Notes: generated by a model from the sequence alone, not told the origin. Shown: positions 1 through 64,000, counted from the first letter of the stretch. The stretch is 64,000 bases of DNA from Sulfurospirillaceae bacterium (GCA_028684065.1 JAQUGO010000007.1:39507-103506); one strand, 5' to 3'. A program made the numbers and translations.

Positions 1-346
1 TATCCGTGGTTGAAAGTAGTGTTTCTTTTTCTAAGAGCTTTTGGATAGAAGGTGAGTATGATTTTGGCTCAGAAGTTAAAATCTCCTTTTTTTCTTCATC
101 ACTTAATTTTATTTGTTTAAGCTTGTAAAGGTTATATCCTACAATACAAAGCACCAAAAACCATTTGATAAGAAGTAAAGTAAATAGATTCTCTTTATTC
201 GAAACCTTCGCTACTTTGTAGATATCTTCATAGATGCCATTGATAAATGATATGGCAATAAGGGATAAAATCACCAAAATAATCTGGTGACGAAACTTTT
301 TTAACAATATATAATAAGTGGTTGTTTTAAATAAAAATGTAAACAT
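1..346 (-). CDS. hypothetical membrane protein, C-terminus outside window (MFTFLFKTTTYYILLKKFRHQIILVILSLIAISF...)
   Basis: My own minus-strand translation from the ATG at 346 stays open to the window edge. It has hydrophobic stretches. It is absent from the supplied track because it is truncated. Confidence 0.3.
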   Translation of the reverse strand, partial: MFTFLFKTTTYYILLKKFRHQIILVILSLIAISFINGIYEDIYKVAKVSNKENLFTLLLIKWFLVLCIVGYNLYKLKQIKLSDEEKKEILTSEPKSYSPSIQKLLEKETLLSTTD

Positions 347-350
347 GTCT

Positions 351-638
351 TTATCCTACTAAAAAATCTATACCCATAATGACCATCAAGCCTTTTGATA
401 CGTATTTATGGTGTTTTTCCTTGATATCTTTACAGCTATCATTGACCATAGCTTCATAATCGTTGCTTTCAACCTTTGTGATGTCAATCTTTTTTTCATC
501 TAATTTGGTATTTACTATTTCAATGGCTTTTTCTCTAATATAACAATCATAAGTCATTGAGATTTTTTTAGATGTATCTTCAATTTTTGTGATGGTTTGT
601 GTTATAACCTCAAGCATTGCCTTTTCCTTCTTTTGCAT
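351..638 (-). CDS. hypothetical small protein (95 aa)
   Basis: Track ORF, co-directional and tightly packed with its neighbours. No recognisable motif. Confidence 0.4.
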   Translation of the reverse strand: MQKKEKAMLEVITQTITKIEDTSKKISMTYDCYIREKAIEIVNTKLDEKKIDITKVESNDYEAMVNDSCKDIKEKHHKYVSKGLMVIMGIDFLVG

Positions 639-924
639 CTTGCGCTTTTTTTAAAACATCTTCAATTTTCATTGCAAAATCATCCATATTGTTAATGGGT
701 TTAAAGGGTGAATTGAGCTGATTAATTTTTGTTTCCAATTGATTGCGTTTGTATTCAACCTTTACATCATGCAAGCCTTGAGCAAGTGCGGAGTTAATCT
801 CTTTTTTCACTTCCCATAGCATTCCAAGAGCAGCTGGTGTATTTTTAACTACAAATTTGCTACCTAGCCACGAAAATTGAGTGAGGATTTTAACTCCCTG
901 CCAGATATCTTTCATTGCTCCCAT
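610..924 (-). CDS. hypothetical small protein (104 aa)
   Basis: Track ORF in the same string of small minus-strand genes. No recognisable motif. Confidence 0.4.
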   Translation of the reverse strand: MGAMKDIWQGVKILTQFSWLGSKFVVKNTPAALGMLWEVKKEINSALAQGLHDVKVEYKRNQLETKINQLNSPFKPINNMDDFAMKIEDVLKKAQDAKEGKGNA

Positions 925-936
925 CTTATGCTCCTT

Positions 937-1167
937 TTAAAATATTCCACCAGTGATCAATGAGAGCACAATACCAATGCCCACACCTGCCCCTACTTTT
1001 TTCCCATCAGCTTTTAAAATCTCTATTTCATCCAAAAGCAACTCATTGAATTTTTCATCGGAGAGATCTACTCGCTGCAAGCCTTGCTTATTTAGCTTTT
1101 TTAACAAGCTATTTTCTGCCATAGTGCGCACACTTTTATCGAACTCTTTTTGTGCTTCATCAAACAT
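937..1167 (-). CDS. hypothetical small protein with C-terminal glycine-rich TM segment
   Basis: The C-terminus KVGAGVGIGIVLSLITGGIF looks like a glycine-zipper membrane anchor. Confidence 0.45.
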   Translation of the reverse strand: MFDEAQKEFDKSVRTMAENSLLKKLNKQGLQRVDLSDEKFNELLLDEIEILKADGKKVGAGVGIGIVLSLITGGIF

Positions 1168-1403
1168 TCTGTCTCCTTATGATATTTAATGACATTATAA
1201 AGAAGCAGATAGTCATATTTTGACTATCAAATAAATCGTAGAGGGGGTGGAAGTGACTATATGGAATCTATTTTGGGAGATTGAAAATAATCACACCAGT
1301 ATAATAAGGCTCCTATTGTTATGCAAATATTTTCAAATTTTTTATATAACTATTTGTATATTTTTGTCAATATTTTGTACTCATGGTAGATTTGGTAAAT
1401 TTT

Positions 1404-1883
1404 TCATTTCTTGGGATTGCGAAAAAGGGTTTGATAACTAATCATCTTGACTTGACGAGAATAAATACCCCATGAAACACCAAAAAAATCTACATTTGCA
1501 TTTTGTGCTGTAGTGTAATCTATGTCATTATCACCGATATATATAGCTTCTTTGTTGTTGATTGAAAAATAATCTAATACTTTAAAAATACCTTCTGGAT
1601 GCGGTTTGTGGTTTCCAACATCATGGTAACAAACTATAAAATCAATATCTACATTATAAAAAGACAATACTTTTCTTACATATGTCTTTGGTGAATTTGA
1701 TACGATTGCAGTCTTTATACCATTATTATAAAGCCTCTCTAATGTATCTATAGCATTAGGGTAAAAATTACATTTATCTATATTTTGATAAACAAGTGAC
1801 CATTGTCGCTTGTCCATTAAAACTTTTATTGTTGATGAATCAAATAATGTTAAATCAAAATCAAATATTACTACTTTTACCAT
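1404..1883 (-). CDS. HAD-superfamily hydrolase/phosphatase
   Basis: N-terminal DxD motif (VVIFDFDLTLFDS), SNS motif II-like (IVSNSP), and GDNDIDY motif IV-like. Its start overlaps the upstream DprA-like gene by 7 nt. Confidence 0.75.
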   Translation of the reverse strand: MVKVVIFDFDLTLFDSSTIKVLMDKRQWSLVYQNIDKCNFYPNAIDTLERLYNNGIKTAIVSNSPKTYVRKVLSFYNVDIDFIVCYHDVGNHKPHPEGIFKVLDYFSINNKEAIYIGDNDIDYTTAQNANVDFFGVSWGIYSRQVKMISYQTLFRNPKK

Positions 1884-2812
1884 AGGGTATCTTTTTGTAG
1901 TGATATATTCAATTTTGCAATGATCTCATCATAGTTATTCGAAGTATAAGGAATTGATGTATGAGAATCAATTAGGTGTTTTACTCCTTCAACTTGTTTA
2001 AAAGTTTGATATTTTTCATCAAGTTTATATATATCAGGAGTAAAAACAGCCCGTTTTAATTTAATAGCATCATTTACTGCGTGCATTGAACCACCTTTTA
2101 ATGATGTTTCAATTACAAATACTGATTTAGATAAACCACTTTGGATTCTATCTCTTTTAACTAATTGCGCTGAATAAAATTTAGTTCCAGGTTTTTCTTC
2201 AGATATAAGTAGCCCATTATTATCTAAGATATCTTGAGCTAATTTTTTATTTTCTGTTGGATAAATATTGTCTATTAAAGGAATAATAGCAATCGTTTTA
2301 CCTTCGTTTTTAAGAGTTGTTGCGTGAGCAATACTATCCATCCCTTTAGCTAAGCCACTCACAATTGTAAAATTATTTTGAATCAAAAACTCTACTGTTT
2401 TAGTGGCTATTATGGCACCTGTTGAAGTATTTTCTCTCGTGCCAATAACTGCGATACAGTTTGAATTTAAAAGATCAAGATTCCCTTTGCAATATAAGAT
2501 AGCAGGTGGATTTGTAGATTCTTTTAAAATATCAGGATAGTGTTTATCATTAATAGTTACGCAATGAATATCATCTTTCTGATAACTATTAATCAAGTTT
2601 TGTATATTGCTATATAAATTATCAATATTTGTGTCAAGATATATTTCGATAGTATTGGCTAGTTTTGTATTAACTATTTTTGTTAAATCAAAATCTTTTA
2701 ATTCATAGATACTATTGATATTATTTAATTTACAGTAATTCAAAATTTTAATTAAATTTACTGAACCCAAGCCTTTTATATTTGTAAGAATTGCTATATC
2801 TATAAGTTTCAT
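1877..2812 (-). CDS. shosA: DprA/Smf-like (SLOG superfamily) protein, ShosA-like
   Basis: The stretch AVIGTRENTSTGAIIATKTVEFL...IVSGLAKGMDSIAHATTL matches the DprA Rossmann core pattern (GxR..S.YG ... SG.A.GID..AH). It follows a PRTase gene. Confidence 0.7.
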   Translation of the reverse strand: MKLIDIAILTNIKGLGSVNLIKILNYCKLNNINSIYELKDFDLTKIVNTKLANTIEIYLDTNIDNLYSNIQNLINSYQKDDIHCVTINDKHYPDILKESTNPPAILYCKGNLDLLNSNCIAVIGTRENTSTGAIIATKTVEFLIQNNFTIVSGLAKGMDSIAHATTLKNEGKTIAIIPLIDNIYPTENKKLAQDILDNNGLLISEEKPGTKFYSAQLVKRDRIQSGLSKSVFVIETSLKGGSMHAVNDAIKLKRAVFTPDIYKLDEKYQTFKQVEGVKHLIDSHTSIPYTSNNYDEIIAKLNISLQKDTLW

Positions 2813-2823
2813 TTCTTATCCTT

Positions 2824-3390
2824 TTATGCTGTTAATTTTTTATAAAATTTTGAGTTAAACTCTTGCTTATCGCTTGTATAGTCTTTATTCCAAAGTGTTT
2901 TTACAAGGGCAAAACAATTAATATTTGCCTGATTATTTGATGCTTTACCGATAGCTCTGCCTATTTCATTAAATGTTGTACCTGTAGTAGAAACATCATC
3001 AATTATCAAATAAGTGCCATTTTTTCTTAATCCTTTCAAGTCACAATGATATTTATGATCTAAAATCTTTTTCCGATTGTATTCTCCACCTGCAAATTTC
3101 AATTGCTCAGTTCTTGTTTTAGTCAAAATATCTGTTATATATTCTGCATTAAACTTTTTTGCAAGTAATCTGCCCATTAAATCTAGTGGTGTATTTTTGT
3201 CATATGTCGAAGTTTCATCACTTCCAAGAGCTCTAACTATATAATCAACCTGAAAACCTTTAAAAATATATTCAAAGTTTTTATCAACATAATGTAGCCA
3301 TCTATTAATAGAACTTTGATTTTCTTTTTTAAACAGTAACAACTCTTTCCCTACTTCATCTCGATAAAATGCTAAAGCTATTTTTTTCAT
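2824..3390 (-). CDS. shosT: phosphoribosyltransferase (ComF-like PRTase), ShosT-like
   Basis: PRPP-binding loop YLIIDDVSTTGTTFNEI. Its size and its position upstream of a DprA-like gene fit ShosTA as I recall it. Confidence 0.7.
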   Translation of the reverse strand: MKKIALAFYRDEVGKELLLFKKENQSSINRWLHYVDKNFEYIFKGFQVDYIVRALGSDETSTYDKNTPLDLMGRLLAKKFNAEYITDILTKTRTEQLKFAGGEYNRKKILDHKYHCDLKGLRKNGTYLIIDDVSTTGTTFNEIGRAIGKASNNQANINCFALVKTLWNKDYTSDKQEFNSKFYKKLTA

Positions 3391-3434
3391 TTTCAGTCCT
3401 TTCTGTTTTTGTATTAGTATTTTAAAAAGCTGAT

Positions 3435-3695
3435 TTACTTTTTTTTACTTTCAAAGTCAGATGGTATTGTCAACGAATTATTTGGCTCATAAGCAGTTAC
3501 TAGGATAGGTTCTTCATTTCGCAAATTGGCAAAGATGTACAAAAATCCATTATGCATCATCTTAAATCCATCAAGAGTTTTATTTGTAACGAACTCTCCA
3601 TATTCAAGCACAGTTTGCACATGTCTTAAATGTGCTCTTTTGGGTAATCCAACTCTTTCTTTGATTCTTTTGCTAGCGTGTTTTGAAATTTTCAT
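3435..3695 (-). CDS. small DUF4258-like protein (possible RNase-type toxin fold)
   Basis: N-terminal SKHASKRIKER and a later ILVTAYEP resemble the DUF4258 pattern (HA..R..eR ... viTvy). Recognition is by eye only. Confidence 0.4.
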   Translation of the reverse strand: MKISKHASKRIKERVGLPKRAHLRHVQTVLEYGEFVTNKTLDGFKMMHNGFLYIFANLRNEEPILVTAYEPNNSLTIPSDFESKKK

Positions 3696-3759
3696 CTCGT
3701 ATCCTTTGTATTTTGATACGAGAACTTTATTAAGAGGATTTACTTTTTTTTACTTTTGA
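3693..3759. repeat. left copy of an inverted ~67-nt divergent-promoter/5'-leader module (includes the start codon of 3435..3695)
   Basis: About 80% identical by hand alignment to the reverse complement of 7958..8025. Shared blocks are CATCTCGTATCCTTT, GATA, TTTAT and AGGATTTAC(T8-9)ACTTTTG. Confidence 0.8.
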
Positions 3760-3783
3760 TTTAGATAGAATAGATACTAGTTA

Positions 3784-6700
3784 ATGGGGGTATTTATGAG
3801 CAATAATTCAAAAATATTTAGACTTTTTATATCTTCGACATTTAAAGACTTTCAATTAGAAAGAGAAACCTTACAAACAAAAGTTTTTCCAGAGATAAAA
3901 GAATATTGTTCCTCAAAAGGCTATACATTTCAGCCTATAGATTTAAGATGGGGAGTAAGTGCTGAAGCTCAAATAGATCAAAAAGCTTTAGAGATGTGCA
4001 TCAAAGAGGTTCAGTCTTGTAAAAAACATAGCTACCCAAATTTCTTGATAATGCTTGGAGATAGGTATGGATGGGTCCCATTACCTAATATTATTGAAGC
4101 AAGTGAATTTGAGCTTATTTTAAAAAATGTAAAAGTTGAAGATAAAGAATTATTATTATATTGGTACTATGAAGACAAGAATCAACTACCTCCTTCATTT
4201 ATACTAAAACAGCTACCTCCTTCATTTATACTAAAACAGGGCACAAGGAAATATATTGATGATTATAAATGGGCAGCAGCCGAATCAAATTTAAGAAGAA
4301 TACTTCAAAATGCAATAGAAAATTTAGATGATACACTAAGAGCAAAATTCATAACATCTGCTACTGAATCAGAAGCTATAGAGGGGATTGTCTCTTATTT
4401 TAAAAAAACAGAATACCAAAAACAACTATTACACCTGATTCCAGAACTTGAGCAATTAGATCACAAACATATATTTGGATTTTTTAGAGATATTGATACA
4501 AATAGCATTATTGAAGATCAGTTTGTATCAGATGATTACTATAAAGCTCAAGAATTTAAAGATAAAGTCAAAAAACAGCTTGTAAGTGAAAATATTTTAC
4601 ATGTAACTACATCTCAAGTCTTAAAAGATAAGTTGGATGAAAAATATCTTGATGAGTTTACTGAATCAATTTTAAATTTTTTAAAATTACAAGTTGATCA
4701 ACAGATAAAAAAAGATGAAGAAAAAGACTATACAAGTTTAGAATTAGAAAAACAGCAACAACACAACTATCTCAATCAAAAGCTTGAAAACTTTTTAGGA
4801 CAACAAAAGGCACTAGAAGAGATTCGAGATTATATCAGTAATGAAGATGACAAACCGCTTATAATATGTGGCGAGTCAGGTATAGGAAAGTCATCCATCA
4901 TGGCTAAAACTATAGAGGATACTTCTAATACCTTTAGTAAAAAAATTATCTATAGATTTATAGGAGCTACGCCAAACTCTACAACCACAAAAGACCTTTT
5001 AACTTCTATTTTAGAAGAATTAAATATCACTTTAGAAGATGAAAAACTAGATACTATTGAAAATCAATTTTTAACAGATATAGATAAAGAAGAAAATAGT
5101 TTTGTAGAATTATCGAATAAAGTTTATGAAGAAATTATGAATATAACAGATGATATCGTGATATTCGTAGATGCAGTTGATCAGTTGTATAATGATGATC
5201 AGTTTTTATGGCTTCCTAGTCAATTACCATCAAATATTAAAATAGTTATATCAGTATTAAAAGATAGAAATTATAAAGAAGACAGCAAGTACTTTTACAC
5301 ACTAGAAGATAAGATTTCAAAATTTATAGAAATAGAACCATTTAATAAACCAATTGAGCTACTAGAGTTATTACTATTGCAACAAAATAGAACTCTGCAA
5401 GATGCTCAAAAAGAATACTTTTTAAAACAATACAATAAAGTTAATACCCCTCTATATGTATATATAGCTGCAAATCAAATGTTATATTGGACAAGCCATG
5501 ATTTGGTCGATACTAATGTTTCATTGAGTTTTACTCAAAAAGATATAGTAAAAAAATTTATTGAAAATCTAACATCCTTACATCATCATGATAGGAGATT
5601 AGTTAAAAAAGTCTTTGGATATATTTTAGCTTCAAAAGATGGACTTAGTGAGTATGAAATATTGGAGTTATTAAATACAAATAAAAAGTTTGTAAAAACT
5701 ATTGCACCAGATACTAGACATACAAATACTACGCAAGAACTTCCTTTAGTGATATGGACACGACTCTATGGTCATATCAAACCATTTTTAAGTAGAAAGA
5801 AACAAGATGGGCAAGAACTGTTATACTTTTTTCATAGAGAATTTATAGATATTATAGAAAATCAACCAAATCAACAAAAAGAACATAAAAATATTATAGA
5901 GGCCACTCAAAAACTTATAAAAAAGAATCAAGATAAAGAGTTTAATAGTAACAGGTGGGGAAAATTATATGCCAATTTACTGGTAGAATATTTTTTAAAA
6001 TATGATAAAAACGATATAATAAAAAAGTTTTGTAAAATATTAAATAATATTAATAATGACTTCTGGCTAATTAGCTTCATTGAGTTTTTTCAACAGATGG
6101 GATGGAGACTAAATACGCTTAATAAATTTAATGAGGCTTTAGGTCATAGAAAATTAATTAATCTAATTCTTGAAAATTTATACAATAAATCTTCAAAATG
6201 GTTATATCTATACACGCAATCCTCTCATAATGTTGCTAGTACCTTATATCGACTAAACCAAACGATAGAAGCAATAGAAATTGAAGAAAAAAATATAAAT
6301 ATAATTGAAAATATTTCAGATTATGATAGTTTAAATAGTATAGAATTTATGAAATATCTAAATCATCATTCCCTTAAAGAAGCCAAAAATAGTGTTGATA
6401 TTAAAGGAATAGCATCATTAATGTGGACCGATTCTTACTTAAAAATTTTAAGTGTGCTATCTTCTTGTTATAGTAAGAGAAATCAACTTGATAAAGCTAT
6501 AGAGCTAGATAAAAAAAGTTGTAATATTGCTGAGATTTTTTATAATGCACCTAACAATAATGGTAAGTTTTTTATTAAGCATTATTTAACTGCGTTAAAT
6601 AACTTATCTGAGTCTCATTACAAAAATAATGAAATCAATGATGCTATTTCTTTACAAAAAAAAGCATTAAATATTGTAGAACAAGAACATGATTTATATA

Positions 6701-7641
6701 GTGGGTATTTAGTTGAAGATTATGCAAGAATATTGAACAACTTATCTATTTATTTAGAATATATAGATCCCATAATGTCAAAGCAATTCTCTGAAAAAAG
6801 TTATGCCTTAATAAATAAATTACATAATCTCAACCCACAAAGATATTTGGGACAATTGCATAATATAAACTCAAATAAAACATCCATAGATATAAATAAT
6901 GGATATTTAGATAATTATGAGCAATATTTCAGCGACTCAGTAAAAATACTTGATAGTTTAGAAAGTATTGATAAAGAAAATTGGATTGAAGAACAATCAA
7001 ATAAACTATTGATTAAATCTTATGAGTACTATAAAAAGAATGATTTAGAACAATCTTTGAAATATCTTAAGTTAAATAAACGAATTATTGAATATGTGTA
7101 CATAGAAGATAAAAAGTATTGGGCTCAGTTTTATATTCAACAACTTATATCTTTATCAAAAGTTTTAAATGACACAAATCAATATCAAGAAGCTATGTTA
7201 TTGCTAAAAGAAAGTATTAATATCTGTGAACAGTGTATAACAGAAAATGATGAGTGGTATGATTTGTATACAAAGAATATGAATAATCTTGCTAATACAT
7301 ACACTTATTTGAATCAAAAAGAAGAAGCATATGAGCTAAATAAAAAAAATCTTTCTATCAGTACTAAATTATTTCAAAAAGATCAACAAAAATGGTTTAG
7401 AGCTTATTATTGGGCTTTAGAAAATATGGCAAGCACATATTTTTACAATGGAGATGATAAAAAAGAAAAAGAGTGTAAGGATAAAATTAAAGAACTTGAA
7501 TCCAACCCCTTATTTAAATTTGAAAAAGATGTTATAGAAAATAAATCTGATGATAAAAAAATAAAGTATCTCGATTATTTTTATAAAGCTTTATTATTGT
7601 TAGGTATTTATTTCTTTATTAAATATGTATTTTTAGAATAA
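3784..7641 (+). CDS. STAND NTPase: DUF4062-like N-terminal domain + NACHT-like P-loop + C-terminal TPR array + C-terminal TM tail (Avs/bNACHT-like)
   Basis: N-terminus FRLFISSTFKDFQLERE...DLRWGV. Walker A PLIICGESGIGKSSIMAK. Walker B-like IVIFVDAVDQ. Long TPR-like repeats containing NNL(A/S) motifs. Last 22 aa are hydrophobic (LLLLGIYFFIKYVFLE). An alternative start at 3796 (MSNNSK) is possible. Confidence 0.8.
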   Translation: MGVFMSNNSKIFRLFISSTFKDFQLERETLQTKVFPEIKEYCSSKGYTFQPIDLRWGVSAEAQIDQKALEMCIKEVQSCKKHSYPNFLIMLGDRYGWVPLPNIIEASEFELILKNVKVEDKELLLYWYYEDKNQLPPSFILKQLPPSFILKQGTRKYIDDYKWAAAESNLRRILQNAIENLDDTLRAKFITSATESEAIEGIVSYFKKTEYQKQLLHLIPELEQLDHKHIFGFFRDIDTNSIIEDQFVSDDYYKAQEFKDKVKKQLVSENILHVTTSQVLKDKLDEKYLDEFTESILNFLKLQVDQQIKKDEEKDYTSLELEKQQQHNYLNQKLENFLGQQKALEEIRDYISNEDDKPLIICGESGIGKSSIMAKTIEDTSNTFSKKIIYRFIGATPNSTTTKDLLTSILEELNITLEDEKLDTIENQFLTDIDKEENSFVELSNKVYEEIMNITDDIVIFVDAVDQLYNDDQFLWLPSQLPSNIKIVISVLKDRNYKEDSKYFYTLEDKISKFIEIEPFNKPIELLELLLLQQNRTLQDAQKEYFLKQYNKVNTPLYVYIAANQMLYWTSHDLVDTNVSLSFTQKDIVKKFIENLTSLHHHDRRLVKKVFGYILASKDGLSEYEILELLNTNKKFVKTIAPDTRHTNTTQELPLVIWTRLYGHIKPFLSRKKQDGQELLYFFHREFIDIIENQPNQQKEHKNIIEATQKLIKKNQDKEFNSNRWGKLYANLLVEYFLKYDKNDIIKKFCKILNNINNDFWLISFIEFFQQMGWRLNTLNKFNEALGHRKLINLILENLYNKSSKWLYLYTQSSHNVASTLYRLNQTIEAIEIEEKNINIIENISDYDSLNSIEFMKYLNHHSLKEAKNSVDIKGIASLMWTDSYLKILSVLSSCYSKRNQLDKAIELDKKSCNIAEIFYNAPNNNGKFFIKHYLTALNNLSESHYKNNEINDAISLQKKALNIVEQEHDLYSGYLVEDYARILNNLSIYLEYIDPIMSKQFSEKSYALINKLHNLNPQRYLGQLHNINSNKTSIDINNGYLDNYEQYFSDSVKILDSLESIDKENWIEEQSNKLLIKSYEYYKKNDLEQSLKYLKLNKRIIEYVYIEDKKYWAQFYIQQLISLSKVLNDTNQYQEAMLLLKESINICEQCITENDEWYDLYTKNMNNLANTYTYLNQKEEAYELNKKNLSISTKLFQKDQQKWFRAYYWALENMASTYFYNGDDKKEKECKDKIKELESNPLFKFEKDVIENKSDDKKIKYLDYFYKALLLLGIYFFIKYVFLE
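4186..4239 (+). repeat. perfect 2 x 27-nt in-frame tandem duplication (LPPSFILKQ x2) inside the STAND gene
   Basis: CTACCTCCTTCATTTATACTAAAACAG is present at 4186..4212 and again at 4213..4239. Confidence 0.95.
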
Positions 7642-7899
7642 TTATTTTTTAAAGATCTTTTTTAAAAGCCTATTAGATTGATTACCTATATAAGTACCGA
7701 GAAGTATTTGTAGTATTGCTAAAAATCCAAAGCTTATTGCCTGAAAAAATGAATATATTACAAATATTATCGCTAAGGGTGGTATTGTGTTTTCAATAAA
7801 ACTACCTTTCCCATAATAGCTTTGCTTAGCTTTGTCATTGCCCCATCCAGCGATAAACCCAATAAAAAAGCTTATTAAAACTACGGTTTTTATTTCCAC
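7642..7899 (-). CDS. small membrane protein (85 aa)
   Basis: Three hydrophobic segments. Convergent with the STAND gene. Its upstream region is part of the right inverted module. Confidence 0.4.
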   Translation of the reverse strand: MEIKTVVLISFFIGFIAGWGNDKAKQSYYGKGSFIENTIPPLAIIFVIYSFFQAISFGFLAILQILLGTYIGNQSNRLLKKIFKK

Positions 7900-7957
7900 A
7901 AGTCAATCCTTTAAATAATGTCCATCACTACATTTACACAATTATACCTAAACCCTA

Positions 7958-8025
7958 CAAAAGTAAAAAAAAGTAAATCCTTTTCATAAACTTCTTTTAT
8001 CAAATTAGATAAAGGATACGAGATG
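7958..8025. repeat. right (inverted) copy of the divergent-promoter/5'-leader module (includes the start codon of 8023..8304)
   Basis: Reverse complement aligns to 3693..3759. See the left copy. Confidence 0.8.
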
Positions 8026-8304
8026 AGGAACTTTAACCAACAGTCTTCAAGCCAAGATAATAAAGAAATTCGAAACTATGTCAAATTGATGCAAGAAAAT
8101 AGGATAAATACTATCGTTGAAATGAATAAATATATTTCTAGAAATAAAATGTGGAATGATTTTTCTGCAATAAGAAGAGAAAACACTTATCAATCTGGCT
8201 TCACATCCATAGGAATTTCTAAAGATGCATACAAATCAATATGTGAACTATATCAAACAGAAGATTCTATAACAACTTTTCTGATTGGACAAAAAAGAAT
8301 TTAG
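8023..8304 (+). CDS. hypothetical protein (93 aa)
   Basis: Track ORF. It is the first gene of a three-gene plus-strand string. No motif recognised. Confidence 0.4.
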   Translation: MRNFNQQSSSQDNKEIRNYVKLMQENRINTIVEMNKYISRNKMWNDFSAIRRENTYQSGFTSIGISKDAYKSICELYQTEDSITTFLIGQKRI

Positions 8305-8372
8305 CTTTTACTTTTGCAAAGTAAGAAGCACAGAAAGATTTCTCAAAATACAATTTTAATCAAAGGAGTTGA

Positions 8373-8867
8373 ATGTTCAAAATAGGAGTTACAGGTCACA
8401 GAGAATTAAAAAAGGAAGATATTGCAACATATAAATTAAAAGTTTTTCAACAATTAAATATACTAAAACAAAAATATAATAAACTAATTTTATATTCTGC
8501 ACTTGCAGATGGTGCTGATAGATTAGTCATATATGAAGCTCAAAAACTTAATATTAAATTTATAGCTATTTTGCCTTTTGAAAAAGAACTATATAAAAAC
8601 GACTTTTATTTAAATTCAAAAAATGAATTTGATGATTTATTAACCAATTCAGAGGATGTTATACAAATACCACACAAATTTATTTTTTCTAAAGAAAAAC
8701 AGTATGAACTTGCAGGTCACTACATATCTGATAACTGTGATGTACTTTTTGCACTGTGGGATGAAAAATATAATAGACTACAAGGTGGTACAAGTGAAAT
8801 AGTTAAATATCATTTAAAAAACAAAAAAAAGCTATGGCATCTTAAGGTATTTAGGAATAGTTTTTAG
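8373..8867 (+). CDS. SLOG-superfamily (LOG/DprA-like Rossmann) small protein
   Basis: Three landmarks: N-terminal glycine loop KIGVTGHR, mid motif SALADGADRLV, and C-terminal LQGGTSEIV (a GGxGT-like LOG/SLOG signature). Confidence 0.55.
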   Translation: MFKIGVTGHRELKKEDIATYKLKVFQQLNILKQKYNKLILYSALADGADRLVIYEAQKLNIKFIAILPFEKELYKNDFYLNSKNEFDDLLTNSEDVIQIPHKFIFSKEKQYELAGHYISDNCDVLFALWDEKYNRLQGGTSEIVKYHLKNKKKLWHLKVFRNSF

Positions 8868-8880
8868 CTAAAATAATCTC

Positions 8881-10206
8881 ATGACACATGAAGAAATTAA
8901 AAAATTATTAGCTAAATATAATATTACAACCCTTGATGAATTAGAGTATTGTCTATCTGCATTTGATTCAAATGATGAGTGCCTTGATGACCCAGAGTAT
9001 AATAAAAAAAACTGCATGAATTCAAAATGCTACGAAGAATATGGTGTTCCTGATTGTAGGAAAATAGTAGAAATTTATAATAAGTACTTTCAAAAAGATA
9101 TAAAAACAAAAAAAGAGTTTATAGATTATTTAGTAAGCGTTGTCAATAAAAAAAGAAGTAGTGTTGAAAATTACATGTCGTGTAAGAGCTGTAATCAACA
9201 AATTGAAAAAGGCATTCAAACAAGCTTAAAAATATCAGATTCTGGTTTTAAAAAAGATTTTTGTAACAATCTCAATATTAAATTTAGCTATATAAGTTTA
9301 TTTCAAACGGAGTATAAATCAATAAAACAATTTTTAAATAAAGAACATCAAGTTACAAGTGATACCTATATCCCCCAATATAAACAAAGTGAAAATACAA
9401 TGACAAAAGATGAAGAAAAAAAATTGTTTGATATTTCTCATACCTCAATAAATATCTTTCAAACTCATTTAAAAAATGAAGAAAATCTAAAAGGTAGTTT
9501 TAGTTATTTATTAAATTTAGCTTTAAACGCTTTTGATAGAAATCTTGTCAAAGAGTCTAATAAAATTCTTACAATCATAGCAACATTATACAATACATCA
9601 TACTTTACCAAAGAATATCTACAACTAAAAGCAAAAATTCATTCTTATAACAAAGAAGACAAAAAAGCAATTGAAGTTTTAAATGAACTGATTGAAAAAA
9701 ATCAGCCAAACATTGACAGTGAAACTTACAACTTATTAGCTGCATCAATTAAAAGAGAAGCTATGGAAGAGTTTGAAAAGTATAGTGATGAAACAATATT
9801 ACATGAAAAACTAATAAAAGCGAAAGATATCTACTACACTGTTTATAAGCTAACTAATAGCTACTATCCAGCCTTAAATTATATATACCTAATGAAAATT
9901 ACTTCATACATTCAACAAGAAGACAAAGTCCCACTAATAGAAAATGCCACCAATATATGGAAAAACATTAATCTTGTGATGAACGACTGGTGGAGCTTTA
10001 TTGCTAATATTGAATTTTTATTAGTTACAGAGCATTATGAAGAAGCTCTATCTGAGCTAGCAAATCATTTATCTGACTTAAACCAGCTTGAAATCAGTGA
10101 ATTTAATCTTTTTTCTACCATTAGACAGCTGGAATTTTATAGTAAATTTTGCGATGATACTCAAATTAAATTGTTCATTCATAAAATTAGAGGATTACAA
10201 CATTAA
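8881..10206 (+). CDS. Cys-rich N-terminal region + alpha-helical TPR-like domain (DUF4071/TRAFs-binding-domain-like)
   Basis: The helical-repeat C-terminal half contains NSYYPALNYIYL, which resembles the YYpGiNaA motif I associate with DUF4071. It starts 13 nt after the SLOG gene. Confidence 0.45.
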   Translation: MTHEEIKKLLAKYNITTLDELEYCLSAFDSNDECLDDPEYNKKNCMNSKCYEEYGVPDCRKIVEIYNKYFQKDIKTKKEFIDYLVSVVNKKRSSVENYMSCKSCNQQIEKGIQTSLKISDSGFKKDFCNNLNIKFSYISLFQTEYKSIKQFLNKEHQVTSDTYIPQYKQSENTMTKDEEKKLFDISHTSINIFQTHLKNEENLKGSFSYLLNLALNAFDRNLVKESNKILTIIATLYNTSYFTKEYLQLKAKIHSYNKEDKKAIEVLNELIEKNQPNIDSETYNLLAASIKREAMEEFEKYSDETILHEKLIKAKDIYYTVYKLTNSYYPALNYIYLMKITSYIQQEDKVPLIENATNIWKNINLVMNDWWSFIANIEFLLVTEHYEEALSELANHLSDLNQLEISEFNLFSTIRQLEFYSKFCDDTQIKLFIHKIRGLQH

Positions 10207-10559
10207 TAAAAATCATCCTGTTGATTTTTATGGATATACAATACAAAAGTATTGATCGAATTTAAATTATTTTCATAGTTCTCAAGAGTATTTGCGATCA
10301 AGCGTATTTTTTTACTAAAACTCAAAGATGTATAATTTACTTCCATTTTATTTGTGATCAATAGATGAATTAGTATTAAAAACAACATTATAAGGCAAAC
10401 AGATATTAGATATGATAGTAATCCTATTTCTAAAAGAAACAGGATCAAACTACTGCTATTCATATCAGAGATATTTGCACTCTCACTAATCATGATTAAA
10501 ATTATCAAATTAATAAAAAATATTATTTTATCGTTTGTAAAAAATTTAATTAAAAGCAT
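10203..10559 (-). CDS. hypothetical multi-pass membrane protein (118 aa)
   Basis: Very hydrophobic and low-complexity. Convergent with 8881..10206 and overlapping it by 4 nt. Coding status is uncertain. Confidence 0.3.
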   Translation of the reverse strand: MLLIKFFTNDKIIFFINLIILIMISESANISDMNSSSLILFLLEIGLLSYLISVCLIMLFLILIHLLITNKMEVNYTSLSFSKKIRLIANTLENYENNLNSINTFVLYIHKNQQDDFY

Positions 10560-11114
10560 TTGGCTCCAAGTTATATATTTTTATAGACCATGCAGAACAA
10601 ATTTGAACATTATCAATTTCTCTTAGCCCATCGATGCTAATTTTGGTTTACAAGAAGAAGTATAGTACCTAAACTAGACATATTCTGTCGGTTTTATCGA
10701 TTAAAAAAATTATTTTGTGATGATCAAAGAATTTTAAACCATCATAGGCTCTTTCTATATCCATAACAATATCAGATGCTGAAAAATCTTCAGTTTGATG
10801 ATCAATCCTATGGACGGTTAAGGTTTTTCTGTAAAGACTCTAAGAAGTGCTATCACCGTTACTTCATCTGCAATGTTTAGCATAAATGGTATCCTTGTAT
10901 TTTTGTGCTGACATTGTAGAAGTATTTATGGTCATATGCTATCAAATATTTATATCTTATGAAATGAAAACTTGAATCAACTTCATTTTTAATATCTTTC
11001 TGCAATTTGCAAATGCAAATTTTCTATTAAAATAATCCTTGGACAATTTGTGGCCAAACAATTTTATAATATTTCACTACACCTATTAAAAAATAGGAAA
11101 TACAAGGAGAATAT

Positions 11115-11696
11115 ATGAAAAAGAGTTTGGTTTTATCATCATTGTTGATGATTAGTGGTTCAGCTTTAATGGCTGCAGATCTTGGAAATAACTTGTTTGT
11201 GGGTACAGAAGTTGGGGGTATGAATATTAAAGTCCAAGCAAGTGCAACTAGTGGTGGAACAACTGTTTCAGAAACAGACACTATTAATGCAACTTACGAA
11301 GCATTAAAGATCGGAAAATATTTTGATAATAGTAGAGTATATGGCTTACTTGATTATCAAAATAAAAAAGATGACTTTTCATCATGGACAATGGGTGTTG
11401 GATATGATTACTTAATCAAGAACTCAACTGCCCTTACACCATTTATTGGTGTCAATGCTTCTTACATTAAAGGCAACATTGATGGTCTCCCCATTATTGA
11501 TAAACCATCTGGTTTTGCAGCTGGTTTGGAAGCGGGTTTGATTTACGCACTTGGTAAAAACTATGAAATGGAAATGGGCATGCGTTATATGAATGTAAAC
11601 GATGTTAAAGATTCCATTAGTGTTACCGGAGCCTCTGCTGAAATAAAAGGCAAAACAGCTACTCAATATTATCTTGGATTAAATTACAAGTTTTAA
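11115..11696 (+). CDS. outer-membrane beta-barrel protein (OmpW/opacity-porin-like)
   Basis: Signal peptide MKKSLVLSSLLMISGSALMA, alternating beta-strand pattern, and an aromatic C-terminus (LNYKF). SD-like AAGGAG lies upstream. Confidence 0.7.
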   Translation: MKKSLVLSSLLMISGSALMAADLGNNLFVGTEVGGMNIKVQASATSGGTTVSETDTINATYEALKIGKYFDNSRVYGLLDYQNKKDDFSSWTMGVGYDYLIKNSTALTPFIGVNASYIKGNIDGLPIIDKPSGFAAGLEAGLIYALGKNYEMEMGMRYMNVNDVKDSISVTGASAEIKGKTATQYYLGLNYKF

Positions 11697-11705
11697 ACTA
11701 TTTAG

Positions 11706-11738
11706 TTGAAAGGTCTATATGGCCTTTCAATATTTTTT
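11706..11738. terminator. bidirectional hairpin terminator between convergent genes
   Basis: TTGAAAGG (11706-11713) pairs with CCTTTCAA (11723-11730) and is followed by TATTTTTT. Confidence 0.55.
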
Positions 11739-11774
11739 ATGAATTACTCTAAATATCAAGTAAATAATCATTGA

Positions 11775-12653
11775 TTAAATTTTTTCTTTTACAAACTCCC
11801 GTGTCAAAATTCCCACCTTTGGATAGTACTGTAAATCACTACGGTATCCAAGCCTATTGGTAATAAATTTTCTATTGTGCCAAATATACATTCTATGATC
11901 ATGGGTATGGCCATAAATCCAGACTTTTGCTGTAGTTTGAATCGCGAGTTCTTCCCCATCAAAGCAAAAAAACGATGTAGCAATATCTTTGGCATACTGA
12001 GCCAACTGAAATTTCATTTCAATGCTAGGGTTGTAGTGACTGACCATCACATCACAGGCTTGATGCACTGCTTTTAATTTGGCATATTCTTCCTCAAAAA
12101 GTTCATCAAATCTTCTAAAGCGTGTGTATTTTGAATCTTGAATCAGCATAGGCCAATTGGCTTGTAAGTAAGCATCCACATTCGCATAATGTTTGGCTTC
12201 ACTTATTTTTACAAGATTAGGATATTTTTTAGCATAAGCACTATGGTGCCATCCCATAGCGCCGCCAAACTTCACTCCTTCAATCTCAGCAATTGTGCCA
12301 TCAAGCACAATCATACCAGCGTCTTGGTAGCGCTTTTTAGAATCTATCGCTTTTTCTTTTCCATCTTTGTAGTACTGATCGATGATGTCTGCTAGATAGT
12401 AATCATGATTTCCCAAAGTGAGGATAATCTCTTTGTAAAACTCTTCTTTGAGAATTTTGAGGATATGGTTATTTTGCACAATACTATGTCCAATATCACC
12501 AGCCAAGATAAGATACTCTCCTTTAGGTTTAAGACTCTTCCAAAACGAAACAACTTGTTCTTTTTTAGGAAAACTTTTAGGGTCCATCTCTCCCATATAG
12601 GGATACCCAAACCAACTATCAAAATGGGTATCGCTTAGTATGTCAATGAACAT
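11775..12653 (-). CDS. calcineurin-like metallophosphoesterase (292 aa), paralog of 17482..18360
   Basis: Motifs DILSDTHFD, AGDIGH, GNHDYY and GHTHD. Confidence 0.8.
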   Translation of the reverse strand: MFIDILSDTHFDSWFGYPYMGEMDPKSFPKKEQVVSFWKSLKPKGEYLILAGDIGHSIVQNNHILKILKEEFYKEIILTLGNHDYYLADIIDQYYKDGKEKAIDSKKRYQDAGMIVLDGTIAEIEGVKFGGAMGWHHSAYAKKYPNLVKISEAKHYANVDAYLQANWPMLIQDSKYTRFRRFDELFEEEYAKLKAVHQACDVMVSHYNPSIEMKFQLAQYAKDIATSFFCFDGEELAIQTTAKVWIYGHTHDHRMYIWHNRKFITNRLGYRSDLQYYPKVGILTREFVKEKI

Positions 12654-12656
12654 AGG

Positions 12657-13265
12657 TTATCCTAACAAAAGAGGTTTAAAGCCAAGATGTTCCACGCTGA
12701 TATTGATACAGCGTGGATCAGGAGAGATTTTAGAGTGAATATGCCCATGGTAATTCACACAACAATCACACAGATGAAAGATTGCTTGCAACACTTCTTT
12801 CATCTGCAAGACTTCCGTGCTCCTATCATAGGAATCTTCATAAAAAGCAGGATAATGCGAAAAGAGTACTGGTCCGTTTTTGCCCTGCTCTACTAGGCAT
12901 ACACATTTGTTTAAAAGCTCTTTAGAAAAGCGGTTTTCTATTTTTTGCATGATTTTGGCGCTATGTGGTAATTCGATCTCAATACTTTCAATAATGCGGG
13001 TAAATCCAAGTTCACGCAAAGCATTTTTTCCTTTTTTAAAATCATGGTTACCTTTTAAGAGAGTAATCTTCCCATTGAGTCTTTTGATGAAGTCCCAGCC
13101 ATTAGCTTTAAATGCAAAATCTCCTAAATGGAGTACTTCATCATTTGGACATACAACCTCATTCCAAAGTTCAATTAATCGCTCATCACTATAGTCTTGG
13201 CGAAGAGGCTCGTAGATCTTAACATTCTCATGCCCGAAGTGGGTATCTGAAATAATAAAGCGCAT
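12657..13265 (-). CDS. calcineurin-like metallophosphoesterase (202 aa)
   Basis: Motifs ISDTHFGH, LGDF, GNHDF and HGHIH. Confidence 0.8.
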   Translation of the reverse strand: MRFIISDTHFGHENVKIYEPLRQDYSDERLIELWNEVVCPNDEVLHLGDFAFKANGWDFIKRLNGKITLLKGNHDFKKGKNALRELGFTRIIESIEIELPHSAKIMQKIENRFSKELLNKCVCLVEQGKNGPVLFSHYPAFYEDSYDRSTEVLQMKEVLQAIFHLCDCCVNYHGHIHSKISPDPRCINISVEHLGFKPLLLG

Positions 13266-13362
13266 CTGCTTCCTTTTTTACATGTAAAGAGGTGCATTCC
13301 CTCTGCAGACCTTCTGTACTCTCACCATCTTGCCATACGCAAAATAGAGCATGTATTCCTCC

Positions 13363-14070
13363 TTATCCAATATTCTCTTGTAAAAAGACTTTTTTACTGG
13401 GCCACTCCAAAGCACAAAGCTTTCCTTCATACACACATCCCGTATCAATAGCGGCATAATTATTTGTGATAAGAGGTAAAGCACTCTCTTGGATATCATG
13501 TCCAAAGACATTAAAGACCGGATAGTCTAAATAGGTTTGTTCACGCTTATCTTTCAAACGCTCCCAGGCAAAGGCTTGTTTCATCTCGGGATCTTCTCTC
13601 TCTTCCCAAAACGGTAATCCAAAGCCGTGCGTTATAAAAAGTCTTTTACCGTTTTCATCAGGGATATCAAACTCCAAATAACTAGGCAATTGCTTCATCC
13701 ACTCTAAATGAGGACGCAGCATCTCTCCGCTCTTTCCATTGTAACTACGATCAGTCATATCGCCACCATTGCGTTTCCAAAATGCCATATTTCGCAATGT
13801 GTTGTTACCATACATTTGTCCTCCAAGCGAATCCTCAAAGGCATCTAACATCATCTGTTCATGATTGCCTATGACACAAGGATAACCTCCCTCTTTCACA
13901 AACTCCACTACAAGAGCAGAATATTTACCTCTATCAATTAAATCTCCTACAAACACCAAACGAGATTTGGCCTTTTGTGGCAATTGTTCAATCAGGGCAT
14001 GTAAGGATTTGGCACATCCGTGAACATCGCTGATAATATATAAAGGCTCTTCTTTTTTAGAAAAAAACAT
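13363..14070 (-). CDS. PPP-family phosphatase (lambda-PPase/ApaH/PrpE-like)
   Basis: Motifs ISDVHGC, VGDLIDRG and GNHE, with a downstream GH. Confidence 0.8.
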   Translation of the reverse strand: MFFSKKEEPLYIISDVHGCAKSLHALIEQLPQKAKSRLVFVGDLIDRGKYSALVVEFVKEGGYPCVIGNHEQMMLDAFEDSLGGQMYGNNTLRNMAFWKRNGGDMTDRSYNGKSGEMLRPHLEWMKQLPSYLEFDIPDENGKRLFITHGFGLPFWEEREDPEMKQAFAWERLKDKREQTYLDYPVFNVFGHDIQESALPLITNNYAAIDTGCVYEGKLCALEWPSKKVFLQENIG

Positions 14071-14073
14071 TGT

Positions 14074-14820
14074 CTATCCTTGATAAGGTACTTGATAAAT
14101 CATTTTACTAGGCCACTCTAGGACACTTAAATACATGACTTCACTCTTGGGCAATCGCCCATAAACACAACCTGTATCTATGGCTGCATAGCTTTCAGTC
14201 ATAACAATATTATCCACAACATCGTGTCCAAAGACATTAAACACCGGATAGTCCATATAACCCTCTTCATAGGCGTAGTGTTCTCTTACTTTTAGGGTAT
14301 CTACTCTTTTTTTTAAACGATTATTGCGAAGCTTGATTGCCGTCTCTTTTTTAGCCCTCGCCTTCCAAAACGGTAATCCAAACCCATGCGTTATAAAGAG
14401 GGTTTTACCGTTTTCATCTTTAATGTCATACTCCAAATAACGTGGTAAGTCTTTCATCCATGCTAAATGCTCACTCATCTTTCCTGCATTGGGGCGAAAA
14501 TAGCTGCTAATCGTATTTCTGCCACCATTAAGTTTCCAAAGACGCTTAGTGCTGTAGGTATCCACAATCCCCTCAGCCTCCTCATAACGGTGAGCTTGTA
14601 CCATTACCGCCTCATGATTGCCTAATACACAATCATAATTGCCGTTTTTAACAAACTCTATCACCTGCGCCGAATACTTACCACGATCTACCAAATCACC
14701 CACAAAGACAAGGTTTGATTTCTCTTTGTTGGGGAGTGTGTCGATTAAAGCCATTAAGCTTTTATAACACCCGTGAACATCCCCGATAATATACAAAGAA
14801 TCCCTAGGAACTTTGACCAT
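14074..14820 (-). CDS. PPP-family phosphatase (lambda-PPase/ApaH/PrpE-like), paralog of 13363..14070
   Basis: Motifs IGDVHGC, VGDLVDRG and GNHE. It shares LFITHGFGLPFW and YPVFNVFGHD with its neighbour. Confidence 0.8.
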   Translation of the reverse strand: MVKVPRDSLYIIGDVHGCYKSLMALIDTLPNKEKSNLVFVGDLVDRGKYSAQVIEFVKNGNYDCVLGNHEAVMVQAHRYEEAEGIVDTYSTKRLWKLNGGRNTISSYFRPNAGKMSEHLAWMKDLPRYLEYDIKDENGKTLFITHGFGLPFWKARAKKETAIKLRNNRLKKRVDTLKVREHYAYEEGYMDYPVFNVFGHDVVDNIVMTESYAAIDTGCVYGRLPKSEVMYLSVLEWPSKMIYQVPYQG

Positions 14821-16684
14821 TGCCCACTCCTAGCTTCATTTTTTCCACATCTTCCTTTGGTAAGGAAACATACAATAATAAATCATAAGGCAGTTCTAAA
14901 AAGAGCTCCTGGTCCCTTGCTTCCAATAAGCGATCCTTCTTGCTAACCGTTTTTAGCATCGTTTTAAAAAATGCAAGCTCTTCATGTGTGCGAGGGCGCA
15001 GTTTGCACAAGAGTTCGGCCGCATCTTTTTTGGCTTTAAAATAACGCACAGCAATAACATCCTTATTGGTATCTCTTAAAATCATCTTCACCGTTCGTTT
15101 TTCCTCTATCACCATACGTGCTTTAGGCGCTACAACAGGTGTACTCTCTTTTTTACTTAAATTAATCAAATTTATCACAGCACTTTCCACATGATTTACA
15201 CGCGATTCAAGCGATGGCGCACTCTCATCCATCCAGGACTGTTTTTTATTTTCTTCTAAAAAACGTTTATTTTCCAAGAGTTCTGCGTTCATTTTTGGGA
15301 AAACCCTAACAACACTCTTTTTACCAGAGAGATCGATATAATAGGCACTCTCTCTTCCAAACAAATCCGAATCATTCACTAAAACCCCACCTCTTTTTTC
15401 AACAGTGGTTTGATCCGCAAGCACGCCTTTTTGTTCTTGAAACTTTTGCTCCACCATATTCTCCAAGAGTGAATCAAAAAACATCCCAGCAACCTTGCTT
15501 TTAATACCATCTTTAAGACACCAAAAGGGTTCAAAGGATTCACAGCGCTCATCGTTGATGTTCTTATAAGAGATTACAAACGCGACATTGACCATCATCT
15601 CTTCTGTCTCCAAGAGCCCAACACTGCGCTTTAACAATAGCTCATCTTGTGTAGCCATAATGTATTCAAACCGACACTCCCTGCAGACAGAAACTTCAGG
15701 AAGCGTTTTAGGCGTAATAATCTTATGGGCTTCATCAATAAAGATACTTACCCCTTGAGCTTTTGTGTTTCCTGCACGCCTTTTTAATGCGGCAAAGAGT
15801 CTGGCATTGATAATTTGTGTGGCACTCTTTCCAATATTCTCACTGTTAATAATCACAATTTTATTTTCTATCAACTCCCCAATAGGTTTAGCGTACGGAT
15901 CATTTAAAAAGGAGATTCGCGCTAAATCTTGAATCGTATTTTTCAGACAATTCATGACACCATGATTTCCTGAATCTCTCTCCTCTTCTTTGATATGCCT
16001 AAATGCGTTAAGCTCCAAAGCAAAGTTTTTGAGCTTTTTTTCAAAGTGACTTAAAGCATACTGCAGCTTTATGTTCTCCTGAAGGGTTTCACTCTCCACC
16101 AAAGTTTTATGAATCAAGCCAACCGCTCCTCCTAGGACACCAATATGCTTTTCAATTTCACTGGGTTTAATCAATGCATAAATAGCACTAAAGGTAGGAG
16201 GAATGTCATACGCACGCAGTGGACTACTTTCTACACTCCCGTTGAACTTTTTTAAAAAAGCATAGAGCTCTTTAAGCTCCAAAAGTGAAAAGTAGAGGGC
16301 TTTAAATAACGAGAGTGAGGCAATATCCCAATAATCTTTATTAAATCCTCCAGAACTAAGCAAGGTGTCAATCTCTTTTTCACTTAATCCATCCAAGAGA
16401 TTCAAGGTCTCTCCCCACAAAACACCAATTTCAAGAACATCTTTCAATCTTCCAAGGTTATCCGCAACGCATTTGACTTTTAAATGCGTATTACCTTTAA
16501 AATCGAACACTATAACTGTGTGAGCAAGAGAAATTCTATTTTCAATATTAGGCAAGACGAAAGAACTCGTTTTACCGCTCCCCGTTTGTCCAAAACAGAT
16601 GGCATTGGTAAAATCAAGGGGCACTAAAATAGGATTAATTGTTTGTTTATCTTCTAATCCATCTATATCAAATCCAACACGCAT
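14804..16684 (-). CDS. P-loop ATPase, type-IV coupling protein (TraG/TraD/VirD4)-like or FtsK/HerA-like, no N-terminal TM
   Basis: Walker A FGQTGSGKTSSFVLPNI is followed by VIVFDFKGN, the T4CP-like pattern G.tGsGKt..viPn...v.D.KG. Walker B is IFIDEAHKI. Confidence 0.6.
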   Translation of the reverse strand: MRVGFDIDGLEDKQTINPILVPLDFTNAICFGQTGSGKTSSFVLPNIENRISLAHTVIVFDFKGNTHLKVKCVADNLGRLKDVLEIGVLWGETLNLLDGLSEKEIDTLLSSGGFNKDYWDIASLSLFKALYFSLLELKELYAFLKKFNGSVESSPLRAYDIPPTFSAIYALIKPSEIEKHIGVLGGAVGLIHKTLVESETLQENIKLQYALSHFEKKLKNFALELNAFRHIKEEERDSGNHGVMNCLKNTIQDLARISFLNDPYAKPIGELIENKIVIINSENIGKSATQIINARLFAALKRRAGNTKAQGVSIFIDEAHKIITPKTLPEVSVCRECRFEYIMATQDELLLKRSVGLLETEEMMVNVAFVISYKNINDERCESFEPFWCLKDGIKSKVAGMFFDSLLENMVEQKFQEQKGVLADQTTVEKRGGVLVNDSDLFGRESAYYIDLSGKKSVVRVFPKMNAELLENKRFLEENKKQSWMDESAPSLESRVNHVESAVINLINLSKKESTPVVAPKARMVIEEKRTVKMILRDTNKDVIAVRYFKAKKDAAELLCKLRPRTHEELAFFKTMLKTVSKKDRLLEARDQELFLELPYDLLLYVSLPKEDVEKMKLGVGNGQSS

Positions 16685-16701
16685 AGGTTTTTCCTTTCTT
16701 C

Positions 16702-17037
16702 TTATCTCAGAAACGATTCACTTAAGTCTCTTAAATCAATCGTATATACACAGAGGTATGCATCAATCCATTCTCGCTCACTTTGTGAGCAAGCATCCCA
16801 TAAGACTTCAAGAGAGTCCTCTTCTTGATGACGATCTAAACACCCCAAAAAATCAAACATCTCTTCCGCAGATGAAGGTGTTTGGTCAATAATCGTTTGA
16901 ATCATTTTAGAAGAGCTCGCAACACAAAGAAAAGCTGCGCCTCCTTTATGTGTGTCTTCTACCAAAACTTTAAATAAGAGGCTTTGTCTTTGTGGGAACA
17001 ACAAAGCGCACCTCTCCAATAATGCTTTCACTCTCAT
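16702..17037 (-). CDS. hypothetical protein (start uncertain)
   Basis: Track ORF. Its 5' end overlaps the upstream gene by 68 nt, so the real start may be internal. Confidence 0.3.
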   Translation of the reverse strand: MRVKALLERCALLFPQRQSLLFKVLVEDTHKGGAAFLCVASSSKMIQTIIDQTPSSAEEMFDFLGCLDRHQEEDSLEVLWDACSQSEREWIDAYLCVYTIDLRDLSESFLR

Positions 17038-17470
17038 CTCTAACCAAATTTCCTACAAAGTGTTCTCTTGCTTCATAATAACTCATAGGAGGATTTAAAG
17101 AGATCTCCTCATGGTAATTTCCGCCAGAATAACGACCAATACGAAGCGTTGCATGTGTAAAAAGCTCATGCTGGTTTTGCCCACGAATCAAACAAATCAA
17201 TCTTTTGTCTTCCTCGCTCGCATAAATCATCTCTTCAGCTTTTGGGGCCTCTTCTAGGCGAAACACATACTCAGAATTAGCCGTTTCAATATTTAACAGT
17301 TTGCTCTCTTCATTGTAGATATACGAAACCACCAAACTGGTATGAAAGTATTTTTCTGAGCTAAAATCACTCCAAACGGCCATTCTATTAACCTCTAAAT
17401 TTCCCCAAACTTCTTTGGGAATCCATCCATCTAATCCTAGATTGGTGGTACTGACAAATTTTGCTCTCAT
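16970..17470 (-). CDS. hypothetical protein (167 aa; start trimmed to MRAKFVSTT)
   Basis: The track ORF 16970..17569 overlaps the end of the upstream phosphoesterase gene. The ATG at 17470 is preceded by AAGGA. Confidence 0.4.
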   Translation of the reverse strand: MRAKFVSTTNLGLDGWIPKEVWGNLEVNRMAVWSDFSSEKYFHTSLVVSYIYNEESKLLNIETANSEYVFRLEEAPKAEEMIYASEEDKRLICLIRGQNQHELFTHATLRIGRYSGGNYHEEISLNPPMSYYEAREHFVGNLVRDESESIIGEVRFVVPTKTKPLI

Positions 17471-17481
17471 AGTAAGGTCCT

Positions 17482-18360
17482 TTATTTTTTTTCGATTACA
17501 ATTTCTTTGGTGATTACTGTGTTGGGTTTTGGCCACTCGTTGTAATAACCTAAAGCATTCGTGATACACTCTTTGCTGTGCAGTGTATAGCGCATGCTAT
17601 CGTGTGTATGTCCATAAATCCAAAGATTCCCATGCATGTTCTTAACCAACGCTTCTCCATCAAAGCAAAAGAATGAGGTACTAGGATTTCTAGCCCACTG
17701 TTTTGTTTGATGTTCAAATTCAATGCTTGGATTGTAGTGACTGACCATTACATCACAAGCTTGATGCACTGCTTTTAATTTGGCATATTCTTCTTCAAAG
17801 AGTTCATCAAAAAAGCTTAGTTTGGTATAGCGCTTGTCATTGATGCAATCGCTCCAAAGTTCTTGTAGAAAATCCTCCAAAGAGGGATAATAATGAGAAG
17901 CCTGCATGACTCCTAACTTTGCTTTGTTCTTTTTGGCATAAGCACTATGGTACCAACCCATAGCGCCACCAAATTTCACTCCTTCAATCTCTACCACTGA
18001 CCCATCAAGCACAATCATGCCAGCCTTTTCATAACTAGCTTTAGCTGCAGATGCTTTTTCCTGACCACTTTGATATAACGATTTATATTCACGATCTGCT
18101 ACATAGTAATCGTGATTTCCAAGTGTGAGGATAATCTCTTTGTAAAACTCTTCTTTGAGTATTTTTAGGATGTGGAGGTTTTGCACAATACTATGTCCAA
18201 TATCACCAGCTAAGACAAGATAATCAGCTTTAGGCTTGAATCTTCTCCAAAGACTGATAACCGTTTCATGGTGAGGATAAAGTTTTTTAGGCTCATCCAT
18301 ATGTGGGTATCCTAACCAGCTATCAAAATGGGTATCGCTTAAAATATCGATTAGCATCAT
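17482..18360 (-). CDS. calcineurin-like metallophosphoesterase (292 aa), paralog of 11775..12653
   Basis: Motifs DILSDTHFD, AGDIGH, GNHDYY and GHTHD. Long near-identical nucleotide blocks are shared with 11775..12653. Confidence 0.8.
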   Translation of the reverse strand: MMLIDILSDTHFDSWLGYPHMDEPKKLYPHHETVISLWRRFKPKADYLVLAGDIGHSIVQNLHILKILKEEFYKEIILTLGNHDYYVADREYKSLYQSGQEKASAAKASYEKAGMIVLDGSVVEIEGVKFGGAMGWYHSAYAKKNKAKLGVMQASHYYPSLEDFLQELWSDCINDKRYTKLSFFDELFEEEYAKLKAVHQACDVMVSHYNPSIEFEHQTKQWARNPSTSFFCFDGEALVKNMHGNLWIYGHTHDSMRYTLHSKECITNALGYYNEWPKPNTVITKEIVIEKK

Positions 18361-18403
18361 GACCTCTTTTTTATTTTCTATACATATGAGTATTTAATAT
18401 TAC

Positions 18404-18418
18404 TATCAAATAGGTAGT
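18404..18418. promoter_or_regulatory. 15-nt direct repeat TATCAAATAGGTAGT, copy 1
   Basis: Exact repeat of 18514..18528, in the divergent intergenic region. Confidence 0.5.
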
Positions 18419-18513
18419 TAATAGTTTATAAATGAAATAATACTATAGAATAGGAGATTAGTCAAGTAAAAATTATAAAATATATATTTTTTATGTTATT
18501 ATTTCTTTATAGA

Positions 18514-18528
18514 TATCAAATAGGTAGT
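18514..18528. promoter_or_regulatory. 15-nt direct repeat TATCAAATAGGTAGT, copy 2 (ends 3 nt before ATG 18532)
   Basis: Exact repeat of 18404..18418. Confidence 0.5.
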
Positions 18529-18531
18529 AAT

Positions 18532-19263
18532 ATGAAAACAGATGAAGTCTACGCACAACTCTTAGGATGTTCAGTATCAGGGTACTATAAGTGGAAAAAA
18601 CAGCAAAGACCAATTTTTACATTTTTAGAGAACTGTTTTACAAAAGACGAGTTAGAAACTTATTTGGTTACAGGCAATATTCCTGGAAAAATAGAGTTTG
18701 CGAATCGTGCTTATGTAGGGATGGATTCAAAGCTAGCTTATTTTATCACCAAGCCGGTAAAGCATAAGGTTTATCTTATTCTTCTTTTTACATATGGGAT
18801 ACTTGATAATGCGTGCGAAAATGCCATTGAACTGTTTGAAAAGAGACTGATCTCCCGTCAAGAATTATCTGATTTTATGCAACATTATCAACAAAATCTT
18901 TCATTTGAGCTCTCTTTATATATCAAAGAAAATCTCAATCAGAATTGGAAAGTATTTGAAAGGGATATTATTCGAGGAGGCATCAATGACTGGCTACCTC
19001 TTTATCTCGAAATTATTCAGCTTGCAATCAAACATGATTGCTTTGAAAAGGTGTTTGGGAACTATGATAATTCTCAAGAGCAGTGTTATGTTCCCAATCC
19101 TCCCGAAATGTTCGCCATTTTTGAAGGATGGGATGATATTGATGTACGCTATAAAGCAGTACTATCTAATATCAAAAAAGCCTTTCTGAGCAATACACTT
19201 GATTCATTACCGTTGTGGTCAACTTATGAACCTATTTTTACGATGAAAACTAATCCCAAATAA
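18532..19263 (+). CDS. hypothetical protein, possible N-terminal HTH (start trimmed to MKTDEVYAQLLG)
   Basis: The track ORF starts at 18493; the internal ATG at 18532 looks more likely. LGCSVSGYYKWKK resembles an HTH recognition region. Divergent from the phosphoesterase operon. Confidence 0.4.
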   Translation: MKTDEVYAQLLGCSVSGYYKWKKQQRPIFTFLENCFTKDELETYLVTGNIPGKIEFANRAYVGMDSKLAYFITKPVKHKVYLILLFTYGILDNACENAIELFEKRLISRQELSDFMQHYQQNLSFELSLYIKENLNQNWKVFERDIIRGGINDWLPLYLEIIQLAIKHDCFEKVFGNYDNSQEQCYVPNPPEMFAIFEGWDDIDVRYKAVLSNIKKAFLSNTLDSLPLWSTYEPIFTMKTNPK

Positions 19264-19269
19264 AATATT

Positions 19270-22200
19270 TTAATTTATTTTAGCAGCCAATAATTCCAAA
19301 TACATCTCCACCAAGGATTCATCCTTCAATGCATTGGCTGCTATTTCTAACACTTCCCAACCAAGCAACTTTGCTTTTGTGCGTTTGATTTTGTCTTTTT
19401 CAGCTTGAACAGGATTTCCATGGTAGCGCGTTGAAAGTCCATCGATGTATATCAATACTTTTTTGTCAATGTATGCGAAATCAGCAATGGTTGTTTCATT
19501 GCCTCGTAATTCAATTTCATGTTGTTGTGTCGGCTCAGGAAAATTATTTTTACGCAAAATATCCAAAAAAGCTTCTTCTGCTGGGCTATCTGTTTTATTT
19601 TCAGATTTTTTTGGAACTGCATTGTTTGGTATCATCATTTTTTCAATTGGGGCTTTTTTGTAGTTCTCTAAAAGATTGATAGCTTCAATGCGATTTAGAA
19701 CATTGTGATACTGTTGGTTGCTATAATTTAAAAGACACTTGTAGCACACATCTTCACAATCACATGCATTCAATTTGGCTATAGCTTTTTCAACGATAAT
19801 TGGTAAATTATCTAAAAAGAGTGAGAGATATCCACTCCCCCCTGGTAATGAATCGTAAAAGACCACATTGAATTGTCCATTATCTTTCGATTCAACGACG
19901 CCATCAATATCAAATTCTCTTATATCCAATATCTCAATGGCACCAAGTTTTAAAGACTCTAAAAAATTAGCAGCAATACTTGCAGATGCAAAGCCTTCAA
20001 AGATAATCAAATCAGATTCTAAATCAGTGTGTAAAGCATTCCAAAAGAACTTTGTATCACCAATAAAACAACGCTTTTTATGCTCTTCCATGAAATTAGC
20101 AATTTCAGCTTCACTAGCTTTTGGATGTCTTACAGAACCGCATGATGGGCAGATTAAAAATCCTAACTCTTTTTGACCATACATCCCTAGGTTTATGAGT
20201 CTTACATTGCCATTTTTGAGGTATTTTATTTTTGTTTTACCAATTTCATAGAGTGTTCCACCAAAATGTTTATCTAAAATGAGTGAACCAGTTTTAAAAC
20301 CAACTCTGACCCGTGACTCTCTAAGGTCATCTATCTTTTGAACTTTGTTTAAAACGATATCTACCATAGGAAAAGAAAAAAAGTTTTGGTACTCTTTATC
20401 GCCACCGTCATAGTCTCTGGTAAAGTTTTCCAAAATGGCGCCACTACTCGTTTCTAAAATCATATCTTTTCGGATATCTTCACTACTAAAGTTGACCTCT
20501 TTCTCTTTGATTTTTGCGAAATTGAGCCGTGTGATTTCAAAGATATTTTTATTGGCATAGACTTTATTTGCAGGAGTAAGTTCTCTTATGGCTATGGTGT
20601 TGGCTCTTGAAATTTCAAACAAAGGTTCAACACAAACAGCTCTCACACTCTCTCTGCCAAGGGCATAGCTTGGGAAAAAACCATCTTTGGCAAGGTAACT
20701 TAGTGTGTAGTTGTCTTGTTTATCACTAAGGTACCCTTCTAATGCCCTGTTATAAGCATTAAATTCTCTCTGTTCTGCTTTGTTTAAGACCTCTTTTTGA
20801 CGATAGGGAGCAAGAACACTTCGATATGTTTTTATCTCCAACATCAGTTCATCAAGATGCTTTTTTAAATCACTCGATACTTCTTTTGTAGCGCTCTTTA
20901 AAAACTCTTCATTGATGCTTTCTTTGTCTTCAAGTGTCCAGTGGTCAAAAAATATTTTTTTGATATCGCTGTAGATAGATTCGAAATTATCTTCTATTAT
21001 TTTTGCTAAAGCTTTAAAATCATCAACTTTTTCTTTAAACCCTGCATTTCCTATATCATCGTTGTAAGAGATATAACGAGAAATATATGTTGGAAAGGTC
21101 TCTTTGAGCAATGCTTCATCTTTGATATGGCTACGGAGCCATGTCAATATCGCAGAGTGAACATGTTTTCTCACAAGATTTTGGTTTGACATACTAAAGG
21201 TTGGTATGCGAATATTACCTGTTATCATCTCAGCAGGATTTTCAAAGAAATAGCTATCGTGTGATGCATTTTTACAGTAAGTGAACACTGTAGCTATGCG
21301 ATGCTTACGCCCTGCTCGACCTACTCTTTGTGTATAGTTTGGCGTTGATGGTGGCACATTTTTGAGTAAAACCATCTCAAGTTTACCAATATCCACACCC
21401 ATTTCGAGTGTTGGTGTTGCAACCAAAGCGTTACATGTACCATCAACTTTTTTAAACTCTTTTTCGATTTCTTCGCGCTTCTCTTTTCCAACTTGTGCGG
21501 AGTGTTCTTCTGGCTTTATAGGAGAATATTTTAGGCTTGTATACTGGAAAACATCGTAATTTTCTTTATCTAAAGGCTTATAAGTGACTTTACCTTTACA
21601 GTTGTATGTTGGGCAAGATAATGTCGGCAAAGCATGCATATAGACTTTTTTACAAACTTGACATTCGTAAGAGCCTTGAGTATGTTGAAAGCCAATTTTG
21701 TCTTTATTAAGTTGGTAAATTCGTTGTGCATTAAACAATGATGTTGTTTCGCCGTTGTAACCTTTATAGACCAAATCTACATTAACCAACAAATTGGTAT
21801 CAATTGCAAAATCCCATAATTTATCTAAAAATATATTGATATGCTGTGTGTGAATGACTGATTTTTTTAGCATCTCTTGTACGGAACTTCGACCATTTTT
21901 TGATTTGATAGCATGAATATAATTCGGAGCTTTTTCGTCACTGCTACTGGCTAAAAAAATGGCATGAGGGAAAGTATCTTTCATAAAAGGAATAATGCCA
22001 TCACGGACTTCTAGGTCTTTTTCATTCCATTTTCTTTTTGCTAATTCATCGCTTACAGCGCCTCGTTTTCGGATGAAATCTAAGATATTGTGAATGATAG
22101 CTTTGAGTTCATCCATAGAATTAAGCCCTAAGATATCAACATACTCCTCAAAGTCACTCAATTCGCTGTTAGAGATGCCATCGTATAAGACACTGACCAT

Positions 22201-24447
22201 ACCCAGTTGCTCTAAACTGACGCGTTGTCTGGAAGAGTAAAATTCATCGATTAAAAACCAACGGATGCGTTTACTCAGTTCATCTTGTTTGAATCCTCCA
22301 CCAGGGTAAATCCTTCTTGTTTCAGACTCTACAGATAAACGAGATACAAAACCATCATAACTGAGTGCTTCATCGTAGGGACTTTCAAAACTTTCAATGA
22401 TTTTATGCGCAATAAATCGAAGATAAAAACGCTTAGATCGCTCACTCATCCAACTGGCTGTAAAAGCAGCATCTTGCCTACCATCTGCAAATATCAAAAT
22501 CTTTTTGAGCTCTTCTTCGTTCATGGAGCTGAGCATTGTTTGCGCTAAAATCATCACATCTAGCACTTCAGTTGTTCTGATCTGAGTTATGGGTAAATAA
22601 TCACCTTTACTCGTCATGCCACACGCTTGACACTTCTCGGCTCCATTTTCTCCTACTTCAATGGCATGAACCTCGATAAGAGTATCGGTATTTCGGCATT
22701 TAGAGTTTTGGCATCCTTGGGCATTTTTCTTATGCAAGGCACCACAATGTTTACACAGATACATGAACTCCATTTTATTGCCATCGTACTCTTCATTGTA
22801 AAGCCTATGGGTAAAAAGCCAAGCACTCTGAGCCATTGGATCTATCTTCTGATAATCTCTGCGTGATTCATTAAAAGTATAAACACCAACGCTATTTTCA
22901 CTTACTGGGTCTCTATCAAATATTCCTTCATGGTAATGCTGACCGCATGTTCTGCAGATTTTAACATCAAATTTTAAACTTTTCGTATCGCTTTTTTTTG
23001 TAAAGTGAAGGGTCGGGCTTTGTGCATCTTCGTAACTTAGAGTGGCTTCATTAAGCCCTTTGACAAAATAGTGAAGCTTAGGTCTTATAACAGGCTCATT
23101 ATCAAAGCGTACAATCGCACCAAGGGTTAGATAAGAGAGTAACTCGGCTTCAAGTACTTTTTCACTTGCACTTTTGCGGTCGCCAATCGTTCGGATACGC
23201 TTAAATCCCTCACTTGGAATCTTGGGTATTGAAAATTCATTTTCGATTTGGCGTATATATTCACTGTGTGCCAATATATACCCACATTTATCTATGTTTT
23301 TGCCCGTTGCTGGTGGCTCAATGCCAGTTAGTTCTACTGCTAGCTTTAGTAGCGCATCACTGATTTCATCGACTTCTTCTTGTAAATGAAACGCTCTTGC
23401 TTCTTGCAAGATATCTTCAGCCAAATCAAGTGTTCGTGTAGGCAATTTAGAAGTTACAAACGCTTCTATCTCACGCTCTTTATACTCCTCTTCTACCACT
23501 TCGATACTCTGAGCACTAACACCAAAAAGCTTGCTTGCAAAAGTTCTGATGACCTTACTGCTGTCTTTATTGGCAACGGTGGCTGAAGTGCCGATACACT
23601 GAACGGTTGTAGGGAAAAGCGACTTTATACGACGGTTAAGACATGCAACTTCGCTTCCTAGAGCTCCTGTATAGGTATGGACTTCATCGTAAACCATAAA
23701 TTGCAATGTTGGTGTTCTAAACAGCTCTAAGTCTTTATCGCGCAATAAAAGATACTCAAGTTGTGAGTAGTTGGTTAAAAGAATTTGAGGTTTGTTTTTT
23801 AAAATCTCTTCACGCGTAAAGCACTCTTCAAACGGTAGAGGAATCTCTCCTGTTCTATTGAATATATCCATCTCTTCATGCGAGTACTTACGGCTAATTT
23901 CTAGCTTTTGACGGCTTGATGTGTTTTGATTGGTTTCACCCGTGTACCGACCAAAAGTCACACCCGTTCCTGCTAGCATAAAACGAAGTCGTTCTAATTG
24001 GTCATTGACAAGGGCATTCATAGGATAAACGATGATAGCCACCATACCATTTTGAGCACGATGCTTTAAACAATAATCAACGATAGGTAACAAAAAGCTC
24101 TCAGTTTTACCACTACCCGTACCCGTGGAAACGATAAGGTTTTTACCAGCATTAACAGCACGCAATGCCTTTTCTTGGTGTCTATGGATAGCCTCAAAAG
24201 GGAAAATATCTTTAAGTACAGGATGCAAAGCAAGTTCACTTTCCAAGTCTTTCATCTTGGCACCTTCAATAAAGGGCTTATTGAGGTAGATAAACGGCCC
24301 TTTTGAGATGAGATTGGCATCACCTGTTTGGAGTTTTTCATCAAACTGTTTTTTGATACCCTCATCGACTAAAGGAAAGTTTCCTTTGAGATAGCGCCCG
24401 TATTGTGTGATGACATCTTTACCAAATTGTACTGGATTTAATCCCAT
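19270..24447 (-). CDS. DEAD/DEAH helicase fused to DUF1998 (MrfA-type Zn domain) and a C-terminal DUF559/Vsr-like endonuclease domain; DrmA(+DrmB)-like / DruE-like
   Basis: Walker A GTGSGKTESFLLPI and DEVH. Helicase-C region TPTLEMGVDIG...QRVGRAGR. DUF1998-like cysteine motifs CPSCGS and CDCEDVCYKCLLNYSNQQYHNVLNR. C-terminus ADFAYIDKKVLIYIDG...EKDK...GWEVLEI. Confidence 0.8.
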   Translation of the reverse strand: MGLNPVQFGKDVITQYGRYLKGNFPLVDEGIKKQFDEKLQTGDANLISKGPFIYLNKPFIEGAKMKDLESELALHPVLKDIFPFEAIHRHQEKALRAVNAGKNLIVSTGTGSGKTESFLLPIVDYCLKHRAQNGMVAIIVYPMNALVNDQLERLRFMLAGTGVTFGRYTGETNQNTSSRQKLEISRKYSHEEMDIFNRTGEIPLPFEECFTREEILKNKPQILLTNYSQLEYLLLRDKDLELFRTPTLQFMVYDEVHTYTGALGSEVACLNRRIKSLFPTTVQCIGTSATVANKDSSKVIRTFASKLFGVSAQSIEVVEEEYKEREIEAFVTSKLPTRTLDLAEDILQEARAFHLQEEVDEISDALLKLAVELTGIEPPATGKNIDKCGYILAHSEYIRQIENEFSIPKIPSEGFKRIRTIGDRKSASEKVLEAELLSYLTLGAIVRFDNEPVIRPKLHYFVKGLNEATLSYEDAQSPTLHFTKKSDTKSLKFDVKICRTCGQHYHEGIFDRDPVSENSVGVYTFNESRRDYQKIDPMAQSAWLFTHRLYNEEYDGNKMEFMYLCKHCGALHKKNAQGCQNSKCRNTDTLIEVHAIEVGENGAEKCQACGMTSKGDYLPITQIRTTEVLDVMILAQTMLSSMNEEELKKILIFADGRQDAAFTASWMSERSKRFYLRFIAHKIIESFESPYDEALSYDGFVSRLSVESETRRIYPGGGFKQDELSKRIRWFLIDEFYSSRQRVSLEQLGMVSVLYDGISNSELSDFEEYVDILGLNSMDELKAIIHNILDFIRKRGAVSDELAKRKWNEKDLEVRDGIIPFMKDTFPHAIFLASSSDEKAPNYIHAIKSKNGRSSVQEMLKKSVIHTQHINIFLDKLWDFAIDTNLLVNVDLVYKGYNGETTSLFNAQRIYQLNKDKIGFQHTQGSYECQVCKKVYMHALPTLSCPTYNCKGKVTYKPLDKENYDVFQYTSLKYSPIKPEEHSAQVGKEKREEIEKEFKKVDGTCNALVATPTLEMGVDIGKLEMVLLKNVPPSTPNYTQRVGRAGRKHRIATVFTYCKNASHDSYFFENPAEMITGNIRIPTFSMSNQNLVRKHVHSAILTWLRSHIKDEALLKETFPTYISRYISYNDDIGNAGFKEKVDDFKALAKIIEDNFESIYSDIKKIFFDHWTLEDKESINEEFLKSATKEVSSDLKKHLDELMLEIKTYRSVLAPYRQKEVLNKAEQREFNAYNRALEGYLSDKQDNYTLSYLAKDGFFPSYALGRESVRAVCVEPLFEISRANTIAIRELTPANKVYANKNIFEITRLNFAKIKEKEVNFSSEDIRKDMILETSSGAILENFTRDYDGGDKEYQNFFSFPMVDIVLNKVQKIDDLRESRVRVGFKTGSLILDKHFGGTLYEIGKTKIKYLKNGNVRLINLGMYGQKELGFLICPSCGSVRHPKASEAEIANFMEEHKKRCFIGDTKFFWNALHTDLESDLIIFEGFASASIAANFLESLKLGAIEILDIREFDIDGVVESKDNGQFNVVFYDSLPGGSGYLSLFLDNLPIIVEKAIAKLNACDCEDVCYKCLLNYSNQQYHNVLNRIEAINLLENYKKAPIEKMMIPNNAVPKKSENKTDSPAEEAFLDILRKNNFPEPTQQHEIELRGNETTIADFAYIDKKVLIYIDGLSTRYHGNPVQAEKDKIKRTKAKLLGWEVLEIAANALKDESLVEMYLELLAAKIN

Positions 24448-24515
24448 ATGTGCCCTTTAGATAGTTTTTTATTTAATGTTTTATATACTAAAAACTTTAT
24501 ATTTTAAGTAACTAT

Positions 24516-24938
24516 TTAGATTATTTTACCGACTACACAATCTGTAGGTCTTGTCTTATTCCAAACTTCAATTAATTTAATTTTTGAACGCTTAAACCAT
24601 TCATGTATATTTTTAATTTCTCGGTTACTAAAGCCACTATTTTCTAATTCTTCACAATTATCAATTCTCAAAGAAGCTTTTTTAGATTCATTGGAAATAT
24701 GAAAATGTGGTGGAGCATGTTCATTTGAATAAATCTCTATCTTTAGTTTTCCTATTCTATCAACCAGATGTCTAGCTTCGATGATTTCACCATCTTCATT
24801 AAAATAAGCACCTGACATAAGAAATCCAAATAGATGTCTTTCAAAGTCTTCCATATTTTCCAAAATATCAAATTTTGCATGATGAAAATAAATTCCAAGC
24901 TTTCGATATTGCTCAATTGTCATAGTTGATAACTTCAT
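24516..24938 (-). CDS. DUF4160-like protein
   Basis: The EHAPPHFHI motif is characteristic of DUF4160. About 60 aa of extra N-terminal sequence. Confidence 0.5.
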   Translation of the reverse strand: MKLSTMTIEQYRKLGIYFHHAKFDILENMEDFERHLFGFLMSGAYFNEDGEIIEARHLVDRIGKLKIEIYSNEHAPPHFHISNESKKASLRIDNCEELENSGFSNREIKNIHEWFKRSKIKLIEVWNKTRPTDCVVGKII

Positions 24939-24947
24939 TTTATGCCA

Positions 24948-25184
24948 TCAAGCCAGCAGGATACCGGCATATACACTCGCTCCAATTGCCCAAGTCACCT
25001 CAAGCATAGAAACAAGAAAAGTTAAAATTGTTCTTTTAAAGCTTTGTTTTGTCATAGTTTCCTCCAAGTGTATTATTTTGTTTTGCAGTGTTAATGCAGC
25101 AAATTTTAAAAATGTTAGACCTGTGACAACTAGAGCTCCTGTATAGCTTTCTCCTACGACCCCAACAGTTCCTGTTGGCTTCAT
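24948..25184 (-). CDS. small hypothetical protein with C-terminal TM
   Basis: ATGA start/stop overlap with the upstream gene, and 9 nt before the next start. The packing suggests a real gene. Confidence 0.3.
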   Translation of the reverse strand: MKPTGTVGVVGESYTGALVVTGLTFLKFAALTLQNKIIHLEETMTKQSFKRTILTFLVSMLEVTWAIGASVYAGILLA

Positions 25185-25741
25185 GGTACTGAATACTCCT
25201 CTTTTTCTTCTCCATTTTCAAATATTTTGACTTCAAACTTGTACCCATTGTCAAGTTTTGTATGAATATTTATAAATACACCATATTCATATCTCAAACT
25301 TCTTTCAAACACACCTGTATATTTACAAAGTTTGAGTTTATCATAATCATAGGAAACAGTTGATGAAGATTTTTTCAGTTCAAAAATAATTAAATTTTTA
25401 TCATTTCTCCCTCGTTTATGAACAATGATATCAGGATAAACTGATACTGAGTAGTATATTTCATCGTCCACTTCAATACTATTTCTGTTAGTTTCACTTC
25501 GTCTAAATCTTAGAATCTCATCCGCTGGTAAAATAATTTCTTTTCGCCTATTAGCAGCGTCTACATTGACATTATATTCGCAATCTACATGATAATCAGC
25601 ATATATTTTTTGTAGATGGTTCGCTAAACAATGTGCAATTGAGCGTTCACTTCCATTATTTTTAAGCAAGTGATTGTCATGATGTTGCAGTTCACGAAGT
25701 GCTTTTTCAATACTTTCTTTTAAAATTTCTCTTGTCATCAA
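25181..25741 (-). CDS. PD-(D/E)xK-type nuclease-like protein
   Basis: VDCEYN ... YPDIIVH ... LIIFELKKS fits a D...(D/E)xK arrangement. It overlaps the methylase stop by 4 nt. Confidence 0.45.
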   Translation of the reverse strand: MMTREILKESIEKALRELQHHDNHLLKNNGSERSIAHCLANHLQKIYADYHVDCEYNVNVDAANRRKEIILPADEILRFRRSETNRNSIEVDDEIYYSVSVYPDIIVHKRGRNDKNLIIFELKKSSSTVSYDYDKLKLCKYTGVFERSLRYEYGVFINIHTKLDNGYKFEVKIFENGEEKEEYSVP

Positions 25742-28700
25742 AACAACCCACCTTGTGATAGTTTGGCTTTAGGTTTTGCGGTTTTTTTGTTCCATAGTCC
25801 TGCTTTGACTTCGGCTTCGTAGCGTTCGGTGTTGAGTTTGTAGAGGCGTCGCAGGATTTCTAGCCTTGCTTTTTCGCTGATGGTGTAGCGAACTCTATCG
25901 TTTACTGGGAGGTAAGGTACTTCGTAGAAGTCGTGGGCTAAGTCTAGGTCGCTCCATCCATACGCCTCTTTGACGGTTTCGTTGATGTTGTGGTGAAATT
26001 CTCGTAAGGTTTTAAATGCTTCGCGTGTCTCTTTTGGGGTATGAAAGGCATTGTAAAGTTTGGTCAAACCGATGTTGTGCTCTTTTATCATCGTACTTCT
26101 TAACGCATGATACTCCTTGCCTAGTTTTTCAAGTTTTTGTACTAAAGGATGTGAAAAATCACATAAAGTAGGATTGGCTGGGAAAAGCTCTGGGAATGGG
26201 AAAGTTTCAAAACAATCAGATGGAGTATATCTAAGCCCAGTACCCAGAGAAGAACCATTTTTTCTTGCCCATTCATCATGAATAGTTGATTGCAAAAGAC
26301 TAAAATATGAAATATTTGTATATCCACAAACACCCAAAGCATGAGTAAATACACATTCGAAATCTACTATTGAAACTATCCAATGTTTTGCATTTAATCC
26401 AAACGATAGAACTCTCTCCATCGGCTCTTTTGGATACTCAAAATCACTCGGATGCTTCTCAAAACTTGCCCCTCGTCCGATAGCGTGGTAAAGCGCTGGT
26501 GTCTTTTCTGCAAACTGCCACCATCTTTCTCTTCTCTCTTTTCGATTAAGTTTATCCCTTTCAGGTTTCACTCGTTCTACCACTTGTTCTAACAACTCAG
26601 GATATTCTCCCGCTTTTTCCAAACTCCAATCCCAAAAATTAATCACATAACGGCTTGGCTCTTGTGTAGGTGAGCTATTGAGGTCATCACCATTAATATA
26701 GGGGAAAAGTGCTTTGCTGTAGTGAGGCTTTACATGTAAAATATTTTCTGCTTCTTCTGGAGTCATAGTAAAACCCATACCCAAAACATAACTTCCAATA
26801 AAAGAGCAACTTTCATTGGCTTTGAGGGTATTTGGCTTTTTATCATCCTCAGCAGATAAAAATGGACTGATAAACTCTACTTCTACAGCACTCAGTATCT
26901 TTTGTTTATTGATTTGCCCTTTGCAAAAGTGCACACGACTGGTGACGACAGTAGCTTGTCCCTCCCATGGTTCATTGGGAAATGCAGCGTAAATCATGCC
27001 TTTGTCCACCATTTGTGCAAGTCCAACTTCTCTGGTGTCACCCTCGGCGATAGTGTTGGTGGCTAAAAGCCCAAAGGTTCCTTTCGGTTTTAGTAACTGC
27101 AAGGCTCGTAAAAAGAAATACGCCACCAAGTCAGCGCTACCTCTTTGTCCATGCCCTAAGTATTTAACCAAGTATTCACGGTAAGGTTCGCCAAAAAAGC
27201 CTGTCAGTTTTTGTCCACCTAAAAACGGTGGATTTCCCACAATGGCATCAAAACCACCATTGTCTAGCATGACTTCGGGGAATTCTAAGAGATAACTAAA
27301 AGGCTCAAAATCCCCTGATGGGTCGATGGCATTGGCACTTAAAAAGGCTAATTTTTCTTTGGTGCTTTGAAGCAAGGCATCACTTTTAGCAAGCAGTTCT
27401 TTTTTCTTTTCTACTTCTAGGTCACTGAGCCTTTCAACTTCTTTACGAAATTCGATGGCTTTGTCTAGGTCTTTTTTATTGAGCACATTAAAGAGGCTGC
27501 TTTGGTTGTTGAATAGTTTTTTGACTTCGCTTTCATGGATGACACCCACCAGTGAGTCCCCGTGTTTGAAGGCATGGTCGATGAAAGTGAACGGCAGGCT
27601 TTTATCGAGTGTTTCAAGCCAGATGGATATCTTGGCGATTTCCACCGCAAGGGGGTTGATATCGACGCCGTAGATGCACTCTTTGGCTACAAAGCGTTTG
27701 GCATAGCGTTTTTGCTCATCATATTCTTTTGGGATTGGTAAAGACGCTGAAGAAGTACAAGGCAGTGCGTAAGGAATACACAACGACTCTTCGGTGGCGT
27801 TGAGTGCTTGTTGCCACGCTTCCACCAAACGCTCACTCATATAACGAATCGTTTGGACTAAAAAGGCACCGCTTCCCATAGCGATGTCGGCTATCTTTAA
27901 CGAGAGGATTTCTTTGGCGGATTTGAGTGTGCCTTGTTCATCGTAAAGATGTGGGTCAAGCGTGGTTTTAACCATCTTGGCAGTTAGGGCTTCTGGTGTG
28001 TAATGTGCACCTGTGGCGCGTCGCTTGGTGGATGTTGAGAGGTATAAGCTAAAGGATGGAACCACCTCATGAATTAAAGTGGCATATGGTGTTAGCATCT
28101 CTTGGTAGGTTTGCTCAAGCACTGTAAGCTTTTGTGTCACTTCTTCATCTGGGGCAAAGCGATTTTCTAGCTGTTTGGTGGTTGGTGCTTTGTTTTGTTG
28201 GGTATTGTTTTTGATGAATTCACCCAGCTTTTCATCGCTTACATGTAAGAGTTCATCGGCTTTTATGGCGTATTCGTTACCTTTGGGTGCAAACTTGATG
28301 AGTGGCGTTTGACCGCTTCTATCGACACTGTAGGCTAGTAAACCCTCATAGATATAGCCGATATGCTCGACATTGAGTGAGTGATAACTAAAACTTTGCG
28401 TGATGGTCTCTTTGCCGATTTTCCCTTCAGCATGGGTGAGAAGCCATAGGATTTCATAGATCTCTTCATTTTTAGGCTCGAAGCGTTCATCAAAAAGCAA
28501 TGGAAATTTTTCTGGAGCAAATATCTCTCCGCCATAACGAGGACTTAACATATCGGGGTGGTTGGAGCCATAGTAGATGATGTTAAAAAGTGCTACAATC
28601 TGCTGGTAGGCATCGCTTCTATAAGCTAACTCTTCCGAGGCTTTTTGCTCGTTGAGAAGGCTCATAAGCGTATGAAGCCCGTAGGCTTTGTCATATAAAA

Positions 28701-29556
28701 GCTCACCATGCGGTAACATGGACTTTTGTTCGGCGTATAAAACAAAGACGAGTTTGATAATGGTGGAAACAGACATCTGGTAAATCGTGTCGTTTGGAAC
28801 ACCATAAAGCAGTTCGCTTTTGCTCTCTTTGTTGGCACGGTCTAGGATTTTGATGAATTTGATGACGGACTCTCTGACTTGAAGCCCTAGTTTATCCGTA
28901 ATTTCTATCTGTTTTTTATGTGATTCTTCGGCAAGTTCTCTAAGCCTTGAGAGAATATCTTCGCTTAAAATGGCTACAAACGCACTTAAAAGCCGTCCTT
29001 CTTGCATCATACTTTCAAAGTCAAACTCGATATAGTTGAGACTTCCTTCATTGGAGTGATAGATAAGTCTCCAAGTGCTTCCATTGGTCACGATGCCAAA
29101 GGTTGACTTGGTCTCTTTGATGAGGCGTTCGCATTTTGCGATGGGAGAAGCACGCCATTTTCCCTCTAGGTTTTCGTTAGTACGAAGGTTTTGGTTCTTC
29201 TCGCTTACATAGATAGGAATGAAGTTTTGCTTTACATGTAAAACTCTCTGCGGTCTCAAATCTTGTGCATACTCTGGCAGATAAACGATAAGCTCACTGG
29301 GGATGGCATTTGACTTGATGAGTGTGTGTTTTAAAAGCTCTAAGATGGTATCTGTAAAACTAAGGCTTGTATTTGCATAGTCGCTTAGATCAAATTTCTC
29401 ATATGCGTGTTTTATCTGCTTGGTCAGCCAGTTGTTGGGCTGTTTGAAGCCTTCGCTAAAATGTTCTAATAAAACAGGTTCAGAGAGGATAAGCCCGCTT
29501 CTATCTGTAAGGTTGAGCCAATCTGCATGGTAGGTGGATTTGGTTGATTTTGCCAT
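25738..29556 (-). CDS. drmMI: large N6-adenine DNA methyltransferase (Eco57I/PglX/DrmMI-like)
   Basis: SAM-binding loop IADIAMGSGAFLV and catalytic motif AIVGNPPFLGG. The start is trimmed to the ATG at 29556 (MAKSTKST), 1 nt after the SNF2 stop. Confidence 0.8.
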   Translation of the reverse strand: MAKSTKSTYHADWLNLTDRSGLILSEPVLLEHFSEGFKQPNNWLTKQIKHAYEKFDLSDYANTSLSFTDTILELLKHTLIKSNAIPSELIVYLPEYAQDLRPQRVLHVKQNFIPIYVSEKNQNLRTNENLEGKWRASPIAKCERLIKETKSTFGIVTNGSTWRLIYHSNEGSLNYIEFDFESMMQEGRLLSAFVAILSEDILSRLRELAEESHKKQIEITDKLGLQVRESVIKFIKILDRANKESKSELLYGVPNDTIYQMSVSTIIKLVFVLYAEQKSMLPHGELLYDKAYGLHTLMSLLNEQKASEELAYRSDAYQQIVALFNIIYYGSNHPDMLSPRYGGEIFAPEKFPLLFDERFEPKNEEIYEILWLLTHAEGKIGKETITQSFSYHSLNVEHIGYIYEGLLAYSVDRSGQTPLIKFAPKGNEYAIKADELLHVSDEKLGEFIKNNTQQNKAPTTKQLENRFAPDEEVTQKLTVLEQTYQEMLTPYATLIHEVVPSFSLYLSTSTKRRATGAHYTPEALTAKMVKTTLDPHLYDEQGTLKSAKEILSLKIADIAMGSGAFLVQTIRYMSERLVEAWQQALNATEESLCIPYALPCTSSASLPIPKEYDEQKRYAKRFVAKECIYGVDINPLAVEIAKISIWLETLDKSLPFTFIDHAFKHGDSLVGVIHESEVKKLFNNQSSLFNVLNKKDLDKAIEFRKEVERLSDLEVEKKKELLAKSDALLQSTKEKLAFLSANAIDPSGDFEPFSYLLEFPEVMLDNGGFDAIVGNPPFLGGQKLTGFFGEPYREYLVKYLGHGQRGSADLVAYFFLRALQLLKPKGTFGLLATNTIAEGDTREVGLAQMVDKGMIYAAFPNEPWEGQATVVTSRVHFCKGQINKQKILSAVEVEFISPFLSAEDDKKPNTLKANESCSFIGSYVLGMGFTMTPEEAENILHVKPHYSKALFPYINGDDLNSSPTQEPSRYVINFWDWSLEKAGEYPELLEQVVERVKPERDKLNRKERRERWWQFAEKTPALYHAIGRGASFEKHPSDFEYPKEPMERVLSFGLNAKHWIVSIVDFECVFTHALGVCGYTNISYFSLLQSTIHDEWARKNGSSLGTGLRYTPSDCFETFPFPELFPANPTLCDFSHPLVQKLEKLGKEYHALRSTMIKEHNIGLTKLYNAFHTPKETREAFKTLREFHHNINETVKEAYGWSDLDLAHDFYEVPYLPVNDRVRYTISEKARLEILRRLYKLNTERYEAEVKAGLWNKKTAKPKAKLSQGGLF

Positions 29557-29557
29557 G

Positions 29558-32551
29558 TTAGTTGACCTCACTTTTTGGGATATACACAACCGCACTCAAG
29601 AAAAACTCCTTGGTGTCTTTTATGGTGTACTCACTTTTTATCTCATTTGGTTCTTCATCTTGTCGTTTTAAAAGGTCATCGCGTCTATACTCAAGCCAGC
29701 GCAAATCGTCTTTGAACTGTATCTCTTCTTCAGTCGTAAAAAGGTTGACTTGTTTTTGAATTTCACCGCGCATAACTTTAATACGCTCTTCTATCTCCGC
29801 TAAACGCTCTTTGATAAGGGCTTTGGTGATTTTGATGTGCTCATTGGCTTTTTGCTTGAGCGTTTCTTTGAGTGTCTCGACTTTGCCATCTACGATGGTA
29901 TTCATGTGCTCTTTGATACTCTCTTTATTGCCGTGAATGGTGCTTCGTAGTTTTTCTGAAAGTGTTAAAGGAATCTGTGAAAAACTAAATGGCAAAGATG
30001 AAAGAGTCTTCTCTACAGGGGTAAATCTCCCATTTTCCAATGCAAAGTTTTTAAATATCAACTCTTCATGGATGAGTGAACCGCTTTGGCTCAGTGCCAA
30101 CACTCTGGTGACACACTCGATGTGAACCTTGTTTAACCCTTCTACCACTTTATAGCTCATACGGGCGATGTTGGCTCCTTTGATGGAAGGGAAAAGGCGT
30201 TTTCTAAAATCGGCGATGGCATACTTGATCAAAGGGTGAGAGAGATGCAATAAAATAACATCGTTTCTATCTTCCTTTAACGCTGCATCAAAGATGAGCT
30301 TGCGCTTGTTGCCATCTTTATCGAGCATGCTTTCTCTGGCGATTTTCCATGAAAAAGGAACTTCTTTGAGGATGTAGCTTTCTATAAGTTCCCCGCTTTG
30401 AGCAAAAGGTGGTAAACCATGAAGTTTTAGTGCTGCGTCTAAAAGCTCTTTGATATTTTTAGGTGTATAGTGCAGTGCTTCTTTGGAAGCGTTGAGTTCA
30501 TCGAGAAGATGAGCGTAACTTATCTTTGTTTTGATTTCATTTTTGATGTCTTGGTGGATAATCGCTTGACGACTTTCACCAAAGTCCATGGTTTTACTGG
30601 TTCCAAAAATCATGGCATTTTGAAGGTTTTTTTCGATGATATCAGAAATGGCTCCAAGGTCTGAACGCATTTGCTCTGTTTTGGTGATGATGACTTGTAA
30701 GAAGTCCGAATCTCGTCTGTTTTTATGGTGAAAATGGCAGATAAACACTTCATCAAATTTTTGTCCAAAACGGTCTATCCTACCATTTCGTTGTTCCATC
30801 TTGTTAGGGTTCCATGGAATCTCATAGTGAATCAAAAAGCGACAATGGTTTTGGAGGTTGAGACCTTCACTTGCAGCGTCCGTTGCTATCAAAACGCGTG
30901 TTCTGTTCTCATGGGGTGATTCTTGAAAGACTCTTTTGATAACTTCGCGCTCTTCCAAGGATGAACCACCACTAAGCGTGATAAATCTTCCACCATCATC
31001 CAGTTCTCTAAGGGCTTCAAGGAGGTATTCCATAGTGTCTTTGTACTCAGTGAATATGATGAGTCGCTCAGGCTTCCACTTGCCTTTTTCAAACAAATGG
31101 GCTTTGATAAATTCTACTGTTTCTTTGATTTTGGTGTCATCTTTTGGCTCTTTTGCGAGAAGAACTATCTCGTTTAAAATGCGTTTTTCTTCAGGCGTTA
31201 ACGATTTGGTTGCTTTGGTGGATTCGACGGTGGCTATCTCTTCGTTTTGGTCTTTTTCCATGTCGTTTGAGTAGTCTTCTTTGGCAAGCTGTTCAAGGCG
31301 TGAGAGAAGTTTTTGGTCGGTGATAGCGCTTTCATCTATCTCATCCACACCAGCTTGATGCCAAACGATAGAGCTGTAAAATGCTTTGGGACTAGAGAGT
31401 GCTCTTTTTTTCAAAATCGTCATTGCAAAAGCGACGGTGTGACCGTTGTGGTTGTTTTTCATGCGCAACTCTATGTACTCATCCAAAAGAGAATGTAAAT
31501 GTTCTTCTGCTGGCGTTGCATCGATGCTTAGAGCTTGAATGGTGCGCTTGGCAAAGCTTTTTTTGCTTTCGATATTTTCTTTTAAACGGCGAATCATGAT
31601 GTTATTTAGATGAGCTTCATTAATTTTTGGACCACGACTAAAACGAATGGGATCTAGGGATTCTAGCAGGGCTGTAAAACTTTCGGTGTGCCCATTGTGT
31701 GGTGTTGCTGTAAGAAAAAGTCTATGCTCAAACTCAGGGGCAATGTCATGAATGAGTTTGGTGCGTTCACTGTCTTTGATGTACTTTTGCTTTCCACTTG
31801 GCACGGTGTTGTGCGCTTCATCAAGGATGAGTAAATCCCAACGCTTTAACTGAGAATGAGATGTAGTCGAGCTTTTAAAAAGCTGTTTGACTTGCTCTTT
31901 TTTAAGATAATCCATAGAGATGATAAGCCTTGGATGAGAGGTAAAAGGGTTGGCATTGATGCCATACTCTCTTCTAAGTCCCAAGAGTTCTTCTCTATCG
32001 ATGATTTTAAAATCAAGACCAAATTTTTCACTCATCTCACCTTGCCACTGATAGAGCAATGAAGCAGGTGCGACTATCAAAATCTTTTTAATCCGTCCAC
32101 GGTGAAGCATCTCTTGGACAATCAAACCTGCTTCAATAGTTTTACCCAAACCAACATCATCGGCGATGAGAAGATTGACCCTTGGCATTTTAACGGCACG
32201 ACTTACAGGTTCAAGTTGATAATCTTCGATGTCGATAGCACCCTTTAGAGGGGCTGTGAGGTTGGCTCCAAATAAAAAAGAATGTGACGACCAGTTGATA
32301 GCATTGATAAGGGCATGGATGGTTTGTGGATGGTCAAATGGCATGTGGGTATCTGGGAAAGTGTCACTGTCCCAAAGTTTTTTGGTGGCATCATTCTCGC
32401 GTTCCCAGATGATTTCCATGGTCTGCCCCAAGGTCTCTTCATCAATAGACTCGATGGTTAATTTACTCTCACCTTTGTGTATGGAGACATCATTGACATA
32501 AAAATATCGGTGTCGTAAAGTCACTAACTGTCCAATCTGTGGTCGCATCAC
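29558..32551 (-). CDS. drmD: SNF2-family helicase (DrmD-like)
   Basis: Motifs LIADDVGLGKTIEAG, LILDEAHN, TATPHNG, ATDAASEGLNLQ and QRNGRIDRFGQ. Confidence 0.85.
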   Translation of the reverse strand: MMRPQIGQLVTLRHRYFYVNDVSIHKGESKLTIESIDEETLGQTMEIIWERENDATKKLWDSDTFPDTHMPFDHPQTIHALINAINWSSHSFLFGANLTAPLKGAIDIEDYQLEPVSRAVKMPRVNLLIADDVGLGKTIEAGLIVQEMLHRGRIKKILIVAPASLLYQWQGEMSEKFGLDFKIIDREELLGLRREYGINANPFTSHPRLIISMDYLKKEQVKQLFKSSTTSHSQLKRWDLLILDEAHNTVPSGKQKYIKDSERTKLIHDIAPEFEHRLFLTATPHNGHTESFTALLESLDPIRFSRGPKINEAHLNNIMIRRLKENIESKKSFAKRTIQALSIDATPAEEHLHSLLDEYIELRMKNNHNGHTVAFAMTILKKRALSSPKAFYSSIVWHQAGVDEIDESAITDQKLLSRLEQLAKEDYSNDMEKDQNEEIATVESTKATKSLTPEEKRILNEIVLLAKEPKDDTKIKETVEFIKAHLFEKGKWKPERLIIFTEYKDTMEYLLEALRELDDGGRFITLSGGSSLEEREVIKRVFQESPHENRTRVLIATDAASEGLNLQNHCRFLIHYEIPWNPNKMEQRNGRIDRFGQKFDEVFICHFHHKNRRDSDFLQVIITKTEQMRSDLGAISDIIEKNLQNAMIFGTSKTMDFGESRQAIIHQDIKNEIKTKISYAHLLDELNASKEALHYTPKNIKELLDAALKLHGLPPFAQSGELIESYILKEVPFSWKIARESMLDKDGNKRKLIFDAALKEDRNDVILLHLSHPLIKYAIADFRKRLFPSIKGANIARMSYKVVEGLNKVHIECVTRVLALSQSGSLIHEELIFKNFALENGRFTPVEKTLSSLPFSFSQIPLTLSEKLRSTIHGNKESIKEHMNTIVDGKVETLKETLKQKANEHIKITKALIKERLAEIEERIKVMRGEIQKQVNLFTTEEEIQFKDDLRWLEYRRDDLLKRQDEEPNEIKSEYTIKDTKEFFLSAVVYIPKSEVN

Positions 32552-32610
32552 TTATCCTTCATTTTATAAAAAATATTATTTTATCGTAATATGTATTTTA
32601 TTTAGACTTC

Positions 32611-32748
32611 TTATTTCCATTTCCGCCTTGCAAAATGACGCCCTATTCTTCTTGCTATACGATCATCCGATGGATGAATACGCGTAACAGGTGAAGCAAA
32701 AATCTTATATACAAAGAAAATAATGATGAAAGCAATGAAAAATTCCAT
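32611..32748 (-). CDS. possible 45-aa hydrophobic/basic peptide (MEFFIAFIIIFFVYKIF...RRKWK)
   Basis: My own translation. AGGAG lies 6 nt upstream of the ATG. Not in the track because it is under 60 aa. Confidence 0.3.
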   Translation of the reverse strand: MEFFIAFIIIFFVYKIFASPVTRIHPSDDRIARRIGRHFARRKWK

Positions 32749-32772
32749 GGGTAGCTCCTGAATATTTTATAT

Positions 32773-33903
32773 CTAAGCAATTTTTTTGGCTAACACAATA
32801 TTTGAGTCATATTGCTGTATAAAAGGATAAATATCTTTTGCAATGGATTCAGCTAGTGATGAAAATTCAATAAGCAAAATTTCCAACGACTTGATTTTAT
32901 CTTGATGATTAAAAATCTTTCTACTTAAATCTGGAACATTGAGATTATCTCTAAAAGAATAATTCGTGAATAAAAGATAAAGAAAAGCTCTGATTTTTTC
33001 CACTAAGCCTACTCTCATATTGTATGGTAAGTATAATTCTTGCTCCATGTGATATGCTATGGATGCTAAATCGTAACTTGAAAGTTTTTTTGCTGCATGT
33101 TGTTTGTAATCAGGCATATCCGCTACAATATTTTTCATCAAACGAATTACGCTACGTAAATTACCATTATAAATATCATCCCTATCTGATATTAGCTTGA
33201 TATGTTTAAATGGTAAATTTAATTCCAACTCATGAGTGTTTTTATGGTAAATTTTTATTCCTCTATCTGATTGTTGCCTAGTTTGTTGATAATCACGTGT
33301 ATCGTACCATGATGCTGGAACAATATCCACTTTTCTTAGCAAACTTCCTTCACTTAATTTGATAGCCTTATTTCCCGTACAATCAATATTGGCTTGCGGA
33401 AAATTTTTAGGCAAAATGTTTTCTGAATTTAAGCGTATATCTTTAATAACATCCACCATAGATCTAGGGGTACTAGGTGATGAGTACATATGTGGGAATA
33501 TTTCTGGGACTTCAACTATCACTAAATCCTCATAAACTATAAGCATATCGACGTCGGAGTGACCTTTAATATGAACATCCAATGCAACAGAACCTTGCAA
33601 CTTAGCTGTAGCATTAATTCCTCTAAGTGCCAAACTTTTAATTAAGCTATCGGCGACCCTTTGCCCTTCAGATATAGAAATATTTGTTGATTTTTCATCA
33701 ACAGGAGCCATTCCACCAATAGCATATTTTATACTATCTGATTCGTTTAGAGTTTCATATATTTCTTGTTTTCTTAAATCCTGTCCAGAGAAAAGGGCAT
33801 AATTTTTTGACAATAAATCTAATTGGGACTCATATATTGCTCGTTCTTTTGAGCCTTGCCTCCTTTCTTTTAGTGAGGCTAATCGTTTTTTAAAGTCAAT
33901 CAT
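32773..33903 (-). CDS. SMODS/CD-NTase-like nucleotidyltransferase (CBASS cyclase-like)
   Basis: The Pol-beta NTase pattern GS...DxD is seen as LQGSVALDVHIKGHSDVDMLIV. A third acidic residue is in the context KVDIVPA. Confidence 0.6.
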   Translation of the reverse strand: MIDFKKRLASLKERRQGSKERAIYESQLDLLSKNYALFSGQDLRKQEIYETLNESDSIKYAIGGMAPVDEKSTNISISEGQRVADSLIKSLALRGINATAKLQGSVALDVHIKGHSDVDMLIVYEDLVIVEVPEIFPHMYSSPSTPRSMVDVIKDIRLNSENILPKNFPQANIDCTGNKAIKLSEGSLLRKVDIVPASWYDTRDYQQTRQQSDRGIKIYHKNTHELELNLPFKHIKLISDRDDIYNGNLRSVIRLMKNIVADMPDYKQHAAKKLSSYDLASIAYHMEQELYLPYNMRVGLVEKIRAFLYLLFTNYSFRDNLNVPDLSRKIFNHQDKIKSLEILLIEFSSLAESIAKDIYPFIQQYDSNIVLAKKIA

Positions 33904-34495
33904 TATTTATCCTTTCTATATTCATAATTCCAAATGTTTTTCGACCGTTATTATTAAAATATGAAGCATCTCCAACTGCTATTGATTTATCAATAACTAT
34001 TTGACAATATCCTTTGTGTGCATTTAACTCATGCGATTGCTCAATGCGTGGCTCATTTTTATAACTGTAGCTTAATAACCACTCTCCAAAACCATGTTGC
34101 TTTTCCAAGGTTGCCGTTTGACTAAAACTTTGACTTTGCTCAGTTTTCAAACAAATCGCTACATGTTTCCATGTCTGTTCAATAGCTATTATGGCATTCC
34201 AATCATATTTGGTTGATCCATCTTCGTTTAAAGCTTTTCCTTTTACATTCCATGTCCCAGCAAGATTTGGTATTTTAAAAAATGGTAATTTCCAAGCCCA
34301 ATTATTAAATATCCAATGCAATATAAAATATACTACACCTGTTGCTACTGTTGCTTTTGTAAATGCTTCTAAACCAGTCCAGCTATATGAAATTATAAAA
34401 ACCTGAGAAATCCCTCCAGATATCAATATTGCAAAAACTCCCAACCACCGACCTATTGCTACTCTATCATGTCCAAATATTGCATAATCGTGCAT
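33896..34495 (-). CDS. 2TM + beta-rich effector (S-2TMbeta / Cap15-like)
   Basis: Two N-terminal TM helices (WLGVFAILISGGISQVFIISY and VVYFILHWIFNNWAW), then a beta-strand-rich C-terminal half. It overlaps the cyclase start by 8 nt. Confidence 0.5.
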   Translation of the reverse strand: MHDYAIFGHDRVAIGRWLGVFAILISGGISQVFIISYSWTGLEAFTKATVATGVVYFILHWIFNNWAWKLPFFKIPNLAGTWNVKGKALNEDGSTKYDWNAIIAIEQTWKHVAICLKTEQSQSFSQTATLEKQHGFGEWLLSYSYKNEPRIEQSHELNAHKGYCQIVIDKSIAVGDASYFNNNGRKTFGIMNIERINND

Positions 34496-34830
34496 TATCT
34501 ACCTACCATCTTATTGATAAATCTATCTATTAAACCAATCCAATATAAAAAATAGACAACAAAAATTGATAAAACGAGGGATAGGACAAAATAGAACTCT
34601 TTAACATAAAGGTAAATTAGTGTTGCTAAGATAGGCAAGATGACTGCCAAAAATGCATTTTCAGTTAGCTTATTTTTGGTTTTTTCCCTTAAATTGAACT
34701 CAAAAGCGATATCGTGCCTTAGAATGGAAACACCTATTGCTAACACAAGTATGAATGTGATTAACCAAATATTATTTTCAAATATTTTGGTAAAGTGATT
34801 GATTATGATTGCTCCAAAGTCTGGTACCAT
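34495..34830 (-). CDS. small 3-TM membrane protein
   Basis: Three hydrophobic helices. Its stop overlaps the start of the 2TM-beta gene (TAATG). Confidence 0.4.
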   Translation of the reverse strand: MVPDFGAIIINHFTKIFENNIWLITFILVLAIGVSILRHDIAFEFNLREKTKNKLTENAFLAVILPILATLIYLYVKEFYFVLSLVLSIFVVYFLYWIGLIDRFINKMVGR

Positions 34831-34873
34831 GATTTCTCCTCTTGTAATTTATTACAATAGAAGTATGGCATAA

Positions 34874-34899
34874 GTAGAAGCGGAATAAATCGCTTCTAC
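34874..34899 (-). terminator. 9-bp perfect hairpin just downstream of the WYL gene
   Basis: GTAGAAGCG (34874-34882) pairs with CGCTTCTAC (34891-34899), with an 8-nt loop. The T-tract is weak. Confidence 0.4.
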
Positions 34900-34904
34900 T
34901 CTAA

Positions 34905-35819
34905 TTAAATATCTGATTTTGTGTAGTTAGCGATATTTTCGAAAATTTTTTCATGAATAAAAAGAGGCGAGATGACTTTAATATAGGGCAAATACTGTTG
35001 AATCGTAGGGATAATTTCCATTTCATCGGTAATCCAAATATCAAGTTGGTCATAAGTTTCGTCATGCTTTGTTATATGTTGTGAGGCTGAGAGTGGCTGT
35101 CGTTTAAAATATTTGCTAACCTGCTTGTGTACTAAAAGTTTTACAGGAATCAGCTCGGCATCTTTAAAATATGCGTTTATTGCGTTATCAAGATGTCCGA
35201 TGACTCTATTTTCGGGGATGGTGAAAGTTTCATCTTGCAAAGAGAGTACTTCTAAACTTTTGAGATGGTATGTTCGAACTTCTTTATTATCGGTGTCCCA
35301 TAGAAACAAGTACCAAAATCCCTCCAAAAGTACAATTTTTAAAGGATAAACGGTTCTATCTTTGTCTTTATATCTACATGTAAGCACTTTATTTTGAGAG
35401 ATAGCTGTTTTGACGATTGCAAGTTTTCCTTCATCGTCTTTTTCAATTTTTTCAATTTTTGTTTTTTTATAAATAGTCAATGAGGCTCTGCGTTTAAAAC
35501 GATTAAAAAGCCTTTGAGTAGAGAGCAAAAACTGTTTTCCATAACTATTTGCATGGTGTTCAAGCACCCTCATGGTGATTAATTCGTCTTCACTTGATAG
35601 TGTTTCATCCAGGAAGCCTCTTTTGGCTATCCATTTTTGAATACTTTTATCGAATCGTATCTCTGCTATTTCTATAGGTACTAAGTATTTTTTGATATTG
35701 TCTTGAATAGTTTTTTCAGGTATGGCGTATTGTTTGCTGATGGTTGGTATGTGTATTGGTTGCCCATTTGATAATTGTCGCAGTAATTTTGGTAAAAGAT
35801 CGATAATCGTTTGATTCAC
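34905..35819 (-). CDS. WYL-domain transcriptional regulator (HTH-WYL-WCX; CapW/BrxR-like)
   Basis: VYPLKIVLLEGFWYLFLWD is the WYL motif. N-terminal HTH-like region. GTG start overlaps the DUF2779 stop (GTGA). Confidence 0.7.
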   Translation of the reverse strand: MNQTIIDLLPKLLRQLSNGQPIHIPTISKQYAIPEKTIQDNIKKYLVPIEIAEIRFDKSIQKWIAKRGFLDETLSSEDELITMRVLEHHANSYGKQFLLSTQRLFNRFKRRASLTIYKKTKIEKIEKDDEGKLAIVKTAISQNKVLTCRYKDKDRTVYPLKIVLLEGFWYLFLWDTDNKEVRTYHLKSLEVLSLQDETFTIPENRVIGHLDNAINAYFKDAELIPVKLLVHKQVSKYFKRQPLSASQHITKHDETYDQLDIWITDEMEIIPTIQQYLPYIKVISPLFIHEKIFENIANYTKSDI

Positions 35820-37300
35820 GATGTAACCTCTTTCAATTTTTCAAGTACCTTCACCATCGCTAAAGTATCGAGTTCACAATACTTCAACAACTGCTCTCGC
35901 ACTTTCATTTGCTCTGCAAAATTCTTTACATGTAAAGATGCAAAGGCGTTCATAGCATCGCCACCGTTTTGGATGCCCTCAAGTTTTTTATAGGACAATT
36001 CCATCTCAGGTACGAGTGCAGGAAGGACATATTTGATGGAGTAACTGCCTTGCATGCTTGGGGTGACATAGTGTCCTTTTTGAAAAGGAAGCATTAAATC
36101 TTTGATGGTGTCATGTAGGTGCATAAGCTTAGTTGACAAGTCTGGAAACAGCTGGGCAAGTGAGGCGATAACGCCTTTTTCAAAGCTCATATTGTATGTC
36201 AAAATGTTTACATGTAAAGGTATGTCTTTGACCAGTTTTTCAGCTAAAGCTCGTCTTGGGTCAACTCCTGCTTCTGCTAAAAATGCTTTATGCTCTAAAG
36301 TGCCATCACGGTGTTCTACATGTAAAGAGTATTGAAACGGTATTTGTTTGTAAGGACTGACACCGCTCCACAAAGGAATGGCTTGTTGAAAGGTCTCAAA
36401 GTCGAGATGATAGATGGGATAGGTGAGTGTTTCTAAAAACTCAGCGATTGCCTGATGGTCAATGAATGTGTGTTGCTTTTTCCAGTTATCGACCTTTTGC
36501 CATTGGATGGTAGTCATCGCAAAGTCTTCGGGTATAGCTTCGATAGCCACGATGTTTTGCGCATAAAGCTCTTGTTGTTTTTTACTGCCAAGATTGAAGA
36601 TATTGAAGATGCTGTACTCAGGGATATTTCGCTGAACTTTCCAACAATACGCCTTTGCATCACACTCATACGGGTCATTGCACTGTTTGCCAATGTCGAT
36701 GTTTGGCTCATGGACTTTATCGTTCAGATACGCCTCAAACGCTTCAAGTCTCGCAGGAATTGCGCCTTGCAAATCTCGCACTTCACCTGTGACATCGACC
36801 ACCACAAAAAGCTTTTCAAGCTCCAACGCTTCTTCTCGTACATAGCCTGAGTTGATATGCACCACATGACACGCCCCAACCCTAAACCCAAGGGCCTCTA
36901 AAACATACAGCTGAATGGAAACATCATGCAGATAGATAGGCTTTACATCGGTGGAACTCTTCACTTCATAAAGCTCTAAGCCAAGAGGTGTTTGGCACAA
37001 GATGTCCACCATCACTACGATGCCTTCAAAGATAAATGTCGCCTCGTAGATGTTCTCCATACCCTCATCAAGATACGCTTGAGTCAGCCTCGCCATGCTT
37101 TTAAAATCTTGTGCATCAAAAGGTATTTCACGCCCATCAGGAAACAATTTACACGCCAAATCCCCCACGATGTTACCCGTCTCAAACTTTGCTTTGGCAC
37201 TGGCATCTGGTGGGGTTAAAACCTCTGGCTTGCATTTTTTAAGCCAGAGGGATTTTGGACATTGAATGGCTCGGGTGTAGAGGGATTTTGAGAGGGTCAT
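35816..37300 (-). CDS. DUF2779 protein (Cas4/RecB-like PD-(D/E)xK N-terminal half with Cys cluster; DFET-containing C-terminal half)
   Basis: N-terminus MTLSKSLYTRAIQCPKSLWLKK is typical of DUF2779. Cys cluster CNDPYECDAKAYCW. YHLDFETFQQAIP in the second half. The ATG at 37300 is preferred over the track's TTG at 37309. Confidence 0.65.
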   Translation of the reverse strand: MTLSKSLYTRAIQCPKSLWLKKCKPEVLTPPDASAKAKFETGNIVGDLACKLFPDGREIPFDAQDFKSMARLTQAYLDEGMENIYEATFIFEGIVVMVDILCQTPLGLELYEVKSSTDVKPIYLHDVSIQLYVLEALGFRVGACHVVHINSGYVREEALELEKLFVVVDVTGEVRDLQGAIPARLEAFEAYLNDKVHEPNIDIGKQCNDPYECDAKAYCWKVQRNIPEYSIFNIFNLGSKKQQELYAQNIVAIEAIPEDFAMTTIQWQKVDNWKKQHTFIDHQAIAEFLETLTYPIYHLDFETFQQAIPLWSGVSPYKQIPFQYSLHVEHRDGTLEHKAFLAEAGVDPRRALAEKLVKDIPLHVNILTYNMSFEKGVIASLAQLFPDLSTKLMHLHDTIKDLMLPFQKGHYVTPSMQGSYSIKYVLPALVPEMELSYKKLEGIQNGGDAMNAFASLHVKNFAEQMKVREQLLKYCELDTLAMVKVLEKLKEVTS

Positions 37301-37301
37301 T

Positions 37302-39653
37302 TTACTCAACTTCTAAATATTTATCTTTGAAATTAACATGTTTTGTACTAAGTCCAAATTTTTGAAATTTATAACGCATATATGCAGACATCATATCTTC
37401 GTGAGTAGATATAAAAATTTGTCTATCTGCAAACTCATGTCTTAATAAATTAATAAAACCTGCAATATTTAATTCATCAAGGGTTTGTATTGGGTCATCA
37501 ATGAACAACAATTTATTCCTTGAATATCTTTTGTTTAGTGCTAAAGTAAATGCAATAATTAATGTTGCTAATTGTCCTGAACTCATGGTGAAAACAGCAT
37601 CGTAATCATGTGTAGTTGGGTGTTTTTCAAGAAAACGAATCCCATTAGCATCTGACTTGATAAACAATCCAAGACCATTTTGATAATCTTGTGCAATACG
37701 GCCTGAATAAATGTGAAATAAAATTTCCAAGTTTTTAATGAGGCTTTCTTGATAGTTATTCAGCGAAACAACATAAACTAATTTTAGTTTATTTAGCTTT
37801 TTACGCAGTTTATTCGCATTATCATATTTAGCTCTTTCTATATCATATTGTTGTTGCAACCGTTGTGCTACAACATTTTGATGTAATGAGTATTCCCATT
37901 GGATATACTTTATTTTTTGGGTAATTTGTTCATGGCTAACAGTTTGAATATATTCTCTATTCTGCTCAAAAAAACGTAAATAGTAGTCAGAAAAATATGG
38001 TCGGATTTTTTCAGAGTCAATAGGTGATTTTCGCTCTTTTACCGTTCGACTAATGGTTTCTACAAGTTCACTTGTATCAATTAAATACTCCGCTCTATTT
38101 ATTAGTGTATCAATCGGTATGTCATTATGAATAAACTCAGAGTATAGACCATCTAAGTTTTCTCTATTCTTGACTGCGCCTTGTAGAGCGATAATAAATT
38201 CTATATCTATAGGATTTTCTTTTTGATACTCTAAAATGAAACTTCTTATTGGCTCTATATATTTTATGTTGAATTCATCTACTAAAAGTTTAAATTCGGT
38301 TCCAGTTGAAGAAATCAATGCGCTCAAAGTGCTACTCTGACTTTCAAACTTTTCTCTTAATTGTCTAATGTCTTCCCAATCGAAACCACACATAGGGCAA
38401 GTACTACTATTCTCCGATTCTGACTGATAATCTGTAAATTTTGCGATAAAAATATTGCGGGATTCAATAACATTCTGGAGTAATTTCTCAAGAGTAGTGG
38501 CACTAGTATAAAGCTTACGAATCTCTTCAATCGATTCATGATAATCATCGAGATTAACAAAAGTTTTTACCAGTTCACTAAATGATGATTGGATTACTAG
38601 TTTATTGGTATTGATAGCTACAACGACACCCATATCGTAAATATTTTGGATCCATTGAGATATGGATTTGTGTAGTTCTAGTTTCGATGAGAGTTCTTCT
38701 GATAGATCAAAAAAATATGCAAACTGTAAAATTTGCGGTATTTTTTCTGTTTGGGATAGTAATGCATCAAGTTCATCATTGTAAAGTTTTTTTTGAAATT
38801 CTTCAAAATTTGTTATAAAAAAATCGAGTTTTGAAAGTTCTCCATTTTCACCTAACCAGTGAGTATATTGTTCATCATTGAAAGTAAGTGTTGTAACATC
38901 CCAATTTATATCTTTCCAGGTAATGATTCTTGTGTAAGGGACTTCTTCAGTTTCTCTTGCCAGCTCCTCAAACAATTGATTAAGTTTGGCTTCTTTTTCA
39001 TCCAGTGCTGCCTTTGTCATTGGATTACACAAAGAGCCTAGTTTTCGATGAGCCCCATCTAATGTATTAATACGTTGTTGGAAGTCTTCAGTATTGAATA
39101 AATGAGCAATACTTGCTATTCTATCTTTATCTTTATGTTTGAGTAAATAAATATTTTCTTCTTGTTCAATATAGTTCAAAAACTCGAAATTTCTTATATA
39201 GTCTGTACCAAAATACTGTTGGAGGAACTGTTGTTCATTTTCCACCAAAGTACCCTGATCATTGTCAAAAGATAGCAGTCTATAAAGGGGTAATCGAAAA
39301 CCGCTTAAACCGCTTGCATTAATGACATCTCTACTTTCCTTCCTCATCAACGAAATGATGGTGCCATCAATATCTAATTCTCCTTTTATTACCAAATCAC
39401 CTTCAGTTGTTTGATCATTAATTAGTGGATTTCCATTTCTGGTTTCTCGACCATCGATCACACGATGTGACAAATCTGAATATCTACGTAATTGACCTGT
39501 GATTAGAAGCTCTATGGCATCATAAAATGATGTTTTTCCAAATCCATTCGGACCGTCAAATACAACCAAAGATGGATCGTTAAATTCAAGTAAAGGGAAA
39601 TTTTTAAAAAGTTTAAAGTTATCAATTTTTAGTCGTTTAATTTTAATTGCCAT
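37302..39653 (-). CDS. lmuB: SMC/Rad50-like ABC ATPase, Lamassu LmuB (DdmC-like)
   Basis: Walker A FDGPNGFGKTSFYDAIELL, a long coiled-coil middle with CPMCG, signature SSGQLATL, and Walker B LLFIDDPIQTLD. Confidence 0.7.
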   Translation of the reverse strand: MAIKIKRLKIDNFKLFKNFPLLEFNDPSLVVFDGPNGFGKTSFYDAIELLITGQLRRYSDLSHRVIDGRETRNGNPLINDQTTEGDLVIKGELDIDGTIISLMRKESRDVINASGLSGFRLPLYRLLSFDNDQGTLVENEQQFLQQYFGTDYIRNFEFLNYIEQEENIYLLKHKDKDRIASIAHLFNTEDFQQRINTLDGAHRKLGSLCNPMTKAALDEKEAKLNQLFEELARETEEVPYTRIITWKDINWDVTTLTFNDEQYTHWLGENGELSKLDFFITNFEEFQKKLYNDELDALLSQTEKIPQILQFAYFFDLSEELSSKLELHKSISQWIQNIYDMGVVVAINTNKLVIQSSFSELVKTFVNLDDYHESIEEIRKLYTSATTLEKLLQNVIESRNIFIAKFTDYQSESENSSTCPMCGFDWEDIRQLREKFESQSSTLSALISSTGTEFKLLVDEFNIKYIEPIRSFILEYQKENPIDIEFIIALQGAVKNRENLDGLYSEFIHNDIPIDTLINRAEYLIDTSELVETISRTVKERKSPIDSEKIRPYFSDYYLRFFEQNREYIQTVSHEQITQKIKYIQWEYSLHQNVVAQRLQQQYDIERAKYDNANKLRKKLNKLKLVYVVSLNNYQESLIKNLEILFHIYSGRIAQDYQNGLGLFIKSDANGIRFLEKHPTTHDYDAVFTMSSGQLATLIIAFTLALNKRYSRNKLLFIDDPIQTLDELNIAGFINLLRHEFADRQIFISTHEDMMSAYMRYKFQKFGLSTKHVNFKDKYLEVE

Positions 39654-40347
39654 CTTCAGATTCCTCCACTAAAGGTGATAACCTTGTTAATAGTACTTCT
39701 GCTCCAATATCATCTAAATCATCTAAATCTATAGAAAATAATGCCTCATTAAAACCATCCAAACTATCATCTGTATGTGCTGATAAGGCCGCTTGATTCT
39801 GGCTAAATAAAGATTCAAGACTTTCATTCTCATTGACATTTATATTTATAAAAGGCACTTTCATAGCCATACGATACATTAGGGCTTGCCAACTTTGTAT
39901 CATAGAATTGTTTTTATAAGTCTGAAAAGCTTCTTGAGATGGAATATAATTGTTAAAAAATTCTGTAATAGGTTGTCCATCTATTTGCATTTGTAACTCT
40001 GTCAACTCAACGTTAGAAAAATATAGAACATGCTTTTTAAAAAAATATGGGTCTTCTTCTATTGCTATTAACTGCTTTTTCATTGTATGTAGCTGAAGGT
40101 TTACACCTGTGTCCCACAGAATGAGCATTGATAAGTTTTTATCTAGTTCTGGTGAAGTTTCAATTTGACTGCACTCTTCAAATAAGCCTGCTTGTGACGC
40201 CCGAATTGATGATAATTGTTCAGCGGTAACAACAAGCCAAAAATCTGTTTTCCGACTTTGTGCATTTAATTTGAAAAGAGTGTAGTTACCAATTGGGGCA
40301 TTTGTATAGCCATAGGCTTCAAATAATTGAGCTATTAGTTCATTCAT
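39643..40347 (-). CDS. lmuC: Lamassu middle component (LmuC/DdmB-like), acidic C-terminus
   Basis: The call rests on position between the nuclease and the SMC gene, with overlaps on both sides. No diagnostic motif. Confidence 0.45.
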   Translation of the reverse strand: MNELIAQLFEAYGYTNAPIGNYTLFKLNAQSRKTDFWLVVTAEQLSSIRASQAGLFEECSQIETSPELDKNLSMLILWDTGVNLQLHTMKKQLIAIEEDPYFFKKHVLYFSNVELTELQMQIDGQPITEFFNNYIPSQEAFQTYKNNSMIQSWQALMYRMAMKVPFININVNENESLESLFSQNQAALSAHTDDSLDGFNEALFSIDLDDLDDIGAEVLLTRLSPLVEESEDGN

Positions 40348-41581
40348 TTATTTCCCTTTTTGCGTTTTCTAAAGACTTTAATGTAACCTTTTTCCAGCCC
40401 ATGATATGTTGATGCACCTTTGGATCGAACTTTGCCAGTACTTCTGGTGAGGATATTGAATCTATATCAATATCTGTGGTGATGATATGACTACCTTCGA
40501 ACATTACGTCCAAATCATTATCAAGGGCATTTTGGATAATGTCATTACATATTTTTTTACTATGAGAATGCCCTAGATTAATTGAACTTGGAGCGTATGA
40601 TTTATGTGAGGACGTCCATTGCAAGAAAATTAAATTATGATAGGTGGGTATGTTTTTTATCTCGGACAGTATTCTGAAGAATCCATCTTTAATTTCAGTG
40701 GATTGAATTGCCTTGTCCTTGTAATCTGCAATAGTCTCAAATTTAAAAGTACGATGAGGCATTATATTTTTAATAAAACGTATAATTTGAGCTTTATCAA
40801 AATCATTAATTTCTTTTACAACTGCATAAAGTCTCTTCAAATCGCTCTCTTTCAAGTCATCTTCATTTTCACTACAAAACTCCATGAAATAACGGCGAAA
40901 ATCTCCTAATAAAAGATAAAAGTAATAGTCGTTCTCTACTCTTTGATTAAGATCTTCTTGTATCAGATCAAGGAATATTTGTAGAGGTATAATCTCTTTA
41001 TATGCAACCTCTGTCTCTGGTGCCATGCTAGCGTGAATTTTCCCATGAATCGCCAAGATTTTTTCCGTAATAACTTGATCTAAATAAACACGTACTTTAC
41101 AAGCATAATCCATTGAGTGTTTTGAGGGGTCACCAGCATGATATACATGCAGTAATTTAATCAATTTTTCTTCAATTTTTTTATCAATTTCATCAACTGG
41201 ACAATAGTCGTTACTGCCATATTTATAAATCTTTATTGGAGAGAATTCATTTTCAATATCTGCAATTGATTTATTAGTAATATTTTTTGCTAAATGGAAG
41301 CAAGCATTTTGGCAATTTTCACTTGTTATTTTGCTTTTTAGTTTAATGAATTCAGAACAATAAGTACTAAAAGATTGGCTCTTTAACGCTTTAATTTGGT
41401 GCATGGATACGACATCCCTATTAGCATCTAATATGGCAAAATCTTCCAAACTATCAAGTTGCAAAACATAGTCTGAATGATCTAATAGTGTAAGAGCATG
41501 ATAAATTGCGACTTTTCCCTGGTAGATAAAGCCACTCCAACTTGTTATTGCAGTATGTGGATATAAAATATTATTTGACAT
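40340..41581 (-). CDS. lmuA: Cap4-nuclease/DUF4297-type effector, Lamassu LmuA (DdmA-like)
   Basis: N-terminal WSGFIYQGKVAIYHAL ... LEDFAILD ... HQIKALK fits the DUF4297 PD-(D/E)xK pattern (GF.YQ ... ED ... Q.K). Confidence 0.6.
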   Translation of the reverse strand: MSNNILYPHTAITSWSGFIYQGKVAIYHALTLLDHSDYVLQLDSLEDFAILDANRDVVSMHQIKALKSQSFSTYCSEFIKLKSKITSENCQNACFHLAKNITNKSIADIENEFSPIKIYKYGSNDYCPVDEIDKKIEEKLIKLLHVYHAGDPSKHSMDYACKVRVYLDQVITEKILAIHGKIHASMAPETEVAYKEIIPLQIFLDLIQEDLNQRVENDYYFYLLLGDFRRYFMEFCSENEDDLKESDLKRLYAVVKEINDFDKAQIIRFIKNIMPHRTFKFETIADYKDKAIQSTEIKDGFFRILSEIKNIPTYHNLIFLQWTSSHKSYAPSSINLGHSHSKKICNDIIQNALDNDLDVMFEGSHIITTDIDIDSISSPEVLAKFDPKVHQHIMGWKKVTLKSLENAKREINE

Positions 41582-41602
41582 TAAAATCCTTATTTACAAA
41601 AT

Positions 41603-43957
41603 TCACAACTCCACAACTCTTTCAAACATCTCTTTAATCTCCATCTCATGAGAAATTAAAAATATCTGTCTATAAGATTCACTAATCGTATGAAACGCTT
41701 CCATAATGCGGATGCGTCTCTCCTCATCTTGACTTCCGAAGACTTCATCGAAGGCTAAAAATCCTACGTTTCCTCCACCGCTAAGTTCTCCTAGTGTTTT
41801 GGAGATGGCGATGCGAAGCACTAAGTTAGCGAGGTCTATTTCACCTCCGCTAAAGCGTTCTATGGGGTATTTGATACCGTTGTCGTAGATGAAGAAGTCA
41901 AACTCTGGGCTGACTTCTATGTGTTGGTAACGACCTCTGGTAATGCGTACGAACATCTCACTGGCTACTTCACCAATGCGTGGTGCTACTCTTGCGTTGA
42001 TATGCGTTTTAAACTCCGCCATAATCTCTTTTAGCTTCACATAATCACTTTGGTCTTTCTCTTTGGCTTTGAGTGCCTCTCGTAGTTTGGCATCACGCTC
42101 GATATCTTTTTTGAGTGCTTCGATGTCACGAACGATATTGGACTGCTCAAGGGCGGTTTTATGCATCAGTTCAGTATGTGCTTCTTTTTGTTTTTCAATA
42201 CGTGTAGTTTCTTCTATAGCTTTGGTGTGTATTTCTTCTTTGTAAGTATCCGCACTGAGAAGATTTTGATACTCTTTAAGCTGTACTTGATCAGTTTCTA
42301 ATTGCTTTTGAAGTGCACTCAAGGCAGTTGTTTTTGAAGGTATAGTGGCGATAAGTGCTTCGAGCTTGAGCAGTTCATCGACTTGAGCTTTGAGGGTTTT
42401 ATGCTCCGCTTTTAAGTGCTCATGAGCTTTTTCATCATAAGTGATGATGCCTAATGCTTCTAGGGCTTGTTTATTTGCTTTACCTCTGATTTCTACTTCA
42501 TTAAAAAGTGTTTGTGCTTTGGCAAGGTCTTGAGTTTTACTGGTAAGTAAGGTTATTTGCGTGTTGGTTGCGTTATAAATCCGCTCTGCTTCTTGAACAA
42601 TTTTCTGCTGTGCTTTGTGTAGTTCTACTTTTACATGTAAAGATTTTGTGGCTTCGTCTATCTGTTTGGAGATGACCTCGTTTATATCTTTGGTTAAAGA
42701 GGAGAGGACATTGTCGTATTGATCCAGCAGTGGTCTGGTACATACAGGACATGCCGAATCACGACCTAGTTTTGTGATGCCATCAACTTTATCTTTGGTT
42801 TCGACTATCTTTGCATTTTGGGTTGCGATATGAGTTTTAATCGCATTCATCGCCTCTTCAATACTTTGTAATGTTGCTTTTTGTTGCGTAAGGGTTGTGT
42901 GCTGTTCAGCGAACTGTTTTTTGAGCGTTTCAAGAGGTTCTATCTCTTTGGAAAGTGTTGCAACTTCTGCTTTACGACTGGTAAATTCAATGCGAAGTTG
43001 CACTTGTTCTTTTTCTAAGGCATCTTTTTTAAAGTATGCTGTTCTGAAATTGTCTTGTTCATTTAGAGATTTATCAAATGTAACTAGTTTGGCTTTGAGC
43101 GGGAGCTCTTTTTCATAGGCGGTTTTCTTTACATGTAAGGCTTTGAGTTCTTCGTCAAGATTTTTAAGTTGTTGCTGATGAATGGTGATACCTTGCTCTG
43201 CTTTGGTCACAGTTTGAGCTTTTTGAGTTTTGGCTTCTTTGGCTTTTTGCTGAAGCTCAACGGCTGTTTTCGCACTCTCATGGGTAAGTTTGATTTTTTG
43301 ACTTTCAGCTTCAAAGGTTTTAAATTGTGCTACTAAAGTTTTAAGTGTTTCCTCTTTTGAAACTTGCTTTACATGTAAAGCTTTAAGAGCCTCTTCGCTC
43401 ATAAGTTGAGTTGAGTCGTTTTTTATATCACGGTTAAGATCACGCAATACTTCACGGATCATAGCTTCAATCTTATCTATCTTCTCCAGTCCTAAAAGAC
43501 GGCGCATCATAGTTTTACGCTCATCATTTTTCATGGAACTAAGAGCTGTGAGTTCTTTTTGAGACGCAAAAACAGTGTGTAAGAAAGCTTCTTTTCCCAT
43601 GCCAAGTAGTTTATTGATAGCGATGGTGACTTCTTTCGCACCTGTTGTGGTTGTTTCTTCGCCACATTTTAATGAAGCATATGCGGTCATCACACGGCCA
43701 CGAAACTCACGGATGCTGGTGTACTCTTTTTCGTTGATATAAAAGCAAAGTTCTACTTTGACATTACCTTCCGCACCTGAGGTTTTCAAGAGTTCTTTAT
43801 TTTTATACTCACCATACAAGGCGAAAAAGACTGCTTCAAAGATAGTGGACTTTCCACTGCCATTACGTCCTAAGATGCCACAAAGTCCTTCTTCAAAAGT
43901 CATCTCGAATGAGGGGTAACGCTTAAAGTTTTGAAGAGAGAGTGTTTTAAGCGTCAT
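41603..43957 (-). CDS. sbcC: SbcC/Rad50-like ATPase
   Basis: Walker A ILGRNGSGKSTIFEAV, a long coiled coil with zinc hook CPVC, signature FSGGEIDL, and Walker B LAFDEVFGSQD. Confidence 0.8.
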   Translation of the reverse strand: MTLKTLSLQNFKRYPSFEMTFEEGLCGILGRNGSGKSTIFEAVFFALYGEYKNKELLKTSGAEGNVKVELCFYINEKEYTSIREFRGRVMTAYASLKCGEETTTTGAKEVTIAINKLLGMGKEAFLHTVFASQKELTALSSMKNDERKTMMRRLLGLEKIDKIEAMIREVLRDLNRDIKNDSTQLMSEEALKALHVKQVSKEETLKTLVAQFKTFEAESQKIKLTHESAKTAVELQQKAKEAKTQKAQTVTKAEQGITIHQQQLKNLDEELKALHVKKTAYEKELPLKAKLVTFDKSLNEQDNFRTAYFKKDALEKEQVQLRIEFTSRKAEVATLSKEIEPLETLKKQFAEQHTTLTQQKATLQSIEEAMNAIKTHIATQNAKIVETKDKVDGITKLGRDSACPVCTRPLLDQYDNVLSSLTKDINEVISKQIDEATKSLHVKVELHKAQQKIVQEAERIYNATNTQITLLTSKTQDLAKAQTLFNEVEIRGKANKQALEALGIITYDEKAHEHLKAEHKTLKAQVDELLKLEALIATIPSKTTALSALQKQLETDQVQLKEYQNLLSADTYKEEIHTKAIEETTRIEKQKEAHTELMHKTALEQSNIVRDIEALKKDIERDAKLREALKAKEKDQSDYVKLKEIMAEFKTHINARVAPRIGEVASEMFVRITRGRYQHIEVSPEFDFFIYDNGIKYPIERFSGGEIDLANLVLRIAISKTLGELSGGGNVGFLAFDEVFGSQDEERRIRIMEAFHTISESYRQIFLISHEMEIKEMFERVVEL
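43366..43381. repeat. 16-nt perfect palindrome GCTTTACATGTAAAGC (longest instance of the iterated TTACATGTAA motif)
   Basis: Read directly from the sequence. See the finding on the iterated palindrome. Confidence 0.95.
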
Positions 43958-45065
43958 CGTTTACCTCGTCATACTGTGCAAATAGCTCAGTGACTTTAGC
44001 ATTTAGGCGTTCAAACTCATTTTCATCTCCACTTTGCTCTTTGAGGAAAGAGCTAAAATACTCTTGCAAAGAAGCAGCATTGACTGATTCTGAACTTATA
44101 GAGCTTTGAGTTTGAGCAAATTTGCGTTGTATCTGAACACTAAGTGCTTCAGGGAAAATTCCTTCTATATCACCATTGGCGATGTCGATAGACTGCGTAA
44201 TGGTTAGATTTTCAAGAGTGATGTAAAGAAGTGCTCCTTTGGTAACATCGGCATATTCCTCAAGCTGGAAAATGACATCTTTGGTTGCATCAATATTGAG
44301 TCGATAACTTGGGCGTAATGCGATGGTTTGAAGGTTTACATGTAAAGCTTCATCAAGTTCAACACATGCATAGCCTTTATCAATACGAATATCATTGCTA
44401 CTGGTACGCTCAGTTGATCCTGCATAGTAAACATTTGGGTGTTTGCCAACTTTGCCAAAGCCATGCCAATGCCCTAAGGCGACATAATCCATTTTAGAAA
44501 ATAGTGATTCTTTATCGTGAGGATAGACACGCTCACCATACTCTTCCATAATATACTTTTGCCCAACGGAGCAGTGAAGCATCATAATGTTTCGTTTGCC
44601 CTCAACTAAGGAGTTTTCACAAAGCTCTATGGCTTTAAGATTTTCCATTTCATCGTTAATGTGTGGAATACAATGAAAAACAACATCCTCAAATTCCACC
44701 TTTTCATAGGCTTCTTCAAAAACAGGATAGACATAGTCTAATGTGCGAAGAGCTAAAAGTATAGGTGAAGCAGTGCGTGTGCGAGGTGTTGAGTGATTTC
44801 CTGCGATAATGATGGTTTTTATCTGTGCTGAACTTAGGCGTTTAAGTTGTGTAAGAGCGAAACTAATAGCGCGGTTTGATGGGTGAGGACGGTGAAAAAG
44901 ATCACCCGTGTGAATGACATAGTTAGGTTTATCCAAAAGAATAGCATCAATGACTTGTGTAAATGCATCGTAAAAGTCAGCCTCTCGCTGATTGATACCT
45001 GCTTCATTAATGGCGTCTAAATCGTTAAAGCCTAAATGCGTATCCGAAAAATGAATCAATCTCAC
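43947..45065 (-). CDS. sbcD: SbcD/Mre11-like nuclease
   Basis: Motifs HFSDTHLG, HTGDLFH, GNHS and LGHWH. It overlaps the sbcC start by 11 nt. Confidence 0.85.
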   Translation of the reverse strand: MRLIHFSDTHLGFNDLDAINEAGINQREADFYDAFTQVIDAILLDKPNYVIHTGDLFHRPHPSNRAISFALTQLKRLSSAQIKTIIIAGNHSTPRTRTASPILLALRTLDYVYPVFEEAYEKVEFEDVVFHCIPHINDEMENLKAIELCENSLVEGKRNIMMLHCSVGQKYIMEEYGERVYPHDKESLFSKMDYVALGHWHGFGKVGKHPNVYYAGSTERTSSNDIRIDKGYACVELDEALHVNLQTIALRPSYRLNIDATKDVIFQLEEYADVTKGALLYITLENLTITQSIDIANGDIEGIFPEALSVQIQRKFAQTQSSISSESVNAASLQEYFSSFLKEQSGDENEFERLNAKVTELFAQYDEVNDDA

Positions 45066-45127
45066 GGTGCTTCTTTATGATTATTTGCATTGATTATAGC
45101 AAATATTAAACTCATTAAATAATAAAA

Positions 45128-48100
45128 CTAAACTTGTACGTATTTTTGATTAAAATATAATTGACTATTATCAATAAATTTTCTAATTATATTTGTATTT
45201 CTATTTTGATCGTTCAATAGGCTGTTTTCGTATTCAACAATTTCATTTTGCTTTTTTTCAATTGACGAAAAATCAATCTCAGGATGCATGAAAGCAAGGC
45301 TTTTTAAATCTATTTTGATAGCTTCATTGATTTTTTCACTAGAATCAATTCGAAGTCTACTAGGGTCACTTGACCTAGAGGCTGCAACATAAAACTGTGA
45401 AAATTCAAAGGTGGAATTAGCACTAACTTGTGCAACATTAAGTGACATCCCCTGAGATTTATGGGTAGTAATCGCATAGGCTAGTCTTAAAGGATATGCT
45501 TTAACTTTTGTGTTGTGCTCTTTACCATATTTATCTATCCATTCACTTTCAAAAACTTTTCGATGAATAATCACCTCTTTACCTGTCCTATCAAGTTTGA
45601 TTTTTAATCTTCCCTCTTCTTCTTTCATAAAAACACCTCGGTCTCCATTTACAAATCCTTGGCTATGATCATTTTGAAGTAACATTACCTGTGCGCCCTC
45701 TTTTACAACAAGTGAAGAATCAGGAGGAATTTCTTTATGGATTCTCTCTTTTTCATCTTTAGTAAGCGATTTTCCTTCCTCAAGAAAATATTTTGGTGTT
45801 AACTTGATTTCTTTTCCCTCTAACTGTGCTAAACGAATAGCGTTTCTTTGTGCTACTTCTCTATTGGTATTAAAAATAAATGTAGCATCGGCGTCATTGA
45901 TAGGAGTATCTTTAAAAGATTGAAAGTAAGTGACTATTTCTTGGCTGGATTCCCCATAGCGCAATCGATTGAGCATTTCAACAAACTTCTGTTTTTTTGC
46001 ATCAGCATCTCCGACACGTTGATTGCCAATCAATTTCAGCGTCTGAACACTTTTTTCTTGCCAAAAATCACTCTCGTATGCATAGCGCTTAGTAGCGTTT
46101 TTATCTTTTTCTATCGCAGGAAGCTGTAGAAAATCCCCAACAAATAAGAGTTTACCCTGCCAGCCGGCTTGCTTTAGGCGATAATTAATAAGTTCCATTT
46201 GATTTCTATGCACCATACTTATCTCATCTATAATAATAGTATCTGTCTTTTTGATTTTTAATATAAGCTGTTCTAGCTTTTTTTGATTTACTTTATCTAG
46301 CTTTTCAAGCTCCTCGATATCTTTACAAATACCTATACCAAAAAAACTGTGTAATGTTCTACCGTTAATATTAACAGCAGCAATCCCAGTTGAAGCTAAA
46401 ACTTGAACGTTTAAACCTTTAGCCTGCTCTGCTGCTATGATTTTTTTAGTCGTGAATGACTTACCCGAACCTCCTTCACCCGTTAAAAAAAATGCACCTT
46501 GCTTTGCTTGTGTTATTTTTTCAAATACTTCTTGCTGGCTTAAGCCATTTTTGCTTCTATTTTTTAAGGCTTGTTCAATAAATGTATGTTTGAGATGTTC
46601 AAGTTCAAGTTTTTCAACATTGATTTTTTCAATCAGCGCTCTTCTTTTTTTGAGCACTGTTTTAAGTTCTGTATCTTTTGGAAGAATAGCTGCTAAGCCA
46701 TTGGCATTATTGTGTTTTGCATTCTTGGGTACTTCTATTTCACTTTTGAAAGAGTATGTATCATTGCGATTGATTTCTTTTAGTGTTTTAAAATTATATT
46801 CTAGTTGTGATCTAATGTGTGGCCATGATTTAAAATTTGTACTGCTATATAATAGGAGATGTTTTTTATTGTAGGCATCCGTTATTTGTATGCCAATTTT
46901 TTGACCATTTTTTGTTTTAATTTTAACATCATACCAGCATTTGATTGTCAATAATTCTTTGACTTCTTTTTCACTTCTTGCCTGCTTGATAACGCAATTA
47001 AAATCGCCATTGAGCGCTTTTAAAAGTGTCATTTTAGGTGATACAAGTGTATCGTTCAGTTGTATATCCCTCTTATATCTAGCCATTTCGAGCTGCGTTT
47101 TAATGGGTATTTTTTTTATATCTTTAAATTCATCTCGAATGAGGGGTTTTTGAATATTGTTTAGATTGAAATCTTGAATCTGAAAATTTTGAAACGTATA
47201 GCCTCTTTTCGAAAGCTCGGTGATGACGGGATTTTTAAAACCAGCGACTACATGCTCAAAATACGCTCGTGAAATTTTATTGTTTCGGTCTTCTAAGAGT
47301 GCTTGTATTTCTTCTGCTGAGCCATTTTTTAAGGTAATTATTGAATCAATTTGCGCTTGTGATAAATGAAGAGGGTAACATTCTTTTAAATTATACCCTC
47401 TAAAAATAAAATTGATATTTTGTCTAGCAAGTCGATCTTTGAGAGATGCAACTGTTTTGAGATAATACTGGATATTTTGACTTTTACCATAATCGTCTAT
47501 CAGAGACTGAAAATCATCAATCCGCTTTGGTTGTACTATCCATTTTGCAAAATCATAATCATTTAGAGATTGAATTTTCCAAGAGAAAGATGTTAGAAAA
47601 CTTCGGCTTTCCCTCACTTTAACTTCTTTGTCTTCCATGAAATGAAAAACTAAATTATGCCTGCAAGCCAGTTCTGCTACTCCAAATAAGATACTATTAT
47701 AGGCTTGTCCGAGTGTTGAATTGTTATTATCAAAGATCATATGGATGTGTGGCTCGACATCATAACTGAATGGAGAGTGCTCTTCATCAAAAACGTTTAT
47801 TTTGCCATACGGCACCGATTCTAAATTGCTATTTAAATTCTCATTACTTATGCCTCCATTGGCACCACCACCTGTACCCCCAAATGAAGAGTTATGATAA
47901 GCACTTAGCGCTTTAGAAAAGTCAAGATGTTGGGCTCTAAATAATTTTGTACCGTTTTTAGAAAGACCTTTTGATTCAACCCACTCCCAATTTTGGCAGA
48001 TAAGATCTTGATGAAATTCAAGCATCTTTTTATCTATTGCTTCAGGGCTTATAAAACCCTGTGCTATTAATTGAGCTTTATCGATAGAAAATACAAAGCG

Positions 48101-48211
48101 CTCAATCGCCTCGCTTGATGATTGTGCCATATTAATTATTTCTGCACAAGGAATATAAAGACTGACAGCATGATCGGCTAAATATTTTGAAATGTCCATT
48201 AAATGCTCCAA
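45128..48211 (-). CDS. PIF1/RecD-family helicase with relaxase-like N-terminal region (TraA/TrwC-style architecture)
   Basis: C-terminal half: FFLTGEGGSGKSF, IIIDEISMV, VGDFLQLPA, TTHKSQGMS and YVAASRS. The N-terminal half contains EPHIHMIFDN, which resembles a relaxase His motif (weak evidence). Confidence 0.65.
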   Translation of the reverse strand: MEHLMDISKYLADHAVSLYIPCAEIINMAQSSSEAIERFVFSIDKAQLIAQGFISPEAIDKKMLEFHQDLICQNWEWVESKGLSKNGTKLFRAQHLDFSKALSAYHNSSFGGTGGGANGGISNENLNSNLESVPYGKINVFDEEHSPFSYDVEPHIHMIFDNNNSTLGQAYNSILFGVAELACRHNLVFHFMEDKEVKVRESRSFLTSFSWKIQSLNDYDFAKWIVQPKRIDDFQSLIDDYGKSQNIQYYLKTVASLKDRLARQNINFIFRGYNLKECYPLHLSQAQIDSIITLKNGSAEEIQALLEDRNNKISRAYFEHVVAGFKNPVITELSKRGYTFQNFQIQDFNLNNIQKPLIRDEFKDIKKIPIKTQLEMARYKRDIQLNDTLVSPKMTLLKALNGDFNCVIKQARSEKEVKELLTIKCWYDVKIKTKNGQKIGIQITDAYNKKHLLLYSSTNFKSWPHIRSQLEYNFKTLKEINRNDTYSFKSEIEVPKNAKHNNANGLAAILPKDTELKTVLKKRRALIEKINVEKLELEHLKHTFIEQALKNRSKNGLSQQEVFEKITQAKQGAFFLTGEGGSGKSFTTKKIIAAEQAKGLNVQVLASTGIAAVNINGRTLHSFFGIGICKDIEELEKLDKVNQKKLEQLILKIKKTDTIIIDEISMVHRNQMELINYRLKQAGWQGKLLFVGDFLQLPAIEKDKNATKRYAYESDFWQEKSVQTLKLIGNQRVGDADAKKQKFVEMLNRLRYGESSQEIVTYFQSFKDTPINDADATFIFNTNREVAQRNAIRLAQLEGKEIKLTPKYFLEEGKSLTKDEKERIHKEIPPDSSLVVKEGAQVMLLQNDHSQGFVNGDRGVFMKEEEGRLKIKLDRTGKEVIIHRKVFESEWIDKYGKEHNTKVKAYPLRLAYAITTHKSQGMSLNVAQVSANSTFEFSQFYVAASRSSDPSRLRIDSSEKINEAIKIDLKSLAFMHPEIDFSSIEKKQNEIVEYENSLLNDQNRNTNIIRKFIDNSQLYFNQKYVQV

Positions 48212-48278
48212 AAAGATTGTGGTGTTTAAACGACTGCGAAAGCAGCCGTAAGTCGAAGCCTTGAGACCAAAAGATTTG

Positions 48279-48300
48279 CCCCCCTAGATTTTGAGGGGGG
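48279..48300. promoter_or_regulatory. GC hairpin CCCCCC-N10-GGGGGG upstream of the relaxase-like gene
   Basis: Read directly. It is the only G/C homopolymer pair I noticed in this AT-rich region. Confidence 0.5.
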
Positions 48301-48341
48301 AAATAGCTCAAATTTAAAAAACAGCGAACGAACGTGAGTTT

Positions 48342-48367
48342 GTAGTGTGTGCGACTGCTCACACTAC
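48342..48367. promoter_or_regulatory. 8-bp perfect hairpin GTAGTGTG-N10-CACACTAC
   Basis: Read directly. It lies in the same intergenic region as the GC hairpin. Confidence 0.5.
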
Positions 48368-48448
48368 ATCCAAAAGGCTCCTTTGCGAGACTTTTGGCCA
48401 TTGAAATTGGCTAAAAGAGGCAAGAATGTCATCGATACTTCCCGATGA

Positions 48449-48543
48449 CTTCTTTTGTGCTTCTTTTCACTTCTTTTTGGCTTCTCAAGAATTCCGAATG
48501 CTTCTGTTTTAGTTCTTTTGGCTTCTTTTCTTAAAAAGAAGCC
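48449..48543. repeat. phased CTTCT(T)TT repeats (iteron-like) ending in a 10-bp hairpin GGCTTCTTTT/AAAAGAAGCC
   Basis: CTTCT cores start at 48449, 48460, 48470, 48481, 48501 and 48522, with spacings of 11, 10, 11, 20 and 21 nt. The hairpin is at 48520..48543. Confidence 0.6.
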
Positions 48544-48552
48544 ATGTTATTT

Positions 48553-49335
48553 TCATTTTTGCAGTAACGCTGCAATAAAGGCTTTAAAAAGTGGGTTGAG
48601 CCATATGGCGATAATTGCTGTAAAAATCACTCCAACAAAAAATGCACTGCTTGAAACAAGAAACCATTTGGATAATTCTCCACTCCAAAGCTTTGTATTT
48701 TCAATCAGCTCGATTGTTTGAAGTGTTTTTTGGGTGGATTGGTTAATTAAGTTGATGTTCGCAGAAACACCTTGAACCTCTTCGCGCATTTCTTTTAATT
48801 TTTTATCGACCTCAATCAGTGTATTTATTGAAACTTCTTCTATAGTATTCTGAATTTTTTTATTTTCGATCATGTCATTATGTATTGAGATCGTTGCACT
48901 ATTGATCTGTTGAGATGATAGCTGTGTAAGTTCAAAAAGAGATTTTTCATTTTTTTGAAAGACTTTATTTACTTGATCGATAACTTTTTGGATGACATCT
49001 TCACTCATTTCTTGCTTTAATAGCTTGCCAAAATCTCTGATTGATTTTTGCGTCTCAAAAGCGGCATCGCTTATTTGACCTAAGCCTTGCATGTGACTTT
49101 CGTCTGCAAAAGCCAACCTGCTATTAATTTGATTTTGAAAAACTAAAATATCTTTTTTCATTTGGTCGTAGCTATTTTTAACAGTAAGGGTAAATTCACC
49201 TTTACTCTTTTCCATGGCTTCAATTTGTGTTGCCAAATATTTCGCTACATTTCTCATTTTTGTAGTTTCCTTTTTAGCTTCATTGGTCACAAAAGTGATT
49301 TGATCTAAAATCTCTTGTAATTGATTAATGTCCAT
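48553..49335 (-). CDS. coiled-coil protein with C-terminal TM segment
   Basis: Heptad-like Q/E/K-rich sequence. C-terminus FFVGVIFTAIIAIWLNPLF. Confidence 0.4.
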   Translation of the reverse strand: MDINQLQEILDQITFVTNEAKKETTKMRNVAKYLATQIEAMEKSKGEFTLTVKNSYDQMKKDILVFQNQINSRLAFADESHMQGLGQISDAAFETQKSIRDFGKLLKQEMSEDVIQKVIDQVNKVFQKNEKSLFELTQLSSQQINSATISIHNDMIENKKIQNTIEEVSINTLIEVDKKLKEMREEVQGVSANINLINQSTQKTLQTIELIENTKLWSGELSKWFLVSSSAFFVGVIFTAIIAIWLNPLFKAFIAALLQK

Positions 49336-49344
49336 CTTTTAACC

Positions 49345-50106
49345 TTAGATTGTTTTTAAAACAGTTTTAAAATTTTTAAAATTTTCTTCGATATAATTTT
49401 TAGCCTGCACAGAAATTCTATACCTTCCTAATATTCTTCTATATTCAGTAAAATCACCTGCAGCGATTTTTGCAATATCCTCCTGCGCCTCCCTAGTACT
49501 ACTGTACATGGATGCCATCTGTGCAGAATCCATAAGAACTTCTGAACTTAATGCAGCCAAGTCAAATAAATGCGTTTTGGGTAAAAAAAATGTTGGAAGA
49601 TTTAATATTTTCGGGTCAACACTTGGCAAATCATACTCGCTTGAACCATACCAAAAAACAAAATCTTCTTTATTATTGGCTCCATTAAGAACAAAAATAA
49701 CTTTTCGATCCTTAACCAATTCATATGTATCAAGCGCATTTTGCAACTGTGCTCTATTTGAAAAAAGTGGAATAATAAAGACACATTCATCATAATTGGT
49801 AGACTCTAGTAACAATTGAGTGACTCTGTAAGTATCGTCCCCTCCTCCTGTGTCTACGATAATATTTCCACTATCTTCTGCTAGTAAACTGAACATAGCT
49901 TCATCAAATGCTGCTTCACCATCTTCAAGCTTTACAGATTTGACAATATTCCTCTTTAAAGTAGCAGAATTTGAATACACCCTAGCACTATTGTTGCTGT
50001 TATCAATCTCTAAAAGTGTAAAATCTCCCAAAATAGCTGTCAATGCGTGAAAACTAAACGTTGTTTTCCCGCAGCCCCCTTTATTATTTATTACTGAATA
50101 AATCAT
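49345..50106 (-). CDS. ParA/MinD-like partition ATPase
   Basis: Deviant Walker A VINNKGGCGKTTFSFH. Confidence 0.7.
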   Translation of the reverse strand: MIYSVINNKGGCGKTTFSFHALTAILGDFTLLEIDNSNNSARVYSNSATLKRNIVKSVKLEDGEAAFDEAMFSLLAEDSGNIIVDTGGGDDTYRVTQLLLESTNYDECVFIIPLFSNRAQLQNALDTYELVKDRKVIFVLNGANNKEDFVFWYGSSEYDLPSVDPKILNLPTFFLPKTHLFDLAALSSEVLMDSAQMASMYSSTREAQEDIAKIAAGDFTEYRRILGRYRISVQAKNYIEENFKNFKTVLKTI

Positions 50107-50107
50107 A

Positions 50108-50443
50108 CTAATCCCTTTTTTGTGTTTTATGTCTCAAAATTTCAAGCCGGTTTTGGTCTGATTGATCCGGCACAATGTTGCTAATTTTTTGCTTTTTATA
50201 TAGATTTTTTTTATTTTTTAGCCTCTTAGCCACATAGTAATTTACGGCACGGGCAGAGATTATTTTCCCTGTTATTTGGCTCACGACTTCTGCCAATTGC
50301 TTATAAGTTAAGCCTTTTTGCCTAGCAACAATTAATTCTTCCTCAAATTGCCACAATATACCTATGTGTTTGACCTCCATTGTGTTTACTTTCTCGTTAA
50401 ATGCCTTTATGTTTTGTTGTGATTTATCCATTTTTTGGTCCAA
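50108..50443 (-). CDS. small HTH-like protein
   Basis: LTYKQLAEVVSQITGKIISARAVNYYV resembles an HTH. Basic C-terminus. Confidence 0.35.
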   Translation of the reverse strand: MDQKMDKSQQNIKAFNEKVNTMEVKHIGILWQFEEELIVARQKGLTYKQLAEVVSQITGKIISARAVNYYVAKRLKNKKNLYKKQKISNIVPDQSDQNRLEILRHKTQKRD

Positions 50444-50444
50444 T

Positions 50445-51161
50445 TTATATATTTAGTGTATGTGGATTTTTATACAAATATTTCCAGACCATAATTGCAT
50501 CGTCAGGCGTTAAATCTAAACCGGTAACAGAATTGTTTAAAAATCCAGCTTCAGTAAGTGTAATTTCAGTAGTCGGTAAAAACAACCCTGGTATACCATT
50601 CACCAAAGTTTTACCTTTATATTTTGATAAAACCTTTTTTTTAAAAATCGCAAATGAAAAATTTTTGTTTTTAGGTGAGAGATTATTATTATTTATATCT
50701 AGATCTTTTTGTTTATGTAAATCTATCTCTATCTCTGGTGAACATATTTGTGACAGTTTGTGACTGCTGTGTGACATTGTCACAAAACGTTTTTGTGCAT
50801 TACGTTGTTTTCTTTTTCGCTCCGCAGCATCTGTCTCTGAACCAATCATCAATTGTGTTTCATTCATATACAAAACTCCCTCTCTCCACCTTTCCATTAA
50901 TTTCAATTTTATAAACATATCAACAGCGATATTAACAGTATCTATATTTGTATTGGTGATTGTTGCAAGCATCTCAGGGCTATAAGGTATTGTGTCCCTA
51001 AAAACTAAAAAACCCTCCGTTCGTATACTCTTTAAAATCAATTTTAAATAAAAGATAATGTAATCCTTGCCATTTTTTGTTGCTTCAATTATTTTAATTT
51101 CTTCACGATCAAAAAAATTATCTTGTAACTTAAGCCAATAATATTTTTTTACTTTGCTCAT
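50445..51161 (-). CDS. phage replisome-organiser-like / DnaD-like replication protein
   Basis: N-terminus YYWLKLQDNFFDREEIKIIE...GKDYIIFYLKL resembles the Phage_rep_org_N pattern. Confidence 0.5.
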   Translation of the reverse strand: MSKVKKYYWLKLQDNFFDREEIKIIEATKNGKDYIIFYLKLILKSIRTEGFLVFRDTIPYSPEMLATITNTNIDTVNIAVDMFIKLKLMERWREGVLYMNETQLMIGSETDAAERKRKQRNAQKRFVTMSHSSHKLSQICSPEIEIDLHKQKDLDINNNNLSPKNKNFSFAIFKKKVLSKYKGKTLVNGIPGLFLPTTEITLTEAGFLNNSVTGLDLTPDDAIMVWKYLYKNPHTLNI

Positions 51162-51183
51162 TATGATCTCTTTAAAATATTTT

Positions 51184-51366
51184 TTATTGTTCTTCCAAAA
51201 AATGATCTATATCACTTTTTCGCCACATACTTGTTCTGCTAGTTCCACCTATTTTTAGAGGTAAAGGCGCCTGACCATTTTTTATCAATTTGTACCATAA
51301 TGACTTACTGATAGGAATTCTTTTTAATACATCTCTAATACGATATAGTTCAATTTCGTTACTCAT
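51184..51366 (-). CDS. AlpA-family excisionase/regulator
   Basis: 60 aa. LYRIRDVLKRIPISKSLWYKLIKNGQAPLPLKIG...WRKSDIDHFL matches the AlpA pattern. Confidence 0.65.
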   Translation of the reverse strand: MSNEIELYRIRDVLKRIPISKSLWYKLIKNGQAPLPLKIGGTSRTSMWRKSDIDHFLEEQ

Positions 51367-51550
51367 GTGATGCCGCCATGACTGTATTACGGCTAAGATA
51401 CGCTTCTATCCATTCATACTTATAAATTACTTTACCTGCACAAACTGTATATGTAAGATTTTTTCTATGTCTTAATGATGCCTGAGCTCTTTCTGTCAAG
51501 TGTGGATATCTCTCTGCAACTTCTTGCGTTGTTAACCATTTATTTTCCAT
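51359..51550 (-). CDS. excisionase-type (HTH_17-like) DNA-binding protein
   Basis: WLTTQEVAERYPHLTERA ... YKYEWIEAYL fits the pattern. It overlaps the AlpA-like gene by 8 nt. Confidence 0.45.
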   Translation of the reverse strand: MENKWLTTQEVAERYPHLTERAQASLRHRKNLTYTVCAGKVIYKYEWIEAYLSRNTVMAASHE

Positions 51551-51629
51551 TTTGTTCCTTTATATTTAAATTATTAACGCTATATTAACATTATATTTAA
51601 CAAATGTCAATAAAAATAACAATATTAAT

Positions 51630-51726
51630 ATAGATAATGTAAATAAAAATATTAATTAAGTAATGAAAAATAACTTTATCAAGTTGTTTTAAATGAGTAT
51701 TTAATATTTTTATTTACATTATCTAT
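51630..51726. promoter_or_regulatory. perfect 26-nt inverted repeat (51630..51655 / 51701..51726) in the divergent region between the Xis-type and cI-like genes
   Basis: ATAGATAATGTAAATAAAAATATTAA and its exact reverse complement are separated by 45 nt. Confidence 0.8.
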
Positions 51727-51768
51727 GTAATATGATAAAATATCTTTTAAAATTAACAAAGGGTTTAA

Positions 51769-52386
51769 ATGGATAGGGCAATTGTTCTTGTTAATATAAT
51801 AATGGAAGAGCTTAATTTTGGAAAGTATTATGAACTTGCAGAATATTTAGGTGTAACTGCACCTGCAATTTCTGGGTGGATTAATCGGAATTCTGTTAAA
51901 ACTATACTCAAGCATGCTGCTAGAAAAGGAATAGATATTAATTCATTACAAGCAAAGTTAGATGAATTGACATTACAGCAGAACAATGAAACCGAAAAAG
52001 CAGAGGAAGAAGAATACCCTCTTTTAACTCCAGAACAAACTCACAAAGCTTACCAAAAAGTTCAAAGAGAAAAAGAACTAGCAGATATATATGTGCAAGC
52101 AAAAAGAGAAAATGTAGAAAGTAAAGAGCAAAGAAGAGCTAGTCTTAGATATGCTGAAGACAAACCTTTTGGATCTTCACCATTTTCCTTGCTTTTTCAA
52201 ATTTTAGTTGGTGAAAATAAGGATGTAATTTTTGAAATTTTAAATAAAAGACTACATGAAGAAAAAGAGTTACATGTTGAAGATAAAATTGCATTTATTG
52301 AAGATTTTGAGTTGCTAATGCAACATACTGTAAGTGCAGCAGCGAAATTAAAAATGCTTGAGCGTTTAAGCAAAAAACCTAAATAA
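51769..52386 (+). CDS. cI-like repressor (phage CI HTH N-terminal domain)
   Basis: YELAEYLGVTAPAISGWINRNSV resembles the Phage_CI_repr HTH. Confidence 0.55.
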   Translation: MDRAIVLVNIIMEELNFGKYYELAEYLGVTAPAISGWINRNSVKTILKHAARKGIDINSLQAKLDELTLQQNNETEKAEEEEYPLLTPEQTHKAYQKVQREKELADIYVQAKRENVESKEQRRASLRYAEDKPFGSSPFSLLFQILVGENKDVIFEILNKRLHEEKELHVEDKIAFIEDFELLMQHTVSAAAKLKMLERLSKKPK

Positions 52387-52473
52387 AAGTATAATAAAAT
52401 ATTTTCTAGATAATGAGCTGTAGATCTTTTATTAATAGAGTATATTAGGGTTAACTATTTTTTGAACTCTCTT

Positions 52474-52503
52474 AAACCATCTTAAAGATATTTTAGATGG
52501 TTT
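52474..52503. terminator. 9-bp hairpin between the convergent cI-like and higA genes
   Basis: AAACCATCT (52474-52482) pairs with AGATGGTTT (52495-52503). Confidence 0.4.
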
Positions 52504-52864
52504 ATATAGAATAACTATTCATCAGTGATTCATAAGGGATAGTTAACTGTTTATGCAAATTGCGAATCATATTAATAGACAGTTCTCGTTTGTGATTAAG
52601 TACTTCAGAAACTTTAGAACGTGAGCCAATAATGGGTGTCAAATCTTTAGGCTCTAATCCCATTTGTTCCATGCGAAACTTAATAGCTTCTATTGGATCA
52701 CATGCGTGCAACGGATAGTGTTTTGCCTCGTAGGCTTCCACAAGTGTTACGAGAACATCAAGTTCATCTCCTTCTGGTGTTCCAAGTTCTGCATCCATAA
52801 GTGTATCAATACGTGCTAGTACTGCATCATAATCTGATTCTGTTCGTATAGGTATAATATTCAT
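52502..52864 (-). CDS. higA: HigA-type antitoxin (XRE HTH)
   Basis: C-terminal HTH SRSKVSEVLNHKRELSINMIRNL. It lies downstream of a HigB-like gene with a 2-nt gap. Confidence 0.7.
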   Translation of the reverse strand: MNIIPIRTESDYDAVLARIDTLMDAELGTPEGDELDVLVTLVEAYEAKHYPLHACDPIEAIKFRMEQMGLEPKDLTPIIGSRSKVSEVLNHKRELSINMIRNLHKQLTIPYESLMNSYSI

Positions 52865-52866
52865 TT

Positions 52867-53160
52867 TTATATCTCCTCTGCATTTATTTTGTCATATTCA
52901 GCATGTGTCCCAACAAATCGAATATAGACAGTATTATACGCATAGTTAATCTTTACGATTAATCTGTATTTGTTTCCGCCAATGTTAAAAACAACCCGAT
53001 TTTCGCATAAAAAACTAGCTGTCTGATAGTGCGTTTTTATCTCCTGTGGCGATTGCCATTGAGCTTTTACCGCCTCAGCGTACCAAGCAGTTAGAGGGTA
53101 TTCCGCTTCTTTATGACATTTCCAAAAATCTTGTAATGTTCGTTTGCTAATTACTCTCAT
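52867..53160 (-). CDS. higB: HigB-family (RelE-fold) toxin
   Basis: MRVISKRTLQDFW...FNIGGNKYRLIVKINY...VYIRFVGTHAEYDKI is the typical HigB_toxin pattern. Confidence 0.75.
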   Translation of the reverse strand: MRVISKRTLQDFWKCHKEAEYPLTAWYAEAVKAQWQSPQEIKTHYQTASFLCENRVVFNIGGNKYRLIVKINYAYNTVYIRFVGTHAEYDKINAEEI

Positions 53161-53172
53161 GGTGTTAGTATA

Positions 53173-53201
53173 GCATAATTTCCCAAAATGGGAAATTATG
53201 C
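53173..53201. promoter_or_regulatory. 13-bp perfect inverted repeat GCATAATTTCCCA-AAA-TGGGAAATTATGC immediately upstream of higB (probable operator)
   Basis: Read directly. It begins 13 nt upstream of the higB start. Confidence 0.6.
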
Positions 53202-53361
53202 CTTTCGAAAAAAAATCAAAGATTTAAGGTATTATTTAATAGTATTCGGTTTGTAATTTTTAACTTAGACTAAATTTATGGTGCCTTATTGCAAAATATT
53301 GCTAATTCAATAAAAAATTATTTTTTGAATAGTCATCAAGAAAATTATGGCTTAAATAATT

Positions 53362-53385
53362 TTTTACAGTAACTTTTACAGTAAC
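53362..53385. repeat. tandem 2 x 12-nt repeat TTTTACAGTAAC near the island end
   Basis: Read directly. It lies about 55 nt from the tRNA-like 20-mer. Confidence 0.8.
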
Positions 53386-53440
53386 TAAAAAAAATTATTT
53401 TTTAAAACATCGATTTAAAGGTGGTTATGTTTAGTTTATT

Positions 53441-53460
53441 GAGTCCGGCCTCAGGTACCA
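53441..53460 (+). other. tRNA 3'-end-like fragment GAGTCCGGCCTCAGGTACCA (candidate attR core)
   Basis: It parses as T-loop remnant GAGT + T-stem CCGGC + acceptor strand CTCAGGT + A + CCA. No matching 5' half lies upstream. Confidence 0.4.
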
Positions 53461-53995
53461 CTTAAACTCCCTAATAGACGATATTCCAAACCTTAAAACT
53501 TTGCTGGTGTCACAAAGTGTCAAAATCAAGCAATTATTTTGCTGACATCAACGGTGATAGTTCCCGTATACTAATTACAATTGACTTTGTACCATTTGTT
53601 GGAAAATCCAATCAAAATCGTCTTTTTACTATTTCTATGCTCAATTTGACTATATTGTCCACCAACGGACAACATTCTGTCATCAGCATTTCTATAAAAA
53701 TCTCTAATTTCGTTATTGATTTAGACAAAAATTTCATTTTGCAAGCATAAAGTTGTACCGCAAAAATTTTCCCTTTATAAACCGTTTTAAATTAATAAAA
53801 TATTGTTCTAATGGTCCATAACTTCGATACAAGTCTTCGCCATTCATTATTCTTAACCCATAGCATTCAAGTTCTTAACTCGAAACAAGTTTTGAAAACC
53901 ATGTTTCATAATAAAGTTCATAAATCTCAAAAAACTGCAAAAACTTTGTTGCTTTTCAATAGGAATCTGACTCAAGCATATTTGTATTTGCCATC

Positions 53996-54568
53996 TTATT
54001 TTACAACTATAAGTTTTTTCATAACGATTTGTTTAGGTAGAAAATTCCAGCAATAATAACTACTTGAGAATGTAATCTTATTGTTTTCAAGCCCATCAGC
54101 CATTACAAAACGCATTCTTTTGTCAAACATTAGTAGTTGCAAATCCTTTTTATCAAAAAGCTGTTTTGGGGCACTATCATTAAGCCATGTATTACTCATA
54201 ATAAGTGCAAAGGGCTTATTAAAACTTAAAGCTCTTTCAAATATCTTACGTTTATTTGTAAAGGGTGGATTACTGATAATTATGTCCCATTTTCTTGGCT
54301 CATAGGTAAAAAAATCTTTATTTTCATTGATATGACTGTGTATAACTTTATTTTTATATGATATTTGTTTGACAAACTCACTTTGTTTTGTATCAAAAGG
54401 GCACCATACAATGGCATCTTTGGGTATAAACTCCAAAATAGCTTCAACGGCATATCCAGGCGTATAACATTCATCATTATTGCCAGAGGAGTATAATACT
54501 TCTTTACTATTGATTTTAAATTCTTCAGACTCATTTATTTTGATTATTGGTTTAGTGTGAGCTGGCAT
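53996..54568 (-). CDS. small N6-adenine methyltransferase-like protein (NPPF motif), no adjacent nuclease
   Basis: DIIISNPPFTNK, with an upstream ECYTPGYAV...VWCPFD arrangement that resembles phage Dam-type MTases. Confidence 0.55.
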   Translation of the reverse strand: MPAHTKPIIKINESEEFKINSKEVLYSSGNNDECYTPGYAVEAILEFIPKDAIVWCPFDTKQSEFVKQISYKNKVIHSHINENKDFFTYEPRKWDIIISNPPFTNKRKIFERALSFNKPFALIMSNTWLNDSAPKQLFDKKDLQLLMFDKRMRFVMADGLENNKITFSSSYYCWNFLPKQIVMKKLIVVK

Positions 54569-54635
54569 TATTCTTCTTTATTATATCATTTAGGTCATTA
54601 CGACACTATATAGTATTTTAAAATTATAATTATTA

Positions 54636-56009
54636 ATGTCATTATATCTTTTTTTAATTTATTCGAAAATGTCAAGAGACAATTTTAAGCAAACTTTATC
54701 CCAAACTTTCGTTATACTCCCCTCTATGAAAAATTTCACTTTACATTCACATTATGATGTCATTATAATTGGTTCTGGTCCTGCTGGACTAGGTGCCGCA
54801 TTTAAAATCGCTGAAAACTCAAATTTATCACTCTTGTTAGTTGAAAAAAAGAAAATTAGCTCTGGCGGTTTGCGGAATGACTGTAAACAAAACTATACTT
54901 TCCCTGTTGGATTTCCTTATGAACATTGGGATAAAAAAAGTGCAGAACCTTTACTCAGAGAAGTTGCTGAACATCTAAATCCCAAAATCGAATCAAGAGT
55001 TAATGTTGAGAAGTATATCAAACGTGCAGAAAAAATTGGTGTTGAAATTCTTGCTATTGACCAATCACACGTTGGCACCGATAAATCCTCCGAACTTATT
55101 CGTAGTTTACTAGAAAAATTAGAAGCCTTACATGTCAACATTGCATTACAAACAGAAGTTAAAGAGTTATCGGAAAAAGCTAAAGAGTTATCGTTAGAAA
55201 ATGGTCAAGTTATCACCTTTAATCATCTTATAGTAGCACCAGGACGTGCCGATTATGATTGGCTTCAAGAACAAATGAATAGGCTTGGTGTGAGTTATTG
55301 TGATAATATTGTGGATATCGGTGTTCGCATTGAAACGAAAGAGGAAAACTACCCTATTGTTCGTGACTATTATGATCCTAAAATCCTTTTTCCTAATAAA
55401 GTGAGAACCTTTTGTACCAACTCTGGATGTGCTCATATTGTTCGTGAAAAGTATAAAGGCTACTATTCGGTTAATGGACATTCTCTCTCAAAAGAGAATG
55501 AACGCAATGACTTAGTGAACTTTGCAATGCTAAAAACCATACGCTTAACACAACCTGTAGTGAGTGGTCAACAATTTGGAAAAATTTTAGGTGAGATGGT
55601 CATGCAACTGAGCGGTGGTTCTGTCATTATGCAACGTGTAGGTGATTTCAGAATGGGCTCTCGAAGTAAAGAAGAAACCTTCAATAACGATTTATACGAC
55701 TTTGAGCCTACTCTTAAAAGTGCCGTTGCGGGGGATTTGTCTTTATGTATGCCCGCTAAAATTTTACGAGATATTTGGAAAGCACTTAAAATGCTTGATA
55801 CGATTATTCCTGGTGTTTTACATCCATCAACCATTATCTATTATCCTGAAATAAAAACGTACTCTAATAAACCACAATTTATCAATGATCATTTTATGGT
55901 AAAAGAAGGTTATTATATTATCGGCGATGGAGCTGGAACAAGTCGAGGTATTACTGCCGCTTGGGCTTCTGGTATTCGTGCTGCAATCGGGATATTAGAT
56001 AAAAGATAA
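54636..56009 (+). CDS. FAD-dependent oxidoreductase
   Basis: Dinucleotide-binding fold YDVIIIGSGPAGLGAA. The real start is probably internal (ATG at 54726, MKNFTLH). Confidence 0.7.
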   Translation: MSLYLFLIYSKMSRDNFKQTLSQTFVILPSMKNFTLHSHYDVIIIGSGPAGLGAAFKIAENSNLSLLLVEKKKISSGGLRNDCKQNYTFPVGFPYEHWDKKSAEPLLREVAEHLNPKIESRVNVEKYIKRAEKIGVEILAIDQSHVGTDKSSELIRSLLEKLEALHVNIALQTEVKELSEKAKELSLENGQVITFNHLIVAPGRADYDWLQEQMNRLGVSYCDNIVDIGVRIETKEENYPIVRDYYDPKILFPNKVRTFCTNSGCAHIVREKYKGYYSVNGHSLSKENERNDLVNFAMLKTIRLTQPVVSGQQFGKILGEMVMQLSGGSVIMQRVGDFRMGSRSKEETFNNDLYDFEPTLKSAVAGDLSLCMPAKILRDIWKALKMLDTIIPGVLHPSTIIYYPEIKTYSNKPQFINDHFMVKEGYYIIGDGAGTSRGITAAWASGIRAAIGILDKR

Positions 56010-56087
56010 ACACTATTGTAAGACTGTAGCAAAACTTTTGCTATAATCAACATTATTTAATTTACTCTACATGTAAGGAATATTTTA

Positions 56088-56255
56088 ATGCAAAACGCGA
56101 TTTTTGATGATTTAAAAGTGCTAAAAGATAAACTCAACCAAGAAGAAAAAGAGAGTAATGCTAAAAAAGTCGAAGCACTGAAAAATGAAAAAGAAAAAAA
56201 ATTACAAAATGATTTTTTGCAATTTATGAAAAATTCTGGAATAAAAAAACTTTAG
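56088..56255 (+). CDS. possible 55-aa K/E-rich small protein
   Basis: My own translation (MQNAIFDDLKVLKDKLNQEEKE...). AAGGA lies upstream and TATAAT lies near 56041. Confidence 0.3.
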   Translation: MQNAIFDDLKVLKDKLNQEEKESNAKKVEALKNEKEKKLQNDFLQFMKNSGIKKL

Positions 56256-56263
56256 ATGCATCT

Positions 56264-56989
56264 ATGACTAGTATATCCAGAATTGTTGAATTTTCTACTT
56301 TAGAAACAAACTGTTCATATTTAGATAATCATCGAACAAGAATGTCTTACAAATACATAGAGAATGCTTCTATGGAGCTTAACCATGCTTTGGTTGAACG
56401 TGGTTGGCGTCGTTTTGGTAAATATTATTCAAGGCCACAGTGCCCAAACTGTAACCAATGCCTTAATCTTCGTATCGATGCACAGAATTATCATTTTGGT
56501 AAATCGGCTAAAAAAGCATTTAAAAAGGCAGAAGGTATTAGTTATGTCATACAGAATCCTACTCTGAGTACCGAACATCTCAATCTTTATGATAAATACC
56601 ATCGTCATATGCAAATTAAACGTGGTTGGCAGTACCATTTTCTAAAACCTCAAAGCTACCATGAACTGTATGTCAGTGGAGCCAATACTTTTGGAAAAGA
56701 AGTTCTATACTTCTATTATGATAAACTTATTGGTGTTGATTTGATTGATTTTGTTGATAATGGTATCTCTTCAATTTATTTCTATTATGATCCTGATTTT
56801 GAAAAATATTCATTAGGCCGTCTTTCAATCTATGAACAAATTAGACTCGCAAAAGAGTATGGTTTGGAGTGGATATACCTTGGTTACTATGTCGAAGGCT
56901 GCCAAAGCTTACAGTACAAAGCACACTACACTCCTTATCAGCTTTTGCAAGGAGCCCCAGCTTTAGATGAAGATGCTATTTGGTTATAA
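56264..56989 (+). CDS. bpt: arginyl/leucyl-tRNA--protein transferase (ATE/Bpt family)
   Basis: GWRRFGKYYSRPQCPNCNQC and YLGYYV motifs. Confidence 0.75.
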   Translation: MTSISRIVEFSTLETNCSYLDNHRTRMSYKYIENASMELNHALVERGWRRFGKYYSRPQCPNCNQCLNLRIDAQNYHFGKSAKKAFKKAEGISYVIQNPTLSTEHLNLYDKYHRHMQIKRGWQYHFLKPQSYHELYVSGANTFGKEVLYFYYDKLIGVDLIDFVDNGISSIYFYYDPDFEKYSLGRLSIYEQIRLAKEYGLEWIYLGYYVEGCQSLQYKAHYTPYQLLQGAPALDEDAIWL

Positions 56990-57044
56990 TATTTGGAACC
57001 TTTTTTGCTTTGACTGAAGTAACACTCTGTCAAAGGATGCATCA

Positions 57045-57878
57045 ATGCAAATTTCTCTTTCACATGATATGCTTGCAATTACACTACAAGAAGATGCTAA
57101 AACATTTTATTTTTTGCAAAATTTAGCCGAGAAAAACTTCCAAAAAAAAATAGGTCGAAAAACAAAAACTATTATATTTAAAGAAGAAGCAGAGCTTGTA
57201 CAACGAAGATACTTTTTAAAACTTGTTAGTAAGATTTACCAGAAAAAAACAAATGATATTGCTGTTTGTAATAAGATTGAAAATGCACTTGATAAAACTA
57301 TTAAGATTTCATTACTTAAGTCAAATCAACTCTTACAACATATTGATATCAAAATGAATATTGAAGATAATTATGCAGTGGTTTTTTCAATAGGAACACA
57401 TCATACATTATTGGCCTCATATCTTAAAAATTATTTTAAAGATCATTTGATACGCTTTAGACCTAAATATCAAACTATTACACTTTACCCAAATTCTGAA
57501 CAAACAGTATGTTTAATTGAAAAACTGCTTTTGCAAAAAGAGCTCCTAGGCTGTTTCGTCCACTTTGACTATAATAAACAAAATTTTATTGACTATAAAA
57601 AAGCACTCAATTCAAAAAAATCTAAACGAAATCACCATCATGCACTTTTTTCTCTATTAGAAGACTATTTTCGTGTTTTAGAGTGTAAAATGGAAGATTC
57701 ATTTGAAACTGTTAGGGGTAATTATCTTAAATTAGTGAAAAAATACCACCCTGATAGTTGTGGTTTAAGCCATGGTGATTTACATGTAATGTATTTAAAA
57801 AAGTTTCAAGAAATTCAATATGCTTATGAAATGATTAAAATGCACTATAAAAATGAATCAGCTTTGAGAATTGCTTAA
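57045..57878 (+). CDS. protein with C-terminal J domain
   Basis: YLKLVKKYHPD contains the HPD motif. Confidence 0.6.
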   Translation: MQISLSHDMLAITLQEDAKTFYFLQNLAEKNFQKKIGRKTKTIIFKEEAELVQRRYFLKLVSKIYQKKTNDIAVCNKIENALDKTIKISLLKSNQLLQHIDIKMNIEDNYAVVFSIGTHHTLLASYLKNYFKDHLIRFRPKYQTITLYPNSEQTVCLIEKLLLQKELLGCFVHFDYNKQNFIDYKKALNSKKSKRNHHHALFSLLEDYFRVLECKMEDSFETVRGNYLKLVKKYHPDSCGLSHGDLHVMYLKKFQEIQYAYEMIKMHYKNESALRIA

Positions 57879-57880
57879 TG

Positions 57881-59152
57881 CTAAAATTGTAATAAATAGA
57901 GTTTTTTCCGCTCAGATGAACTTGCGATATTAAATTGTTGCCTGTATTTCGTAATCGTACGTCTAACCATTTTGATACTAAATTTTTTCTCAATCATCTC
58001 TAAAAGCTTAATATCACTCAGAGGTTTTAATCGATTTTCCGCTTTAACTAATTCTTGCATATACTCTTTAATAGCACTGTTTGAGATATCTTCTTCTAAC
58101 GCTGTCGCAAAAAATTGCTTAAGCGGTATAACGCCACGTGAACATGATAAGTATTTTCCAGCAATAGCTCGTGATATCGTTGAGGGATTGCGTCCTAAAT
58201 CATCTGCTAGATCTTTGAGTTTCATAGGTTTGATAGCTTTACCAAAAAAGAAGTCATACTGGTATTCAACAATCATTAAACCAATTTTATAAAGCGTTGC
58301 TTTACGCATCTCAAGGGCATCAACCAAGTCTTTGGCATCTTTAATTTTTTGGGCAACAAAGGTATGAGACTCATCAACACCATCGGTGTCAATAATAATT
58401 TCAGGATAATACGCATCGTTAAGTTGTACTTCAATCACACCACTTTTATCGTAAACAAAAATATCAGGTATGACCTCTTTTTCATCTTCCAAAAAGTCTA
58501 TGGCTGGGGGATTCCTGAATTTTTTAATAACCATAAGAGCATCATGAAAATAAGGTTCTTTACCAAAAGTTTCAATTGTTTCAAAATTATTAATGAGCGT
58601 TTCAGCAAGAGTATAGACGTCATGACTAAGGTCTAAATCTTGCAATTGAAATAAAAAAGCCTCTTTAAAATCAATGGCACCAATTCCTAAAGGCTCAAGA
58701 AAAGAAAATCGTTGTCTAATTTTTTCTATTTCTTTACATGTAACATTATGTTTAGTTGCAATTTCTTCAACAGCACTATACTCAAAGTAACCCTCAGAAT
58801 TGATATTTTCAATAATGTCATAAGCAATATTTTGTGAATGAACCGTTGGAAAAAGTGGTGGATTGACCTGTTCATGCAGTACTTGAAACAATGATTTTTT
58901 ATCAAAGGTTAATGCTTCAATTGTACTTGAAACAGATTCTTTGGATATTTGTGAAAAAAAACTCTTCTTTTCAAATCTTGCATCGGCTTTTTCGCAGCCC
59001 GATTTAACTTGAATAAAGGGATTTTCTTGAACAAAAGGTTCAAGAGTTTCCACTAAAGAGTCAAGATTAGACTGTAAAATAGGTAGCCAACCTCGCAAGG
59101 TCGATGAAAATTTTTGTTTTGTGGTTTGTGTCCCTGAAACGCGTAATTTCAA
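57881..59152 (-). CDS. rpoN: RNA polymerase sigma-54 factor
   Basis: C-terminal RpoN box RRTITKYR and HTH region STISRAI. TTG start in the track. Confidence 0.9.
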   Translation of the reverse strand: MKLRVSGTQTTKQKFSSTLRGWLPILQSNLDSLVETLEPFVQENPFIQVKSGCEKADARFEKKSFFSQISKESVSSTIEALTFDKKSLFQVLHEQVNPPLFPTVHSQNIAYDIIENINSEGYFEYSAVEEIATKHNVTCKEIEKIRQRFSFLEPLGIGAIDFKEAFLFQLQDLDLSHDVYTLAETLINNFETIETFGKEPYFHDALMVIKKFRNPPAIDFLEDEKEVIPDIFVYDKSGVIEVQLNDAYYPEIIIDTDGVDESHTFVAQKIKDAKDLVDALEMRKATLYKIGLMIVEYQYDFFFGKAIKPMKLKDLADDLGRNPSTISRAIAGKYLSCSRGVIPLKQFFATALEEDISNSAIKEYMQELVKAENRLKPLSDIKLLEMIEKKFSIKMVRRTITKYRQQFNIASSSERKKLYLLQF

Positions 59153-59179
59153 ATGTGCCTACCTAATGTTGCAGAATCA

Positions 59180-59902
59180 TTAAAATTTAAAATCTTCACC
59201 CAAATAATAGGTTTTTACCAACTTGTTTTGTGCGACTTCATCGCTTGTTCCACTGGCAAGTAAGCTACCATCTTTAAGAACGTATGCTCTATCACAAATG
59301 GCTAAAGTTTCGCGGACATTATGATCTGTAATAAGAACACCTATATCTAAATTCGCAAGTTCTCGCACAATAGCCTGAATATCTGAAACAGCTATAGGAT
59401 CAACGCCCGCAAATGGTTCATCCAAAAGTAAAAATTTAGGTTGTAATACAAGGGAACGTGCTATTTCACAACGTCGTCTCTCTCCACCACTTAAACTTAC
59501 ACCATTACGTTTACGAATAGGTTCTATATTTAAAAGATTCAAAAGCTCTTCGACTCTTTTTTCAGCCTCTTCCTGCTTTTCATACACAATCTCAGCAGCT
59601 AACATAATATTATCTTCAACACTCAAATCTTTGAAAATACTTGACTCTTGTGGCAAATAACCAATACCTAATTTCGCGCGCTGGTGCAAAGGAATGGAAG
59701 TAACATTTTGATTGTCAAAATAAACTTCTCCTGCACTTGGTGCGATGAGACCACAAATCATATAAAACATTGTTGTTTTTCCAGCACCATTGGGACCAAG
59801 TAGTCCAACCACTTCACCACTTCGTACTTCAACGGAAACACCCTTGATAATTTCTGTTTTTTTAATAATTTTTTTGAGTTCTTGTATTTTAAGCGTATGC
59901 AT
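59180..59902 (-). CDS. lptB: LPS export ABC transporter ATP-binding protein
   Basis: GPNGAGKTT, LSGGERRR and LLLDEPFAGVDP motifs. Adjacent to rpoN. Confidence 0.9.
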   Translation of the reverse strand: MHTLKIQELKKIIKKTEIIKGVSVEVRSGEVVGLLGPNGAGKTTMFYMICGLIAPSAGEVYFDNQNVTSIPLHQRAKLGIGYLPQESSIFKDLSVEDNIMLAAEIVYEKQEEAEKRVEELLNLLNIEPIRKRNGVSLSGGERRRCEIARSLVLQPKFLLLDEPFAGVDPIAVSDIQAIVRELANLDIGVLITDHNVRETLAICDRAYVLKDGSLLASGTSDEVAQNKLVKTYYLGEDFKF

Positions 59903-60311
59903 TCATATCTACCTTATATGTACGTTTTAAATCATCTGTTTCTATATCGAGTGTAGCATAAGGCAAGGCAAAGCTCTGTAATATTTTTTCAAAAAATATA
60001 TCGCCCCACTCTATCAAATGATAACCCTCTTCATCAAGCTTTTCAAGTAAACCTGAGCTTAAAAAACCTTCACTTCCACATTGATAAATATCATAATGAA
60101 AAAGTTTTTGGTCATACTCATGTAAAATAGCAAATGTAGGTGAAGCTATATCTTTCTTAATCCCCAATACATTAGCAAAAGCTTTAACAAATGATGTTTT
60201 ACCACTTGCAAGATTACCTCTTAAAAGTAAAATTCCACCTTTTGGCATTTGCTGTCTTATCTCTTTTGCTAACGCTGGTAGGGTCGTTAAATCACAGCTT
60301 GTCGTATACAC
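59889..60311 (-). CDS. tsaE: tRNA t6A biosynthesis protein TsaE
   Basis: LRGNLASGKTSFVK P-loop and HYDIY motif. Size fits. Confidence 0.8.
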   Translation of the reverse strand: MYTTSCDLTTLPALAKEIRQQMPKGGILLLRGNLASGKTSFVKAFANVLGIKKDIASPTFAILHEYDQKLFHYDIYQCGSEGFLSSGLLEKLDEEGYHLIEWGDIFFEKILQSFALPYATLDIETDDLKRTYKVDMNAYA

Positions 60312-60314
60312 GCG

Positions 60315-61298
60315 TTAAACCATATAGGAAACTCTAATAATTTCACTGAGTTTATCCCATGCTTTTTTACTATCTAGTGCTTCATTCATCATTTCCATAC
60401 CTTCTTGCATATCTCTGGCTTTTTCATCTACCATTAACGCACAAGCACCATTAAGCAAAACAATATCACGTTTTGCCCCTCGTTCATCACCTCTAAGAAT
60501 ATTGCGCGTGATTTCAGCATTTTCCACACTATCACCGCCTTTTATACTTTCTAAGGTAGTCAGTTTAATGCCATACTGTTCAGGATTAATTTCACCATGT
60601 ATCATTGCTCCATTTTCGAGTGAAATATACTGTGTAATTCCGCACACACTAACTTCATCTAAACCATCAATCGAACTCAAAACCATACTACGTTTTGTAC
60701 CTAGCCGTTGTAAGGCGTTGCTAAAACGATCAATATATTCTACATCAAAAACACCAATCATCTGTTTTTGTGCCCCTGCGGGATTAGCTAGGGGGCCAAG
60801 CATATTAAAAATAGTACGATGGGATAAGCTTCTGCGTATGGGCATAATATGTTTCATGCAAGGATGATGATTCATTGCAAACATAAAAACAAAACCACTC
60901 TCTTGAAGCATTTTGATTTGTTTATCAACGCCTAAATCTAGGTTGAGCCCCAAAGATCGAAGTACATCAGCACTTCCAGATTTACTTGTAGCAGATCCAC
61001 TTCCATGTTTTGCAACTTTACACCCCAGTGACGCTAAAACAATAGACGTTGTTGTTGATATATTAAATGTACCACTTTGGTCCCCACCCGTTCCAACAAT
61101 ATCAATAATTTCATTTTGTAATGTTGGCTCTAATGTTAATTTTATACTGTGTTCGCGCATGACTGTTGCAGCGGCAGCAAGCTCATCTGCACTCTCGCCT
61201 CGTTCAAACAATTCAACTAAAAATGCAGCTGCCTCTTCTACACTTAGAGTATTATTAAAAAGCGCATCAAAACGTTTATAAGCTTCTGTATAATTCAT
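60315..61298 (-). CDS. trpD: anthranilate phosphoribosyltransferase
   Basis: DIVGTGGDQSGTFNISTT and KHGSGSATSKSGSADVL motifs. Confidence 0.9.
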   Translation of the reverse strand: MNYTEAYKRFDALFNNTLSVEEAAAFLVELFERGESADELAAAATVMREHSIKLTLEPTLQNEIIDIVGTGGDQSGTFNISTTTSIVLASLGCKVAKHGSGSATSKSGSADVLRSLGLNLDLGVDKQIKMLQESGFVFMFAMNHHPCMKHIMPIRRSLSHRTIFNMLGPLANPAGAQKQMIGVFDVEYIDRFSNALQRLGTKRSMVLSSIDGLDEVSVCGITQYISLENGAMIHGEINPEQYGIKLTTLESIKGGDSVENAEITRNILRGDERGAKRDIVLLNGACALMVDEKARDMQEGMEMMNEALDSKKAWDKLSEIIRVSYMV

Positions 61299-61543
61299 TT
61301 AATTTCCCTCACATATTCATCTTGTAAACTTTTAGGAATAGTTTTTGTTGTTGGAATCTGTAAAACTTCATAGCTAACGCTCCGCTCGAGATAGACAATT
61401 GTCAGTTTATCGCCTACTTTAACATCTTTTGAGGCCTTTACAACAACGCCATTGATGCTGACAACACCATTTTTACACATGTCTTCTGAAACAGCTCTAC
61501 GCTTGGTTAAATTGACACTATTTAAATATTTATCGACTCTCAT
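61295..61543 (-). CDS. S4-domain RNA-binding protein (Hsp15-like)
   Basis: MRVDKYLNSVNLTKRRAVSEDMCKNGVVSINGV is the S4 pattern. Confidence 0.7.
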   Translation of the reverse strand: MRVDKYLNSVNLTKRRAVSEDMCKNGVVSINGVVVKASKDVKVGDKLTIVYLERSVSYEVLQIPTTKTIPKSLQDEYVREIK

Positions 61544-61701
61544 AAACCTCTTCCTTCATTTGATGACTATTCTATCAAAAGAATATTTAAACTCTCTTTT
61601 TAGGCTTACATGTAGAGCATTTAGTCATGCATAAGCAAAGTTTTTAGTAACTTTTGATAATATCACCAAATTATATAAACAAAATGTGAGGAAATGATAC
61701 G

Positions 61702-62928
61702 ATGAAAAAAAGTGTAAAAAAAGTAGTCTTAGCATACTCTGGCGGACTTGATACCAGTATTATTTTAAAATGGCTACAAGATGAATATAAGTGTGAAGTA
61801 GTAACTTTTACTGCTGATATTGGTCAAGGTGAAGAGTTAGAACCTGCACGCAAAAAAGCTATTTCTTTGGGAATAAAACCAGAAAATATTTATATTGAAG
61901 ATTTAAAAGAAGAATTTGTAAAAAATTATGTATTTCCAATGTTTAGAGCCAACGCAATTTATGAAGGTGAATATCTTTTAGGAACATCTATTGCTCGTCC
62001 TTTAATTGCAAAACGTCAAGCTGAAATTGCAGCTATGGTAGGCGCTGATGGTGTCAGCCATGGTGCGACAGGTAAAGGAAATGACCAAGTACGTTTTGAA
62101 CTTGGCTATTTGAGTATGAACTCTGATTTAGTCATCATCGCGCCATGGCGTGAATGGGATTTAAACTCACGTGAAAAGCTTCTTGCTTATGCAGAAAAAA
62201 ATGGTATTAGTATTGAAAAAAAGCCTGGTAAATCACCCTACTCTATGGATGCAAACTTATTACATATTTCCTATGAAGGGTTAGTTCTTGAAAACCCTGC
62301 AATGGAACCTGAAGAGGACATGTGGCGTTGGACTGTAAGCCCTGAAAATGCTCCAGATTCTGCCGAAGTGATTGAATTAACATACGAGAAAGGTGATCCT
62401 GTTGCCCTTAATGGCGAAAAACTCTCTCCTGCCACTATGCTTACAAAACTCAATGAAGTTGGGTGCAAACATGGTATTGGAAGAATTGATATCGTTGAAA
62501 ATCGTTTTGTAGGAATGAAAAGTCGTGGATGCTATGAAACTCCAGGTGGCACGATTATGCTAAAAGCACACCGTGCCATTGAAAGCATCACTTTAGACCG
62601 CGAAGCGGCACATTTTAAAGATGAATTGATGCCACGTTACGCAAAAACAATTTATAATGGCTTTTGGTTTTCACCAGAGCGTGAAATGATGCAAGCAGCT
62701 ATTGATAAATCACAAGAAAATGTTAATGGAACAGTTAAAATAAAACTTTACAAAGGCAATGTATCTGTTATTGGTAGAGATTCAAAAACAAACAATCTTT
62801 TCAATGAGGCATTTTGCACCTTCGAAGAAGATGAAGTATACAACCAAAAAGATGCAGAAGGTTTTATCAAACTTAATGCCTTGCGCTTTATCATCAGTGG
62901 GAAGAACAGAAAAAAACAGGGTAACTAA
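61702..62928 (+). CDS. argG: argininosuccinate synthase
   Basis: AYSGGLDTS and the [13 protein letters not shown] signature. Confidence 0.95.
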
Positions 62929-62935
62929 TAAAACA

Positions 62936-63355
62936 ATGTTGGACGATGTAGGATTCAATGACAAAGATGAGGAAAAAATGTTAAGCTTAGTAAAAACAGT
63001 ACAACAGAGTTGTGAGCTTAGTTCAGATGAACTAGTCTTCTTACTTGAGTGTAGAGCTAAACAGAAAGTTGATTTTACTTTGATAGATATTCGTGAAATA
63101 TTTGAGTATACGGATATGAGCATTAAAGGAACAGACCTTCTTCTTCCTACCTCGACTATTCATGCCAATATGGATCAACTGACAAAGCGCAAAGGTAGTT
63201 TTTTAATTTTTTACTGCCGCACAGCCAATAGAACAGCGCAAATGCTCTTTATACTTCGTCGTATGGGATTTGCACATATTGCTCATTTAAGTAGAGGAAT
63301 CGTTGATTTTAGAGGTGAAAAACTCAAAAATGCTCCACTACCCAAAAACATATAA
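62936..63355 (+). CDS. rhodanese-domain protein
   Basis: Active-site loop YCRTANRTAQ. The start is trimmed to the ATG at 62936 because the track ORF start overlaps argG. Confidence 0.65.
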   Translation: MLDDVGFNDKDEEKMLSLVKTVQQSCELSSDELVFLLECRAKQKVDFTLIDIREIFEYTDMSIKGTDLLLPTSTIHANMDQLTKRKGSFLIFYCRTANRTAQMLFILRRMGFAHIAHLSRGIVDFRGEKLKNAPLPKNI

Positions 63356-63364
63356 AAAGGATGA

Positions 63365-63814
63365 TTGATGAAGGTATTATTGATTAAAGATGTCAAAGAT
63401 CTAGGCAAAAAAGGTGAACTTAAAGAAGTTAAAGATGGATACGGTCAAAATTTTCTCATTGGAAAAGGTTATGCTCTTTTAGCAACCCATGAGGTCTTGA
63501 AAAAATATGAATCAGCACAACGTAAAAAAGCCGAAGAAGATGCTCTAGAATTAGCTAATTTACACACCATAGAAAAAGAATTAGCGACATTAAAACTAAC
63601 GATTAGACGAAAACTTGGGGCCAATGGAAGTTTGTTTGGTGCGGTAACAAAAGATGAAATTGCTCACGAATTACAAGAACAACATCATATTATTCTTGAT
63701 AAAAAAAGTATTGAAATTGATAATCCAATCAAAATGACTGGTGATTTTAGTATTTTAGTTAAACTAGGTCATGGTATCCATGCTACTTTAGCACTTAATA
63801 TTATTGGAGAATAA
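63365..63814 (+). CDS. rplI: 50S ribosomal protein L9
   Basis: [31 protein letters not shown] is the canonical L9 N-terminus. Confidence 0.9.
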
Positions 63815-63816
63815 AA

Positions 63817-64000
63817 ATGTTTGAAGCAACCACCATTCTAGCGTGTCGTGGTAAAAATCGTGCCGTTATCGGTGGTGACGGTCAAGTGACCTTTGGCAAT
63901 ACCGTTTTAAAAAACAATGCAACAAAAATTCGAAAAATATACAATGGCAAAATTTTAGCGGGTTTCGCAGGTAGTACAGCAGATGCTTTTAATCTCTTTG
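63817..64000 (+). CDS. hslV: ATP-dependent protease subunit HslV, 5' part only
   Basis: My own translation: [61 protein letters not shown]. Open to the window edge. Confidence 0.85.

Follow-up and report, generated by a model that had tools for sequence, protein, structure and literature searches.

A Lamassu triad, a DUF2779 gene and a WYL-CBASS cassette as probably independent modules of a Campylobacterota defence island

Genes and junctions of the array

The ORF call places five co-directional genes at 34905-41581 on the minus strand of the window (the whole stretch of 64,000 nucleotides that was analysed), and all features named below lie on that strand. In reading order they are LmuA (40340..41581), LmuC (39643..40347), LmuB (37302..39653), a DUF2779 gene (35816..37300) and the gene of a WYL regulator (34905..35819). 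Upstream lie the genes of an SbcD/Mre11-like phosphoesterase (43947..45065; Pfam Metallophos, 1.8e-12) and of an SbcC/Rad50-like ATPase with a CPVC zinc hook (41603..43957; Pfam AAA_23, SMC_N and SbcC_Walker_B).

The sequence-only reading had described five genes without intergenic space, and its junctions were all found again in the coordinates. LmuA and LmuC overlap by 8 nt and LmuC and LmuB by 11 nt; the LmuB stop codon (TAA, 37304-37302) is followed by a single A and then by the DUF2779 ATG at 37300; and the GTG start of the WYL gene, with an AGAGG Shine-Dalgarno sequence 7 nt 5' of it, overlaps the DUF2779 TGA as GTGA. What needs correction is where the gap-free array begins, which is before LmuA: the SbcC-like gene ends 21 nt upstream, and SbcD and SbcC overlap by 11 nt. 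The tight packing is therefore a trait of the whole island and not of these five genes. A structured spacer of 74 nt lies 3' of the WYL gene. Judged from the junctions, the five genes are plausibly co-transcribed; one transcript may well serve them, yet we do not consider them a dedicated five-gene system.

The first three genes are supported as a genuine short type II Lamassu of the ABC-3C / DdmABC-like kind in the order A-C-B, as had been proposed from the sequence; the PADLOC and Pfam assignments hold. LmuA (413 aa) comprises a Cap4-like PD-(D/E)xK nuclease N-domain and CTD1 (PADLOC LmuA, 5.7e-23; Pfam CTD1, 2.5e-38). The DUF4297/Cap4 pattern claimed for it stands in part: the Pfam Cap4_nuclease match is below threshold (19.2 bits vs 26.2), but the motif D47...Q62-x-K64 is invariant in 11 homologues, the invariant residues being G17, Q21-G-K23, D47 and H61-Q-x-K64. 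LmuC, the ABC-3C middle component 1, is an acidic protein of 234 aa (pI 4.2) that matches Pfam MComp1 above threshold (3.2e-12). LmuB, an SMC/Rad50-like ATPase of 783 aa with one CPxC zinc hook, passes the LmuB profile (PADLOC, 9.2e-60), failure of which had been named as a refutation of the proposal; the PDB matches of its own profile are Rad50 heads. Its invariant residues are the Walker A G34-T41 (K40), Q164, C419-P-x-C422, SSGQ 691-694, D719-D720 and H751.

The V. cholerae DdmABC / Lamassu Vc-Cap4 system and ABC-3C systems with MComp1 and CTD1 have the same LmuA-LmuC-LmuB order with short overlaps, and the triad shares with short type II Lamassu the Cap4-like LmuA N-domain with its D...QxK motif and CTD1, the MComp1 LmuC and the Rad50/SMC-like LmuB ATPase with the Walker A K40. 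The CPxC zinc hook is a difference, being reportedly absent from the V. cholerae protein (PMC12663957). By analogy with the published Lamassu mechanism (PMC12663957), an LmuB dimer and LmuC would hold LmuA as a monomer, and the complex would sense DNA ends or replication intermediates; ATP-driven release would then let LmuA oligomerise into an active Cap4-type DNase, and the infection would be aborted. Lamassu relatives elsewhere are stand-alone three-gene units: the full triad occurs in 74 of 91 LmuB loci, and plasmid Lamassu loci, only 25-33% identical to the window triad, stop after LmuB. Unlike known short type II Lamassu, the window triad occupies a cargo slot, with an SbcCD paralogue immediately ahead of it.

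A swappable interval between SbcC and DUF2779

This slot, slot 1 (37305..41600), holds the triad and a 21-nt leader and is delimited by the break in DNA homology and by GC3. It extends from the SbcC stop codon, where homology ends at 41601, to the DUF2779 start, where homology resumes; among the loci homology begins at the DUF2779 ATG itself, the preceding 70 nt being unrelated. GC3 is 0.31-0.35 in SbcCD, 0.23-0.26 in slot 1 and 0.45 in DUF2779, and it steps from 0.23 to 0.45 to 0.30 across the two DUF2779 borders.

The closest relatives exchange the SbcC-DUF2779 interval for unrelated cargo between flanks that are 80-93% identical, which contradicts the proposal that DUF2779 and WYL extend Lamassu. 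The window SbcD is 84-85% identical to that of loci L196 and L197 (DNA homology 45064-41601), SbcC is 80% identical to these two and 88% to L186, and DUF2779 is 92-93% identical in all three (DNA homology 37304-35826). Across 37305..41600 neither L186 nor L197 has any DNA homology to the window, and both flanks align at 79-90%. In L186, DNA homology is confined to 42281-41601 and 37304-32833 (SbcC 88%, DUF2779 92%, WYL 82%, Cap15 84% and CD-NTase 77% identical), and slot 1 holds an unrelated MComp1/SMC834 Lamassu and a SMEK_N NTPase. L197 and L198 have the same frame; their slot 1 is filled by OLD and HamA/HamB (Hachiman), their slot 2 by a phospholipase C. In L196 (SbcD 84%, SbcC 80%, DUF2779 92%) the Lamassu proteins are only 44/39/45% identical, a DUF3223 gene is inserted ahead of DUF2779, and a dGTPase gene takes the position of the WYL gene. 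More distant frames carry as cargo Qat (pACRY43158), MBL with Hachiman, OLD, type I Lamassu, GajA-like with GmrSD, and NACHT; in all, no fewer than eight kinds of defence cargo other than this Lamassu were seen immediately upstream of DUF2779.

We therefore read the interval as a mosaic of three independent modules, namely Lamassu cargo, a DUF2779 scaffold gene and a WYL-CBASS cassette, and put the probability of this at about 80%. The sequence-only reading amounts to a five-gene Lamassu variant in which DUF2779 is a coupled second nuclease effector and WYL an in-operon Lamassu regulator. We regard this as very improbable, although the gap-free junctions agree with it and a metagenomic contig (L094) repeats the arrangement SbcD-SbcC-LmuA-LmuC-LmuB-DUF2779-WYL with -4 overlaps at both junctions, DUF2779 being split there into two ORFs. 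Lamassu also precedes DUF2779 in L093, L196 and L186; however, other genes follow LmuB and separate it from DUF2779 in all three (two genes in L093, DUF3223 in L196, the SMEK_N NTPase in L186). Since the Lamassu of L196 and L094 is only 39-46% identical to that of the window, whereas the DUF2779 of these frames reaches 66-92%, this cargo was acquired separately. Moreover, L197, with a DUF2779 93% identical, has no Lamassu, and L196 has no WYL gene. The survey of LmuB homologues that had been suggested gave the same answer: DUF2779 lies downstream of LmuB in only 2 of 53 loci (those with at least 1.5 kb of downstream sequence), and none of 87 DUF2779 loci contains a homologue of the window LmuA, MComp1 or LmuB.

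Several observations are to be set against the mosaic. Co-translated partners would be expected to show junctions like the 1-nt gap and the 4-nt overlap; the five-gene arrangement does recur in L094, and the order Lamassu then DUF2779 in L093, L196 and L186. Each of these four recurrences stands on the SbcCD...DUF2779 scaffold.

Defence cargo between conserved flanks is familiar from P2/P4 prophages and from integration hotspots of E. coli and Vibrio. The locus shares with such hotspots the conserved flank genes, the interchangeable cargo and the sharp homology breakpoints. It differs in three ways: an SbcCD paralogue and a DUF2779 nuclease serve as the flanks; only a single gene separates two neighbouring slots; and cargo and frame run together in one gene array, at junctions of 0-12 nt, so that they probably have transcripts in common. 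Full-text searches of a paper collection found no description of the SbcCD...DUF2779 scaffold.

The WYL regulator and its downstream cassette

The WYL gene, the first of slot 2, encodes a regulator of the wHTH-WYL-WCX type (304 aa from a GTG start; Pfam WYL, 1.3e-11; PADLOC WYL, 1e-22). Judged by the gene neighbourhoods of its homologues, it goes with the downstream cassette and not with Lamassu or DUF2779, which also speaks against a five-gene Lamassu variant. These homologues (45-82% identical) head co-directional CBASS, Pycsar, McrBC or lipase cassettes: in 7 of 7 contexts a co-directional defence-type cassette follows 79-99 nt downstream, the upstream genes are variable or absent, and in 5 of 7 there is no DUF2779. 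In the window, WYL, a leader (34831..34904), a 111-aa protein with three TM segments (34495..34830), the two-TM CBASS effector Cap15 (33896..34495) and the CBASS cyclase CD-NTase (32773..33903) constitute a type I CBASS cassette in slot 2. Cap15 matches Pfam Cap15_CD_rec (5e-36) and Cap15_TM (1.4e-11) and the PADLOC 2TM effector (3e-70); CD-NTase matches PADLOC Cyclase (9.9e-127) and is 77% identical to that of L186, whose DNA homology stops within this gene, at 32833. The three-TM protein, with no Pfam or PADLOC match, is 41-46% identical to its equivalents in L186, L187, L188 and L189, and it accompanies WYL in both CBASS and Pycsar cassettes.

The leader is defined by conservation and RNA fold (-24.8 kcal/mol, z = -5.7). 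It contains a hairpin (34873-34900), whose pairs show compensatory changes, and a box, ACTTATGCCATACTTCTA, at 34858-34875, which occurs once in the window, between the WYL and CBASS genes. CUUCU in the box is predicted to pair with the AGGAG Shine-Dalgarno sequence of the next gene, and RNAalifold predicts this helix. Six homologue loci (L186-L189, L191 and L192) share the conserved leader whatever the cargo, with box substitutions in L188 and L191 and the greatest divergence in L192; in L194 the box diverges. That this WYL-linked element is found only downstream of WYL is a further point against the five-gene variant. We know of no downstream cis element with a Shine-Dalgarno-sequestering helix described for CapW or BrxR, and the locus differs from both in having one.

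Like CapW (CBASS), BrxR (BREX), WYL-DE (DdmDE), DriD and PafBC, the protein is a WYL regulator of about 300 aa, and its gene, like those of the defence-associated members, stands first in a co-oriented defence cassette. Its family profile aligns with PafBC and DriD from end to end, whereas with BrxR and CapW the match is confined to the WYL domain; by profile it is closer to the former pair. A WCX extension (PF25583) is on record for the homologues and not for the window protein itself. In contrast to the defence-associated regulators, its gene in the window lacks an intergenic region on the upstream side, since the start codon overlaps the end of DUF2779. Defence-associated WYL regulators respond to a single-stranded-DNA cue (PMC9122601, PMC11662680, PMC13622015), and by analogy with CapW, BrxR and DriD this one probably senses single-stranded DNA and controls the cassette that follows.

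DUF2779 and the frame of the island

The DUF2779 protein (494 aa from the ATG; Pfam DUF2779, 3.3e-45) is predicted to combine a Cas4-like 4Cys PD-(D/E)xK nuclease with a DEDDy-type 3'-5' exonuclease in one protein, the same domain reading as in published work (PMC3985635, PMC13621843). The earlier description of a Cas4/RecB-like half and a DFET-containing second half agrees with the invariant residues C14, D99, E112-V-K114, C207, C213, C219, D300-F-E302-T, N370..E374 and Y474..D478. All four cysteines are invariant, and only the spacing given for them was wrong: the cluster is C14...C207-x5-C213-x5-C219, not C...C-x5-C-x6-C. The N-terminal half shares the four-cysteine cluster and D...ExK with Cas4/AddB/MGME1-type nucleases, and the C-terminal half shares DxE, N..E and Y..D with DnaQ-like DEDD exonucleases; unlike either group, DUF2779 fuses two nuclease domains and has no CRISPR context. 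A search of the PDB gave no sequence-level match, and the best fold matches of the AF2 model (pLDDT 82), to Cas4, MGME1 and RNase H-like proteins, are all weak (E > 1e-3). The likely chemistry is DNA-end processing, possibly with SbcCD.

Two oddities are left, and both weigh against the mosaic. DUF2779 abuts any preceding gene (a distance of at most 12 nt in 32 of 66 co-directional cases, whatever the gene type), which could reflect a partnership with defence operons in general; and WYL neighbours are enriched 14-fold around it relative to LmuB (28/87 vs 3/91 loci within 7 kb; odds ratio 14, p = 2e-7). The enrichment spans phyla, and a WYL gene heading its own cargo covers it for Campylobacterota only.

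A rival reading is that DUF2779 is a general accessory hub of defence islands, turning the DNA breaks left by SbcCD or by nuclease-type systems of the first line (Lamassu, Hachiman, OLD, GmrSD, Qat) into single-stranded DNA, the ligand through which neighbouring WYL regulators would switch on second-line cassettes such as CBASS. In addition to the two oddities, WYL and DUF2779 are direct neighbours, in either order, in Beta-proteobacteria, Lachnospiraceae and Campylobacterota, the Firmicutes loci L053 and L055 have SbcD-SbcC-DUF2779 beside a divergent WYL, and WYL regulators sense single-stranded DNA made in restricted infection (PMC11662680, PMC13622015). Nevertheless, we find this unlikely: two thirds of DUF2779 loci have no nearby WYL, L196 and L197 (the closest DUF2779 relatives besides L186) have none in slot 2, the WYL homologues mostly do without DUF2779, and the quasi-essentiality of the DUF2779 gene in Mycoplasma JCVI-syn3.0 suggests housekeeping DNA metabolism (PMC13621843).

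Somewhat more credible, if still doubtful, is that SbcD-SbcC-DUF2779(-dGTPase) is an ancestral defence or repair operon into which Lamassu and WYL-CBASS were inserted; DUF2779 would then have SbcCD as its functional partner rather than the genes next to it. An analogy is offered by the end-resection operons of archaea (Mre11-Rad50-NurA-HerA). A cargo-free SbcD-SbcC-DUF2779 exists in L053 and one with a single extra gene in L055; DUF2779 and dGTPase overlap by 4-8 nt in L008, L009, L010, L015 and L032 and by 14 nt in L196; and conservation is far higher in the frame genes than in the cargo. On the other hand, only about 11 of 87 DUF2779 loci have SbcCD within 7 kb, and the DUF2779 gene of Sulfurospirillum sp. 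1612 is solitary, with an intergenic region to itself. An ancestral operon is compatible with the mosaic and does not oppose it.

Under the mosaic reading, the three modules would be packed head to tail in one co-directional array of a Campylobacterota defence island that sits on a mobile element. The SbcCD-like pair and DUF2779 would form its conserved frame, and the short type II Lamassu would be the cargo of slot 1, whose borders coincide exactly with the stop codon of SbcC and the start codon of DUF2779. DUF2779, left without promoter space, would probably be expressed by read-through and termination-reinitiation from the upstream cargo, and the cassettes are probably swapped by homologous recombination in the conserved flanks.

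Five abutting genes and the Lamassu triad

We believe, with a probability of about 0.8, that this locus combines an ordinary Lamassu, which occupies a cargo slot, with a scaffold nuclease (the DUF2779 protein) and the WYL head of a CBASS cassette, in that order. The sequence-only reading had joined the triad, DUF2779 and WYL into one five-gene Lamassu system; this is not supported, considering that the closest relatives swap the cargo of slot 1 (the interval from the SbcC stop to the DUF2779 start) and that WYL follows the cassette downstream of it.

ORF calling returned the five minus-strand genes at the positions first read: LmuA at 40340-41581, the middle protein LmuC at 39643-40347, LmuB at 37302-39653, DUF2779 at 35816-37300 and WYL at 34905-35819. 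LmuA overlaps the middle protein by 8 nt and the latter overlaps LmuB by 11 nt; a single A separates the LmuB stop TAA (37304-37302) from the DUF2779 ATG at 37300; the DUF2779 TGA overlaps the WYL GTG (GTGA), and the WYL ribosome-binding site AGAGG lies within the DUF2779 3' end. Thus, the packing of the five genes without gaps stands, but its restriction to these five does not, since the array extends upstream: the stop of an SbcC-like gene (41603-43957) precedes LmuA by 21 nt and this gene overlaps SbcD (43947-45065) by 11 nt. A 74-nt spacer with a strong hairpin lies 3' of WYL. The window contains 57 promoter-like and 6 terminator-like sites, where chance predicts 59 and 9.5, respectively, so the scan is uninformative on internal promoters. 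Junctions without gaps do not define a system in a defence island; here they join three separable modules within a larger island, in which DISARM-like genes are present as well.

The assignment of the triad to Lamassu (type II / ABC-3C) is confirmed by matches to the LmuA, LmuC and LmuB profiles. LmuA matches PADLOC LmuA (5.7e-23) and the Lamassu C-terminal domain (Pfam CTD1, 2.5e-38); its score against Pfam Cap4_nuclease (19.2 bits) is below the cut-off of 26.2, it matches no PDB sequence, and its nuclease motif D47...H61-Q-x-K64 is invariant in 11 homologues. LmuC (234 aa, acidic, pI 4.2) matches Pfam MComp1 (3.2e-12; 46.6 bits, cut-off 27.3). LmuB (783 aa), an SMC/Rad50-like ATPase for which failure against Lamassu profiles had been considered, matches PADLOC LmuB (PDLC03859) at 9.2e-60 over residues 1-771, as well as Pfam AAA_23 and SMC_N. 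In its alignment with plasmid homologues (A2) the Walker A (K40), Q-loop, SSGQ, Walker B and H-loop are invariant and a CPxC zinc hook is present; the family profile matches Rad50 heads in PDB. Single-sequence PDB searches gave no match for LmuA, LmuB or DUF2779, spurious designed proteins alone for MComp1 and PafC alone (5e-3) for WYL, so that profiles were required (LmuB, WYL); similarly, a megablast of 34400-45100 against plasmids found nothing, and protein-level searches were required. In Vibrio cholerae, the LmuA1B2C1 complex binds DNA ends, LmuA becomes active on oligomerising, and LmuB K40 and LmuA K57 are essential (PMC12663957); by analogy, the system in the window would act by the same mechanism.

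A replaceable cassette on a two-slot scaffold

The proposed extension of Lamassu by DUF2779 was approached from both sides. The LmuB survey spanned plasmids, metagenomes and viral contigs, and 74 of its 91 loci contain the complete triad. In the closest plasmid homologues (Catenovulum, Bacillus, Pseudoalteromonas and Vibrio), the three genes and their overlaps are as in the window, and in plasmid examples LmuB is followed by a non-coding gap or a convergent gene, i.e., the A-C-B operon stands alone. In 53 loci the sequence extends 1.5 kb or more beyond LmuB; DUF2779 lies downstream in only two of these (L093 and L094), and both have SbcD-SbcC immediately upstream of Lamassu. Conversely, none of 87 DUF2779 loci (7 plasmid and the best 80 of more than 590 genomic ones, from many phyla, 42-67% identity) contains a homologue of the LmuA, MComp1 or LmuB of the window. 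Every co-occurrence of DUF2779 and WYL with this Lamassu was found on the SbcCD...DUF2779 scaffold and none beyond it. The five-gene arrangement of the window recurs in a single other contig, L094, where DUF2779 is split into two ORFs. The same split is observed in L016, L056 and L093; it could represent pseudogenisation or an assembly error.

In Campylobacterota, a frame SbcD-SbcC-[variable genes]-DUF2779-(dGTPase) recurs. The cargo of slot 1 is Qat in pACRY43158, an MBL protein with Hachiman in L009, an OLD nuclease in L032, type I Lamassu in L013, a GajA-like ATPase with GmrSD in L014, and a NACHT ATPase in L001 and L016. The closest relatives decide the matter: in three of them the frame is strongly conserved, but the two slots differ. 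In L186 (SbcC 88% and DUF2779 92% identical, SbcD not covered), slot 1 encodes proteins of 98 and 246 aa, a 191-aa MComp1, an 834-aa SMC protein and a SMEK_N NTPase, and slot 2 (the cargo after DUF2779) contains WYL (82%) and then CBASS (Cap15 84%, CD-NTase 77%). In L196 (SbcD 84%, SbcC 80%, DUF2779 92%), slot 1 carries a Lamassu only 44/39/45% identical together with DUF3223, and slot 2 begins with dGTPase and has no WYL. In L197/L198 (SbcD 85%, SbcC 79%, DUF2779 93%), slot 1 holds OLD and Hachiman and slot 2 begins with phospholipase C.

DNA homology between the window and L186 is limited to 42281-41601 and 37304-32833; with L196 and L197 it covers SbcD-SbcC, breaks, restarts just before the DUF2779 ATG and stops at 35826-35831, just before the WYL start. 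GC3 is 0.31-0.35 in SbcCD, 0.23-0.26 in Lamassu, 0.45 in DUF2779, 0.30 in WYL and 0.21-0.31 in CBASS; these steps agree with a mosaic. Taken together, the homology breaks, the differing cargo and GC3 mark the Lamassu triad (37305-41600) as a discrete cassette that can be replaced. Between two variable slots, DUF2779 forms an island of conserved sequence, and the locus has the conserved flanks, variable cargo and sharp breakpoints of a defence-island hotspot. The idea that recombination uses a conserved site upstream of the DUF2779 start was considered and rejected: inter-locus similarity begins at the ATG, and the preceding 70 nt are unrelated between loci.

Lamassu triads are also found right behind SbcD-SbcC paralogues in several unrelated contigs (L125, L126, L144, L093, L094, L196 and the window), three of which have no DUF2779 within reach. 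The placement is curious given that Lamassu has been proposed to have evolved from SbcCD (PMC12663957); a simple alternative is that it may reflect the same cargo slot.

Several slot 1 genes of unknown role lie directly before DUF2779: a protein of 581 aa that matches neither Pfam nor PADLOC in L008, DUF3223 in L196, the SMEK_N/NPHP3-type NTPase in L186 and a 954-aa NACHT protein in L001/L016. Their position in the slot makes them candidate defence genes.

The DUF2779 protein belongs to PF11074 (3.3e-45), a very large family, for which more than 7,500 of the scored candidate proteins reach E <= 1e-20; its closest homologues of named source, in Sulfurospirillum and Sulfurospirillaceae, are 78-82% identical. 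Essentially no DUF2779 was found in phage genomes, where the only matches are C-terminal fragments in prophage-like records of Helicobacter heilmannii. The four-cysteine pattern initially read holds, but the spacing x5/x6 was incorrect (C14...C207-x5-C213-x5-C219). The division into a Cas4-like nuclease half and a DEDD exonuclease half is supported by invariant residues and by weak but consistent fold matches: C14, D99, E112-x-K114, C207, C213 and C219 fit a Cas4-like 4Cys PD-(D/E)xK nuclease, and D300-x-E302, N370...E374 and Y474...D478 fit a DEDDy exonuclease. The AlphaFold2 model has a mean pLDDT of 82, with low confidence exactly at the two cysteine segments; Foldseek against PDB gave no match at E <= 1e-3, and the best meaningful matches (Cas4, MGME1 and RNase H-like folds) are all weak. 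The model thus lends weak support to Cas4-like and RNase H-like domains; the Cas4-like plus DEDD exonuclease reading agrees with PMC3985635 and PMC13621843.

The WYL regulator and the cassette behind it

The WYL protein matches Pfam WYL (1.3e-11) and is of the wHTH-WYL-WCX type, the WCX extension (PF25583) being recorded in its homologues. The family profile (A4) aligns with DriD and PafBC across positions 5-305; its matches to BrxR and CapW are confined to the WYL domain. Homologues with 45-82% identity occur in seven independent contexts. The gene upstream is DUF2779 in L186 (82%; Cap15 CBASS follows) and L194/L195 (45%; a lipase and phospholipase C pair follows), a type I restriction HsdR gene in L187 (75%; Pycsar), HsdS in L191 (59%; patatin CBASS) and other genes in L192/L193 (56%; RmuC and McrBC); L189/L190 (73%; Pycsar) and L188 (68%; patatin CBASS) have their own intergenic region upstream. 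Accordingly, the upstream gene is variable, and a co-directional defence-type cassette starts 79-99 nt past the WYL stop in all seven contexts (74 nt in the window). For this clade, WYL as a DUF2779-specific partner is rejected, as five of the seven contexts lack DUF2779.

The cassette contains a CD-NTase (32773-33903; PADLOC Cyclase, 9.9e-127) and the cyclic-nucleotide-receptor effector Cap15 (33896-34495; Cap15_CD_rec 5e-36, Cap15_TM 1.4e-11), with no Cap2/Cap3 or HORMA/TRIP13, which corresponds to type I CBASS. We conclude that WYL heads this system (32773-34830) and infer, by analogy, that it would control it; ssDNA-sensing defence-associated WYL regulators are well documented (PMC9122601, PMC11662680, PMC13622015).

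The spacer after WYL contains a leader (34831-34904, minus strand) with an 11-bp hairpin and a box, in which CUUCU is predicted (by RNAalifold) to pair with the Shine-Dalgarno AGGAG of the next gene; the RNA fold has -24.8 kcal/mol (z = -5.7). Regardless of cargo, six of the seven contexts share the conserved spacer (L192 being the most divergent of the six), with the consensus TAAAGCG-N6-8-CGCTTTTAC-TCATGYCATACTTCTA; in L194 the box diverges. The leader precedes Cap15-CBASS, patatin-CBASS, Pycsar and RmuC/McrBC cassettes. Its box occurs once in the window (34858-34875), with no second copy upstream of SbcD or Lamassu, and no Rfam family matched anywhere in the window, the leader included. It is a conserved candidate cis element.

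The next gene (34495-34830, minus strand) encodes a small protein (111 aa, three predicted membrane helices) that matches nothing in Pfam or PADLOC. It is 41-46% identical to the product of the gene between WYL and the effector in four other CBASS/Pycsar cassettes (L186-L189), and looks like a fixed part of the WYL-headed cassette type.

Right downstream of CBASS, a DISARM-like set (19270-32551, minus strand) includes a DrmD-like SNF2 helicase (29558-32551), a DrmMI-like methyltransferase (25738-29595), a PD-Lambda-3_A-like 186-aa protein (25181-25741), a DEAD helicase of 1725 aa that carries an MZB (DUF1998) domain (19270-24447) and a DUF4160 protein. A 1285-aa STAND-type NTPase (3784-7641, plus strand; DUF4062, NPHP3_N/nSTAND1, TPR repeats; no PADLOC match) may be a further defence gene. 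Mobile-element features, including a 1027-aa Pif1/RecD-like helicase and a weak match to a T4SS coupling protein, are found at 45128-51161 and 14804-16684 (both minus strand); a 253-aa protein (49345-50106, minus strand) looks ParA-like from its sequence. Probably, the window belongs to a plasmid or an integrative element from a Sulfurospirillum- or Sulfuricurvum-like bacterium.

DUF2779 partners and significance

The gene upstream of DUF2779 is co-directional in 66 of 78 loci and, whatever its identity, lies at most 12 nt away in 32 of these 66. Full-length WYL regulators within 7 kb were found in 28 of the 87 DUF2779 loci (7 plasmid and the best 80 of more than 590 genomic) vs. 3 of the 91 LmuB loci; in raw counts, the densities are 2.97 and 0.34 per 100 kb (odds ratio 14, p = 2e-7). 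The two genes are directly adjacent, in both orders, in Diaphorobacter, Lachnospiraceae and Helicobacteraceae, and in Acutalibacteraceae SbcD-SbcC-DUF2779 is accompanied by a divergent WYL. These associations allow for a functional tie among DUF2779, SbcCD and the expression controlled by WYL; we rate it as doubtful to improbable, depending on the form that the hypothesis takes. In one form, which we consider improbable, DUF2779 would be no passive scaffold gene but a hub nuclease shared by defence islands, translationally coupled to many first-line systems; acting with SbcCD, it would convert broken invader DNA into an ssDNA signal by which neighbouring WYL regulators switch on second-line abortive systems such as CBASS.

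Other partners of DUF2779 were also observed. Seven Firmicutes loci (L044, L056, L064, L065, L069, L085 and L087) combine it, in shuffled gene order, with a WYL regulator, an AAA/AAA_lid_6 ATPase of ~660-680 aa and an unannotated family of 190-278 aa; in L007, L021, L023 and L027 the partner is a double-AAA+ ATPase (Cdc48-like, IetA-like).

The main value of the analysis is a corrected annotation. Beyond it, the two-slot scaffold SbcD-SbcC-[slot 1]-DUF2779-[slot 2] is shared by Sulfurospirillum, Sulfuricurvum, Sulfurimonas, Arcobacter-type bacteria and their plasmids, and WYL with its structured leader and small membrane protein forms a portable regulatory head before CBASS and Pycsar cassettes. 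Both appear undescribed in the literature searched, but each exemplifies a known kind of organisation. The cross-phylum statistical association between DUF2779 and WYL is a link worth testing; were the hub reading true, first-line DNA cleavage would be linked to the induction of second-line abortive systems.
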